A stretch of 61,546 nucleotides of DNA, filler included, from 9 parts of 9 records of this genome joined end to end with filler, not necessarily neighbours in it, one strand, 5' to 3'; positions 1 to 61,546 are shown, counted from the first letter of the whole stretch. Made by a program: numbers and translations. Notes: generated by a model not told the origin, from the sequence alone.

Positions 1-71
1 GGTTGAGCCGCTGACTGCCCCCCAAGGGCTAGTCTGCCGGCGCGTCCTGGGCGGGCAGTGAGCCTGCAGCA

Positions 72-1146
72 ATGGGCGCCTGCGGGTCGACGGAGGCGCT
101 GCAGCAAGACCAAAAGCTCGCGGCGCTGCCGCCAGAGGTCGATCCGCCGGAGCCCCTCTGCCTGGTGGTGCTCCAAGACGGCCAGCCGGACCAGCCGGCC
201 GCGGTCTTGCCCGGGGAGCCGGTGCTGGCCTCATTGAGCCGCGCACTCGGGCACGAGGTGGCCGAGGCCTGGCTCGGGCAGCTCCAGCTGGAGCGCGACG
301 GGTGCTGGGCGGCGCAGGGTGTGGTGGACGGAGCCAGGATCCAAGCGGTGCGGCCGCTGGAGCTACGCGTGCGCCGGAGAGGCGGCGAGCGCGAGACCCC
401 GGTGGTGGTCAGGCAGTGGGAGCCGGTGCTGACCAGCTTGGCCCGGGAGCTCGGAGCTCATGTACACGAAGTGTGGCTGGAGGACCGCAGGCTTGACGGC
501 TCGTGGGGAAGCCAGGCCGTTTGGGACGGCAGCGTGGTGCGCACAGTCGAGGGCTACCTGCGGCCAGCCACCGGGCCCCGCAAGACGAGGGCGTTTCCGC
601 AGGAAGCAGACGAGCCGGTGAAAGTGGCTTTTATCGGAGACGGCGCCGTTGGCAAGACGTCGCTGATTACCAGAATGGTAGACGGCACATACGACGACTC
701 GTGGTACCCGACGAACCAGCGCTGCGATCAGTACGAGCTGAATTTCACAGACCCCGAAACTGGCGTCTCGGATCTGTTTTCCATTGAATGCTGGGACGGG
801 GCCGGTGGAGAGAGTCTGTACCACCTCCGGCAAATAGTGTACACCATCGCGGACATTATGGTTTTGACTATAGCGATCGGGGCTAAGGCAACAACCAGTG
901 CCTGCTGGGCAGCTCAGTCTGTGGCAGGCTTTTGTGTGCACTTCGGCCAAGAGCGGCTACGGGGTGGGATGTTTTCAAAACGATACGGACCAGGTTCAGC
1001 AAGACGCGCTGCTCATTGGCCAAGGCACCACGCTGCTCAAGGAGATCATGCTACTCTGTAACTGCTCAAGTGTCATAGGAATTTATGTGACGGGTGGGGT
1101 GGCAGGCTCAAATGCAAGGCGTAACGTTGAAGCCCCGGAGTTATAA
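72..1146 (+). CDS. Atypical Rho-family small GTPase with N-terminal MGxC acylation motif and two ubiquitin-like repeats; 1 intron
   Basis: G1 GDGAVGKT and a G3-like WDGAGGE. A GC-AG intron at 888-927 joins IAIGAK to AFVCTSAK (G5-like) in ORF 898..1146. Two similar N-terminal blocks (EPVLASL..ALG / EPVLTSL..ELG). No NKxD/TKxD G4 motif is visible. Confidence 0.65.
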
Positions 1147-1230
1147 CCGTAACGTTCGCCAGCATTACGATGAACACATAGGATTGTATCGACGGTATCT
1201 ATAGATTGTGTTGATAATTATTTAAGTGAT

Positions 1231-2406
1231 TCATTCGCTAATCATTGGTAGCCGTTCGAGGCGTGAGTCCATCCACTCGAGTACTTGGTCCCCGAGCTCA
1301 TCCGTGCAGTTGCTGATCAAATCATGCCTCCTCCCCACCATCGGGACCAGCTTCTTATCCCAGGACCCGGCTGCCCTCAGCAACCGCTCGGTGCCTTGGT
1401 ACCGACAAACCTGATCCTCCGGATCGTGCAGCGCCAAAACCGGGAAATCGATCGATTCCGTTCTCTTCCACAGCTCTTGGACCATATCCAGCAGCGTCGC
1501 AGCCGTCCCCAGCCTGATCGGCCTGTGCCAGCCCAGCCCGCCCGGTAGCTCGTAGTCATCGCGCACGCCATACTCGTATTGATCCTCGGGCGATATCCAT
1601 ATCTCGTCGTGTCGGGTGGTGGCGTCAAGCCAGCGCGGCACTGTCAGCCTAGGAAACGCCCAGCTCATCATCCGGAGCAGCGCCAAGAGCCATCCAGTCG
1701 GCACATCCACTTGCACCGCCGGGCACAGCAGTACAGTCCCAGCCAGCTTCAAGCCCGGCTGCTTGGCCAGCCGTGTCCCAAGCAGCGCTGCGATCGCCCC
1801 GCCCAGGCTCTGGCCAAGAATAAACATGGGCGCCGCAGCCACCGCCCCTCTAGCCTCTGGGCTCAGCTCCAGCCGGCACCTCGGTTGGTCGGGCACCCCT
1901 GCACTGAGCAGCCTAACCAGCTCTGTGGCGTCGTCCAGCAAGCTCTCGTAGCTTCTGATCAGTCCCGGGGCGCCGTCCGAGTACCCGTGCCCGCGCAAGT
2001 CGAACGTAAATACAGCCAGGCCGGCCTCCGCGAGCCTCCGGCCCAGCGCCGAGTACGGGGGCCGGTTGATGTGCGCGTGCAGGCCGTGAAGGAGCAAGCA
2101 GCTGCCGCGCGGTTGGCCGGCCGGCAGCCATCGCCGGAGGTGCAATCTGCACCCGTCGCGGGCGGTGAAGAAGAGCTGACCGCGCGGCAGGTTGCGACAG
2201 GCTGGCAGTGGCTCCCGGGGGCGCCATCCGACGGCCGAGACCAGGCGGTACAGCAGCCCGTGGAGCCAGCGGAGGAGCGCGGCCGCTCGGCCCTCGGAGG
2301 GCTGGCCGGGCTGGGGGCCGGGCTCGGGGCGGGGCTGGAGCTCGGGAGAGCCGGAAGGGGTCCAGTCCGAGTCTGACTCGACCGCGGGGCCTTGCTCACG
2401 GGCCAT
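1231..2406 (-). CDS. Alpha/beta hydrolase, monoacylglycerol lipase/lysophospholipase (Hydrolase_4) family
   Basis: LLHGLHAH, FDLRGHGYSDG, nucleophile elbow GQSLGG, acid HDPEDQVC, His RRHDL; intronless 391-aa ORF. Confidence 0.9.
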   Translation of the reverse strand: MAREQGPAVESDSDWTPSGSPELQPRPEPGPQPGQPSEGRAAALLRWLHGLLYRLVSAVGWRPREPLPACRNLPRGQLFFTARDGCRLHLRRWLPAGQPRGSCLLLHGLHAHINRPPYSALGRRLAEAGLAVFTFDLRGHGYSDGAPGLIRSYESLLDDATELVRLLSAGVPDQPRCRLELSPEARGAVAAAPMFILGQSLGGAIAALLGTRLAKQPGLKLAGTVLLCPAVQVDVPTGWLLALLRMMSWAFPRLTVPRWLDATTRHDEIWISPEDQYEYGVRDDYELPGGLGWHRPIRLGTAATLLDMVQELWKRTESIDFPVLALHDPEDQVCRYQGTERLLRAAGSWDKKLVPMVGRRHDLISNCTDELGDQVLEWMDSRLERLPMISE

Positions 2407-2532
2407 GACAGCCGCCTTGGGTTCGCTGAAGATGGACGGCTGTGAGCAAAGGAAAATGCTGTAATGCCGTTAGTCCGGATCCGGCCGGAGCCAGTACGGT
2501 GAGTGTTGGTGATCAGCCGCCACGGGTGCGGG

Positions 2533-3546
2533 ATGCGACAGTTTGTGGTGGATCTGGAGCTCCCGCCAGACCAACGGTGGGCCGAGCTGGTCGGGGCGTT
2601 CAAGCCGCAGATTCAGCAGCTGTGCGCGATGCAGGCCCGGGCGTCCGACGAGCTGGCCCGTGCCAACGACCCGATGGGTGCCATGCTGGGGCGAGAGGCG
2701 CCAAGGCTGCTCGACCGGCTCACCCCGGAGATGGCGGCCGAGATGCGGGCGGTGGCCGGGCTGGCGGAGGTGCCGCTGCTGGCCCTGGCCATGCTGCACC
2801 TAAACTACGAGGCCTGCTGCGGCTGCACCGCGATCGGGACTTGCGACGGCCTGCTCGCCCGCTCACTGGACTGGGAGCTGCCCCCGCTGGCCGCGCTGAA
2901 CGTCCAGCTGGAGATGCACCGGGCCGGCCAGCTGCTTTACCGGCAGGTCAGCTGGGCAGGCTACCTGGGTGTGCTCACCGCAGTCCGGCCCGGTCAGTCA
3001 GCCCTGGCGCTCAATTTCCGGCTGGGGCCGGTGGCGGCCGAGCACCCGGAGGCGGTGCCGGTGGGCTTGGCGGCGCGGGCGGTTGTGGAGGCGGCGGAGG
3101 ACTACGAGCAGCTGTGTCGGGGGCTGTCAGGGGTGACCACGATGGCAGGGTTTTACGCAATGGTGTTGGGCCCGAGTGGTGAGGGCTGCGTGATAACCCG
3201 GGGGAGCTGCGGAGAGGACGGGCCGAGGGCTGAGCTGTGCGCGGGCGGGTACATCGTGCAGGCGAATATGGACTGGTGGACTGAGTCCGATAAGCAAACG
3301 GAAGACTCGCAAGAGAGCAGACCAAGGCTAAGAGTGTGCCATAGAGCCATGAAAGCGCTCGGCGGGAGGCCGGCCAGTAGGGGGGAGCTGTGGGGGCTGC
3401 TGCAGCAAAAGCCGGTGTTCGAGCGAGGGGTCACCTTGTACTGCTGCCTGATGCACGTGCCCAGCGGCGAGCTAGAAGTGGACTCGAGCCCTACTGGGAG
3501 TGGTGGCAGGCACACCAAGAACAAGCGGAAAAAGACACGCAAGTGA
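2533..3546 (+). CDS. Acid ceramidase/NAAA-like Ntn hydrolase
   Basis: FVVDLELPPDQRW N-terminal motif, YE..CGCTAI autocleavage Cys, ARSLDW, WAGYLGVLT, LNFR, GCVITR, VQANMDWW. First ATG at 2533, no signal peptide, basic C-terminal tail. Confidence 0.85.
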   Translation: MRQFVVDLELPPDQRWAELVGAFKPQIQQLCAMQARASDELARANDPMGAMLGREAPRLLDRLTPEMAAEMRAVAGLAEVPLLALAMLHLNYEACCGCTAIGTCDGLLARSLDWELPPLAALNVQLEMHRAGQLLYRQVSWAGYLGVLTAVRPGQSALALNFRLGPVAAEHPEAVPVGLAARAVVEAAEDYEQLCRGLSGVTTMAGFYAMVLGPSGEGCVITRGSCGEDGPRAELCAGGYIVQANMDWWTESDKQTEDSQESRPRLRVCHRAMKALGGRPASRGELWGLLQQKPVFERGVTLYCCLMHVPSGELEVDSSPTGSGGRHTKNKRKKTRK

Positions 3547-3626
3547 AGCGGGTACAATGTCATGCCATGCATGGCGTACTTATTACTACCATAGCCTTAG
3601 AATTAAAGCATACGCGCTGCATGATA

Positions 3627-4098
3627 CTATCTGCCTTTCTTCCCTCGCCTGCCGTTATTAATCTTGCCCCCCTTGGTGCTTCGGCCACCACCGCGCCCCT
3701 TGCCACCTCCCTTTGCCCGCTTGCCACCTCTCTCGGGCTGCCCCCCTTGCTGGGCCACCACGCTCAGGACGGCTTCAAAGTCGTCTTGCTCCTGCTGCTT
3801 GTTCCAACGCTCGTGTCCGCAGCTCATACAGCGCTGCAGGATCCTGTTGAACCCCTTCTTGGTGTCGACCGCTATGGGCGCCATCAGGCCCTGGCAGCTG
3901 GCTGCCCGATCCCCCGGGTTGACGTCAACGTGCTTGGACCAGAGGCAGGCCGAGCAGTGGTTGGTGTAGCCGTGAGTGCCCTCTTCAGTGTGTCCACAGT
4001 TCTCGCACACAAAATCCTCAAGGTGCCGCTGGAACCGCTTGCCCTCGGCCACACCTGAGCCAGCTCCCGGTGTCACAGCCCTCACATCGGCCTCATCC
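3627..4098 (-). CDS. RNHCP-domain (Cys/His metal-binding) protein, 5' part lost at contig end
   Basis: FVCENCG...GYTNHCSACLWSKHVDVNPGDRAASCQGLMAP...CMSCG matches the RNHCP family pattern; Gly/Lys/Arg-rich tail; frame is open to the linker. Confidence 0.8.
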
Positions 4099-4198
4099 NN
4101 NNNNNNNNNNNNNNNNNNNNNNNNNNNNNNNNNNNNNNNNNNTTAATTAATTAANNNNNNNNNNNNNNNNNNNNNNNNNNNNNNNNNNNNNNNNNNNN
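4099..4198. other. Artificial contig-joining linker
   Basis: 44 N + TTAATTAATTAA (stops in all six frames) + 44 N. Confidence 0.98.
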
Positions 4199-7058
4199 AT
4201 TCCCGGTACAGTGGAGCGACGTTCACCAACGTGTCGCTGCACGAGTATGCGTTGTTCACTGCCGTGGAGCAAGATGTCCATGGACCTGCCTGCTGCCTGA
4301 CATGGAAAGCTCGTCTAACTTCCTCTCGGTTGAGATATGTTGTCATGTAGAGATCAGAGCAAGCTTCAGTGCCACCGACCAAGAAGCTCCTCTGCGCCCC
4401 ACTTGTTCCGGTAGAGTTCAGAAGGCAGACGTCGCTGTAGTAGTTGTAGAGAGAGAGCAGACCAGCCTTGTTGCCGCTCTGCTGCATCCATTTGTCGACC
4501 AGCTCGGCACACTTGTCAGAGACACCCCGCGGGCAGCCGTTGCCGTCTATTCCCAAGTCCTTGCTGAAGTCACACTCCCGCTCCATGGAATGCCAAAGAG
4601 ACTCCTCTACTATTGTATGTGTATAGCCTGCCTCAAACCAAGCAAAGTTGGTCTGGTTGATGTCAACTACCCCATTCCCGATCAAAACGCCACCTAAACT
4701 CGCGCAAAGGTCCGACTCCACGCTGGATATGGTGGTTGCCAGCTGTATGGTAAAATGACCTGCGTACGATTCACCCGCTACGTAAATACTTCTATTGCAT
4801 AGCCATGGATACTCTCGAAACAACTTCCGCAGCGCCTCGAGACTGTCAAGAGCCGTCTGCTTATCGTTAGCCCATGTGCTATTTGGAGGGCCTCGTGAGT
4901 AGGAATAGCCACTGCCAGCAGGCCGGTCTAAGTACAATACATGCCCGAGCCGATTTAGACTGTAGGGATTCCGTTTGAGAGGTCCTTGGCCAGTTGGAAG
5001 AAATGGCCCGTTTTCAGTGAGAGCACCGATCAGAGAGCTGCATCCATTGCCTCCCTGGAGCCAGATAATGAGCGGTACATTTCCTTCCTCCTTGTCTGTT
5101 TGGCTGGAGTGCACAAGCAAGTAAAAGAGGGATCGTTCTCCCTTTGCAACGTCTGCATATCCGGAGAACATTGGTGCGTGATCCCCTGGAGGCAGCCCTG
5201 GGAGTTGTCGCACTAGGGTTTCATCCGAGGCTGATCTAGACACCTGCGCAGGTGCCACACCCTGGTAGGCGCTGTGCAAGTTTTCAAAGCTAGAGTCGAT
5301 TGGCTGCAAACCTACGCTATGCTGCTGCAGTACAAATGGCAGATTCCCGTTGTACTCGAGACTTGAATGGAAATTCGATAGATTGAAGTTGCTGCCAAGC
5401 CTCAGCTGCTCAGCCTGGCTGTACCCAAACAACTGGACCTTCCCAATAACATACGACAGGCCCTGCGCCGGTGCTGCCAGCCTCGCCAGCACCTCGCTGG
5501 ATGCCTCAGCGGCCGACATCGGGACTTGCTTCTCAAAGTATTCGATTGCTTCTTGCACTGAAACAACCCCCGTCGCCAGCCCTACATCCGCCTCGACACG
5601 AATCGCCCGCAGCCGCATGAACTCAAACATGGTCTCGCGCAGCCGAGGCTGGTCGTCAAACAGCCCGGCCTGCAGCAGCAGCTCCTCAAAGTAGTAAGCC
5701 AGCCCTTCGTTCGCGATCGAGTCCAGCCAGTGCCGGCGTGCCTCCCTCGGGTTCCGCCAGCTGTGCCGGAATTGCGTCCAATGGCCCGGTATGCCCTCGT
5801 GGACGATCACAGGGCGTGGATCCCTTGCCAGAGAATCAAGGAAGAACGGAAGGCCCGGCCGCGGTGGCGGCAAGTAGCGCATGAAATTCAGCCCGTGCCC
5901 TTGCCGACTCTCTGCAGCTGATGTAAAATCGTCCTCCTCGCCTAAACTCGAGTAGCTGAAAGGGGCCAGCCACGGAGGGATACTGGAAACCCTATACCCG
6001 GCTGTGCCAAACCAGCTGGGGAGGTCCAGGATCCCGTTCTCACTTAGGAATCGCTTGATCTTCTCCGACATCCGAGCAGTGCCATTCACTTGGCTCGCCA
6101 GACTTGGCGCCAACGGCAGCCGTGGCGGCAGCCCTGCCGCGTCATTGACTGCTTTCTGGACCGCAAGCATGGCCTGCGACCGTGCCAGCTGCTGCCTGCC
6201 AATCTGGGTGAGCTCGGCGGTGCTCAAGTTGACAAAAGAGACGTGTTGCAGGAACCAGCGGTACTTAGCCTCTCCCACCGCCGAACTGGCGTTACTCCAC
6301 CGCCGCGCTTCCAAGTCGAGGCGCACAAATGCCGTCAGCTCAGCGAGCGCACTGGCACTCTGGTTGGCCGCTTCGGTCAGCGCGGCGCTGGTTGCCGGGC
6401 TGAGCTCCGCAGCAGCGACCACTGCCGCCACCGCGTCTCGCATATGCTGGCCGAGCGGCGAGCTGCCGTGGCTTTGGTTGTACCCGACACTCTGCAGGTA
6501 GAGCTGGCCGAGCTGGGCAGTGGGCTCCCCCCGCTCCAGGTTGGCCCGGCCATCCCGCAGCACGGCCGGGGCCGCCCGGAGCCGCGGTAGCAGACAGCCG
6601 GAGACAGCCTGCTCGTGCCAGCCGGCGCGGCAGGTCACCAGGCAGTCCCACAGCCCGCCGTAGGCCTGCTGCAGGTAAAACCCGGGGTCGCGCCATTGGG
6701 GCGCGAACACGTGCAGCTCCCAATACACCCGGGCCAGCCCAGAGCTCAGCGCCCAGTAGTCGGCCTGGTCGGCCGGAGCCCAGTGCTCGAACGGCGGCCG
6801 CGTCGTGCGGAGCTGCCGCAGCTCGAGCACCCACCGCTCGTAGGCCACTTCGGCCTGGGCAAAGGCCTGGCGCGAGACGTTGGGCGCCCAGCCGGGTGGC
6901 CGGACTACAGCGGTCCTCGGCAGGTCGTCGCTCGTGATCGGGGCCGTCACAGACCGCCAGCGCCAGAATTGGACCGCGAGGGCGTTGAGAGCGGCGGTGG
7001 GGGCCTCGGACGGAGCGCCTGCGGCGGCCGTGACCAGCAGCAGCGTGAGCAACAACAT
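4199..7058 (-). CDS. Secreted fusion of DUF885-family domain and serine carboxypeptidase S10 (3' truncated)
   Basis: Signal peptide MLLLTLLLVTAAAG. DUF885-type HEGIPGH, NEGLAYYFE and PAQGLSYVIGK. S10 motifs WLQGGNGCSS, LDRPAGSGYSY and AGESYAG. One open frame throughout. Confidence 0.85.
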
Positions 7059-7106
7059 TCCCCGAGGGGGCTCGTTTTTCCGTTAGACTCCGGCCCTGAT
7101 CGAGGC

Positions 7107-8884
7107 ATGATCGTCGTGGGGCTCGTCGTCGCGCTGCTCGCGGTTGGGTTGTACTTCCGGTGGCGGCGCCAGCCCAAGACGGTCGGGTTCTTCCACCCGT
7201 ACAGCGACGACGGCGGTGGCGGCGAGCGGGTGCTATGGTCCGCCGCCCGCCCCCCGGCCCGCCAACCCGCCGGCAGGTGCGCGATCGCGGCCATCCACCG
7301 GGCCAACCCAGGGGTGCGGGTGGTGGTCTTCACCGCCCCGCCGCGCGACGGCCGGCTCTCCGAGGAGGCAATACTCCGCCGGGCCCAGGCAGCGGCTCGC
7401 CCGGCCGGGCCGCCAGCCGGGGAGACAGGACCGGTTCGCCCTCAAAGTGACCGGCCGCGTCGAGTTCGTCTGGCTGTCACAGCGGCGCTGGGTGGAGGCG
7501 AGCAGGCGGCTGGCCGGTTCGGGCTGGGGGCTGACGGCTGGGCAGCTGGCCTCGGCTGACGATGCTCGGTCAGTCGGCAGGATCGGTTTGGCTCGGGCTG
7601 GAGGCGCTGACCAAGCTTACGCCCGAGTGCTTCGTCGGTGCGGCCGGCCGGGCCGAGCGGGCCGAGCCGCCGGGCAGACACGATGGGGTACGCGTTCACC
7701 CTGCCGCTGGCCCGCTGGCTGTGCGGATGCTCTGTAGGGGCCTATGTGCACTACCCCACGATCAGGTGTCGGGCGGCGAGGCCCTGGCGAGCCCAAAGGC
7801 AGCTCGGACATGCAGGAGATGGTCTCGTCCGGCAAGCGGGCCCACAACAACCAGTCCGGGGTCGCGGGCTCCCGGGTGCGCACCCAAGCCAAGCTCATCT
7901 ACTACTCAGTCTTCAAGGCACGGAGCCTCCCGCGCCGCCAATCACCCCGGGGCAGCTCCTGTACTCGCTGGCGGGCCGGCACGCTCGGGCAGTGATGGTC
8001 AACTCGTCCTGGACCGCCGGGCACATCCGCAAGCTCTGGGGCGGCCGGCCGCGCACCGTGTTCCCTCCCTGCAATACGGACGAGTTCGCGGCCCTCGAAA
8101 TCAGCCATGAGCGGCGGGCCGAGCTGATCATCTCGATCGGCCAGTTCCGGCCGGAAAAGGACCACCCGCTCCAGGTCGAGGCGTTCGGCCGGCTGGTCCG
8201 CAGACACCCTGGTGCGCCCCGCGGGTGGTGTGGTGTGCGGACCGGCTCGGCAGAACGGGCCAAGGGACTTAAGCTGGCGCTGATCGGGAGTGTTCGGAAT
8301 GAACAGGACGAGAAGCGAGTGGCCGGTCTGCGGGCGCAAGCCGAGGCGCTGGGCGTGGCTGGGCAGGCGGTCGCTGGGCTGTGCTGGGGCGAGCTGCAGG
8401 CAGGTAGAGTTTCGGCTGAATGTGCCGTTTGGAGAGCTCAAGGCTGCGTTTGAGCAAGCCTCGGCCGGGCTGCACACCATGTGGAATGAACACTTTGGTG
8501 CGCGGAGAGCCAGTGCCGGCGGCCAGCTGGGGCGGCAGGGATAGGCGTGGTTGAGATGATGGCGGCCGGAGTGCTGGTGATTGCGCACAACTCGGGCGGG
8601 CCCAAAATGGACATTGTGGCCCCAGAGTGCGGCTTCCTCGCCGCAACGGTGCGCGCGGCTAATCCAATCGCTGATGTTTGACACAGGCCGATGAGTATGC
8701 CGACGCGATGGAGAAGATCTTCTTTGGAATGAACTCGGCGGAGAGGAACAAGGTGCCGGCCACACACTCGGCCACGGACAGGCCGCGGCAGATGGCAGCC
8801 GCAGCACGCAAGTCGACGGAGCGGTTTGGCGATCGCGAGTTCCAAGATCAGTTTGTGGTGGCTGTGGCTGCTGGGCTGGACTGA
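7107..8884 (+). CDS. ALG11: GDP-Man:Man3GlcNAc2-PP-Dol alpha-1,2-mannosyltransferase, 11 tiny introns
   Basis: [79 protein letters not shown]. Frames are reconciled by introns such as 7238-7276, 7389-7428, 7506-7545, 7638-7677, 7766-7802, 7918-7955 and 8367-8403. Confidence 0.95.
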
Positions 8885-9191
8885 GTCTGGAGGTGGCAGG
8901 ACGTGCTGACTCCGATCCTGCCTTCGAATTAAGGAATCACGTGGGCAATTAATTAGTTCGATCCCGCTTGATGCCGCAGCTGAGGCCATGATGTGGAATT
9001 ATTTGTGCCATAATCCAAGCACGTTAGTATTACGAATCTGTAACGAATCTCTACACAGCAGTGAGGCCATAATATGAAGTTCTTTGTCGAACCTTGAACC
9101 AAAAACATTAATTAATTAAAAATTATTGCGATCCACCCAACGATCCAACAACAATTAATTAATACCCTCTTTACCCATAATGTCATGCCCA

Positions 9192-10064
9192 CTAATGCCC
9201 ATAATGCCCATAAGTGTGATTGTGCTGAGCTTGCGTCATGATAGCCCGCGTCTGCGATGCTTGAAACATGTTACTTGCTGCTTGCTGAGCTTGAGCGTGC
9301 TGCGGGACCTCAACAAAGCCGTCACCGCTGGGGTCGGGTCGTCTGCCGCCCAGATCGGCGATGACACCCAGGAGCTTGGTCCGCTTGATCTTGCTGCTGA
9401 CGCCCACCTCCTCGAGCATTTCGTGGTCCATCTGCAGCAGCAGCTTGCCGTCGACTTCGGCGTCACGGAACAGCTGGGGGTCAAGCCCTTGGGCCGAGGC
9501 CCAGTTGCACACGTCATCAACGGTCATCGCAGCAGGGTCTCCTGGTACAATCCCACCCCCGCCGCCTGGTGGCTCTGTGGCGCTTTTGAGGGGTGGTGCA
9601 TCCCTGCAGATGGCAGCCACGTTGGCCTCGATAAATGCCTTCATTGTATTGAGCTGCATGTTGAAGTGTTTCTGAAAGAGGCCCATCTGGGGTCCGTCCA
9701 CGGAGATACCCAGCTCGACGTTACCGTTGGGCAGCTCTTTTGTTGTGAATGTGATCCGAATCCCGGACGAGTTACACACGATTCGAGCAAGGGGTTCAAG
9801 CTGGACCACTTCAGTGACCTCCGGCCCTCCCATACCGTTGACTCCTTTAAACACCGTCCCCACACCGTACCGGTCCACAAAGGCTTTCCCTGGCGGGCAG
9901 GGCGTCACGGAGTAGGCGATCGAAATGTTGGCATACTTGGGCTGATAGAGATCAACTTTGAGGCAGACCATGAAGCAAGCGTGCAGCGTGTCTGGCCCCT
10001 GTGCAGAGACTACCACCGTCCCCCCTGCGTGGCTCTTCACCAACGTCCCCCCTCCGCAGCCCAT
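9192..10064 (-). CDS. MGC-acylated protein with SRPBCC/START-like N-domain and C-terminal SAM domain
   Basis: Probable start MGCGGG at 10064; SAM pattern MTVDDVCNW..GL...FRDAEVDGKLLL...LEEVGV..KIKRTKLL. The SRPBCC-like call is weaker. Confidence 0.7.
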   Translation of the reverse strand: MGCGGGTLVKSHAGGTVVVSAQGPDTLHACFMVCLKVDLYQPKYANISIAYSVTPCPPGKAFVDRYGVGTVFKGVNGMGGPEVTEVVQLEPLARIVCNSSGIRITFTTKELPNGNVELGISVDGPQMGLFQKHFNMQLNTMKAFIEANVAAICRDAPPLKSATEPPGGGGGIVPGDPAAMTVDDVCNWASAQGLDPQLFRDAEVDGKLLLQMDHEMLEEVGVSSKIKRTKLLGVIADLGGRRPDPSGDGFVEVPQHAQAQQAASNMFQASQTRAIMTQAQHNHTYGHYGH

Positions 10065-10155
10065 TGCCGGGATGGGAGCCGGAGGCCTTGCAGCGCAGAT
10101 GACTGAGATGAGGCCTGCCGTTACTGAGATCTTCCGTTTCAACGGCTTGACACAC

Positions 10156-12972
10156 ATGGGTTTGGCCGGAAGGCAGGCTGTGGTCTCTCTGCTGGCACTC
10201 ATCTCCGCGGCCGTGGGCGCCTCACCGTTCGGCGCCAGTGCGCGCTGGATCTCGCCCATCGGTCCGGTCCCGAACGGCACCTTCGTGGCCTACCGGGCGA
10301 GCATCGGCCTCGGGTCGGCCTGCGAGCAGGCCTCGGTGAGCGTGGCGGCCGATACAAAGTACTGGCTGTACATCAACGGCGAGCTTGCCGTGTTCGAGGG
10401 CGGCCTGAAGCGGGGCCCTACACCCACTGCAGGCTACTACGACGCGGTGGACCTGAGCAAGGCTCCCTGGAGGCCCGGTGCAAACACAGTGGCCGTGCTG
10501 GTGCTTTACCTGGGCCGGCGCACGGTGCCGCCCGGCCAAACCTGGTGGAACAACGAGCACGCAGACTCGGGCGCCCACGGCCTTCTGCTCTCTGGCAGCG
10601 TCTGTGGCGCGCCGCTAGTGACGGACGGCAGCTGGAGGGCGGTGCCGCACCCGGCATACACGAACGACTTGAGCAGCGACCTTAGTCCAAACTTTCGCTT
10701 TTCCGAGCCGGATATCATCTTTGATGCGGCCGCCGATGCCGCGATGTATGGATGGACCCGTCGAAGCTTCGACGCCACCAACTGGCCGAGCGCTGTGGTG
10801 CGCGCCTTGCCTGGGGATGCGCCGTGGGGAGCGCTGCATGAGAGGCCGATCCCGCTGTGGCGGCGGTCGGTGCACCAGCAATACGCGGCGGTGCAGTTTG
10901 AAGAGGATGCGCACGACGGCGATGGCTTCCTCCGGCTGAATGCTACCGACATCCCTGGTCAGGATCTGCACACGCGATTGCCAAAGGGCTGCTGCAACAC
11001 TGCCGACACGTGCAAAGCGGCGTGCCTGGCTGTAGCTAGCTGCAAAGCGGCCGTCTGGAGTGCGAGTGCTACTAGCTGCAATTTAAAGGGGAGCACACAT
11101 ACGACAGCCGTTTCTGGCGGCCCGCACACAGTGTTTGTTCGTGCGTATCATAGGCTGATTGGCCACCTGCCCCACGATGCCCAAGTAACACCGACGCTGC
11201 AGTTGGCCGGACCAAGCAGCAATACGACAGGGGTGCGGATCGACATTCGAACAGACTCCTACTTGACCGACGGCTCGAGCAAGGACAAAGCTGCTGGGCT
11301 GGGCATCCCCAACACTCGGGCAGCGTATATAGTTGGTGCATCCTCAGAAATGTACGAGAGCCCTGGTTGGATGGTCGGGCATCAAATCATCTACAGCGTT
11401 GACGTCTTGTCGCCACTCAACATACAGACACTGAACGTAGGATTCTTCCACTCGGGCTATGACAGCCAGCTGACCGGCGCTTTCCGCTGCGACGTCCCTG
11501 CATTGAACACGCTCTGGCGAAAGGCGCAGCGAACCTTGTATGTGAACATGAGGGACAACTGGATGGACTGCCCGGACAGAGAGCGGTCTCAATGGACCTT
11601 TGACGTGGCGATGGATGTGCACCAGGCATTCTATGCGCTGGACTCCACCTCGCACTTGCTCAGTCGAAAGTGGATCAAGGAGCTGGCTGCTTGGCAAAAG
11701 GTTGATAGCAGCTCCATCGCCTACAAGCCCGACTACGCGCCACTCTCGATCTACGCACCTGTACCGGGGCACTGGACGATGGAGCTGCCCAATCAGAGCT
11801 TGCAGTCCATCGCGTATGGGTTTGCGACCTATTGGGACCACACAGGCGACTTTGAGACCATTCAGGCGGCCTTGCCTGCAGTTGTCAGCTACCTTCTTAG
11901 CTACAAGATCACTACAGCCACTGCTGGGCTACTAGTGGTGCCGCGCACGTGCCCGGGCAAACCCCACGCGGCAGACATAACGTGCGACGCCATCTGGGAC
12001 TGGTGCGATGGGCAATCCACTAATTGTGATTACGCTCCAATAGACAACGCCTGGTATTTTTGGGCTCTCAACTCTACCGTTCGGATGGCGCACGCTGTTA
12101 ACGCTACCCGAGCCGGTGGAGAGGTGACAATCGCGCAGCTGCAGGATCTAAGCCACCGGGCGGCTGGGTTGGCGCTGGGCTTTGAGGCCGAGTTCTGGGA
12201 TGAGAGCTGCAGCTGCTATCGCTCCGAGGCCCACCGCCAGCGACAGCAACCAACGACCCACTGTCTGACGAAGCAGGACAACTGCACGCTGCCTGATGAT
12301 CGGGCGAATGCGCTTGCTATCGTCACAGGTCTCGCACCGGAGCGCAAGTGGAAGGCGATCGCACGCAGTGTTCTGGACCTATCGTCGCCCACAGCAGTGG
12401 CAAACAGCTCGACAGCTATGGAGAAGTTTGTGTTGGAGGCGCTGTTCTTGGCTGGGGAGCCCGAGGCCGCGCTGGCCAGGATGCAGGCTCGGTTCGGCCC
12501 GATGATCAGGCACAACCTAACCACGCTCTGGGAGCATTGGGAGGCCGACCCGGTCACCGGCGACCCAATCTCTGGCTACAACCATGGCTGGTCAGGCGGG
12601 GCACTTGTGCTGCTCTCGCAGTACGTGGCTGGGCTCGCACCGCTCTCAGCTGGCTGGGGCGCGTTCCGAGTTCAGCCTGAGCTAGGATCCAGCTTGAATG
12701 CGGTATCTGCCACAGTGGCAACGGCTCATGGCAACGTGCACGTTGAAGTGCATCGGAGGCATTCAGACGAACTTCGGGTATGGTTAGAGGTGCCGGACCA
12801 AAGCACAGCGCACCTGAAGCTGCCCACAAGCTTTGATGTTGGACGGGCCGAAGTGTGGCTGTCCAAATCCGGTGAGCCACTTGACAGCAAGCTAAAGGAG
12901 CCCGCTGTATTGGTGCATGGCCCTGGACTGGCGCTAGGCCCAGGGGCGTGGAGCCTTTCTGCTACTTGTTAG
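10156..12972 (+). CDS. Secreted alpha-L-rhamnosidase-like glycoside hydrolase (GH78) with inserted PAN/Apple domain
   Basis: Signal peptide from ATG 10156; ADTKYWLYING..GGLKRGP, NMRDNWMDCPDRERSQW, WDWCD, TTLWEHW, NHGWSGG, FRVQP. PAN-like TDIPGQDL...CKAAC....CKAAVW....CNLK. Confidence 0.88.
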   Translation: MGLAGRQAVVSLLALISAAVGASPFGASARWISPIGPVPNGTFVAYRASIGLGSACEQASVSVAADTKYWLYINGELAVFEGGLKRGPTPTAGYYDAVDLSKAPWRPGANTVAVLVLYLGRRTVPPGQTWWNNEHADSGAHGLLLSGSVCGAPLVTDGSWRAVPHPAYTNDLSSDLSPNFRFSEPDIIFDAAADAAMYGWTRRSFDATNWPSAVVRALPGDAPWGALHERPIPLWRRSVHQQYAAVQFEEDAHDGDGFLRLNATDIPGQDLHTRLPKGCCNTADTCKAACLAVASCKAAVWSASATSCNLKGSTHTTAVSGGPHTVFVRAYHRLIGHLPHDAQVTPTLQLAGPSSNTTGVRIDIRTDSYLTDGSSKDKAAGLGIPNTRAAYIVGASSEMYESPGWMVGHQIIYSVDVLSPLNIQTLNVGFFHSGYDSQLTGAFRCDVPALNTLWRKAQRTLYVNMRDNWMDCPDRERSQWTFDVAMDVHQAFYALDSTSHLLSRKWIKELAAWQKVDSSSIAYKPDYAPLSIYAPVPGHWTMELPNQSLQSIAYGFATYWDHTGDFETIQAALPAVVSYLLSYKITTATAGLLVVPRTCPGKPHAADITCDAIWDWCDGQSTNCDYAPIDNAWYFWALNSTVRMAHAVNATRAGGEVTIAQLQDLSHRAAGLALGFEAEFWDESCSCYRSEAHRQRQQPTTHCLTKQDNCTLPDDRANALAIVTGLAPERKWKAIARSVLDLSSPTAVANSSTAMEKFVLEALFLAGEPEAALARMQARFGPMIRHNLTTLWEHWEADPVTGDPISGYNHGWSGGALVLLSQYVAGLAPLSAGWGAFRVQPELGSSLNAVSATVATAHGNVHVEVHRRHSDELRVWLEVPDQSTAHLKLPTSFDVGRAEVWLSKSGEPLDSKLKEPAVLVHGPGLALGPGAWSLSATC

Positions 12973-13063
12973 TCGTTCAAGTTAACCGTCGATTAAACAC
13001 ACCTTGCGTTTTTCTGACTTGTTTTTTTGTTTGTTTTTTTAATCGAGAGGACACTTTAATCGC

Positions 13064-13163
13064 NNNNNNNNNNNNNNNNNNNNNNNNNNNNNNNNNNNNN
13101 NNNNNNNTTAATTAATTAANNNNNNNNNNNNNNNNNNNNNNNNNNNNNNNNNNNNNNNNNNNN
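13064..13163. other. Artificial contig-joining linker
   Basis: N-run + TTAATTAATTAA + N-run, 100 nt. Confidence 0.98.
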
Positions 13164-16100
13164 CTGAAGTTAGTTGGGAAGGAGCAGTTGCTGGTCTCCT
13201 TGAAATGGTCTTCGCCGGTCGGAGTTCCTCCAGTTTAGGGAGGGTGCTTGAACATTTATTGTCTGGAAATAGTGCCTGAGGAGGGCGCAAGGCACTGTTC
13301 ACTCTATCCCGCAGTCTTTTAGAGTCTTCATCGTTGTTTCGCTTGCTCGGCAGACTCAGCCATTTCTTTCCTGAAGCCATATATGGACCAAAGAATGCAA
13401 CAGGACCTTCACTTCTCGACGCATCTATCTGCCGCTCTGATTCACACTCCCCCCTACTACAAGTATTGACTTCTCTTGCAAAATCCTTACATACTATAGT
13501 CTCCCATTGTGGTTCAGCAGATGGGATTGGGTTCTCGCCAGCCTTTGTAACACTATCTTCAAACATTTCTGCATACAGCTCTTCAGGATCCAGGGAGAGA
13601 TATTTGGTTATAGCTGCTTCCAACTTTCCTCGATTGAGGTCGTTAACATTATAGGGAGAGGCTAAAAACCAACCCAAGAACCATTCAAATGGGGTCCCTA
13701 CGGATAGTCCCGATATTGTGACTTGCTTACCGTCTTCGTGCTCAGAGTGCAATCGATTGGCAAGTTCAAGGATTTCACTAGTCATCCATTTGACCGGATC
13801 CTCAACACCATCACTCAAAGCGTCTTGCGATGGTTGGCTTCTCAGCCCTTGAGTATCAGTACAGGTGTGGACAACTGAAATCACTGGAGGCACAATGCAC
13901 GCAGGGTCCATGGCAGCTTCTTCTGATGCTTCCCTTGGATTTGCTGCATTCAGAATCGATTCTTCCTGCCAGAGAGGCACACCTTGCCAGGTGAACGGCA
14001 GAGCTATCCCACTAGTTTCTTCCTCAGCGGCTTGGAGGTGTCCCACACCGCCATTCTCATCTACTGGAAGATCCCGTGAATTACCCTGATCAAGGAGAGA
14101 GGCAGAAAGCGGCTCCGAGTATCTAGCACGTAGTGCTGCCAATGTGGGCGCTCTATTCGACAAAGTTGGTGACCACTGGACTACAGTGTCGGGAGCACTT
14201 TCAGCAACAGGTGTCGGCTGTAGTGTAACCCCTGAAGTGAAAGCAGGACGCAGATCAGTCACTGCTTGTTGGTCCCCGTTCCGACGCAACCGAGCACGCT
14301 CCTCTATCACCAGGCGAGTGCACATCTCGTCCTTGCCCCAAACCATTCGATCCACCGCAGCTGCTGAGATTGGATGCACAATTGCATCATAGCAAATCTC
14401 AGGGATTGAATATATGCCTCCGTGAAGAGATCGTCTGCCCTTTGCACACATCGTCTTTGGGCCAACCTTGTTGCGTCGGCCTTCCATTAACAGTACGCGC
14501 TCTCGTTGGGCTCGCGCCTTCTCTTGTGCTCTTTGCAAGCGCTCCTCTTCAGCCCACTTAAAGAATGCCTGAATTCGTGTCTCCTGATCCTTGCTCCACA
14601 ACTGAGAACGAGCTAGCCTTTGAGCCTCTTCCCTCTTTGCTACTGCGCGCTTTCCTGCTGCATGACTGTGGCGAAGCTTTGCCTGTTGTCTTTTTAGGGC
14701 TGCATCAGCTCGTCTTTTCATCGATGCTCGGGCTCGTGCATCCGCGATGGCAGCGTCAAGAGTGGCCCTGGCTTCTACGGCCTGGCGATGCTTCGCATGT
14801 TCCTCTTCTCTTTCAATTTCTTCCTGCCTAGCGTTCTCGAGCTCATTCCAGATACGGCCTGCCTCACTGGCAGCATGCTCAGCAGCTATTGCATCCCCTA
14901 GTTCACCCAGAAGCTGAGCACACTGTTCCAAGTCTCTAGCTGCATTCTCTTTTTCCAAGTCTCTGACAGCATTCTCTTTTTCATCACAGTTCACATCAGG
15001 ACTCTCTGCTGCGAGTCTTTCAGTACTTATGATGTCCTCTACCTGTTCCTTCAGCTCTGAAATTTGTATGAATCTCACTTCAGTCATATGTCTCGCGGTT
15101 TGCTTTCTGAATCGTCGTATGAGATTCTTCAAACATGCCCTAGCAAAGACCCTGAGGCTAAAAGTGTAAAGCTGGTAAAAGGCAACACTTAAAGCTATCT
15201 GTGCTCCTATCTCCTCTTTGAGCTCTGAAAGAGCGTCATACCAGGCAGACACTGCACTTGCCAGTTCCATCATTTGAGAATGCCGAATGCGTTTTCTTAT
15301 TAGCGCAAAGGTCCGTTCAATCCTTCTTGCATGCTCTTGTAGTTGTAGCTGATAACTCTCTTCAGCAGCCATTTGGCGTCGCTCATCAGCTTCTAATAAT
15401 TCAAACTCACGCTGCGTGTTCTCTTTCCACGCTTCAAGGTAGTAGTCGATCGACATTCGAGACACGTGATGCAACCATTGTTGCAGCACTACTGTAACAG
15501 TCCCAGAGTTTTGTCTTTCTGTCTCGTGTATGGCCTCGATCTCTTTCTTGATACAGCAGATGGCATGCTGCATCCTGCACAAATCCAAAATCGAATGCTG
15601 TAATTTGGCAAGTGTCGACACAATGTCCTCCTGTCGGATTTTGAAGCTCGTGCGCTTGGCTTCTTCACGCTCTTCTTTCCTTTTTTCAGCTTGCTCGTGC
15701 ATATAGCGACGCCTTGCCTCCATCTGTGCGACCATTGCCTCGTCTTTCAGACGCTGACGCTCTTCCTCTTGTTCTGCCTGGCGATGTTCCTCTCCGTTCC
15801 ACTGAACCAACATATCGAGAAAATCTGTGTATTCTAGTGGGTCCACGCTAACACACCATAAATCCGCCAGCTCAAATAACCCAACGGCAAAACGGTCCTT
15901 GGATATACTCTCTGCACCCCCCTGATCACTTCGCCAGTCGTCTTCAAAGCAGGCGATTGCTTCGCTTTCCTCAATACCAGGTGCAATACACTCTGCGAGC
16001 TTGAGGTATTCGTGGCGGTATGCTTCCTTGGTGAGCTGCTCGCAGCCAAGCGGTGATTGCATTCGTTTCACAGCTGACCAAAAGTCATTCAACCCCTTCT

Positions 16101-18189
16101 GAATCATTGGGTGTCTGAACAGAGCTTTCCGCTTTGCTCGAAACTCGGGGAGCAGCATCAACTTGTCAACTTCATGAATGTACTTTCGCCAGTCGGTGAT
16201 CCCATGTGGACGCCATTTCACCCATCGTCTCTTCATTGCCTCTTGAGCATCCTTCTTCTTGACTTTAAACTTCTTGACTTTTACCTTTTTCTTTTTCTTT
16301 CGGGGTGGGTCAACAAACCAATAAGTCCAGCGCGAGTACTCTATCCACCATGGCCGTGGATATCGACAGAATCGCTTGTGCCATAATCGAAATGATTTCT
16401 TTGCCTCCACATGCAGCCAGTGCTTGTATGCTGCATGTAGAGTTGGAGACATTTGTTTGTCACAATCGAACAGGTCATGGTCTGGAAGATCAGGTGCCGT
16501 CAGAAGCTGTCCGCACCCACACTTGTACATGTGATGAGTCTTAATCATGTGGTCTTCAAGTAGGACTTGTTGGAGCCACACAGCACAATCGTTGGCATAG
16601 GTCTTTGAGCCCCAGCCCTGCAGGTACTCTGCGAGCTCTTCTAGTGCGTTCACCTCGACTTTCATGTAAGCATCTCTTCTCTCGCCCGATGGTAGCAACA
16701 AAGGAATCTCACAATCTCCCCTGATTCGTTTGCTCAGTCGTTTCAAACGAGAAGCTGTTGTTTCTAAACATTTAATCGTAGAGGCATCAGTATTGGCGCC
16801 CCCTTCTAGTTTCCTCGTCCCATGCTCCTTGACAAACTGACACTGGACTTCCTTGAAAGGACACAACGCTTCATGCTGGGCCCGTGTCCCTTCGGTGAAG
16901 ATCACTTCACAGCCTCGGGCCCGGCATCTGGCAGGCTTGTAGGGACACACACCCATGTGCTCCGCCAGATCCCGAAAGGGCAACATCTGCTGGCACATGG
17001 GATGCCCGCATTTTTCAGGTCGCCATGGACAGTCTTTTTGGTGGTTGCACATGAGGCATCGAGCTTTCTGTCGCCCACAGCCATCATAGGAACAAGTAAT
17101 TGGATGCCACGGCGAGGTTTCTCCGGGGCCAAACTCATCCAAAGCTTCTGGACACCACCGCAGTACTGATATTGCACCGTGGCCTTCTGTGGGATCAACC
17201 ACTTTAGACTTTGAAGCACGAATCCTGGCACGCAATCTGGCTTTGCTCCCTTCTGCACCAAACCGGTCAGTTGCAGCAGTCAGGAGGACTGAGTCCGAAC
17301 CACGCTGTAGAATCACGATGCCACAGACAGGCGTTCCAGGGCTGTGTCCCTCATATACCTGCAACGACTCACCAGAGCCCAGGACACGCCTTTGCATATC
17401 TCCATTTGCGAATCCAAGAATCACAATGTTCTCCACGCCAGTGCTAACCACTGCTGTGAGCGCCGCATGCTGCGTCCACAACACTGACAAGCAGCTGTTT
17501 TCTTTGAGCTCCCAGAGCCGCACCGAGCCATCTGAGCTGCAGGTGGCAATTTCGCCCGATGGCATCTCTGTGATTCCTGTCACCCTCTGCGTGTGTCCAT
17601 AGAGCATCTTCTTGCGTCCGCCTCTCTCTCGACAGTGGCACAGATGCCCATTATCGAGGCCACATACAAGTCTGGCCTCGTCACTCTGCGTTGCTAGCGC
17701 AGTAACCCGAACATCGAATTCCTGCAACATTCCGGTCCGGACAGTCGCCGCCGAGGCCCTCTGAGAAGGCAAATCCCACCACCGCACACAGCCGTCCAAC
17801 GAGCTGGAGATCACTTTTGTGTGACCAGAGCTGACCAGCGCGGTGATTGCGTTGCTGTGCATGCAGTGGCTGGTCAGCATCTCGAGATGGTACAGACCGC
17901 TCGGTCCTCGCTGCAGTAGCCAGAGGCGCAATGAGCCATCTGCAGCACCAGAGACCACGCGCAGTAACTCGGACGGGTCGGATGGTTGGGTGATCCGGTC
18001 AGCCAACACAGCATCCACCGGGGCATCGTGTGCCTTGACGTGCGCCAGCAGGGCAGCGTCACCCGTGGCCGCCAAAGCAAAGAGTTCACCAGATTCGACC
18101 CCAGCCACGGCCAGCTCGCCGCATGCTGCGAGGCTCCGGACAGATGGGATCGGCAGCAGCAGCGTCGTGCCCGACCGCCTGCGTGGCAT
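13164..18189 (-). CDS. Large WD40 + TRAF-type zinc finger + coiled-coil protein (3' truncated)
   Basis: WD40 repeats (SGAADGSLRLW, SSSLDGCVRWWD, GHTQRV..CSSDGSVRLWE); TRAF-ZnF-like CPWRPEKC..C..H..CPYKPARC..C..H..CPF; long Glu/Arg/Ala-rich helices. Intronless frame of about 5 kb. Confidence 0.8.
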
Positions 18190-18849
18190 TCAGACAGCCG
18201 GCCGCCACGCGCGACAGCTCAAGTCTTGTGCTCTATTTTCAGCGCACTGTCTGGGGTGAAGCGCCACGTCGCCAGTGCTGGGGGGTCCTAGTGTAGTTCC
18301 GCGGGACACAACGGGCTTGGGATTTGCCTCGCCGGAGCCTGCCGACCGCCTCTCCGTGGCGCTATATCTATATCGAGATCCGGGATATAACGACAATGCA
18401 AGTATTACTTATATACGTAGACTACGTATACCGGCCGTACACTACAGCTGTACGGTACCTATGTGTGTAGTTGCGTTGCACTAGCGTTGCACTGTTGTCG
18501 ATCAGGCTTACGCCTGTAAGAGTGAGGTATATCGGCAGTGCTTATGACAGACACGCCGGCCGAATACCGGCGCCCAACAAGATTCGGCCTTGGAAGCTAG
18601 ACGCGACCAAAGAGGACTGATCCTCGTTAATTACGAACACCCGATAGAATTAATGTACGTAGCTGTACAAGACTTCGTATCAGAAAGTAATCAGAAAGGC
18701 AGAAGACCATTGATGCGTCGAGACTTGAGAATGTATTGAGAATGAATCATTTTATGCTGCGTGAACCTAGCGTGAAGCGACTAATCACTTTCCTGAAGCT
18801 CATACCCCTTACAGTGGCTAGCTGACTGCATATTCAGGTCGACCGGCAT

Positions 18850-21800
18850 TCAGCGTACTTGGGTACCAAGTTCTTGAATGCTTTTGATGAAGAGGCGGGC
18901 AGCTTTGCGATAGGCAACTTTCGTGATTCGGTTGAACTGTTGCACCGTGTGACTAGGTACAAGCGATGCAAAAATTGGACCAAGACTCGCCTGACTTTGT
19001 ATTGGCAATTTTGTCAAGATACCATGGGCTGCTGCCTCATAGTTTTGCAAATTCCCCAGCACAAGGGCATGCAAGGAATCCGCCACACCGTCTAGGATCA
19101 AGTTCGTTGCTCGTGCCTCGAAGAGCATCATTGACAGGAGTCTATGCAGTGCCCAAGGACAGAATGCTGCAGCGTTTGCTAGCACGCTGGGATTCTGTGA
19201 AGGCTTTAGGATCCCTGCTGAAATCGCTGACAAACTTCCGATTGCATGCATGCGCACATTTGGCTCGGTGAGCTTGATGCCTGAATCGAGAACTGTCACT
19301 ACAGCCTGAAATACTTCAGGTGCCAACTGCAGCAGTGCAGTGTCAGCACTGTGTGCTACGGTATTCAGCATCGAATGAGCCCGCTGCTGCACCTTTGGAA
19401 CATCTAACACAGATGTCCGCATGAGTGTCAACATAGCGGGCAGACTGCCTTGCACTAGTGTGCTCTCAGCCCCAGTATACTCGATTGCAGTCTCCAGAGT
19501 GAGAAGCAGCGCCGCAACCACACTGAATTCTCCATCAAACGCTTCTTTCTCGGTTTCTCTACCAACAGCAGCCTGCACCTGACATACTTGTTGGCACAGA
19601 CCCTGGTGCAGACTTGCAATGAGTGCAGTTAGGGAAGCATCCCTCTCTTCCAAGTAACCGCTGGTCTCCATCAGTGCACAGCCATATTTGAGCATCCGAG
19701 TTGCTGCTTTAGCATTCCCAAGAATGCTCAGATCTGGAATGTCAGCAACAAGATTCGGCAATAGCGATGCTGAATGCTGCAGGGCTATTTTGCGAACCTC
19801 TGGGGGCAGCACTTGAACAGCCACAGCAGCCCCGCGACCAATTGCACACAAAGTGTGAGCATTATGATGGAGTTTCCCGCTCCCCATGAGCATAGGCCAG
19901 ACTTCCGTCTCACAACGATGATTCTCATAATAGCTACCTCGGAGGATGGCCTGCACTAATTTTCGCACATCCTGTGCTTCTAAGTTTCCGAGCAGTTGGC
20001 CCAGCAGTCCAATAACACGCCACCAAGCATCCAGTCTAGTCAAGACCTTCCTCACCATGTGGCGCGTAGTGAGAGTTGCCAATAACTCAGCTATGCTTGG
20101 AGCCATCTCAATTGCTAGGGGGCCTCTTAGCCACTGATCCACAATGTTGATGATAGTCTCAAGCAAGTTGCATGCTGTCTGTTCGTTTCCAAAGTGATCT
20201 GAAATCTGTGTCGAGTCTGGTTCAAGAAATAACCAAGTTGCACTCCAGCGTCGAAGAAATCCACTGAGTCCTAGTGTCAAGATCATTACTGCCCTCCGCC
20301 ACTCCAACGAGGAGCCGTCTAGAGAAAGCTGAGGTAGAAGCAACAATGCACGAAATAATGTGTTTGTCAGAAGAACCACAGCAGAAGTCACATCTAGAAT
20401 GACAAACTGTTCTGGGACTTCTGGAGTTTCTCCCTCGACTGAGTCTGCGAGGACAAATGCAGCAAGTCGGACGATGCATGACATCTCGAGTGCTGCGGTG
20501 GTATCCTGAAAACCATAAACAGATCAAACGGCTTGTGTGACGCTGACTTACTTGTTGGGCAGACAGTTGTGCAATCCTTCCATCAAGTGCCGATGTGAGC
20601 ATGCCACACGATCCCGCAGCGTCCATACGGGCTACACAGGCAATGCCCACCAGGCGATCATCAATCAGATCATCCTGATAGAACTCGTCCTCAGAGTCGA
20701 TGCGTGCGCTCTGTACCAGTGCTGCCTGGAGGTACTGCTGAAACAGTTGCCTAGCAGCAGGAGCAAGCTCCCTCGCAAACTCTGGCGTCTCGCGGCTAGT
20801 TGAGAGTACCACCTTCACAGACAGAGATTGATCCAGGCACAATCAGCAGAACTAGCATAATGCTAAATTACCCAGGCATCAAGCAGTGCATCAAATGCTT
20901 CCATCTGCTCCCAGGGCTGCTCGTCGTCAAATGGCTGACAAGAAAGCACATGAACCGAGAGCCCCGCCAGGTCTGGAAGGCACTGGCGCAAATGGGCTGA
21001 GGCTAGCACCCCCGTCACCTGCAGAGGTTGATGCAGCTGAGCAGGCCAGCTAGAGCACCTTGGCACCCAGTACCACGCGCGACACCACTGTGCACCAATC
21101 CAAGCGTTCAGCCGATGGCACAGCCGAAGCCCCCGGCAGAGTGGACAGCTGCTGTAAACTGGCCCTTAAGATCAGACCGAGGTAGTCCCACCGACTCTGG
21201 TCATTGGCCCAGATTTGGCCACGAATTGAAGATAGCTGTAGGATCACCAGTCGCACCTGGAGCGAGATTAGCTCAGGGTGCTCTGCGAGCTGGCGCGCCT
21301 GTCGGGACAGTGCTTCGTCGGAGCGCAGCCTGGAATGTACGCTGATCAGCAGCTCGAGCAGCCCCGGGCTGCTGACCAGACCTCGCCATGAGCTACTCGG
21401 GTAACACCAGCTGCAAACCCAGCTTTGAGCAACTCACAGCCTGGGCCGCACTCACCGGGCCTCGAACTCGTCGCTGTAAGCTGCGCTCCGCGGCCTTGAA
21501 CCCCAGTGCCAAGAGAAGCCAGCCAGACACAACCCTAGCGCCAGCTTGCATAGCTGCCGAGGGCCGGACCCATCCAACTGCTGCAGCTCACGCAGCGCGA
21601 GTTCCTCTAGTTGGAGCAGCGCGCCGCTTTGCTCAAACATCAGATGGGCCTGAACCAGCCCGTCGGTGCTGTCGTCGTCAAACTCCTCCACAATCGCCAG
21701 GCTGGTCCGGAGCCCGAGCACCCGCATCTGAACCGAACTAGCGCCCATCCGCTGGATGTCGGCCAGCATTATCCCGATCGCCTGCTCGAATGAGCCGTCG

Positions 21801-22138
21801 GCGCACCCAGCCACCAGCGCGCCGGTGACGGTCCGGAGCAGCTGGCCGGTCACCACGTTCTCCAGCCTGTGGGCCGCCAGCTGCTCGAGCACCCAGATCC
21901 GCATCGCCTCGCGGGCTTGGGCAGGCATCCCGCGAACGTGCTTGGCCAGCGCCAGCGCCGCCTGGAACTGGGCTGCGGAAGAGCTGCTCGCGGCCACGAT
22001 GTGTTGGCAGGCCGGGCAGAGGTCCGCCGCCGCCTGGAACTGCTCCAGCGTGGCCAGCGCCGAGCCCCGGGTGGCCGGGTCGTGCATCTGGCTGCATGCC
22101 TGCTCGACAGCAGCCTGCACCTGCTCGAACTGGGCCAT
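18850..22138 (-). CDS. XPO4: Exportin-4-like karyopherin, multi-intron
   Basis: N-terminal HEAT/IBN_N-like segment (AQFQAALAL), FYQDDL..DRL.GIACVAR, VLADSVEGETPEVP and LRRWSATWL resemble XPO4; spread over ORFs 21452-22138, 20222-20842 and 18850-20484. Confidence 0.72.
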
Positions 22139-22261
22139 GCCCGCAGAGGTGCTTGCGCCCGGCGAATCAACGGCACAAGCTAAGCTCTCCGTATTCCCGG
22201 GGCAAGTGTATTTTATGCTGTAGATTCTGGCCGTGAAAACCCTGTAGTTTTAGAGCTCTCC

Positions 22262-22361
22262 NNNNNNNNNNNNNNNNNNNNNNNNNNNNNNNNNNNNNNN
22301 NNNNNTTAATTAATTAANNNNNNNNNNNNNNNNNNNNNNNNNNNNNNNNNNNNNNNNNNNN
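22262..22361. other. Artificial contig-joining linker
   Basis: N-run + TTAATTAATTAA + N-run. Confidence 0.98.
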
Positions 22362-23240
22362 TCGATATGGCCTTTGATTGGCCTCAAGATGGCTTATCAG
22401 GTCTGTCTCACCCCTTGTTTAAAGATCCTCATGGCCTACCCAGTCATCGATCGTTGCATCGCTCGCTTCCGGAAGACGGACGAGACTGCTGCAGTTGATT
22501 TGAACCTATCGCAGTTTTTTGCCACGGTAACTACCGCAGTGCTGCTCAGCTGCGTCCAGCCGGCCATGCTGCTGCTTGGCACCTTGAATCTGATCTCGCA
22601 GAGAATCACCCTTCAAGTTTTGGTTGGTGCCTTTGGCAAAGCTCCGCCTTGCTGCTCACCCACAGATATCTCTCCAGAATCGAGCTTCAGATTCAGCCAA
22701 AACACGCTGATGTGTTGGACGGCATCAATGCTCATTCTGTCCATTCACTTGTATTGCATTGGCGACCCAATGTGGATCTATTTCGTGTCCTTCACCTCAG
22801 TCTTGGCAGTCCCAGTCCTCGCAATGGTCATGCTCCCGCCAACCTGGTGGTTGCCACAGACGCGACGCTGTGTCAGGGCACTCTGGCACCGGGTTGCTGC
22901 CGTGTTCTCGCAAACAGCGCATCAACACCTCACATTGCCTGGGTCGGACTCAGATTGGCCTGCAATGAACCTGGCGATTGATCCTGAAGCGCTCAGGCAA
23001 GTGCAACACACACAGCCAAGAGAGACTAGCTTGGTCCCGAGAACAAAGGAAGCAACATCAGAAGGCAGTTTCAAGTCTCTATTCAAGCTAACGAATAGAC
23101 CGGCTGCCCTATTTCAACTACCCCGATTCGATAGCGAAGGCAACCAGAACCAAGACGAGGACACCAACCCATGCAGCTCTCATATCAGCCGATGGTGCGC
23201 ATCCCAGCCAAACCAAACTTCCTCATCGGTCAATAGATGA
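22362..23240 (+). CDS. 3' fragment of a multi-pass membrane protein, unknown function
   Basis: Open frame from the contig start with 4-5 hydrophobic segments followed by a polar tail; AT-richer spacer follows. Confidence 0.55.
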   Translation, partial: SIWPLIGLKMAYQVCLTPCLKILMAYPVIDRCIARFRKTDETAAVDLNLSQFFATVTTAVLLSCVQPAMLLLGTLNLISQRITLQVLVGAFGKAPPCCSPTDISPESSFRFSQNTLMCWTASMLILSIHLYCIGDPMWIYFVSFTSVLAVPVLAMVMLPPTWWLPQTRRCVRALWHRVAAVFSQTAHQHLTLPGSDSDWPAMNLAIDPEALRQVQHTQPRETSLVPRTKEATSEGSFKSLFKLTNRPAALFQLPRFDSEGNQNQDEDTNPCSSHISRWCASQPNQTSSSVNR

Positions 23241-23403
23241 AGCTCGATGCTTACAATAAATGATACATGATTGTACCTATAGTACGAAGTTTGTACATGT
23301 AGTCTACTACTAAAGAAGTACCTGGTAAGTGTTAAATCGCGCCATTCTGGGGGGGGTGGTCCAGCTGGCGAGTTCGTTGCACAGGATCGACCACTCCCAC
23401 AGC

Positions 23404-24696
23404 ATGCGTGTGCCGGGGCTGGTACTGATGAGCGTTCTGGCTTCTTCTGCCTGGGTTGCCACCGGGCTCGGGGACCGGCTGGCCCAGGCGAGTAGCCGGC
23501 CCAACCAGTCAGAGGTCGGCTTCGGCTCCTCATTCATGGAGCGTACCTTCCAGAGCTACGTGGCACTGCCGATGAACAGCAGCCAGCTCGCGGCCACGGG
23601 CTGGGTCAGGGCCAACACCAGCCGGTGCGACCCGCACCTCGGGTGGCAGTGGACCCAGGGCGAGCGCCAGACGGCCTCCAAGCCGATCGTGCTCTACACC
23701 ACTCGAGGGGGGCAGATCAGCGGAGTGGGGGTGCTGGTGGCGGGCGAGCTGCCCGGCCCGCAGACCAGATGGGCGCAGCGGCGGGCCGGGGGGTGGCAGA
23801 TCGACGTGGGGTTCCGGGCGGGTCCGGTGGTGTGCTCAGGGGAGATCAGCCCGGCCAGCATCGGGGACCGGCTGGTGGTGAACCCGTCAGGCTCAGAGCA
23901 GCTGGAGATCCCGGTAGTCGAGACCGGGGCTGAGTCGGCCGGGTGGCATCGCGGATCGTGCTTTGACGGGATGGGCTGGCACCGGTATCTGGACACGCAG
24001 TTGATGAACGGGCAAATGTCGTGGCGAGCGCAGAACCTGTTTCCTGTGGCTGCTATGTACTCTGACGGTCAGATCACTGCCATCAATTTCGCGGCCTGGA
24101 GTCTGCAGCAAGGGCTGACGGGCACGCACCAGTGGGACCCTCTCCCAACTCCGAGCGCTGGGCTGTGCGCTGGGATGTGTGATGAATCGTGTAAGACTTT
24201 TGCAGGCACACATTTCTGGTCAACTCTGCACATTTACTTTAGAGAGCACAGTGAGATCCGATGCGAGGCCGGCCTCAGCTGCAAACTGGGCAAGTCTGGC
24301 ACCGGGAACGGGCTGCTTTGCTGCAAGGCCCCGCCCGCGAGGCTGTTGGCCGGCCGTAATGCGTCCACTCGAGTGAGACCTGAGCCGGACAGACCAATCA
24401 CAGTCACTGTCACTGAATACGCTAGAGGCGACCGGACCTGCCAGGGCAAGAAGAAGACCTTGTACACAGGCGAAGCAGGTGAATGCAGCAAGTTCACAGT
24501 GGACGGCATAACAGCCTACTGGTCTTTCACCATGAAGACTTGCGACGAGGATGGCTCTGCTACAGTCTGGAGCGATGCCAAGTGCAGCTCGCCTCTTCAT
24601 TGGCGATATCAGTGGAAGGCATCCGAATACGGTAGATGCATCCCTGATCCAACCGGCGGCGCGGCACTCACTACCTGCTCTAGTTTACTTGATTAG
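23404..24696 (+). CDS. Secreted Cys-containing two-domain protein of unknown function
   Basis: Signal peptide MRVPGLVLMSVLASSAW; globular region with GSCFDGMGWH and HFWSTLHIYF; a linker followed by a second small Cys-rich domain. Confidence 0.7.
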   Translation: MRVPGLVLMSVLASSAWVATGLGDRLAQASSRPNQSEVGFGSSFMERTFQSYVALPMNSSQLAATGWVRANTSRCDPHLGWQWTQGERQTASKPIVLYTTRGGQISGVGVLVAGELPGPQTRWAQRRAGGWQIDVGFRAGPVVCSGEISPASIGDRLVVNPSGSEQLEIPVVETGAESAGWHRGSCFDGMGWHRYLDTQLMNGQMSWRAQNLFPVAAMYSDGQITAINFAAWSLQQGLTGTHQWDPLPTPSAGLCAGMCDESCKTFAGTHFWSTLHIYFREHSEIRCEAGLSCKLGKSGTGNGLLCCKAPPARLLAGRNASTRVRPEPDRPITVTVTEYARGDRTCQGKKKTLYTGEAGECSKFTVDGITAYWSFTMKTCDEDGSATVWSDAKCSSPLHWRYQWKASEYGRCIPDPTGGAALTTCSSLLD

Positions 24697-24908
24697 ATCA
24701 AGAGTCAACAGATTGTGTACACTTAGTGTACACTACAAATCATGAAATATTGACAGTACAAATCAGTTATATTATCTTCTTAGTATCTTCTACTCGTTGG
24801 GCATGTATCTGAGAGTTTTTACATAGTAGTAGCCTAGATGTACATGTTTCTTTAATGACTAGTTAGAGTTTCTATAAGCTGGCAAGGGAGCCCTCCACTT
24901 GTAAGCCT

Positions 24909-27900
24909 TCATGCGCATGGGGGGCTTGTAATCCCGCTGCCAACCGACAAATCGTCCTTAAAAATAGTCGTACGTTCGCCATCTCGGTCTGCTAGAATCT
25001 TTTGAGCAGGACTTCTCACAGGCGACCCCTGTTCACACAGGAAGTCAGTGCAGGCTCGAGCTGCGGTGCTTACAATAGGCTGATAGGTCGGTGGCCGTTG
25101 GGTGGGTGGCGGCGGCGGCATCCGAGTTGCCGGCTCTTGTTGATCTGTGAGCGGTTGTGCTAAGGCTGGTCTTCCACTGACAAAGCTACTGCCAGTGGTG
25201 AGGTGTTTGGCTGTGCGGTCCCACAACTGATCCACCTGCCCAATCTCAAGATTTTGGGGGCGCGGGCTGCACCTGCTCGACTTGGCTCGACGGATTGAGC
25301 AACAAGTTGGACTGGATCGATTGCTCGAGCTCAGCCTGGAGCTTGGCCACCGTGGCAGCTTGCTTGGCTGTTCGCGATTGCAGGGAGTTCACCTGCAGGC
25401 ATGACTGAGTGGGCTGCATCAGCATGGCTCAGCGAGCCACCTGAGATTCGAGCCCAGGCTTCGCATGTCCTGGGTCCTGTGCTGCCTGGAACTGAGGCGG
25501 CGAGCGCTGGCCTGTGCCCCCTCACTGTCACAAGGCAATTCGTCTCCGGCTCCTCACCAGTAGGAGTTGGGGACAAGAAGTCGTCGAAATCAGGTGACCT
25601 GTGTGTCACAGGCTGCGCTCCGCTGGCTGGGGACACATCAGTCTGAGGCTCGGCGTTAGGTGTCGGCGACTGCATTGATTGAGCTTCCATCAGCGCTTGG
25701 GCTACCAGCGCCTCACTCGGAGCACTTGAGATTTCGCTCATTTTAAGCTGACCAGCTGCCACTTGGCCTTTGATTACCTGCATCTCCTGCGAGATCAGCT
25801 GCTGCACATGCTTCTGCAGGATCTCCTCCTCAGACTCTACCTCCTCGTGCACGGCTGCAGCGGCCGGCTTGCTCAGCTGTTTGTTTGGCAGTTGTGCAGG
25901 TGATTGCTGCACCGGCGGCAGCTGCTTGGATACTGTTTGGAGTTCGGTGCCCAGGGCTTGCAATGCACGCAGGAAGCACTGGTATGATGCTTCCAAGCTC
26001 TTGCAAGTGCGTACCTTCTCTAGGCTGGTCACAGTGGTCAAGATCAACCGTTTCAACGAGCCCACAACCGAGTGCAGCTGCTTGCACAATTCTACAGATG
26101 GTTGGGCGTCCTGTGCGATGTGTCTCTCGACTGCGGCCTGGTGCAGCTCCAGGAAGCTCGGCGAGAAGTCGTCCAGCTGCAGCTCTATCATCTTGAGCGC
26201 CTCGCTCTGCACCTTGGCCTTGTTGAACCCTCCGCTGCTTGCGACTGCCCTGTTCACCATCTCTGTGCAGGCCAGCGCGATGCTCGAGGCCAGCTCGGAC
26301 TTCAACTCGGTCAGCTCCTCCTGCTGCTTGTCTGGCTGGCCGACCTCGACGTCCTCGAGGATACCAGGCACCGGCAGATTGCACGAGCGCATGTGCCCGA
26401 CTGCCTCATTAAGCCTGTACTGCAGCACTCGTGCGTTCGACTCTGCACTCTGGAGCGCGTCGGCCTTGTTCTCTACTTGGGCATGCGCGTTACGAAGGTC
26501 GCTTACGAACAGCTCCTTGGTCTTCTGCAGCTCTCGCGCCTGGTGCACCACAGAGTGTTCCATCATCGCGATTCGCTCGCCGACGTCGAGCGACCCAATC
26601 GCCTGCTCGTCGGTGGTCTGCAGCTCGAGCGACTGGAGCGATTCGACCCACCGGTGGTACCGCTGGAGCTGCGAGTCGTACTCGGATAGAGCCGACGCGC
26701 CCGAGATCGCCTTGGTGCACGGGGACATACCGTCGCCTGTGCGTGACATTGTCCTATTTGCTGGCACCGGTGTCTGGCCTGCAGCACAGTCAGCTCCGGC
26801 CTCGGCCGCAGCAGTGGCCTGTGTGCAGTCGTTGATTCTCGCGCCGGAGTTTTTGATTCTCCTGGATCAGTCGCTGGATCATGGCCGCATCATCGTATGA
26901 TTCGTTCATCTTGGTGTGTGTCACAACGTGCTTGGCCCGATCGGCAAACTTGAGAGTCGAGCACGTCTCATCATACGCCAGGATCTGCCCCCGCTCGCCC
27001 TGCCCCGGCCGGCCGGCTGACCGAGGGCGAGATTGTGGCTATGAACGTGGTCTTGCAGTTGCCACCGAGCGAATCCTTCCCAGGACAGTCAGCCACGGCT
27101 CACCCGGCCAGTCGGCCCTGACCTGGAGCAGCCTTGTGAGTTTGGAGTCCCTGAACGGGATGTGCGCGCGGTCGTGCTGGGTAAGCGCTGATATACAGTT
27201 CCCGAGGGCCGAGAGCGACTGGTTGATCGCTGTGAGCTCCTGCACCCGGATGTCATTCGATGCTCTGGCCTTGCTATCTTAGTCTGCGGCCCGGGATACC
27301 TTGATGCGGCGGTCGCCCATCTGGGTGTGTGTACGCCACTTTTCGGAGCCGGCCAGGTCGACTAGGTTGAGTTTGCCCCGGCGGGTGGTTGTGACTCCGT
27401 TCTCATCTACCAACTGCTGGCACACCACCAGCGAGAAGATCGTGTGCGAGCGAGACGAGTGCTCGTTCATGTCGGTGGTGCTGGTCGCCCTGTTCTGGGC
27501 CCCGACCAGCATCAGCTTGAACACGTCTTCGATCGAGTCGACGGGTACGTGACTCGCCTCCGGCACAAACATCCCTTGCCCATTTGGCGCCCGATCCTGA
27601 TCCAGCTCAGTCCGCGGGCGGTGGGCGGGGCGCCTCGCGTATCTCGAGCCCCTTTGAGCTCGGGTCGTACTCGAGCAGGTCGAATATCTTCTCATTGTAT
27701 ATCTCGAGGTACGAGCTGCGCACAGCGGTCGGGGCCCGACCAGCCAGAGGCTCGCACCAGGTGCACGTGTAGCCCTGCGCACATCGCTGGCCCAAGTGGT
27801 CGAAAATGTGCTGCATTGAGCGTGGAATGATCCCCTGCCCGGAGTCAGCCGCCTGCCCGCCGGGACCGCTCGCCATTGTGCACGGGTCGAAGGACGACCA

Positions 27901-28347
27901 GGAGACCCCTGACTGCTCCAGCCGCTCGGCGTCCAGCCCTGGCCCGCCGTCAGCAGCCGGCCTGCCCGGTCAGGACACCCATCATGGTGTACGTCTTGCC
28001 AGTCCCGGTCTGGCCGTACGCGAATATGGTGGCGTTGAAGCCCTCCAACACCGCCTCCACAGAGGCTGCCGGCCGATCAGCCCGGGCCGGCCGGCTGGGC
28101 GCACGCTTGGCGCTCTCGAACACGGTGGCCTGGTCGGTGTCCTGGTCGATCACCCGGTCGAAACACAGCGAGTTCTGGTTCCGGAACTTCCGAGTGGTGA
28201 CGGTCCGGTTCTGCCCCCGGCCTGAGCCCCGCCCGGCCCGCCCGGCACGTCCGGCTCGGGGACGACGCAGGAGCCGGTGCCGGCCTCGGAGTTGAGGGCC
28301 GGACGGATCCGGACCATCACTGTGATGTTCTCCGAACTCGGATCCAT
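24909..28347 (-). CDS. Kinesin motor protein with coiled-coil stalk, multi-intron
   Basis: [94 protein letters not shown]. The 3' end is approximate. Confidence 0.93.
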
Positions 28348-28618
28348 CTGCCGCAGGGCTCACCGCTGCCTCTCTCGAGGTGCGCCTACCGAATCCATTG
28401 TTCGTTTTCGAAGCACAATTCTTCGAGCTTGTTGACTCAGCGCCTGTTGCAGACAGGTCTTTGTCAATGAGGCTTGCTTTGAGGAGTGAGGAGCTCGAGA
28501 ATAAGCCACTCATGATTGATACATGATTAATCACGAGAAGGCTCCCCCGAGAAACGAATATGTGGCGCCGCGGCTCTTTAGCGGCGAGCGACCTCACCTC
28601 GTGCTCTTCGCTCAAACT

Positions 28619-29026
28619 CTAAGAAAGGGCACCTGACACTAAGCTAATCGGAAGCAGCTCCCGCCCGGCCACCCGCTCTCCTTCCCCCAGGAGCTGGCTC
28701 TCTGCTCCCTGCTTCGCCACGCCTTGAAGCACAAACGTCCCCAGAATCTGCACCGGCCGGCTCCTGTAGGTGACTGGGGCCGGCTGCTGCTCGGCCGGTC
28801 GCGCCGGTTGGGCCAGCTGGAGCTCCTCGCCCAACGGCTCGTCCCGGCTCATCTGCAACCGGACGAGCGCCGGGTCCTCGAGCAGCGCGACGGCCGGTCG
28901 GTGGGGCCGGAGGCTGGAGGCACCGGAGAGCTGGTCATCCAGCAGGAACAGCTCCGGGTCCTCGTCAAACCCGAGCCCGCCGCACAGCCCGAGCACCACC
29001 ACCCCAAAGAGATCCAATCTCACCAT
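28619..29026 (-). CDS. Small secreted protein/prepropeptide
   Basis: Signal-like MVRLDLFGVVVLGLCGG; acidic LLDD/LLED/LGEE/LLGEG motifs; ATG preceded by an A-rich leader. Confidence 0.55.
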   Translation of the reverse strand: MVRLDLFGVVVLGLCGGLGFDEDPELFLLDDQLSGASSLRPHRPAVALLEDPALVRLQMSRDEPLGEELQLAQPARPAEQQPAPVTYRSRPVQILGTFVLQGVAKQGAESQLLGEGERVAGRELLPISLVSGALS

Positions 29027-29246
29027 TTTTTTCGCCCAGGTTTTTCGCTACGATGCAGTCAGGTCGAATCCGTGTCGGATCAGCCTGTGAGATGTCGCGT
29101 CGCGATCGCAAAAGCATCCGACTTGCTCACGGCTCGGTCGCTCCTCGGCTAGCAGTTTCATCGGCTAGCAGGTTTTTATAAAACCTGGAATCTAGATATA
29201 CGTACAACGTTCACTATACTATGATTGTCATTGGAGCCCTAGCGCC

Positions 29247-30470
29247 CTAGCATACAAGCCGGGCGACCGAATAAAGCCCGTGCAGCTGGTCATCCCGCGG
29301 CAGCTTGCCATGATCCGCCCTGATGTCATCTTGGGGACCGTATTGGCTCAGCTTGCCCTCGCCTGAGCAGTGCGGGCAGTGCCAGCATTGCGCAGACATC
29401 TCGAGCCCTACGCAGTTCGGGTGGAATCTAGTCGGGCACTTGTCGCAGCAGACGAGCCCGCCTTGCCCGCCGCAGACGCAGCAACGGCCCCAGTGCGGAT
29501 TCACAAACACGGTCCCCCGTTCTATCGGCTCAGGCTCGGTGGCGGTGGGGGGAGCGCGTGCATCCATGCCGGTGTTAGCCCTCTGCCGGGCCTGGGCCTC
29601 ACACCAGCCTTTGTGGCTCCGGAGAGAAGGGATGCTCCTGAATACTTTGAGGCACGTGGGGCAAGTCAAACTGAGCGCCGGCTTGCTGCTGACGCTTGCC
29701 GGCTTGGGAGCTGGTGCAGCTTGCTGATCTTTACCCTGCCGCACCTTGCTGATCTTTACCCTTCGGCACACCGCCAGCAGGCAGCGCTGGCCTGACCGGC
29801 GGATGGTGATCGTGTCCCCGATGGTGAGTCTCATCTGGCTGATTAGCTCACGCCAGCCATTGCCACACAGGAAGTACCCAGTGGAGTATTCTCTCAGCGT
29901 AGGCTGCAGCGTACTATTGGTCTCGGTCTCGGTAATATGAACGTCCGTGGGCAGCTCAAAGCTGTTCACATCGGGGAAGAGCACGCCGAGCATCCGGCGA
30001 GATGTGGTCAGAAAGCACTGGCCGCGCTGGACGGAGATGTCGCTCGATGTGAGGATCTTCTCCAGCCGGTCTGGCAGCTCCCCCACCGGCTCGTGCCGCG
30101 GCCGCTTCTTGCCTTTAGTCGGCTGGGGCATAATCCGGGGCTGGTGCATCGTCCGGGGCGGCGGCATCATCCGGGGCGGCGGCGGCGGCGGCGGCGGTGG
30201 CTTGGGCTCCGGAGGCCGATCCTCGCCCGGGGCCCGGACCCGCCAGCTGGCCGTGGACAGATCGTGCCACTTTTCCTCCTCCTCCTGGTAGTCGGGCTTG
30301 ACCAGGTGCTTGCGGCAGCCCTCGTCGTACCGGACGATCGATCCGAAGAGCTCCTGCTGGCCAGCGACCGGCAACGCCACCCGCAGCCCGACCAGTGCCT
30401 CGAAATCCTCCGGGCTCGCATCCTCCCAGTCCAGCGGGTCCCGGCTGGTGGCCAGCAGAGGGACCGCCAT
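29247..30470 (-). CDS. Chromatin/DNA-binding protein: Tudor-like + B3 + C2H2-type finger + PHD
   Basis: LVGLRVAL....FGSIVRYD....HLVK (Tudor-like); LEKILTSSDI...YFLCGNGWRELISQMRLTIGDTITIRR (B3); CPTC.KVF....L.SH...C; CCVC....LVCCDKC...FH..C......WHCPHC (PHD); NLS-like KGKKRPR. Confidence 0.8.
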   Translation of the reverse strand: MAVPLLATSRDPLDWEDASPEDFEALVGLRVALPVAGQQELFGSIVRYDEGCRKHLVKPDYQEEEEKWHDLSTASWRVRAPGEDRPPEPKPPPPPPPPPRMMPPPRTMHQPRIMPQPTKGKKRPRHEPVGELPDRLEKILTSSDISVQRGQCFLTTSRRMLGVLFPDVNSFELPTDVHITETETNSTLQPTLREYSTGYFLCGNGWRELISQMRLTIGDTITIRRSGQRCLLAVCRRVKISKVRQGKDQQAAPAPKPASVSSKPALSLTCPTCLKVFRSIPSLRSHKGWCEAQARQRANTGMDARAPPTATEPEPIERGTVFVNPHWGRCCVCGGQGGLVCCDKCPTRFHPNCVGLEMSAQCWHCPHCSGEGKLSQYGPQDDIRADHGKLPRDDQLHGLYSVARLVC

Positions 30471-30533
30471 CAAGCCTGGATCCGGTCGAGGCAAGTTTGC
30501 TGGCCTGCGCGCTCGTCAGGCCATTCTGCTGAT

Positions 30534-30938
30534 GATGCCCCGCAGCTGCAGCGATCAACGGAAGGAGCTCGAATTTCTTCTAGATGGAAGGCAGCGGTTG
30601 GGGAAGCATTGCTGCAGGGCAGACTGTCTGAGCTCGAGACGCGCGAAGTGGCGTGGTTGAAGAGATGGAACACCTCAAGACACGGGGTGTCACGAAGCAC
30701 GAGGCAGTCGTCGAGGTGCTGTTATCCATGGAGGAGAACGATACATCCCCCGACCTCCGAAAGTCGGTCCCCTCATCTTCACGCCGTAGTCATTGCCGCA
30801 CATTGATACGCCAAGCAGCGGCAAGCTCGGCCGGCTCGTCACGGCGTTCCAGCCTGAACGGCGCGGAGGCTGAGGTTGTGTTCCCGGAGTCCCTAAACAG
30901 CGAACAGCCCAGTGGCGCAGGGAGCAGTGACCTCGACG
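30534..30938 (+). CDS. Probable 5' fragment of a gene divergent from the B3 gene; structure uncertain
   Basis: ORF 30653-30938 (VVEEMEHLKTRG...) runs into the linker; start and first intron not resolved. Confidence 0.3.
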
Positions 30939-31038
30939 NNNNNNNNNNNNNNNNNNNNNNNNNNNNNNNNNNNNNNNNNNNNTTAATTAATTAANNNNNN
31001 NNNNNNNNNNNNNNNNNNNNNNNNNNNNNNNNNNNNNN
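30939..31038. other. Artificial contig-joining linker
   Basis: N-run + TTAATTAATTAA + N-run. Confidence 0.98.
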
Positions 31039-31247
31039 CGCCTCTTTGGAGGTTCAGGTTTGTGAGCTGAATTGTGATGGGGCACTCAATGAGGGCTCAG
31101 GTCAAGGACGCAGCGCTCGGTCCATTGAGGAAGTTGAGCGAAGAGGGAGCGCTACAGGAGCTTAAAGAGCTCAAGGAGCTTGTGGTCCAAACTGCAGGCG
31201 CGGCCAACGAGCAGTCAGTTCTGCTGAATTCCACCGTCAGCGAGTGA
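31039..31247 (+). CDS. Probable 3' end of a coiled-coil protein gene
   Basis: Protein-like frame RSIEEVERREGALQELKELKELVV...TVSE ends in TGA at 31245-31247, followed by an AT-richer spacer. Confidence 0.35.
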
Positions 31248-31692
31248 TGCAATGACATCTAATTCTTTGGTGCCGAGACGCCGAGAGAGCACACAAGTCA
31301 GTTAGTCACGTACTATCTCTACACGTACTATCTCTTAAGCGTAGAGATGAATTCCATTTTAATGCGAAAAAACCCTAGCCCATGGAGGCGATTCTGTTAA
31401 AATGGCGTCGCAGACCTACGAGAAATCGCCCCAAGTGGGCGTGGGGAAGAAGGGGCCTAGGTCCCGGGCGACCAGGGCTAGCGGCCTAGCGCACACTTGA
31501 GCAGCTGCGCGGGCGTCCCCGGGCGATTTGGAAATGAGAATCAAAATCACTTTATTGTAACTTTATTGGCACTAGATTTGGAAATGATTTACATGTACAT
31601 GTACCTATTATGGACCTGGATTTTTATGCTAGCACGTGATGTGGGTGACCTCGAGGTATAACATGCTAGCTTAAAATGTAGCTTAAGTAATG

Positions 31693-33236
31693 CTAGCTAG
31701 AGATACGTTGACTGCAGCTAATGTTAAGAGGCGGAGGCGAGCGCGACGGCGACGCCATCGTCTTGTTGCGGAGCATATGGGCCCGCGTATTTGGACTGGG
31801 CAGCTTAGGAGGGCTCGTGCTAGCCGATGGCCGGACACCAGTACCATTTGACTTCTGCGAAGCGTGCAGCTCCAACCTGCACGTGGTCCGCTCGGAGGAC
31901 CAACTACGGCGGTTTGAGTCGGCTGAGCGCAAATCCGCTGACCGCGGCACATGGATCGACCGCTGGTGTTCGAGCGCCCTGCACTGGCTCACGCCTGGAG
32001 TAAAGCCGGCGCACCTGATCTCGGCCTGCAGCACCTCGGCGAGCTGCTGTTGCGCTGCCCATTCGGCAGGGTCCCTGCTGCTTCGGTTGAACAGTGCCTG
32101 ACAGCCTCAAGTCAGCCACATTGCTCAGGGTATGCACACCTGGTTCACAGCATACAGCTCCTGGCTCTTGACATGAATCTGCTCCAACCAGCCACTGAGA
32201 TGTGGCTCCTGGCTTCGCTGCAGCTGCAGTGGTTGCGAGCCCCCGCCCGTTGTGGATCCTGCTCCGTGCATCCTGTCCTTGAGATATGCGTTCTGGCTGC
32301 TTGTAGACCCTGACCGCACATAAACCCCGCTCAACTCGAAACAGCTTCACCTACGAAACCCGGGAAGCTGTGCGCCCTCACGCTATGACCAGCCGGCGTC
32401 AACGGCCGAGGGCTCGCTGGGCCGGCAAGGGAGCACGCTCCTCTCTCCCGAACGGGCAGCCCGGCGGAACCAGACTGCTCTTGCTCGGGTGAACCGATCG
32501 CCCGGTCTGTTGTTTTGGCCTGCTCTGCATACTGCTTGTATAGCTCAGTCATGCCCCGGCGCACGTGCAGCACCCTCTGGTCATATTCCCTGTAAGCCTC
32601 CAGATCCGACTTCAGCTCGGAGGATGCCCAGCATTCAGCGGCTTCTGCTGCACGGCCTGGGCCATCCGCAGGCCCGGGATTGCCAGGAACGACGGGCACA
32701 GCTGGCTTCTCAGCAATCCCAGCCTGCGCTGCAGCTGCTTGATACAGCGGATCCCAGCTGTCAAACACTGGAGAGTTTAGACTAAGCCTACCCCGCATCA
32801 GCAACCGACCCGTCTCAAGCTGCTACCTGCCTCGCCAGCCAGCGCCTCGCTCTCGACTGGGGCTCGCGGGCGCCGGGCTCGATTTGCGGCTGCATGAGCG
32901 GCGTTGGAGATCCTCGGCGTGCGCTTCCATTAGTTTGCGTCGCAGCTCTCTCCGCAGCATCTGTGCCTACCCCGCACCGCTTCCGTAGCGCCAGCAACGC
33001 CGCCCGACCTGGTTCCGCAGCAGGGCGATCTCCCCACGCGCCCTGCCAACCGCGAGCTTACTCGGTGGACCAGCCGCGTCGCCGGCCAACGCGTCCACGC
33101 GGTCCTGAAGTCGGCGCAGCCGTTCGAGCGCCTCGTCCCTGAGCGCCTCGAGGCCGGGCGTCTGTGGCTCCTGCTGGAGCTCGACGCTGGGCTGGGCTGG
33201 GTCGGCTGGAACGGCCGACGGGCCATCCATCAGCAC
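31693..33236 (-). CDS. Multi-exon hypothetical coiled-coil protein
   Basis: Chain of protein-like minus-strand ORFs (32967-33236, 32331-32804, 32125-32334, 31693-32034) separated by short intron-like segments; no family recognised. Confidence 0.5.
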
Positions 33237-33566
33237 TGAGACGCTGAAGAGGACATGCCAAAACCTACTACAAATTGTATTGCTCTAGAGTAGGGATCCC
33301 TACTGTAGATCTACCGTTTGGAACGTATGAACGGGAGTCTCTGCACACACGTACTGTACACATAAGGTCACACCGGACACACCCGCTCCTTAATTAATTA
33401 AAGCCTCACTGAGTCGCCTCAGTCCCTTATGCGGAACTAGTTTCGGGCAGGGCTCTATCATAGCTCTATCGTACGTAACTAATGTAATCTAATGGGCTTC
33501 TAATGGGCTGGGTTTTATCACGCATTAAATCTCAGGTTTTATCTAGTTTTTATCCATCAAGTCGGT

Positions 33567-35844
33567 TTAACAAACAGTACTATAAATGGAGAAAATGGCT
33601 TTGTCACTCAAATCACGCAGTGACGCTAGTAGATCATCTATGTCTCGTGGCTCAGCTGGCATCCCAAAGCTAGGCGTGGGCGCAGGTCCAGAGACAGTTG
33701 TTGCTGGTCTCTCTTTCGGGTCCGTTGGGTGCGTATTTAGATGTTCTAACTGGGCTTTGAATTCTGTGTTCCAGCTGGCTGCACTATGTAGCTCAGCCTC
33801 GAACTGTGATAGCTTGGCAGCCAACTGGCTCGGGGGAGCACAATCCGCTCTGCAACAAGCAGGTCAGCCAAGTGAGACAGGGTAAAGAGGTCACATTTGG
33901 TCGATCAATGCAGCAGGTTCCTGTTGTTCTATTGCAGCTTCATACTCAGCACGGGCTTGGGCGTCTGACAGTGCTGCTAAGGCCTAAGAACAGCTTAAGA
34001 CAAGGACGCGCGCCAAATTGCACCGCTGAGTCAGACTGGCCACAAAGGGCCTGCACTGGTGGTGGTGGTTTGAACGTGCTTGGGTAGCCACAGCCAGGTC
34101 GCAGATAGACAGAAGTGGGGTGAGTCTCTCGCAGGTGGGCGAGCCTATGGTACAGGCACACAATGAGTTGTCCGGGGTATGCGTGGTTCACCGAAAATCA
34201 ATGATGACTGCAAAGGCTGCATACCACAACCGCCCGCTGACTTGAGGATTGGAGGGTAGGTTCCCCAGGCTTAGCTGAGACCAGACTGTCTGATAGAGCG
34301 CAACGGCGAGCTGCTCCTGGTTTGAGGGGTGGCCCTCGCGCCGGAGATACGAAAGCAACGCGAGCCACCTGCGATCCCGCAGCTCAGAAACTACAACATG
34401 CTAAGGTCTGCAAGAGCTCATGATACACACCAAAATTCGCACGGGTCGAATCCTCCATCCTTGAGCTGGCTAGTCATCAGATCCATAGGCCACTCAGATG
34501 CCGGCAGCAACACCTGGCGCATCCCGGGATGAGCCGATTTGCCAAGAAGAGGAGGTCAACCTCCTCGAGTGCGCTGATCAAGCTGGCGACCATTTCAGAG
34601 GAGTTCCATCCGATCCGAGGTCCCAGTATCGTACTTTCTTCCATATCTGGTATTGGCCATGCTATCTGGCTCAGAGCCTGGACGTCTGCAATGAGATCAC
34701 CCACAATGCTGCAAACCCACGTTACATATATGTCACCAGCAGAGGTCTTACCTGTTGAATAAACCAATTGAGTACTCTGGAGTGCTGCATGACGGGACCA
34801 CCCACAGCTGATCAAGCCGGTGTTGAAGCGCATCTCCAAGGCTCGAATGGCACTCTAGCACTGGCTGTTTGGGGCATTTCGATCCGAGCCATGTCAGTGC
34901 TTGATCGAGCCTAGTGCTCGGAGATGGGAGCTCTTCTCCCCAATAGTTGCGTTGTATGTGCACCTAATCAATCTCAATCTGAGAACTGACAGACGCGCTA
35001 GGATTCGCCTACCATGTGGACGCTCAGTATCGAACATTGCTGGCGAATCCAGTCCAAGTCGAGCGAACTCTCCAAATCATCCGGCATTGGTGTACCATAA
35101 GGCGAGACGAACACCAACAGGAGAGGAACAGCAGTTGGCTGGGGAATCGCAGCCACCAACTCTCGGAGTAAAGTCGCTTGAGTATCACCATCGCATACAA
35201 ATATGAGAGCTTGGCAGCAAGATGTTTCTATGGCAAAGTCGGCCCAGTTTAATTTCTCGCCACTTGGCACCGTAACCTGTCACATGAATTCAAGTCTTAC
35301 TCAGCGCCGGCGACTCACTTGCGTGCCTTTGATCGACAGTCTCCTCCGCCGCTGTTTAGGATAGCCTCCTTCAATGGAGTCATCGCTGTCAGCGACCTCC
35401 ACCGTGTAGTTGCATAAGACCAGAGGCTTGTTGCAAGGATTACTGGCCAGTTTTGCTGGAATCCGCTGTAGCCTGGTGCTGATCCACTCCAAAGCACTGC
35501 TCTTGGCTTGTCCGACCACCACAAATTTCCAGAATAGGGCTTCTGCTTCAGGGTTGTCCTTAGTGAGGCATGGGGCAAGGACATGGGCGATCGCCACACT
35601 CTGGACTACTTCGCGTCTCGTTCGCTTGCTGACTTCATTGAATTCTTTCCATAGGGCTAGTTTAGAATCGCCAGTGCCTTGCAGTAGCGGCGGACGAGTT
35701 ACTGCCCTGAATGCTGTCATGCGCGCATACCTCTTCTCGCTCTGCTCCCGACTCTCTAACACTTTCTTGCGCTCTGCTTCCTTGATTGCTTTTTCAAGTT
35801 TAATACGCTCGGCTTCTACACGCTTCCGCTCCTCCTCTATCTCC
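33567..35844 (-). CDS. C-terminal part of a SAC3/GANP-like protein (5' truncated)
   Basis: LFWKFVVV...LEWISTRL, then PLLLVFVS, a late W....Y segment and a coiled end, resembling GANP/SAC3B C-terminal regions; several short introns. The PCI domain is not in the window. Confidence 0.45.
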
Positions 35845-35944
35845 NNNNNNNNNNNNNNNNNNNNNNNNNNNNNNNNNNNNNNNNNNNNTTAATTAATTAA
35901 NNNNNNNNNNNNNNNNNNNNNNNNNNNNNNNNNNNNNNNNNNNN
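35845..35944. other. Artificial contig-joining linker
   Basis: N-run + TTAATTAATTAA + N-run. Confidence 0.98.
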
Positions 35945-38784
35945 GACTGGAACTCGGACTGCCAATCATGCACCTTTTTCTTGAGGAAGCGGTTGCATTC
36001 CTGTTCAACGTTGTAGTGGATGATCCGGGAGAATTCCTCTTGCCACAATTTGAGGCCGTAGCAAGCTATGTAATCCTGGATGTATTCAAAGGATTGGAGG
36101 AAGATTGTTATCCGCCGGGCGAGGGACTGAAGCTGGGCTTCAAAATCGGCCAGCTTGGTGTTTGATTTGAATACAAGTTCTTGATGGAGAGTGAGCGCCA
36201 GCTGCTGTACCAACTCGTAACGGATGCCATCCTCAAGGATTTTCTTCGGCTCAATCTCAATGCAGCCAACCAATGTAGCTTGCATCATCAACACAGACCG
36301 AGTGAGGATCGAAATCTCATTGGTAGCTCTCCCCAGCTTGTATCGGCTCTCACTTTGTGCATAGTCCTTTAGGGTGGTCCTCACCACCCGGGTAGGCAGC
36401 TCTTGAAAGTTGTAGTCATTCCGGGTGGATATGATATCCTTCAGCCAACCAAACACTGACTGAGGAATCACTGCCAGAACGGTCCGCACAAATTGTACCA
36501 ATTCTGACGAGTAGAATTCAGACAAGTCATCCAAATCCACTGTGTTCCCTGACTGCACAATCCGTAAGGTAGGCAACTCCAGGATGGACACAAGCTTCAA
36601 AATCAGCGTGCGCACCGCCTCTGTCCTGCTTGGCTCTTTAAAAATCAATGTGTGGATTAACGCTACGTAACTGTCCAAAATCTCCCAGCCATACGATAAG
36701 TCGCAGACTGAGACAAATGTGTTCATCGTTGCCTCTGAAATGTTGGCGGTCCGGATCATGTGCCGAAGGAATGTGCGGCTCTCTTCCAGAAACTGCTTGA
36801 CTTGCATGTTTCCCCCCACCTGGCAGCCAGTCAGCAATAGCTTAGTGTCAGCTTGGCACCTGACGATATAGCTGGATCTCTTCCAGCGCCACAGAGATCT
36901 GCTGAATTTGCCTTCCAGCCTTCAGCGCGTCTGAACAATCAAGCTCGCGCATCTTCTCCTGCATGTCTAGGAACCAATTCTGCAGAGCCTCGTCCTTGGC
37001 CTGACCAGACTGTGAGGAAGCTGTACCTAACAGTGAAACACACCTGTCTTGCCAGCTGCCTCTCTCCAGAGTAAAAGTCTGCCAGCTCTCCCATCCGAAG
37101 CACGGATTCCTCCTGTCCGAACAGTCACCAACTCAATCTACTGTAGAACAACCTTGTACTCGTTCCATTTGGCTTCCTTGTTCTCAAGGAGATCGTTGAA
37201 CATACGCTTGACTTTGTCTTCAAACTGCGATGCCTTCAGCAGCACAATCAGGATCTCGTTCTCTGAGATCCCGCCATCGTTGTTTGACTTCCTCATAATC
37301 TCCCTCAGCTTTTTGTTCTCCGACAGCCTGTGCAGCATCAACCAACGAATGGTGACATTGGCTGTGCGCATGCAGTCCAGGATCGTCTTAGTGTTGTCCA
37401 GCAGTAGGTCATCAGTCAAGTATCCGTCCACAAGGAAATTACTCAACTCCTTGAACGTATCTTTCAGGTTCTGTCAACACATCAGTCCTGCTTCCAGGCC
37501 CGGGCAGGCGCCTGAACGTGCTTGGTGTGCAGCATGTGCACAATGTCCAAGTCTTTGAGGATTGTGTTATTCATTGCTTCCATCGCGGCCTTGTATGGAG
37601 CCCAGGAGACAAACAGGTCCAGATGGAATCCCATGTAGAACGTGATCACCCAGTTATCCGGAAAATACCGGTCGACAATCTCGCGCATCACAGGCCTGTC
37701 CCCCGACTGGTGACATCAGGCCGCAGACTAACAGACCGGTCATGCATGAGCGTTTCAGGCACAAAGAAAAGACACACGTACAGCATTGCTGCCTGCCCTG
37801 CGAATGCACACGAACGGTGCTCCGGGTTGGGGAAGGCGGCTCGTTGGTTGTACATGTCGTCGGACCTGCCTCTCTCCGCTCAGCCTCGGATCAGGCTGAG
37901 ACCAACCTCAGCCGGCCCAGCACCGCTCGGATCAGCGGCTGCGGGATCTCAAACCGTGAGAACAGCTCCTCGGGCCAGGCCTCCGGCCGTTTGCCCTTTG
38001 GGGTGAATCCGGATGATTTGCACAGCCGGCAGACCTCTGTGTGCTCGTACAGCTCCGAAGTTCCAGTGTATCGCAGGTGCGCGATGATCAGCCGCTCCCT
38101 CACGGCGCCTGCCAGTCTGCTGTGAGAGGCCGGGCTGGCGGTGTGGCACCAGGTATTTTGTATTCCATGAGCAGCAGCATTACGCCATATAGGTACAGTG
38201 CCTCGCACAGCTGCGCCCCCTGGCTCAGCACCAGCCTGCACCAGGCCCACACCAGCTGCTTGCCGTCGCCATCAGCCAGCAGCCCGTCGATCGAGTATTG
38301 AATGTACGAGCCTGCCCACCCGGGGCTGTGGCACAACGAGCGCTGCGGGCAGCACCGTCCTCGAGGTCTCTGACGAATTGCAGCGTGTCTTTGATGTACA
38401 GGTACATCGACTCGAATAGGGTGTAGAACCGCTCGAGCACTGCGCTGTGGCTTTCTTGGAAATCCTGCCGGCCGGTCAGTCTGGCGGCCTGCTGTTCGCG
38501 GTGCCTGGTCCAGCTCGAGCAGGTCGTCGTTGTTGTGGATCGACTCGTCCAGCGACTCCTGCAGCGTGAGCCACTTGAAGTCGAATATGATCCCCCCGTA
38601 CTTGGCCTGGTCCTCCTTCTCGTTCAGCCTGCGCCAGCTCAGGGCCAGCCCGGCCGCTGCGGTGCCGGAAGATGGGCGGGACGTGGTCAGCCATCCGGAG
38701 CAGCTCGGCGATGATGGCGTTCCCCCGCCCGACCACGGTGAGCAGCCGCCGCCCGCACAGATTGTTCTCCTCCAGCAGGTCCAT
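35945..38784 (-). CDS. WASHC5: Strumpellin (WASH complex subunit 5), multi-intron, 3' truncated
   Basis: MDLLEENNLCG..LL.VVGRGNAIIAELLR, EALYLYGVMLL, MREIVDRYFPDNWVI, LLEDGIR-like ILEDGIR, FEYIQDY....GLKLWQEEFSRII.YNVEQECN.FL. Confidence 0.95.
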
Positions 38785-38904
38785 GGCGCGCTGTGCTCCG
38801 AGCCTGGCCGCGGGGTGTTGGCAACCGGTGCCGATCCCTCCGTCCAACTCCAACGGACGGACCTTCAAGCCGATGAGCGCCGAGTGCGAGTAGCCGACAG
38901 ACGG

Positions 38905-40438
38905 ATGCCTCGTGAGCTGGTGACGGTCCAAGTAGGCCAGTGCGGCAACCAGGCACGACCCCGCCCGCCCAGCTGCTGGCGGCCAACGCGCCGCAGGTGG
39001 GCGCCCAGTTTTGGAAAGCGGCGCTGCAGGAGCACGCCGCTGTGGCCCGGAATGCCACATTCGACGAGAGCATGTCCTCGTTCTTCCGGAACGTGGACTC
39101 GCGGCACGACGACCCGGTGGAGATCCCGGTGGGCGACGGGACCGGCCCGATCAAGTGCCTGAAGGCGCGGGCGGTGCTGGTGGACATGGAGTGCGGGGTG
39201 CTGAACGAGCTGCTCCACGGCCCGCTGGCCGAGCTGTTCGACCAGCGCCAGCTGATCTCCGACGTGTCGGGCGCCGGGAACAACTGGGCGCACGGGCATG
39301 AAGTTTACGGCCCGCAGTACCACGAGCAGCTGACCGACACGTTCCGGCGGACGGCCGAGTTGTGCGACTCGCTGCAGTCATTCTTCCTGCTGCACTCTCT
39401 GGGCGGGGGGACCGGCTCCGGCATGGGCTCATACATCCTCGAGCTGCTCGCCGATCAGTTCCCAGCGGTGTACCGATTCGCAGCGCCGATCTTCCCGTCG
39501 GCAGACGATGACGTGGTGACCTCGCCATACAACTCTATGCTCACGCTGCAAGCCCTGACCGAGCACGCTGACTGCGTGCTGCCGATTGAGAACCAGGCGC
39601 TGGCAGAGATTGTGGAGCGGTACCCGTCGCGGGGTAAGCCCAAGGCCAAAGGTGCGGCCAATGCGTGCTGTGTCCAGCTGATGATCTCGACTCTGTGCAG
39701 TGAGTGCATGGGACGACATGAATCAATTGGCAGCCTCGATGATCACCAACCTCACCGCGGGGGTTCGCTTCGGCGGCTCGCTCAACATTGACCTCAACGA
39801 GATATCAATGAATATGGTCCCATTCCCTCGATTACACTTCCTGGTCGCGGGAATGGCGCCGCTAGGACCCCCACGCGGCATCGATGCATTGTTTACGGAG
39901 GCGTTTCACCGGAACAATCAGCTGATGGCCGCAGATGTGCGCGGCCATCGCTTCTTGGCCTCTGCTGTATTGGTTCGAGGCAAGGTGCCGATGGCGCAAG
40001 CCAATGCGAGTATAGCTAAGCTGCAACGCGGCTTGGAGACGATACACTGGAATAGGCAGGGGTTTAAGCTCGGGCTCTGCTCTGTCCCGCCAGTGGGGTC
40101 GGAGGCATCTGTGCTCGGACTTTCGAACAACTGTGCGGTCGGGAACACGTTCGCTGCCATCCAGGACCGATTCATGCAACTGTAAGGCTAGCTGCCGAGT
40201 GGACATTGTTGGCTGACTCTAGCTCTGCACAGGTACAGGGTCAAGGCACATGTGCACCACTACACCCAGTTCATGCCGATTGAAGCAATCGACGAGAGTT
40301 TGAACTGTGTCAGCGATTTGGTTGAGCGCTACGTTGAATTAAGCGAGGTGCGCATGCTGTTGAGTTGCTGAGCAGCCTCGATCACAGGTGGAGCCACCCA
40401 ACGAGCCCACCTCACGAATACGACCATACAACTTATGA
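38905..40438 (+). CDS. TUBE1: Epsilon-tubulin, about 4 introns
   Basis: MPRELVTVQVGQCGNQ, LKARAVLVDMECGV, SDVSGAGNNWAHG, HSLGGGTGSG, DDVVTSPYNS, KAHVHHY. First intron is GC-AG at 38953-38996; stop at 40436-40438. Confidence 0.93.
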
Positions 40439-40614
40439 ATTGAACTCTCGTCTGTTGATTAATTGAATAAACTTTGTATTCTAGGTTATTACTGACTCAT
40501 GTCATTACCGTATACACCACGCAACCACGGTTGTTACAAGTGCTGAATGTTACATGTTGAAATGCGGTTTGTCAATATTCATCACTCTTATTGAATGGCT
40601 GTACCATCACTGCG

Positions 40615-42000
40615 TCAAGGTGTTGTTTCCCCTTTTTCGGATAGTAGCTCGTCCTCGCCTGGTGGTAGCAACAATTTCCGCCCGTCGCCCGATTCCTCCT
40701 CCGTTTCCACTGGCTCGTGCTCACTGACACAGCAACGCCTGATTATGAGACTGGCCAGATTCCAGAGCAAGCTCCACCCGAGCATCCCAACTGCGCCTAC
40801 TTTGTACATTAAGTGATACCCGCGAGCCCCGCCGCCGCCCCGCTCTATCAACTGCCCGGCCAGCAGCGTGCCGACCACGCCTACCCCCAACAGATAGTAC
40901 ATGTTACCGATAACCGCCTGCATCAGTCCCTGCCCGGATGCCGGGGCGAGCCGGCTGGCGGCCTCCACACTGGCCACCCACATCCCAGCAAACACCAGCC
41001 CGTGTGTCGGCTCCAGCAGCAGGAACATCCACGGCTTGCCCAGAGGGATGAGCGTGTAGCAGTAGACCCGGACGGCATAGAGCAGGTGGGCTAGCGTGAT
41101 CAGGCCCTGGATCCCGACTTTGGCCACCAGCCTCTTCTCAAAGTGGAACACCGGGATCTCGAACACAGTCATCACCAGCACGCTGCAGCCCATCAGCGTG
41201 CTGCTCGCCCGGTACACCTCGGCCATGTACACGAGCAGAAAAGACTCCACGAAAGCCACCATCGTCCCGGTCACCAGCAGGTTTGCAAACAGCAGCAGCG
41301 GCGCCGGCCGGCAGAGCATCCGCGCGCTCGCGGTGGCTGGCCGGTCCGGCTCGGTCGAAGACTTGGGCGGGTTTGCAAAGAAGAGCTGTGTGATCCCGAC
41401 CACCAGCGCGATCGCGGCGATGAACACGTAGAAGATGCTGTTCATCCCAAACTGATCCACCAGCGCCCCGGCTGCCGCGTTCATCCCGCCCCAGCCGACC
41501 GCCGCCCAGAGCCGCTGCTCCCCGTAGCTGGCGCCCTCCGCCTTGACGAACAGCACGGTGACCGAGTCGATCAAGCTGCCGGTGCAGCTGTTGAACAGGC
41601 TGAACAGCACCGTGAGCCCCATCAGCCGCCACTCGGCCTGCTGCACCCAGCGCCACATGTGCCCAGCCACGAGCCCAGCCGCCAGCACCGCGGTCACGAC
41701 GATGATTTGCTTGTACCGGCCAGTCCAGTCGGCCAGCTGGCCCCAGATCAGCGAGCCGGCGAACGAGGCCAGGCTGCCCACAGTGTTGAAGAGCGCCAGC
41801 CCCGAGGCCGAATAGCCCAGGTTGTGGTAGAAGACGGGCAGGAACTTTCGCAGCCCGGCGCTGCTCCCAGCCAAGAGGAAGTACAACGCCTTGAGCACCC
41901 ACAGTCTGGACCCTTGTTTACGCACTGGCTCCGGCTCACCCGCCATCAGGCCGGTTCGTGGCTCGGCCGGCCCCTCCGCGGCCGGCGCCGGCTCCTCCAT
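40615..42000 (-). CDS. MFS transporter (MFS_1_like / MFSD6-like)
   Basis: About 12 TM segments; WGQLADWTG, YGEQRLWAAVGWG, FEIPVF, LEPTHGL. Confidence 0.9.
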   Translation of the reverse strand: MEEPAPAAEGPAEPRTGLMAGEPEPVRKQGSRLWVLKALYFLLAGSSAGLRKFLPVFYHNLGYSASGLALFNTVGSLASFAGSLIWGQLADWTGRYKQIIVVTAVLAAGLVAGHMWRWVQQAEWRLMGLTVLFSLFNSCTGSLIDSVTVLFVKAEGASYGEQRLWAAVGWGGMNAAAGALVDQFGMNSIFYVFIAAIALVVGITQLFFANPPKSSTEPDRPATASARMLCRPAPLLLFANLLVTGTMVAFVESFLLVYMAEVYRASSTLMGCSVLVMTVFEIPVFHFEKRLVAKVGIQGLITLAHLLYAVRVYCYTLIPLGKPWMFLLLEPTHGLVFAGMWVASVEAASRLAPASGQGLMQAVIGNMYYLLGVGVVGTLLAGQLIERGGGGARGYHLMYKVGAVGMLGWSLLWNLASLIIRRCCVSEHEPVETEEESGDGRKLLLPPGEDELLSEKGETTP

Positions 42001-42434
42001 CAGCGTATACAGGGAGTCGCAAATCCGTTAGATGTGTTGTCTCGCGGCGGCTGCGGGCTTGTGGCTGAAGGGCTACAACGCCCCGGACCGGCCATCACCC
42101 CACCCGAGGACCTCCTAGTAAGAGCTACTGGCTGGCCGGGCACCCCGCAGCTCCCGCCGGCGCCGGCTCCGCCTCGGCTTGAACCGAGGCTTACTACATG
42201 ATTGAACGGACTCAATAATCCGTGGTGCCCGTGGTGCCCAACTCTATTCGACGTGGACCTCGAGCACTTATCCATCACACGGCGGCTTTCACACGGCCGC
42301 CGCTTGATGGGGGCCGCATAGGTCTACGTCCAAATGGTCCAATCGGTGGACCAACGTCTGTAGCGGCGTCCGACGGTTATACTGGCACCAACGGAACAAC
42401 ACGTCACTGATCGAAAAGCCAATCGCGAACGAGA

Positions 42435-42539
42435 ATGTCTGCTGCCCCAATCGAGCCGGTGACGACTGATGTGCACGGTCCGACGGAAGAAGTGAAGAAG
42501 GTCGAGGGCAAGACCGCCGTGGAGGTCCACGCCAACGGG
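42435..42539 (+). CDS. Possible 5' fragment of a gene (MSAAPIEPV...)
   Basis: 35 open codons to the linker; CCAAT-like motifs upstream. Confidence 0.3.
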
Positions 42540-42639
42540 NNNNNNNNNNNNNNNNNNNNNNNNNNNNNNNNNNNNNNNNNNNNTTAATTAATTAANNNNN
42601 NNNNNNNNNNNNNNNNNNNNNNNNNNNNNNNNNNNNNNN
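42540..42639. other. Artificial contig-joining linker
   Basis: N-run + TTAATTAATTAA + N-run. Confidence 0.98.
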
Positions 42640-43056
42640 CGCCCCGTCCGAGACCGTGATCCAGATCGACGCGCCGGAGGTCAGGTCCATGTTGGTGCAC
42701 CCGTTAGCACGGACCGGGATGTAGATGTCGTCCGACATGGAAGTACATTCAAAATCCCGGTCGTACGACTGGATGCGAACCCACAGATCCTCGGCCGGCC
42801 GCTCGCTGGGCGGTATGCACTCGAGAGGCACTTGCCGGGCCGCCTGATGCCGCCGCACCCGCCTCGCCAGCGCTTCATGCTCAGAAGACTGGCCCCGGGC
42901 CAACTTGATGCATTTGCCGGCGCTGTCCTCGAAGGTGCGGCCCCACTCAGGCTCTTGTATGGTCCTGCGGAGCCGGGCGCACACCGCATCGATATCGGCC
43001 GCACCCACGGTCGCGGCAAGCACCGCTAGAGACACGAGAATTAGACGGATCGCCAT
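42640..43056 (-). CDS. 5' fragment of a secreted protein
   Basis: Signal peptide MAIRLILVSLAVLAATVGAA; Cys-containing; runs into the linker. Confidence 0.6.
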
Positions 43057-43113
43057 GACAGAAATCCCAACTGAATTATTATTACCGTAGCGCACCGCCG
43101 CCGGTCACCGGAG

Positions 43114-44490
43114 ATGCGGCAGCAGCCGGCTAGCGAGCCGGCGCGGGAGTGGCCGGGCGGCTGGCAGCGGTTCTGGGTGCTGGGCCTGTTCGCCTGGCTG
43201 GGCACCCAGCAGTGCTACTGCTGGTACACATTCGGCTCGCTGCCCGGCCAGACCGCAGCCTATTTTGGCCAGTCGGCGCACTGGGGCGACAGTTTCTCGG
43301 ACCTGTCGATGGACTACGGCGCCATCGTCTTCGTGGCCGTGGTCCCGCTCTGCGCCTGGTCGCTCCGGCAGCCGGGCGGGCTCCCACGAGCCATGCGCTG
43401 CTCGGCCTGCCTCACCGCACTCGGTTGCCTGCTCAGGTTCGTACCTTGCTTCGTGGCCCCGCGCAGCCGACGCCGGCGGGCCCAGATGGTCTGGTTGCTC
43501 CACCTGGGCTCGATCCTCAACGCGGCGGTGGGCGCGCTCTACCAGTCGGCCGCCTCCCAACTCTCAGCGGGCTGGTTCGGCCCCGAGCAGCGAACCACGG
43601 CCACAGCAGTGGCCTACTCGGGCGGCAATCTCGGCATGGTGCTCGGGTACGCGGCCGGGTACGGGTTTGGGGCGGAAGGCGGGCTGCCGGCGCTGTTGCT
43701 CACACAGCTCCTGATCTCGCTGGTGCCGCTGGTGGCTGTGCTCTCACACTGCCCCGGCCCGCCCTCACAGACCAGTGGACCAGCCGGGAGTGCAGGGAGC
43801 GAACTGCGGCAGCTGATTAAGGACGCCGGCCGGCTGGTCAGTGACCGGTCGGTGCTGCTGCTGCTGCTGGCAGGCGGGGCGGAAGCAGGCGCAAATGCGG
43901 CGTGGGGAGGGCTGCTACCTCAGATATTCGCCACCCGATACAGCCAGAGCGCAGAGCTGGCCAACTTGTGCGGGCTAGTCAACTGTGCCGGCTCGCTAGG
44001 CGGGATGCTCCTTAGCGGCCGGCTGGCAGACCGCTGCTTCCGGGGGCGGCTGCTGCAGATGATGCTCTGGCTGTTTGGGCTGAGTACTGCAGTCAACTGC
44101 TTGATCAGCTTGATGTTTGGTGGACCCTGGGGCGGGCCGGTGCTCGAGCTCGGGCGTGGCTGGCTGATGCTGGTGATGGGGCTGGCCGGGATGCTCCAAG
44201 GGATGCTGGATCCGCTCTTCCTAGAACTGGCGGCAGAGCTCAGCTGGCCGGTGCCTGAAGGCACCTCAGCGGGGCTGCTGACACTGCTTTACAACCTTGC
44301 CGCGTTGGCGGTGCTCACCCTCTCGCCGTTTATTAGTGCCAAGGCGATCAACATGATCTACACCGGAGTATTTGCTTGCTGCTTTGTGATGCTCCTAGGA
44401 GTGAAGCAACGATATAAGAGATCCGAGGCTGAGCTGCTAGCGGCCGAATCAAGATTGCTCCATGAGCCCACGCTTATTGACGCTAAATAA
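43114..44490 (+). CDS. MFS transporter, SLC49 (FLVCR/DIRC2)-like
   Basis: RFWVLGLF....QQCYCWYTFG, LSAGWFGPEQRTTATA, LELAAELSWPVPEG, YKRSEAE; about 12 TM. Confidence 0.88.
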   Translation: MRQQPASEPAREWPGGWQRFWVLGLFAWLGTQQCYCWYTFGSLPGQTAAYFGQSAHWGDSFSDLSMDYGAIVFVAVVPLCAWSLRQPGGLPRAMRCSACLTALGCLLRFVPCFVAPRSRRRRAQMVWLLHLGSILNAAVGALYQSAASQLSAGWFGPEQRTTATAVAYSGGNLGMVLGYAAGYGFGAEGGLPALLLTQLLISLVPLVAVLSHCPGPPSQTSGPAGSAGSELRQLIKDAGRLVSDRSVLLLLLAGGAEAGANAAWGGLLPQIFATRYSQSAELANLCGLVNCAGSLGGMLLSGRLADRCFRGRLLQMMLWLFGLSTAVNCLISLMFGGPWGGPVLELGRGWLMLVMGLAGMLQGMLDPLFLELAAELSWPVPEGTSAGLLTLLYNLAALAVLTLSPFISAKAINMIYTGVFACCFVMLLGVKQRYKRSEAELLAAESRLLHEPTLIDAK

Positions 44491-44774
44491 TTAAAATCAA
44501 TTCTATATAATCGCATTCATTCGGGAGCTCGAGCCTTGGCCTGGGCCAAAATATCAAATATAAACCGGTAATAAACCAGTGAGAGATCTAGTAGTAGAGC
44601 ACTCGATTGCGTATGCAGATTTCGTATCTTTGTTGAGTCTATGTTGAGTCCCTGGTATCTGTACCTCCTCCGTTGCACAGGGCTCAAGCGCTCGATGAGT
44701 AGCACTCGATTAGCACTACTGCAGTTGTAAGTTGTATTCGTGGTAAGAGAGTCGATTCTTGGCTGATGAGGAGA

Positions 44775-46364
44775 TCATAGCTCTTCGTCATTCTCATCGT
44801 TGTCTTCCTCTTGATCTTCCTGCTCCTCGACCTGCTGGTCGTCTGCTTCGTTCTCCTGGTAATCCTTCAGCTCCTTGTGGCCTTCAGCTACAATTTCATC
44901 GTGAACGCCTTTTGATGCTTCACTTCCGCTCTTCGCTGTTTCGTGCTCGTCTTGGGCAGTGAGTGCCATTGTCTTGTTGCAAAAGTCGACTCCTGCCTGG
45001 GCCGCGTGGGTGATCTTTTCGTTGGAGTAGGCCGAGCCAGGGTCGATGTCTTCGAACACCGTATTCACCATCACACTCACCATATCTGTCGCTAGCTTGC
45101 CTCCAATCGAGTGCACGACGCCGTTGATCCCTCCCTTCACCGCAGCATAGACAACGTCGATACACATCAGGGCTGCGGCAGCCAGGAACCCTCCGATGAT
45201 AGGAATCTCTCCGAGTGAAGTAACGATCGATGTCGACATCGCGGTCACGGCTTTATCAACAGCATCCCAGAGCACTTTAAGCAGCTTATCGAGCATGTCG
45301 TTGACAAACTTCGTGACCATCGCCGACAACTCGAGCGTGATAAACTCCCTTAGGAAGGCCATCGCGTGCTCTGCGGCCAGCTTCGAGCCCCGGAGCATAC
45401 TGATGGCATCCGCCAGCGTGCCTGAGGTGTCTGATTGTTCGTGCAGCTGGGCAAGATAATCGAGCAGGATCGGCCCGAGCTTTCTCTCGATCTTGGGCAT
45501 AATCTTGACCGCCATACGCGCCATCCGGAGCTCGTGCTTGTAAGCCTTGAACTTGGCCTTGGCCTTCTTCCACTGCTTCTTGCACTTCTTCCTCGCGTCG
45601 CGCTTGAGGTCTCTCAGGTGTCGCACCTCATCCCTCCGGTGCCGCCGGTTATGCCGCCTCTTGTGTCGCCTCTCCTTGCGCTTGTGGTGCCGTTCTCGGT
45701 GATTCTTCATCTGGACCAGCTCCTCTTCGACGTTACGGAACGGCGCGCACGCTGAAGCTTTCATCCCATCGCCGTGCCGGAGCGCCCTCTTGCAGTGATG
45801 GAAGTCATGCCTGCGCCCGGTAAGCCGAGCTCAACCCCAGGCGCACCGCACTGCCTTTCGGCACGCATGGTAGACGTGCCGAGCGTGTCGCTTGATCTCC
45901 CTCCGATGGTGCTTCTCGGCCTTGAGCTTGTGGTAACGCTTCTCGGCCCGCTGTCGCTGCCACGAGAGCATCTTGTGGACGTGCAGCGGCTGGGCCAGGC
46001 TGGTGGGCGTGTCAGTCTCGTTCCCGTGCGGCGTCTTGAACACCGACGTTGTCCGGCGGCGGTGAACTTTTTTGGGCCAGGCCGGTCCGGAAGAGGATTC
46101 ACTGGAGGATTCACTGGAGGAGGACTCGCCAGATGTGGACTCGCTCGGTGTGGGTGAGGATTCCGTCGACGAGGACTCGTCGGACGAGGACTCGTCGGAT
46201 GAGGACTCGTCCGACTGTGCAAAGTCGGTCTCCTGCCCGAACTTGCCGGGCACCGGCGAGTCTTCCACGATCAGCTGCTCCGGGAGCGGCGCCCCGTCGT
46301 CAAACGCGATCGCCCCGAGCACCGCTGCCAGAACCAGCAGCGCAACCCCGACACTCTTTGCCAT
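44775..46364 (-). CDS. Secreted polyampholyte protein, paralog A (1 intron)
   Basis: Signal MAKSVGVALLVLAAVLGAIA; DESSS repeats; basic His/Arg region; GT-AG intron at 45811-45846 restores HACRKAVRHDFHHCKRAL; hydrophobic SLGEIPIIGGFLAAAA; acidic tail ending DEEL. Confidence 0.85.
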
Positions 46365-46382
46365 GTCTGTGAGACGAGGTTG

Positions 46383-46498
46383 CCCGTGCGTGGATTCGGT
46401 TAGGCTGACGGGATGTGATCGTGATGACCCCCACTCCTTTTTAGGGCAGTTGCCCGTCACGATCACATCCCGGCAGCCTAACCGAATCCACGCACGGG
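46383..46498. promoter_or_regulatory. 42-bp inverted repeat between divergent paralogs (putative palindromic bidirectional promoter/5' UTR)
   Basis: 46383-46424 is the reverse complement of 46457-46498 at 41/42 positions, with a 32-nt spacer. The repeat is seen directly; its function is inferred. Confidence 0.85.
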
Positions 46499-46525
46499 TG
46501 AGATTGGCGCAACCCGAGGAACAAC

Positions 46526-48466
46526 ATGTATCGGGGCGCAGGGCTACTCGTGCTCCTGGCGGTGCTCGGGGCGGGCGTGCTCATCGAGGAAGATTCGCCG
46601 TTGCCGGAGACCGAGCTACGGCCCACCCAGCTGTTGGCCGCGGAATCGCATGATTTGGCGCGCAAGATCGATGTTGACCAGATGCTGCAGCGGGAGCGCA
46701 GCCAGAGCGAGAAGCGGTACCACAGGCTCGAGGCCGAGAAGCACAAGATGAAGGACGAGAAGAGGCACGCCCGGAAGGCGTATCATCACTGCCGCAAGGA
46801 CATTCGGCACGAGTACCACAAGTGCCGGAGAGCGCTCAAGCACCGGAGCGGTCTGAACAGCCACTACTGTGCCCCGTTCAAGAAGGCGCTCGGCTCGGAG
46901 CTGCTCCAGGTGGTCAACCCGGCCGAGATAGCCGCCCGGGCCGCCAGCCGGATCAAGGCAATCGAGCAATCCGACGGTGTGACGCCCGAGGAGCAGGCTG
47001 GCGGTATCGCTCATACTGATGACGAGGATGGTGTCGCCGAGACTGAACTGATGCAGAGGGGCCGCCGTCGCCGCCGTCGACGCCGCCGCCGTCGACGCCG
47101 CCGCCGTCGCAGGCGCCGCCGTCGCAGGCGCCGCCGCCGTCGTCGTTGGCGGCGAGCTCACAGAAGAGAGCGTCGCGAGAAGAGGCGGGCGCGACACAGA
47201 GAGCGGCGTGATAAGCGGCGAGAGCACCGGCGTGAACGGCACGAGAAGAGGCACGAGAGGCATGAAAAGAAGAGGGAGAGACGACACAAGAGGCGAGCGG
47301 CGCGCAAGGAAAGGCACAAGAAGAAGAGGGAGCAGAGGAAGGAGCGGCGGCACAAGAGGCGAGCGCACCGGAAGGAACGGCGGCACAAGCGGAAGCACTG
47401 GCGGAAGGAGCGGCGGCACCTGCGGCACGACCTTCGCAGGGCCAAGCGGGATGCGATGAGGCAATGCAAAAAGGTCTGGAAGAAGGCCAAGGCCAAGTAC
47501 AAGAACTACAAGCACCAGCTTCGGGAGGCTCGATTCGCGGTCAAGATTATGCCCAAGGTCGTGAAGATGCTTATGCCAATCCTGCACAGCCAGCTCTCCA
47601 AGATGGCGATCAACCAACCGAACCGCGCCGGGATACCGGGGGCTACAAAAGTGCTGCAATCGATGCCACAAGTCGAGAAGGAGACAATTGCTCTGTTGGA
47701 GGAGATGGTCAGGCTCCAGATCGCCAAGGTGGTGAACTCTGCACTGGACGATCTGTTCAAAGGACTGAAGGACCTGCTATGGGACGCAGTCGGTGCCCTG
47801 GTGGACTCGCTCGAGGATACGCTGGTCACATCACTCGGGGAGATCCCGTTCGTTGGAGGCATTTTGGCTGGAATGGCATATGATGTCGTTTCAATGGTCT
47901 ATGGGGTGGTCAAGGACGGAGTGAATGCCGGACTGGACACGATCCAGGCCAAGCTGAGCTCTTTCATCGTCAAAGCACTATGCAAGGTCGCATTTGGTCC
48001 AATCGAGATGTTAGCCGGGCCCGCCGTTCAGGAAGCCGCTCAAGGTGCAGACGGCGTGCTCAGCGATGTGGCCAACAAGACAGCAACTGGCTGGTCAAAT
48101 ATGCACCAGAAATCGGCGCCGGAGGCAGACAAGGCCAAGAAAGATGTCGTCAGCGAGGGCTATGCTGAGCAGACAGACTACGACGCAGATGATGACGATG
48201 ACGAGCAGACCGAAGAGCAAGAGGACCAAGCAGATGACACAGAAGAAGACGAAGAGCTGCTGCAAGGGACACAGGACGACTCTGGTGAAGAATCTGGTGA
48301 AGAAGCTGATGAAGGCGAATCTGATGAAGACAGCTTTTACGACGACACAGTTCTGGAAGCTGATGAAGACGAATCTGATGAGACGAGCCTTCTGGAAGAT
48401 GATCGTGAAGAGCAGGACTCGGAGCAATTTCTGGGCCGTGATTACATTGTTGCTGAGGCTCTGTGA
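46526..48466 (+). CDS. Secreted polyampholyte protein, paralog B (intronless)
   Basis: Signal MYRGAGLLVLLAVLGAG; shares EKRYH.L.AEKH, CAPF, CKK.WKKAKAK.K.YKH.LR.AR.AVKIMPK and SLGEIP..GG.LA with paralog A; poly-Arg and R/H/K/E tract; long acidic tail. Confidence 0.88.
   Translation: MYRGAGLLVLLAVLGAGVLIEEDSPLPETELRPTQLLAAESHDLARKIDVDQMLQRERSQSEKRYHRLEAEKHKMKDEKRHARKAYHHCRKDIRHEYHKCRRALKHRSGLNSHYCAPFKKALGSELLQVVNPAEIAARAASRIKAIEQSDGVTPEEQAGGIAHTDDEDGVAETELMQRGRRRRRRRRRRRRRRRRRRRRRRRRRRRRWRRAHRRERREKRRARHRERRDKRREHRRERHEKRHERHEKKRERRHKRRAARKERHKKKREQRKERRHKRRAHRKERRHKRKHWRKERRHLRHDLRRAKRDAMRQCKKVWKKAKAKYKNYKHQLREARFAVKIMPKVVKMLMPILHSQLSKMAINQPNRAGIPGATKVLQSMPQVEKETIALLEEMVRLQIAKVVNSALDDLFKGLKDLLWDAVGALVDSLEDTLVTSLGEIPFVGGILAGMAYDVVSMVYGVVKDGVNAGLDTIQAKLSSFIVKALCKVAFGPIEMLAGPAVQEAAQGADGVLSDVANKTATGWSNMHQKSAPEADKAKKDVVSEGYAEQTDYDADDDDDEQTEEQEDQADDTEEDEELLQGTQDDSGEESGEEADEGESDEDSFYDDTVLEADEDESDETSLLEDDREEQDSEQFLGRDYIVAEAL
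47063..47146 (+). repeat. Coding poly-arginine tract (28 Arg)
   Basis: 28 consecutive Arg codons mixing CGC, CGT, CGA and AGG. Confidence 0.9.
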
Positions 48467-48508
48467 AGAAGGATACAAGAGTAATACAAGAAACTGACTG
48501 CTCTACCA

Positions 48509-48608
48509 NNNNNNNNNNNNNNNNNNNNNNNNNNNNNNNNNNNNNNNNNNNNTTAATTAATTAANNNNNNNNNNNNNNNNNNNNNNNNNNNNNNNNNNNN
48601 NNNNNNNN
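48509..48608. other. Artificial contig-joining linker
   Basis: N-run + TTAATTAATTAA + N-run. Confidence 0.98.
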
Positions 48609-48838
48609 CGCAGCGCATCGGCCTCGCGCACCGCGGCCGCGGCCTGGGCTTGCGCCTGGCCAAGCTCGGCAGTGAGCCGCGCCACTTCTGGCACAGTCTG
48701 GTTGGTCTGCTGCGGCGCTGCCTCGGCCCCCTCCCCCAGCCTAGCGGCATCCGGGCCCGGGCATAGCCCAGGCTCGCTTGCCAGGGAGAGCATGGCTTCA
48801 CGGAACGCCTGGTGCGACTGTCGGGCCGAATCAAGCAT
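48609..48838 (-). CDS. Probable 5' fragment of a coiled-coil protein divergent from the Schlafen gene
   Basis: MLDSARQSHQAFREAML...EVARLTAELGQAQAQAAAAVREAD is open into the linker. Confidence 0.4.
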
Positions 48839-48925
48839 CACGCCCTGGCGTATATACTGGCGGCCCTGCGCCAGGGGACGGGTGATCATTGTTCAAACGG
48901 CTTTCACAACACCAGTCGGCTCCCC

Positions 48926-51900
48926 ATGGCTGGAGAGCGGAATCCGAGCCAGCCCTGGGCCCAGATCCGGCGGATGGGCAGCTTCTGCAGCTGCGGGGTG
49001 CCCGAGTGCACGATCTGCTTCCCGGGCCCTCCGGCGTCTGGCTCCTCCAAACGGAGCAAGGGCCGGCCGCGCGGGCAGACACTCGACTCGCTCCGGACTG
49101 TCTACTCGGCCTGTGGCCAGTCCAATCGCGTGATTGACATGCAGATCAAGATCAAACGGAGGCAGGCCCGAATACGCCGCTCGCCAGGGGCCAAACCGGA
49201 CCTGGAGCAGTTCTCTGTAGAGCTAGCCATGAGTGCCACCGTCTCGGTCCGCCCGAGCGCTAAGCTGGCCGAAATACGGCGGGAGATCTCCTCACAGCTG
49301 GATCTGCCCGACGCGTGCGCCTGCCTGCGGCCTGGCAGCACGGCTGGGCCAGGTACTGCTTCCTGCACCCAGACACCGAGCTGCCGATCTCGCGCGCGCA
49401 GGAGGAAATGGACAGCGCCGCACGGGCCCGTGACTTCTGGCCAGACCGGGGGCTGCCCAACATGATGGTGCTCGTGGCGGCTGGTGGCGGCGGCAGTGCG
49501 GGGCAGATCTTGATCGAGGGCTACATCGAGGGCGAGGTCATGCAGCTGCGCGAGTCGCGCTCAGTAGAGTTCAAATCGCTGGCTGAGCCGGTCAGGCGTG
49601 GGACTAAGACCGCGCGCGAGACAGTGCTGGCGATCATCGACCGAGGTTACATTAACGCATTCCTAAACTCGGATGGTGGTGTGCTCTACTTCGGAGTGGA
49701 GGATTCAGGCGAGGTGCGCAGTCGGATGAGTAACGGCTCGCTGGTGGCGTTTACAGTCAAGGAGCTTGACCAGATTGCGCTGATGATAGACTCAAAGATC
49801 AAGCAGTACGACCCTCCAGTGGACGACCACCTGGTTCGGATCAACTTCACCCCGATTGGTGAGCCCAGCTCACGGCTGGCCTGATCCGCTGGACCCAGTC
49901 GGGACCGGGTGTGAGCTGGTGGCCGAGCCTGGGGCGGCCGGGGAGGGCCCGGTGGAGCCTGCGCGGCGGCCATATGTGATTGAGGTGTGTGCGTCCGCGT
50001 GGATTGCCTGAGCGTGACCAGGTGCATGTGGAGCCTGGGGCACACCCGGTGTACTTTATGGATAAAATGAGCAAGGCGGCCTACCACCGGCTCAACTCGA
50101 GCAAGGCGCCTCTCCCGGCGGCAGGCGGCTGAGTGGAAGAGGCCAGGCCGAGATGCCAGAGAAGCTTGTTCAGTCTAGGATGGCGCTAGCTCAGAAGGAG
50201 TTTCCAGACACCCGGTACCAGACCGGGGACATGGGCTGGCGTCAAGTGCTCCCGGAACCGGAGATGTTTATCCCGGTCATAAAGGGCACAAAGAGCGCTG
50301 ATGCGTTTGTGGGGCGGGGCTGGCTCTGGGATAAGGTGGGCTCGATCGGTTCGGCTGGCTGATTGTGCGGGCAGGTTGAGCGGTTTGTGTCTGACGCGGA
50401 GTGCTCCTGCGTGGTGATCACTGGCAGCGCCGCCACGGGCAAGACCTCGATAGTCAAGCAGGCAGGCGGCAGAACGGCGGCTGCTGATCGATGTTCAGGT
50501 GGTCTGCCAGCTCGAGAGATGGTTGCTGCAGCCCAATGCGGCTGAGCGAGTGCAGGAGCGCAAGCGGAGGGCCCGGGCTCACCGGGGCGGGCGCGCCAGC
50601 CCGCCTGAGGACTCGAGGCCAGTGAATACAGGGCTGTCCAGTCGGAGCAATGAGCGATACAAAGTTCTTTGCTACCACTTCTCGCAGCCGGAAGGCGAGG
50701 AGCCCGAGCCAGGCTGGTGGGTGCGAAACTTGGCTTCACAATCAGCAGACATGGTGAGCTTCCCTTTGGGCGAGCTGTGGCTGACAGGCACTTGGCAGTT
50801 GAGGTCGTACCGAGTGGCTCTGGCGCAGAATAGGCGAGCAACGCAGTGTCTGCAGGTGGAAAAGTGCAATGTGAACCCGATTCGGTCGCTTGAAGTTGGG
50901 TTGCTCGATCTGCTTGCACAGCTCGAGGCGCCCAACCAGACCTACTTGATGGTGAGCTGGCCCTGCCACCGGCTCCCAGTATGGTCACAGGTGATTGACC
51001 ACACCAGCCACATCAACGTGAGTGAGCTGCTGATGGGCGCGATCAGTCGGTTTCCCAAATGGCTTAAACTTGTCATCACCACCACGCCCAACGAGCTGGC
51101 GATGGCTACAGCTGCCGTGCAGGGCAACAGGGGCATGTGGCGGTCGATTGAGCTAGATAGCTCAGAGCCGCATATTGTAGACGACATGGTGCCGGCTTCC
51201 AGCTGTGCCAGCTCTAACTGTGTCTCAATGCAGATGAAATACGTGCAACAGAAGATCGACAGGCAGAACTTGTCGTACGGATTCGAGGCGCTCGAACAGC
51301 GCGCACAAAGTAGCAGTCCACGGTCGTCCAGTCCGCTAATCCGAGCGCCGAGCGACGACTTGAGGATCTTGTGCGAGCGGAGCCGTGGGAACTACGCTTA
51401 CGTGGAGTCTGCAATCAAGCTTATTCTGGCCAGTGGGAGCTCGGATGTCGGACAGGGGCTGAGTTTGCAGTCGTACATCAAGTCTGCATGTGGGGGTGAA
51501 ATGACTGGTGAATGACTGGCTGGTGGATAGGCGGATGATCTGGCGTTGCAGGAGCCACAATGAACTTACTTCAAGTGCTCCTGGCCGCAAGGCGGCCACT
51601 GACGGCTGCGGATCTGGCTCAAACGCTTGGGCTCAGCAGTGCTGGGAGGCTCGACCAGGATACAGAGACAAAGGTGCACTTGTTGACCAATCAGCTCGGT
51701 CCGCTAGTGACCTGGGAGGAATCCGGGTGCAAATGGGCGAATGCTTGGTGCTAGATTCATTGCTTTGGGTCTGATCTGTCCACAGGATGCCACAATGGCT
51801 CCGGGACTTCTTCAAGGAGACGAGCGGTGCCGCCGCCCTCGGGCACTGCGCGTGACGTACTTTCAGATGGGGCCTCAGAGATATCTGAGGCAATGGGGCA

Positions 51901-53134
51901 CATGAGACTAGCCACTGCTTTCCTGAGGAGCGCCTCATCTCTGGAGAGTGCGATCCGTGGCTGGCTCAAGGAAGATTACGCGGTGAACAGTGGCACCTAG
52001 GGCGATTCTTAGAGTCGTGCACGTAGGTGGATTCCGGGGTTGAGCAAAGGTCTAGCGATTGGGACCACCACGACACGGTGTATGAGATTGTGTGGCACCT
52101 GGCGGCTTGCAGGTTGCTGCTCAGCCTAGCAGTAGGGTCAGTAGCCGGCTGCAGGAAAGGCACCATAGAGGCTCGGGCTGAAGCTGTCAAGGCATCGGTA
52201 GGGGACCGGCTGGATGCACCAAACCGGCACGGCTCCACAGCGCTGCACAGGTGGGCTTCTGGATTGTCCGTTTGAGCGAGGGGACGGCAGGGCATGTGCC
52301 AAGGGACACGACGAGATGGCATGCATTTTAATAGCAGCCAAAGCCGACCCAATGGCCGCCACAAGGGATGGCAGCACTCCTTGCCATGGTGCATAGATAA
52401 AGTGCCGCAGCGTGCTCAGCCACAGTCGGGCAGTTGCGGCGCACAGAGGCCACCACCAGGTGCTCCGCCGCCTTCTGGTGACAGCCGGCCAAGGAGCGCC
52501 GGCCGAAGCAGGTGCTGAGCTAGGCGGGAAGTGGCGCGGTTGACTGTGGACAGGCTTGCTGGATGACCCGCTTCACACACCGCTCATGAGGGCAGCGGAG
52601 AAGGGGCAGTTAGAGTGTGTGACAGCGTTGCTCGAGCACCCACATACACTGGCTCAGATGAATGCCGCACTAGCCTCTGCGGTCCGACACGGCAGGGACC
52701 AGCTGATCGAGTTGCTTTGTAACGCCAAGGCCGACCCGTGTGCAGTTCACACCCGGGGTGCGCTGGCTCGAGGCAATCATCCTGACAGACTGTGTGCAGG
52801 CCAGACTTGTTTGCATATTGCGGCCAGCCACGGCTACACTCGCTGTGTTGGGGCACTACTAGACGGCAAGGCCGACGCATCCCTGCAGATGCTTGATGAT
52901 TTGGGCTGCACCCCTCTCGCCTGTGCCACTAAGTCCAATTGCGGTAGCAAGTTTACGCGCCTTCTCGAGTGCAATAACGGGAAAATGCGAGGCAGAATGC
53001 GGAGTAACGTGTCGTGGGACTGGTCTCGAGTGGTCCATCTGCTTGGCAGCGAAACAAAAGACCCGGGTGCACCGGCCGAGTACGACGTCCCGCTTATACC
53101 GCTAGTCCGGTCTCGGAGCCGCTCGTTTGCCTGA
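48926..53134 (+). CDS. Ubiquitin-like + Schlafen/AlbA_2 + NACHT/STAND-like P-loop NTPase + ankyrin-repeat protein, about 18 introns
   Basis: AlbA_2: RESRSVEFKS..YINAFLNSDGGVLYFGVED..YVIEVHV..AYHRLNSS. NACHT-like: FVGRGWLW, ITGSAATGKTS, LCYHF, FPKWLKLVITT, SRGNYAY, LLAARRPLT, GHMRLA. ANK: GSTALHRAC..GH, GSTPCH.AAHRGH, TPLMRAAEKGQ, GQTCLHIAASHG. A continuous frame was reconstructed with introns of about 37-45 nt. Start at 48926 or 48974. Confidence 0.82.
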
Positions 53135-53356
53135 AAACGAGTCGACCAGCACTATAGTTGGAACTGCCCTATGTACACCAATTGAAAGATGTAAAGCGCT
53201 TATACCGGCTACATTCATGAATGCGGAGGGGGCTTGGGCATTCAGGTCTACAGCGGGGCAGCCACTGTGCCAAGGGCTTCCCTTTCAGTGCCGTTGAACT
53301 TCGGATTGTGTGCAAACTGCGCCACAGGCAGCACCACTGCACAGTCTGCAGCGCCG

Positions 53357-56199
53357 ATGGTGCTCTCGGAGATGACCGATTACCGTGGCGAGCCGATCAC
53401 ACCGGCAGACGACCCAGTCACGCTGGTGTGCGGCACAGTCTACCCCCGGAGGATCATCCTGCCGCTCTGGAAGAAGCAGCACCGCGAGATGACTGGCAAA
53501 GACGACATCAACTCGGAGTCGGCCTTCTACTGCGCCGTCTCTGGGGTGACCACCCCGCTCCCGCACGGCGCCCGGTCGCTGTGGGGCAACATCCGGCTGC
53601 GACACAACGTCGAGCAAGCCCAGAAGAAGCGGGCAGCCCCGCGGTCCCCGTCGCCCAGCTCGCCCACCCGCCAGGCCCTAACCAGCTCAGACCTGGCCCG
53701 GACCGGCGGGGCGATCAGCCCGCCGCACTCGCCGGGACTGGGCGCGCCGGCGCCGGTGGGCGAGGGTGGCGAGACGCCTGTAATGTGCTTTCGGCGGGGG
53801 GATGCATTCGTTCCAGTGGAGCAGGAATACAACTCCAAGCGGGCCAGCCTGGGGACAGTGCTAGTGCGGGCCGACCATCACGCCAAGAATCTGGCCAACA
53901 CGATGGCCGCGATGGTCGCGCTGAGGGATGACGTCCAGGCCGAGTACCACGCGATTGCGAAAGACGTGCGGGTGAGGATGAAGGAGCTCCGGTCGATATT
54001 AGAGCTAAAGGAGGCGGCGCTGCTGCTCGAACTGGACCAAGTGCGGAGCAGCAAGACCCAGTTGCTGAGCAAGCACGCCAGCCGCTGCCGCGAGGACATG
54101 GAGCAAGTGCAGAGCCTCTCCGGTGGGCTGGTCAGGCTGCTCGACACAGAGCGCGACCCGAACACCTTCCTGGCAGAGTCGATGCTGCCCGAGACTGCGC
54201 TGCGCGGGCTGCTCGACCAGCCCACCGCTGTCGAGGTCCCTGACTGCCAGGTCCGGCCTCCCGCCGCCAAGCCTGAGCTGTGCACCAGCCGGAGTTTGGT
54301 CTTGGCTTAGACGGTGGCGCGACTGCAGCCGCCATACAGAACCTAGGCTTCCAGACCAGCCGGGTGCGGTACTCGCCGCACCGCGCGCGCTCGGCCCCAG
54401 CTCAGCTGCTCGACGCGCCGGACGAGGTGAGATTAGGAGTGTCTAGCTCGCTCGGCCGCCCGGAGTGTCTCAGGAGTCGGGTGCTGGCGGGCTGCGGCTG
54501 TGCCACACTCCCACCTGTGCCTGACATCTGGTGTGCCCCGCGGCAGCTGGCGTTCGACTTCACCATGGCCCTCGAGACCTCGCTCGAATCTTGGAATGCC
54601 GACTCTGCGCAACGAGGCAACGTGATTGGTGCACTCGCCACGTACGCAGGCGTGCAAGGTGCTCCAGCTCATGGCTGGTCAGGCCAGCCCGGGGGCGCAG
54701 GCGACAAGGTGCAGCTGCTCAGCTCGCGGGCCGGCTCGGTGATCGCGGACTTCTCTGTAATGAGCTCTGAGCGTCAGAGGGATGAAGTTCTGGCTAGTTT
54801 GGTCAAGATGCGGCAGCGGGCTGAAGCTGGCACGCTCAACCTAGCGAGCATCCCCGTGCTCTCGATGACCGCCCCGCAGGAGCGCTCGCTCAAGGCGCCT
54901 CGGTGGGCCAGCGGGCTGCGAGCTGGGGCAGGTGAAGGCTGTTGAACATACCTCCAACCGTGCTGCTGAGAACACGCTGGCCATGATCCTCAATCAGAAT
55001 GCGAGTGGGGCGCTGGCTAACTCGGCTGCGGCGGGGCATACCGCCGAGCGGGCCCAGTCTGGCGACGGGGTGGAGCTTGTGGTCGGGGTGGACGAGCTGT
55101 GGAGTGAGGACAAGTCGCTCTGTCTGGTTGTCAAGGAGCTACGCGATGGGGTTCTGTTTGAGGTCTGTGCACGTTGGCTGGTCAGCCTGAGCAAGGGCAG
55201 GTGTCCAACCTGGGCCAACGGGCGGCGATGGTCGGGGTGAGCTGCTCTGGGGAGAACCTCAACGTGCTTGAGGCTAAAGCGATGGTGCCTGGTGGCACTC
55301 GCACGCACAGGATCGGCAGGACTCGCCCAGCGGTCCTGCCCCTGCAGGCCGCTAGCTGAGCTGCGGGGCAGGACGCCGACAAGCCATGGACCTTCTCGTA
55401 CGACTGGACGGACGAGTCCACCGAGCTGGAGGTGGCCGGCTCGCAGCTGCTGAGCAAGGAGGAGTCCCTCGAGGCAATACAGAAGCAGCTCGAGGAGAAG
55501 CAAGCGGCCAAAGACTCGGCGGTCCAGAGCGAAGGGTTCCTCGAGGCCGCCCGGCTCAAGAAAGAGATCGATACGCTCGAGAAGGAGCAGCAGCGGGTGG
55601 CGGCGATGGAGGACAGCCCGGACATCGCTAAGGCGCTCGAGCAGCTTGAGCAGAAGAAGCAGAGCCTGATTAGCGAGGAGAATTACCTGGCTGCTGAGAA
55701 GGTGAAGATGGAGATTTACGACCTGCAGGCCTTGCTCCCGGCCGGATCGCCAGCCCGGGAGAGGTCGCCCTCGCCGGAGCCCGGCATGGTGGATACTAGC
55801 GTTTGGGCCACCAGCTGCATACTGGACCTCGACTACACTCGATACAAGCCGGACAAGACTGAGTTAAAGATGGTCGAGTCGCTCGCTGGCCGGCTGGGCG
55901 TGCCAACCGAGTGTGTCTCTGTGGCCGGCACACGGGTGTCGGTCCGAGGACAGCGGCCGAACGGCGAGTCGCGCCAGGCGGGGCTGGAGCTGGACCACGA
56001 GCCGCCTGCAGGGTCTCTGCTGCTTGATTTTGTGGTGCAACTGCCATCGGATTGGACCTCGGGAGCAGCTCGGTCAGTGGTCGTGACCCTGCGCGGTCTG
56101 CGCAACGAGGCACGCAAGGGGCATCTGACGATTAATAACTTGCTGGTGTTTGAAATGACCGAGCCTATACCACCAGGGGCTCCACAGCCAATAGAGTGA
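53357..56199 (+). CDS. U-box/RING-like + coiled-coil (TRIM-like) protein with repeated SEA-like modules and two UVR motifs, multi-intron
   Basis: DDPVTLVCGTVYPRRII..W...CAVSG...L.GNIRLRHNVE (U-box-like); BBC-like coil; two AGS(V/L)..DF.V modules; UVR-like AVQSEGFLEAARLKKEI and LISEENYLAAEKVKMEI. Confidence 0.6.
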
Positions 56200-56560
56200 G
56201 AGACTGAGTTGAGACCACGCTCAGTGCTTCTTCTCAACTAATTTTGAGCGGAGACGCCAGCGATCTATAAGAACTATAAGGAAGCTGCAGCACGCAGCTC
56301 CCAGCCAGCATTGTTCACACGTTTAATCAATTGATCAATCAAGAAATTGTCAATGAGACAGAGATTGATGCGTAAAGGAGTCACACCGACAAACCACCTC
56401 GAGCACCGGTCCGGTCCTTGTCGGCGTGCGTAATGAAATATAATTGCATTTCTAATTTTAATATCTGAGTAAAATCTCGTTGTACTAGGAAGCTCACCTT
56501 CTGGGATAGCAAGCCGGAGAGAAGCCTATCTATGGAGCCTATATGGAACTCTAGTTAGGA

Positions 56561-57244
56561 CTACTTCTTTTCCTTCTTATCGCCCTTCTTCTTCTTCTTC
56601 TTCTTGTCGCCCTTGGCCCCCGCCGAACGGTGCTTCTCCACCGCCTCCAAAAAGTGCCGCAGCTCCTCATCGCCGTGCTCGTGGCCCGACGAGCCGGCCT
56701 CCTCGTCGTGGTAGTCCCCGGTGAGCGTCAGAAAGTGGTGGCACTCGGATATACACAGCGCTTTCACTTTCTCGAGCTGCTGCACCTTGGCGTTGGGCTG
56801 CAGGTTCATGTTCACCCCTTGCAGCACCGGGATCAGCGCCGACACCGCCACCGACACGTGCTGCGACGCGCCGAGCATGTGGAGCATCGGGACCAGCGTG
56901 CCCAGGCCCATGATCGAGAGCGACAGCATCTTGTCGGCCATGTGCGCCGCCTTGAGCTCGAGATTGACTTGCTTCATCGGCTCCAGGAACAAGTTGTGCA
57001 GCTTGCGCAGCTGGTCCAGAGTGAGCGACTCGATCGTGTGCAACTCCTCGGCAAACGTCCGCAGCGTCGGGTCCTTGGCACACAGCCGCTCCATCTTGTC
57101 TTGCAGCCGCGCCTTCTCGTCCCGCGGCTTGGGCAGCTTGACCCGGTCCATCGCGCCGTAGCTCGATTGGGGGCTCGGCCAGTCCTCGCCGGCCGGCACC
57201 GCCATGCCCAGCATTGTCCGGATGGTTGAGGACAGACCTCCCAT
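56561..57244 (-). CDS. Two-TM SLATT/DUF4231-like protein with poly-Lys tail
   Basis: Two hydrophobic helices (LSLSIMGLGTLVPML, VSVAVSALIPVLQG) followed by ECHHFLTLTGDY...FLEAVE, resembling the DUF4231 E..xFL..xGxY..F...vE signature; start MGGLSS. Confidence 0.65.
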   Translation of the reverse strand: MGGLSSTIRTMLGMAVPAGEDWPSPQSSYGAMDRVKLPKPRDEKARLQDKMERLCAKDPTLRTFAEELHTIESLTLDQLRKLHNLFLEPMKQVNLELKAAHMADKMLSLSIMGLGTLVPMLHMLGASQHVSVAVSALIPVLQGVNMNLQPNAKVQQLEKVKALCISECHHFLTLTGDYHDEEAGSSGHEHGDEELRHFLEAVEKHRSAGAKGDKKKKKKKGDKKEKK

Positions 57245-57355
57245 TGCAGCCCTACCACTCGACGCACCCACGGGCACCCACTCGAACTCGAAATTTTCAA
57301 AACGGAATTTGCATCCTAGGCCTTGTCGTCTGGACTTCAGCCAAGTCAGCTTACA

Positions 57356-57455
57356 NNNNNNNNNNNNNNNNNNNNNNNNNNNNNNNNNNNNNNNNNNNNT
57401 TAATTAATTAANNNNNNNNNNNNNNNNNNNNNNNNNNNNNNNNNNNNNNNNNNNN
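57356..57455. other. Artificial contig-joining linker
   Basis: N-run + TTAATTAATTAA + N-run. Confidence 0.98.
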
Positions 57456-59768
57456 GGAGCACGAGTACGCCGGGACGGTCAAGGCAGGGGGCCGGTTGCC
57501 CTCTGGTCCCCCGTCCAAAAGCGATCTGCGCGAGGCTCTTGCTAGTTGGGAGGCAAGCCACGACCAGCAAACCCCGGCCGCGCAGGCATCGGGTGAGGCC
57601 CTCGACCCCGGGCCCGGGCATGACTGGCTTGTTGCAGCCGCGGGCGCCACGGCGCGGGCTCTTGAGCAGAAGCTGGAGGAGCAGGCCCGGCTTCAAGCGG
57701 ACATCGCCATCAACGCGGCTTGCCAGGCTGCGGCCGCCGAGGCGCTCTCAGACCGGCGGAAGGCCGTCTACTCGTTCTTGTCGGAGGACTACCGGGAGGG
57801 CGGGGTGGCGCCGTACGACCGGAACGATTACTACATCCGGCATCAGGGCGAGAAGCTAGCGGTCACAAGCAACTCTGGCCCCGTGGACCGTCAGGACTCA
57901 AGCTTCAAGATCACCAAGCCGCTGTGCAAGCCCGGGGACGAAGGCTGCCCTGTTCAAAACGCCGGGAGCGCTTGCTGCGTGTCTCTGCAATCAGTCAATT
58001 GGCAGGGGTACTTCCTGATGCAGCACGAGGAGGGCAAGCTGAGCATGTCTGAAAGTGACGGGAGCGCCAATTTCAACAAGGCGGCCACCATGTGTCTGCA
58101 GAACGGGGTGGCCAACCCGACCGCCGGGATCTCGATGCAGCCGCTCGGCGAGAACACGTTCGTGCTCCATGAAGGCTATCACATGGTCGTTGGCGCGATT
58201 GAGGGAGCCGAAGCCTTGGGCTCCGCAGAGGCCGCCACCTTCCGTCTCCGACCGGCGCTCTTCATGGGTGCCTGCCAAGGCCCGGCCAACATGGGAGAGT
58301 GCACCTGCTACGAGGGGTACCTCGGAGACTCGTGTGCTACACCGTGCCCAGGGCTCAAGTTTGTTGCTGGGACCGCCGAAGTGTGTAGCAACCATGGCGA
58401 CTGCGTGCTTGGCGAGAGCGGGACCGCCGAGTGCGCCTGCCAAGCGGGCTTCCTCGGGCGCGAGTGCAACCTCAAGTGTCCGATCTCTTCAACCAACAAC
58501 CTCAAGTGCCACGGGCGCGGCGAGTGCGCGGTCAATGAGGCTTTTCAGCCGACATGCAAATGTGAGAGAGGCTACCTGGGCCTGACCTGTGAGACTGCCT
58601 GTCCGGGAGCCGGCGGCGATCTGGGAGCTTGCTCGAGCCACGGCGACTGCACTATGAACGAGGACAACTCCGCGGCCAAATGCACCTGCCACGACGGCTT
58701 CCAGGGGGATGACTGCTTCCTGGCGTGCCCGAGGGACGGGGCCGACAACGTGTGCGGCGGCAACGGCGAGTGCAAGCATCTCAAAGCCGAGGGCAAGACT
58801 ATGTGTGAATGCAAGCCCGGTTTTGTCGGTCAGGCCTGCGGCCTGGAGTGCCCCCAAAACAAGAAGACCGGCAACCCGTGCAGCGACCGCGGCACGTGCG
58901 TGGAAGAAGACTACAAGTCAGTGTGCAAGTGCAATGGCGGCTTCATGGGCCCTGCCTGTGATGCCGAGTGCCCTGGGCTGACTCAAGTGGAAGGGAACTC
59001 AGTAGGCTGCAGCGGGCATGGCAACTGCGAGTACAAACCAGATCTCGGCTCGGCCCAGTGCAATTGCTTCGAGAAGGATGGCTTCATGGGTGAAGGCTGT
59101 GAGCAGCAGTGCCCGCGCGGTGACAACGATGCCGGGGTCAGTGACGTGTGCTCCGGCCATGGCAAATGCGAGATGGAAGTCAACGAGATGAGCAACCCTG
59201 CCGGCGAGATGGAGACTAAGTGCAAGTGCGATTCACTGTTCACCGGCGACAACTGCGGCGTGACCTGTCCGACCACTGTCAAGGACGCTTCGTGCAGTGG
59301 GCATGGCAAGTGCACTGTGCCTGAAGATGGCAACTCATCCGGTGCGTGCGAATGCGAGAAGGGCTTCATGGGTCCTCACTGCGGGTTTGAATGCCCCAAA
59401 GGCAAAGAAGGCGAGGTGTGCAGCGGCAAAGGCGAGTGCGAAGGTGCCCGCCCCGGCTGCCGGCTGAGCTGACTGCTGCTGTGGCAGCGGACATGACAAG
59501 CGACAGGGCTGTCTGCAAATGCGACGGTGCATTCAGCGGCGATGCCTGTGCAGACTACGCGTGTGGCACAGCACTCTCTGAGCTGGTTGGCGAAAAGTGT
59601 CAGTGCCCTGCCGACAGCGAGAAGTGTTGTAGCCGAGAGGATGCGCTCAAAGCGGCCGCGTTTGACAAGTTTGTGGCTGCGCACAAGGAGATGCTTCGGT
59701 CGGGCAAGAAGGAGCTCGACATGACCAAGCTCGACTTGAGCGAGGTGCTCACCTTGGACGAAGTGTAA
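57456..59768 (+). CDS. AbfB/CBM42-like beta-trefoil + about 10 tenascin/laminin-type EGF repeats (5' truncated, 1 visible intron)
   Basis: YYIRHQG...DSSF, VSLQSVNWQGYFL, AATF (AbfB-like triplet); repeated CS.HG.C....C.C..GF.G..C; a GT-AG intron near 59443 joins to ORF 59391..59768. Confidence 0.8.
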
Positions 59769-60031
59769 TTGATCGGCCGTGGAGAGGACAAGCTTTTACG
59801 CACCAGTCTTTATGTATGATCAAGATGAGTTAATACTTGAAATCATGCATTGATTATTAGCACAATGGACAAGTAACAATAAAAGTTCATTGATCAGCGA
59901 CCTAATGCCTTTGCACTTACATGTGGATACTTTTAAGGCTTTGGTGATTGAACTGATTGTGCATAAGTACTTGGAGCTCGTACCGTGCAACGCGGTCAAT
60001 CATGTACTCGCATTAACTTTGTTCACGGAGC

Positions 60032-61546
60032 CTAGATCCAACGGATCCAACTACTGAAACACATCAGTCGGATGCAAGCAGGCCCTAGAACTGGCCACTG
60101 TTCTTGGACTTGTCGCAGTCTTGATTCCTTTACAGAAGCATCTAGTTTGCTGTGGTCATGCAGCATCCACCCAAGTCCAATTTCGCCTGCGACGTCTTCA
60201 TGGGCCGGTCCAGGGCCAAGCTCCGGGATGTATTTGTCGATTTGGCACAGCAAGAATGCAATAACCTGCGGCAGCGAAGTCTGTGGCAGACCCAGGCCAT
60301 CGCTCAAAATACGATACCGATTCGGAGCTTGAATATCCGGGCAGTCAAAGAAGCTAGCCTCCACGAATCCAAGATTGAGTATTGAGACAGGTGGCGCGTT
60401 GTTCATTGCGGCACAGATCTCAACAGTACGCCACATGCCGCCCGTTTGGGAATCAATCGAGACTCGGAGCCCACTCTCGAAGCTAATCAAGCAGTTCTGG
60501 TAGAAGTCTGGGCCCAGTTCATAGGAGAAATCGTCATCTTCCTCCAACTGTGTCACGCCGTGGTGGATGACAGCAGCCGTCTTCATCAGTCGAGGGATCT
60601 CTGGGCAGTCCATGAACGCGAGCGGCTGCTCCTGCCACTCAAAAGAGCTCTGGCGGTCGGCGCTCGCAAAGTAATCAGCCACACTAATCGTGATGTCGTG
60701 CTTCAAGCGCATGTGTAGGATGATGTCATCGTGCAGACCAGCAGCGTTACACCCCTCCACACAGCACCTCCAGCCCATGGAGAAGCCCTGGAAGCGCTCG
60801 ACTGGTTTGCAGTGCCCTCCATCCTTAGCCTCAACCTGAGCCTTGTTATTGTTCCAGCACATTCCAATTGGCACGCTACCCACATTGGGGCACCGCAGAG
60901 CAGCCAGCTGGTCACCAGGCCGAGCGTACAAGTGCTCTAGCTTTGACCGCTTCTTCTGCGGCTTATCGGTCTGAAGACTTTTCTCGAATCTGACTTTGGC
61001 TGCTTCCTGCCTGTGAAGGATCTTGGTCTCGAGTTGGTCTGCCCCACCATGCTTCTTGTACGAAGCTGCAACCACATCACTGAGCAAATAGAAAGTGCTC
61101 ACGCGCCCCTCCTTGCGCGAGACCGGCTTGGATGTGGCCGCCTGCTGGGGCAGATCTGAGGTGATGGACGAGGAGGACAAACGGGGTGACTCCAGCCGCA
61201 CGCCGGCCCGCCTCGGCTGTTCAGGAAGCTCTGCGCTCGGCAAGGCTTTGAGCTCTTGAGCGCTGAGTAAGAAGCACTCTCGCGCCCGGGAAAACTGAAT
61301 GAGCCACGAGCTTTGCTGGCTCTCCTGGCAATCGGGGCACGTGCGCCGGAGAGTCACTGGGTTGCCACCGCAGGCCATCGCGCCGCACCAATAGCACGAG
61401 TCGGAGACCAGGCATCCCAGCGCGCGGCCCCACCCGACGCGCTCGATCACCTCTGGGCGGGGAGCGGCCCAGCAGCTGAGCAGTCCCGGCTCGTTCGTCC
61501 AGGAGGATCGCTCCAGGGAGATCCGCAGGCGGCGGGAGCCTCTCTC
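60032..61546 (-). CDS. Hypothetical protein with XPA-C-like DNA-binding segment and Cys/His motifs (starts beyond window)
   Basis: CYWC..CPDC, ARECFLLSAQELKAL...FYLLSDVVAASYKKHGG (XPA C-terminal-like), CCVEGC....H....H; frame is open to the window end. Confidence 0.55.
   Translation of the reverse strand, partial: ERGSRRLRISLERSSWTNEPGLLSCWAAPRPEVIERVGWGRALGCLVSDSCYWCGAMACGGNPVTLRRTCPDCQESQQSSWLIQFSRARECFLLSAQELKALPSAELPEQPRRAGVRLESPRLSSSSITSDLPQQAATSKPVSRKEGRVSTFYLLSDVVAASYKKHGGADQLETKILHRQEAAKVRFEKSLQTDKPQKKRSKLEHLYARPGDQLAALRCPNVGSVPIGMCWNNNKAQVEAKDGGHCKPVERFQGFSMGWRCCVEGCNAAGLHDDIILHMRLKHDITISVADYFASADRQSSFEWQEQPLAFMDCPEIPRLMKTAAVIHHGVTQLEEDDDFSYELGPDFYQNCLISFESGLRVSIDSQTGGMWRTVEICAAMNNAPPVSILNLGFVEASFFDCPDIQAPNRYRILSDGLGLPQTSLPQVIAFLLCQIDKYIPELGPGPAHEDVAGEIGLGWMLHDHSKLDASVKESRLRQVQEQWPVLGPACIRLMCFSSWIRWI

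Follow-up and report, generated by a model that had tools for sequence, protein, structure and literature searches.

Gene structure at the locus

The window, that is, the whole stretch of DNA analysed here (61,546 nt), contained at positions 48926-53134 of the plus strand a region that was confirmed, on comparison with related sequences, as a single nuclear gene of a GC-rich eukaryote, predicted to be read in one frame through 18 introns. Stops interrupted all three plus-strand frames across the unspliced region, and one frame was restored by excising short GT/GC-AG introns, as the initial annotation had proposed from the fragmentary ORF track. The curated model consisted of 19 exons and 18 introns (about 18 had been anticipated), giving 3465 nt with 1154 open codons and a stop codon at 53132-53134, and no N run was found within 48926-53134. 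The introns were 37-46 nt long, 15 of them GT-AG and three GC-AG.

The junctions were largely placed by comparison with P0001, an intron-free transcript protein from the EukProt Telonema subtile dataset (a Trinity/TransDecoder product), which was matched with E-values of 2.5e-66 (phmmer) and 7.5e-104 (tblastn). This protein was 57% identical to the model (409 of 722 ungapped columns). Its alignment ran from the last part of AlbA_2 over the NTPase to the ankyrin repeats, with gaps at the predicted introns, and covered the stretch holding 14 of the 18 introns. The two introns previously given as examples, 50106-50146 and 50462-50498, were the top-scoring junctions against P0001, both being GC-AG. 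The gene and its introns are as follows:

48926-53134, plus strand: complete coding region of the curated model, 1154 codons and stop (P0001 comparison; start codon uncertain)
49315-49352, plus strand: intron 1, GT-AG, 38 nt; alternative GC-AG 49313-49338, 26 nt (ab initio, outside homologue cover; coding potential keeps the model frame across the junction)
49859-49898, plus strand: intron 2, GT-AG, 40 nt (joined frames align to a bacterial AlbA_2 domain)
49985-50021, plus strand: intron 3, GT-AG, 37 nt (alignment to a bacterial AlbA_2 domain)
50106-50146, plus strand: intron 4, GC-AG, 41 nt (best of six candidates against P0001; no in-frame GT donor)
50336-50374, plus strand: intron 5, GT-AG, 39 nt (P0001 comparison)
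50462-50498, plus strand: intron 6, GC-AG, 37 nt (best of two candidates against P0001)
50754-50798, plus strand: intron 7, GT-AG, 45 nt, in frame, stop-free (15-residue gap in P0001)
50952-50990, plus strand: intron 8, GT-AG, 39 nt, in frame, stop-free (13-residue gap in P0001)
51189-51233, plus strand: intron 9, GT-AG, 45 nt, in frame, stop-free (gap in P0001; see also P0003, an environmental ORF fragment with an 18-residue insertion at this site)
51508-51551, plus strand: intron 10, GT-AG, 44 nt (P0001 comparison)
51748-51785, plus strand: intron 11, GT-AG, 38 nt (P0001 comparison)
51835-51880, plus strand: intron 12, GC-AG, 46 nt; alternative GT-AG 51827-51878 (best score against P0001; ab initio prediction picked the GT alternative; junction uncertain)
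51983-52026, plus strand: intron 13, GT-AG, 44 nt; alternative GC donor at 51980 (near-equal scores, 91 vs. 96)
52113-52154, plus strand: intron 14, GT-AG, 42 nt, in frame (P0001 comparison)
52251-52290, plus strand: intron 15, GT-AG, 40 nt (P0001 comparison)
52389-52433, plus strand: intron 16, GT-AG, 45 nt (ab initio and P0001 comparison)
52512-52553, plus strand: intron 17, GT-AG, 42 nt (P0001 comparison)
52758-52799, plus strand: intron 18, GT-AG, 42 nt, in frame (14-residue gap in P0001)

Coding potential was even along the gene, the model frame being preferred by +0.3 to +0.46 log2 odds per codon from about codon 41 onward, while codons 1-40 showed no frame preference. The ease with which chance can thread such a frame was measured as the minimum number of 35-47-nt GT/GC-AG introns needed for an open path. 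At least 12 introns were required on the real strand and 14 on the reverse complement, while 18 of 20 shuffled sequences needed 19-27 and the other two had no path. Other stretches of the window needed 5-23 introns, with one strand of one stretch having no path. As the reverse complement needs just 14, threading by tiny introns is by itself weak evidence, and the gene model is supported by homologues: the match to P0001 goes beyond chance, and a full-length bacterial AlbA_2 domain aligns over exons 2-5.

Domain architecture of the predicted protein

The order AlbA_2, P-loop STAND NTPase, winged helix and ankyrin repeats, as originally described, was borne out by Pfam and PDB matches and by the alignments to P0005 and to a Pantoea plasmid protein, with the Walker A motif lying at the position first reported for it and the E-x4-E-F-K and GVED motifs confirmed at the coordinates listed:

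48926-49521, plus strand: N-terminal extension, aa 1-186, with intron 1 inside it and a putative Ubl-like segment at about aa 95-175 (coding potential)
49522-50173, plus strand: AlbA_2/Schlafen-type nuclease domain, aa 187-364, exons 2-5 (Pfam, PDB phmmer, Atlas, Pantoea alignment)
49552-49575, plus strand: E-x4-E-F-K motif with E197 and E202 (aligned to E205 and E210 of rat SLFN13)
49693-49704, plus strand: GVED motif with D247 (aligned to D248 of rat SLFN13)
50294-51161, plus strand: STAND nucleotide-binding domain, aa 405-640 (P0005 alignment, P0001, Atlas)
50423-50446, plus strand: Walker A, G-x4-G-K-T (motif, the P-loop first assigned there; conserved in P0001)
51162-51506, plus strand: helical/lid region, aa 641-740 (P0005 alignment; AAA_lid_TANC1 E 0.015 on the P0001 equivalent, below cut-off)
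51507-51813, plus strand: winged-helix domain, aa 741-815 (HTH_TANC1 E 0.0064, and 0.006 on P0001, both below cut-off)
51814-52074, plus strand: helical spacer, aa 816-872 (P0001 comparison)
52075-52930, plus strand: ankyrin-repeat region, aa 873-1087, about 6-7 repeats (Pfam; repeats carry on across introns 14-18)

The N-terminal extension matched no Pfam family at E<=0.01, and the two halves of the putative Ubl-like segment, searched separately on either side of intron 1, gave no ubiquitin-type Pfam match at E<=1. For the nuclease domain, HMM positions 1-49 of the 118 in SLFN_AlbA_2 (PF04326) were matched in the unspliced segment 49264-49884 with 31.2 bits (cut-off 25.3; E 3.6e-7), while exons 3 and 4 searched singly gave no Pfam match. 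Once spliced, aa 187-364 (49522-50173) aligned to residues 184-327 of the Pantoea plasmid protein with 28% identity over 180 columns (pairwise E 3e-12), and this protein's own PF04326 match extends over HMM positions 1-117 of 118 (residues 194-321). Thus, the alignment to a whole bacterial domain indicates, indirectly, that the AlbA_2 domain is complete including its C-terminal half, in agreement with the complete domain earlier placed at about 49540-50170. Moreover, Schlafens accounted for 10 of the 10 PDB phmmer matches at E<=10 (the best being 5yd0_A, E 4.6e-4), and SLFN_AlbA_2 clusters for all 30 Atlas neighbours of the domain. Residue equivalence was taken from the phmmer alignment to 5yd0_A, whose chain numbering is offset by 13 (a deduced value) from that of PMC5862951, where E205, E210 and D248 of rat SLFN13 are described as catalytic residues. 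E197, E202 and D247 aligned with these three, so the acidic pattern E-x4-E-F-K ... GVED is kept and, judged by alignment, the metal-binding acidic triad of Schlafen-type RNases is intact in the window protein. A single AlbA_2 match and no helicase family match were found in the Pfam and PDB searches of the gene and P0001.

The nucleotide-binding domain showed an F-V-G-R-x-W-L lead-in, the Walker A motif with 46 aa inserted behind the P-loop helix, and a Walker B strand (hhhhD) ending in Asp at aa 582-586, split by intron 8; the Walker A exon also gave weak AAA_16 and nSTAND Pfam matches. The lid and winged-helix matches followed in the expected order. The model aligned by blastp with P0005, a TIR_2-NPHP3_N-AAA_lid_TANC1-HTH_TANC1 protein (NPHP3_N E 2.4e-20), at 26% identity over 431 columns (pairwise E 7e-19), and P0001 matched the same protein with a pairwise E of 3e-14 and, when 5.8 billion sequences were searched, with an E of 4.6e-5. 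Furthermore, for P0001 residues 60-520 the 30 Atlas neighbours were without exception NPHP3_N/NACHT clusters, mostly fungal NLRs, with scores of 0.95-0.96. No direct Pfam match to NPHP3_N or NACHT was obtained at E<=1 for the window fragments or at E<=0.1 for P0001, and neither the window protein nor P0001 reached the Pfam cut-off of any NTPase family. The NACHT-type helical and winged-helix assignment can therefore be retained for the P-loop and for homology to P0005 over the nucleotide-binding domain, lid and winged helix, but not as a direct family match; the module is best named a putative NPHP3_N/NACHT-type STAND NTPase with TANC1-like lid and winged helix, placed indirectly through P0005 and its language-model neighbours. 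In the PADLOC v2 and NCBIfam searches, the ankyrin part alone was matched, the AlbA_2 and NTPase fragments having no PADLOC match, and the PADLOC v2 models matching P0001 (PDC-M72A and Ankyrin) both contain ankyrin.

An acidic pair after Walker B was present in P0001 and P0005 and was replaced in the window copy, while the residues after the fourth strand were T-T-T-P in the window protein and P0001 versus T-T-R-R in P0005, the Arg-Arg position being presumably the STAND sensor-1 site. As both the acidic pair and the sensor-1 Arg are missing in the window copy, its ATP hydrolysis may be weak or lost. By region, identity to P0001 was 58% in the nucleotide-binding domain, highest in the winged helix (71%) and lowest in the helical spacer (36%); the AlphaFold model of P0001 had a mean pLDDT of 47, too low to confirm the structure.

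The C-terminal repeat sensor of STAND/NLR proteins is here represented by ankyrin repeats, for which positions 52544-53134 gave Pfam matches to Ank_2 (E 1.2e-17) and Ank (E 3.6e-15), with Ank_2 at E 4.9e-26 in P0001. About 6-7 repeats were counted by eye in the model, where at least four had first been noted.

Comparison with known systems

The initial annotation had regarded the architecture as uncharacterised, which was too strong, since SAMD9/9L, Avs9 and Schlafen-NACHT proteins are reported to combine AlbA_2 with a STAND NTPase already (PMC12680541; 10.1101/2022.07.19.500537). According to PMC12680541, animal SAMD9/9L and bacterial Avs9 share the layout of AlbA_2, STAND NTPase and repeats and require the AlbA_2 acidic site for activity, and the SAMD9/9L domain cleaves tRNA-Phe, the output being tRNA cleavage and a translation block (also PMC5445408). 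The window protein resembles SAMD9/9L in that a single polypeptide carries AlbA_2 ahead of a STAND-like P-loop NTPase with helical repeats. However, no Pfam SAM, SIR2, TPR or OB domain was found in it or in P0001, its NTPase is NPHP3_N/NACHT-like, its repeats are ankyrin, and its AlbA_2 domain matched Schlafens, with SAMD9 chains absent from the 10 PDB matches at E<=10. Membership of the SAMD9/9L family was consequently rejected on the missing SAM, SIR2, TPR and OB domains, the protein being an analogue of that family.

Bacterial Schlafen-NACHT fusions such as bNACHT34 (10.1101/2022.07.19.500537; 10.64898/2026.05.29.728809; PMC13462974) and Avs9 likewise place a single-lobed AlbA_2/Schlafen domain N-terminal to a NACHT/STAND NTPase, and cell-killing defence has been predicted or shown for them (same sources and PMC12680541). 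In contrast, the window gene belongs to a eukaryote and contains 18 spliceosomal introns; it encodes about 186 residues before AlbA_2 and an ankyrin C-terminal sensor, and its nuclease and NTPase parts matched none of the defence models of PADLOC v2, bNACHT and Avs models included. Mammalian SLFN11/13 were the best solved-structure matches, with E-x4-E-F-K and G-V-x-D aligned to the rat SLFN13 site. Mammalian Schlafens are described as having a two-lobed N-domain, followed in long forms by an SF1 helicase (10.64898/2026.05.29.728809), whereas the window protein is one-lobed and continues into a STAND NTPase followed by ankyrin repeats; with its single AlbA_2 match and no helicase family, it was not assigned to the mammalian Schlafen family proper. 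Animal TANC proteins join a STAND P-loop NTPase to ankyrin repeats and are described as scaffolds rather than immune sensors (PMC5533708). TANC1/TANC2 share with the window protein the P-loop domain, the TANC1-like lid and winged helix and the following ankyrin repeats, but have no nuclease domain, while the window protein has no detected TPR and its TANC1 sub-domain matches remained below cut-off.

The tripartite effector-NTPase-repeat layout is shared with fungal NLRs (NPHP3_N/NACHT, HET-E-like), which came closest to the NTPase module in the language-model comparison, and ankyrin is one of their usual repeat types. The window NTPase differs in falling below the Pfam NPHP3_N and NACHT cut-offs, and no Schlafen/AlbA_2 domain on a fungal NLR was found in the literature searched. 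Nor was any report found there of an AlbA_2-STAND-ankyrin layout from a microbial eukaryote. The window gene looks like a rare further variant of the AlbA_2-STAND layout, set apart by its NTPase clade and its ankyrin sensor, and it belongs to a group of eukaryotes in which SAMD9-like proteins were not found by a published survey.

Proposed function and alternative explanations

The best explanation, to which a probability of roughly 0.55 is given, is that this 1154-residue NLR-like protein (N-terminal extension, AlbA_2, NPHP3_N/NACHT NTPase and about 6-7 ankyrin repeats) would act as a ligand-triggered nuclease immune sensor. This proposal draws on SAMD9/9L, Avs9, Schlafen-NACHT, Schlafen-Argonaute and Cash proteins as analogues: the ankyrin repeats would keep the protein inactive and bind the trigger, probably a protein of viral or other non-self origin. 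The NTPase module would then oligomerise in a nucleotide-dependent manner and join single-lobed AlbA_2 domains into an active nuclease assembly, which would cut tRNA or rRNA and stop translation in the affected cell. Control by oligomerisation has been reported for the nucleases of Schlafen-Argonaute (10.64898/2026.05.29.728809) and Cash (PMC13462974), and tRNA cleavage for bacterial Schlafens in phage defence (PMC13056530). The immune-sensor reading, with translation shut off upon ligand binding, is therefore plausible by this analogy. Since the family is very rare, with only three matches at E<=0.001 among 1.84 billion representatives, no support for an immune role comes from diversification, copy number or genomic context.

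The same protein could instead serve outside immunity, an appreciable though clearly less probable case, as a TANC-like regulatory scaffold or as a switch for stress or for self/non-self recognition (allorecognition, HET-like), with AlbA_2 as either a regulated RNase of normal physiology or a module that binds RNA or DNA. The TANC1-like lid and winged helix would fit such a role, TANC1/2 being scaffolds with the same STAND-ankyrin pairing (PMC5533708), as would the HET-E-type fungal NLRs, which are allorecognition proteins, among the nearest language-model neighbours; moreover, neither gene-family expansion (1.84 billion representatives) nor a defence neighbourhood (window) was seen. However, all three catalytic acidic residues of Schlafen RNases are retained, and the characterised AlbA_2-STAND combinations are reported to act in defence or cell killing (PMC12680541; 10.1101/2022.07.19.500537).

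That this copy is a paralogue in decay, or one whose switch is dead, is unlikely; it would have an open frame and an NTPase that no longer cycles, and would be inactive or constitutively off. Its lost acidic pair, kept in P0001, would suggest this, together with the sensor-1 Arg absent from both proteins and the identity of just 57% to the sole full relative; yet the frame holds for all 1154 codons although 18 introns have to be spliced out precisely, coding potential is uniform, Walker A, the Asp of Walker B and the whole nuclease triad are retained, and the winged helix is 71% conserved. Far less probable still is an artefactual frame, in which at least two genes (AlbA_2; NTPase-ankyrin) or an assembly join were threaded by permissive 'introns'. 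Such threading is easy in GC-rich DNA, as in the reverse complement, P0001 was called a complete ORF and begins only at the end of AlbA_2, and the assembly has a gap 318 nt upstream of the start codon. Nevertheless, exon 4 (50022-50105) carries the final AlbA_2 strands, and the 16 residues at its end are also those that open P0001. That protein begins inside the last strand and runs uninterrupted into the NTPase, so that the AlbA_2 end, NTPase and ankyrin repeats share one reading frame in this related transcript. A gene boundary between nuclease and NTPase is thereby excluded, and any boundary would have to cut the AlbA_2 domain itself. Over exons 2-5, however, this domain aligns in one piece with a bacterial AlbA_2 protein, and the gene region is free of N runs.

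Returning to the immune-sensor reading, it may tentatively be extended to a third, independently assembled AlbA_2-STAND immune receptor, a microbial-eukaryote counterpart of SAMD9/9L and Avs9/Schlafen-NACHT that would unite a Schlafen-like single-lobed RNase with a fungal-NLR-like NPHP3_N/NACHT module and ankyrin repeats; this is a possibility clearly short of even odds. In the survey of PMC12680541, no SAMD9/9L-like proteins were found in algae or protozoa. If true, such a receptor would fill this gap, and tRNA cleavage gated by oligomerisation would have arisen anew, as a suicide switch against viruses, in three lineages or more.

Gene model and introns

All three plus-strand frames of 48926-53134 were split by stop codons into pieces of 20-353 codons, and the curated gene model comprised 19 exons and 18 introns of 37-46 nt (15 GT-AG and three GC-AG), with a total of 1154 codons. 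Junctions were chosen by listing, between anchor blocks, all GT/GC-AG candidates that preserve the frame and scoring their junction peptides against P0001, a transcript-derived relative without introns. This homologue-guided choice was used in place of ab initio splice threading, whose open paths spliced the P-loop exon and several of the ankyrin exons wrongly. In the threading controls, which allowed GT/GC-AG introns of 35-47 nt, the minimum was 12 introns for the real strand and 14 for its reverse complement, against 19-27 for 18 out of 20 shuffles; the other two shuffles could not be threaded. Elsewhere in the window, stretches required 5-23 introns, and one strand of one stretch offered no path. 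Intron threading alone was thus unpersuasive, since control sequence such as the reverse complement also threads, and the decisive support for the predicted gene model is the comparison with P0001.

All 18 introns were GC-rich (47-79% GC), mostly with G/GTG...CAG/G borders. The small BOC1 introns of Mamiellales, described in PMC3879977 as AT-rich (<43% GC), were therefore rejected as a match. The GC-AG introns were those at 50106-50146, 50462-50498 and 51835-51880, of which two were firmly backed by P0001. In particular, the introns at 50106-50146 and 50462-50498, which the initial annotation had offered as examples, were both the top-scoring candidates against this homologue. Moreover, a short environmental ORF (P0003) presented an 18-residue insertion precisely at intron 9, which fits read-through of an intron that a relative carries at this position. 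Three junctions were uncertain.

Introns with uncertain junctions
Intron 1 (+): outside the homologue coverage; the alternative is a 26-nt GC-AG intron
Intron 12 (+): GC donor at 51835 vs. GT donor at 51827
Intron 13 (+): GT donor at 51983 vs. GC donor at 51980

With the downstream exons as the training set, the log-odds of codon usage gave positive values for the model frame from about codon 41 onwards, also across intron 1. Codons 1-40 were uninformative, and therefore the start codon is not fixed. A putative Ubl-like segment at residues 95-175 crosses intron 1, and neither of its halves, searched unjoined, had a Pfam match.

Genomic surroundings

The window had an overall G+C content of 50-70% and carried elsewhere long uninterrupted ORFs of eukaryotic type, encoding WD40, rhamnosidase, serine carboxypeptidase, MFS and EGF proteins. 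The long neighbouring ORFs appeared intron-free.

Features of the window around the gene
48509-48608: 12-mer TTAATTAATTAA between two N runs, with stops in all six frames
48557-48892 (-): ORF with its ATG at about 48892, around 35 nt from the plus-strand ATG at 48926, with a coding potential of +0.26, entering the assembly gap
46502-48466 (+): open frame of 654 codons, with more than 30 consecutive arginines, long repeats rich in Arg/Lys/His and a tail rich in Asp/Glu
4143-7082 (-): open frame of 979 codons, with DUF885 (E 1.4e-39) and serine carboxypeptidase S10 (E 1.4e-71) domains
57412-59472 (+): EGF/teneurin-type repeat protein with an AbfB (arabinofuranosidase B) domain, in a long intron-free frame
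9949-12972 (+): bacterial-type alpha-L-rhamnosidase, in a long intron-free frame

The segment at 48509-48608 is an artificial linker joining contigs; it lies just 318 nt ahead of the proposed start codon, and further upstream exons may be present on its far side. The minus-strand ORF at 48557-48892 has the look of a neighbouring gene transcribed divergently, with scarcely any intergenic space, the predicted product of 46502-48466 is an extremely charged, low-complexity protein, and the DUF885-S10 combination may be an unusual fusion.

Evidence for a single gene

When the read-through translation of 50499-51512 was run exhaustively with HMMER against 1.84 billion representatives, only three proteins came up at E<=0.001, the best of which was P0001 (756 aa, E 2.5e-66), a Trinity/TransDecoder product that a database look-up placed in the EukProt Telonema subtile dataset. 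By tblastn, P0001 matched the window from 50058 to 52930 through all three frames (E 7.5e-104), with gaps of 13-15 residues coinciding exactly with in-frame GT...AG segments. The spliced model was identical to P0001 in 409 out of 722 ungapped columns. The winged helix was the best conserved region (71% identity), followed by the nucleotide-binding domain (58%), the ankyrin region (55%) and the spacer (36%). The earlier claim of one frame restored through tiny introns was confirmed by this alignment, with its gaps at the predicted introns.

P0001 starts in the last AlbA_2 strands, its first 16 residues corresponding to the end of exon 4, and runs unbroken from the end of AlbA_2 into the NTPase and then into the ankyrin repeats. 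If the stretch instead held two separate genes, or an artefact, the boundary would have to cut through the AlbA_2 domain, which aligns as one domain across exons 2, 3 and 4 and into exon 5 to a Pantoea protein, while P0001 links the end of this domain to the downstream parts without interruption; hence, this reading is hardly credible. An intact acidic site of Schlafen type, the P-loop STAND module and the ankyrin repeats are thereby shown to lie on one predicted polypeptide.

P0001 is labelled a complete ORF, yet it begins at a Met inside the AlbA_2 domain, and its C-terminal tail of 15-20 residues is unrelated to the window protein; it is the only full relative. Its transcript assembly is probably chimeric or intron-retaining, hiding AlbA_2 from architecture surveys, and its source could be a co-cultured organism. 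Word-indexed protein searches gave no match beyond P0001 itself for its residues 60-520, and none, at 'longer' lengths, for the AlbA_2 fragment. Furthermore, a metagenome contig scan with P0001 gave 23 pattern matches, none of which was confirmed.

AlbA_2 nuclease domain

The unspliced piece 49264-49884 had a SLFN_AlbA_2 Pfam match above the cut-off (31.2 vs. 25.3 bits, E 3.6e-7, HMM 1-49/118). When the fragment 49441-49858 was compared with all PDB chain sequences, the 10 matches at E<=10 were all Schlafens, the best being 5yd0_A (E 4.6e-4), followed by SLFN11, SLFN12 and SLFN5. In the window protein, E-x4-E-F-K and G-V-E-D aligned with E-x4-E-F-K and G-V-D-D of 5yd0; with a 13-residue numbering offset deduced from the chain, the aligned residues are E205, E210 and D248, and the acidic pattern previously described is kept. 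In rat SLFN13, as reported in PMC5862951, mutation at E205, E210 or D248 lowered the nuclease activity, which E205A and E210A each abolished completely. In Atlas, a language-model neighbour map of protein clusters, all 30 neighbours of the AlbA_2 fragment were AlbA_2 clusters (top score 0.92).

A tblastn search of this fragment against plasmid records gave one match, a Pantoea protein (E 2e-5) with a complete Pfam AlbA_2 domain (HMM 1-117/118, E 4.5e-18). Residues 187-364 of the spliced model aligned with its residues 184-327 (E 3e-12), and this alignment, together with the Pfam match, indirectly supports the earlier description of a complete domain. A single AlbA_2 lobe was found in the window protein, as in bacterial proteins, whereas mammalian Schlafens have two.

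This closest plasmid-borne AlbA_2 protein (NZ_CP045243.1 7825-14118, CDS 2452-3468 of locus L001) is annotated merely as 'ATP-binding protein'. On the conjugative plasmid that carries it, its gene lies close to those of a P-loop NTPase-fold protein and a RES-family NAD+ phosphorylase, which looks like a defence-type neighbourhood.

NTPase, winged helix and ankyrin repeats

The 60-residue Walker A exon had weak Pfam P-loop matches (AAA_16, E 6.2e-4; nSTAND3, 0.038), 51539-51754 had a weak TANC1-type winged-helix match (E 0.0064), and the 353-codon piece 50454-51515 had no Pfam match. P0005, a protein of 672 residues with TIR_2, NPHP3_N (E 2.4e-20), AAA_lid_TANC1 and HTH_TANC1 domains, was matched by P0001 database-wide (E 4.6e-5). 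In pairwise comparisons, it showed 27% identity to P0001 over 333 columns (E 3e-14) and 26% to the spliced model over 431 columns (E 7e-19), with an alignment extending from the F-V-G-R-x-W-L lead-in and Walker A to the winged helix. Besides, for residues 60-520 of P0001, each of the 30 Atlas neighbours was an NPHP3_N/NACHT cluster (0.95-0.96); most were fungal NLRs, with HET-E-like ones among them. The placement of the predicted NTPase, nearest to the fungal-NLR and TANC/NPHP3 group, rests on three lines: homology to P0005, the lid and winged-helix Pfam matches, weak and in the correct order, and the Atlas neighbours. The proposed NACHT-type P-loop STAND was thus supported by homology, although no Pfam NTPase cut-off was reached by the window pieces or P0001.

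A 46-residue insert follows the P-loop helix, and the acidic pair behind the Walker B aspartate is lost in the window copy. Neither the window protein nor P0001 has an arginine at the sensor-1 position (the STAND arginine site after the fourth strand), which suggests a binding-driven nucleotide switch with slow or no hydrolysis. The PDB sequence search with the NTPase fragment gave only a chance match (E 1.1), and P0005 matched only TIR structures there. The AlphaFold2 model of P0001 (mean pLDDT 47, pTM 0.33) was too poor for fold comparison. The ankyrin repeats were corroborated by Pfam on unspliced pieces (Ank_2, E 1.2e-17, at 52544-53134), and matches by PADLOC and NCBIfam were confined to the ankyrin region, with none for the NTPase module.

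Discussion

The observation in the initial annotation is confirmed and its interpretation partly supported. Its suggestion that the architecture had yet to be characterised was too strong, as close analogues are in print (SAMD9/9L, Avs9, bNACHT34 and SLFN-NACHT). Animal SAMD9/9L have the layout SAM-AlbA_2-SIR2-P-loop NTPase-TPR-OB, mirrored by bacterial Avs9 according to PMC12680541, a survey that describes no SAMD9/9L-like matches in plants, fungi, algae or protozoa. The gene is not a member of SAMD9/9L, lacking the SAM, SIR2, TPR and OB domains. In the list of Kibby et al. (10.1101/2022.07.19.500537), bNACHT34 carries a Schlafen RNase, and 'SLFN-NACHT' proteins are presented as a recognised bacterial group in later work (10.64898/2026.05.29.728809; PMC13462974). 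No PADLOC bNACHT/Avs model was matched here. The gene also differs from mammalian-type Schlafens in having one lobe and no helicase. No AlbA_2/Schlafen domain was reported on a eukaryotic NACHT/NPHP3_N-ankyrin protein in the literature consulted, whose supplementary tables may list such architectures. By its domain content, the gene is a predicted rare further variant of a known AlbA_2-STAND arrangement.

By analogy with published systems, the ankyrin region would sense a trigger, nucleotide binding would lead the STAND module to oligomerise, and the clustered single-lobed AlbA_2 domains would form an active nuclease cutting tRNA or rRNA, with translation arrest as the outcome; we give this reading a probability of about 55%. 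As presented in PMC12680541, the AlbA_2 acidic site is needed by SAMD9/9L and Avs9 for cell killing or translation block. Moreover, tRNA is cleaved by bacterial Schlafens in phage defence (PMC13056530), and the oligomeric state switches Cash and Schlafen-Argonaute (PMC13462974; 10.64898/2026.05.29.728809), as these sources describe. A non-immune regulatory or allorecognition role is a less probable alternative that still carries some weight, and an inactive paralogue is more doubtful again.

The introns of 37-46 nt, three of them GC-AG, make the gene invisible to ORF-based or prokaryote-style gene callers. Since it escapes these callers and its only database relative, P0001, is N-terminally truncated, without AlbA_2, domain-architecture surveys would miss this AlbA_2-STAND-ankyrin family. 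Schlafen/AlbA_2 nucleases joined to STAND switches are becoming established as a module of 'ancestral immunity', in work that since 2025 has covered SAMD9/9L, Avs9, bacterial Schlafens, Cash and Schlafen-Argonaute. A gene of a microbial eukaryote that combines an NLR-like chassis with an intact Schlafen catalytic site would carry this module to a new branch and be a further case of convergent domain assembly. Furthermore, it would offer a simple, single-lobed eukaryotic system for how oligomerisation turns on a Schlafen RNase.
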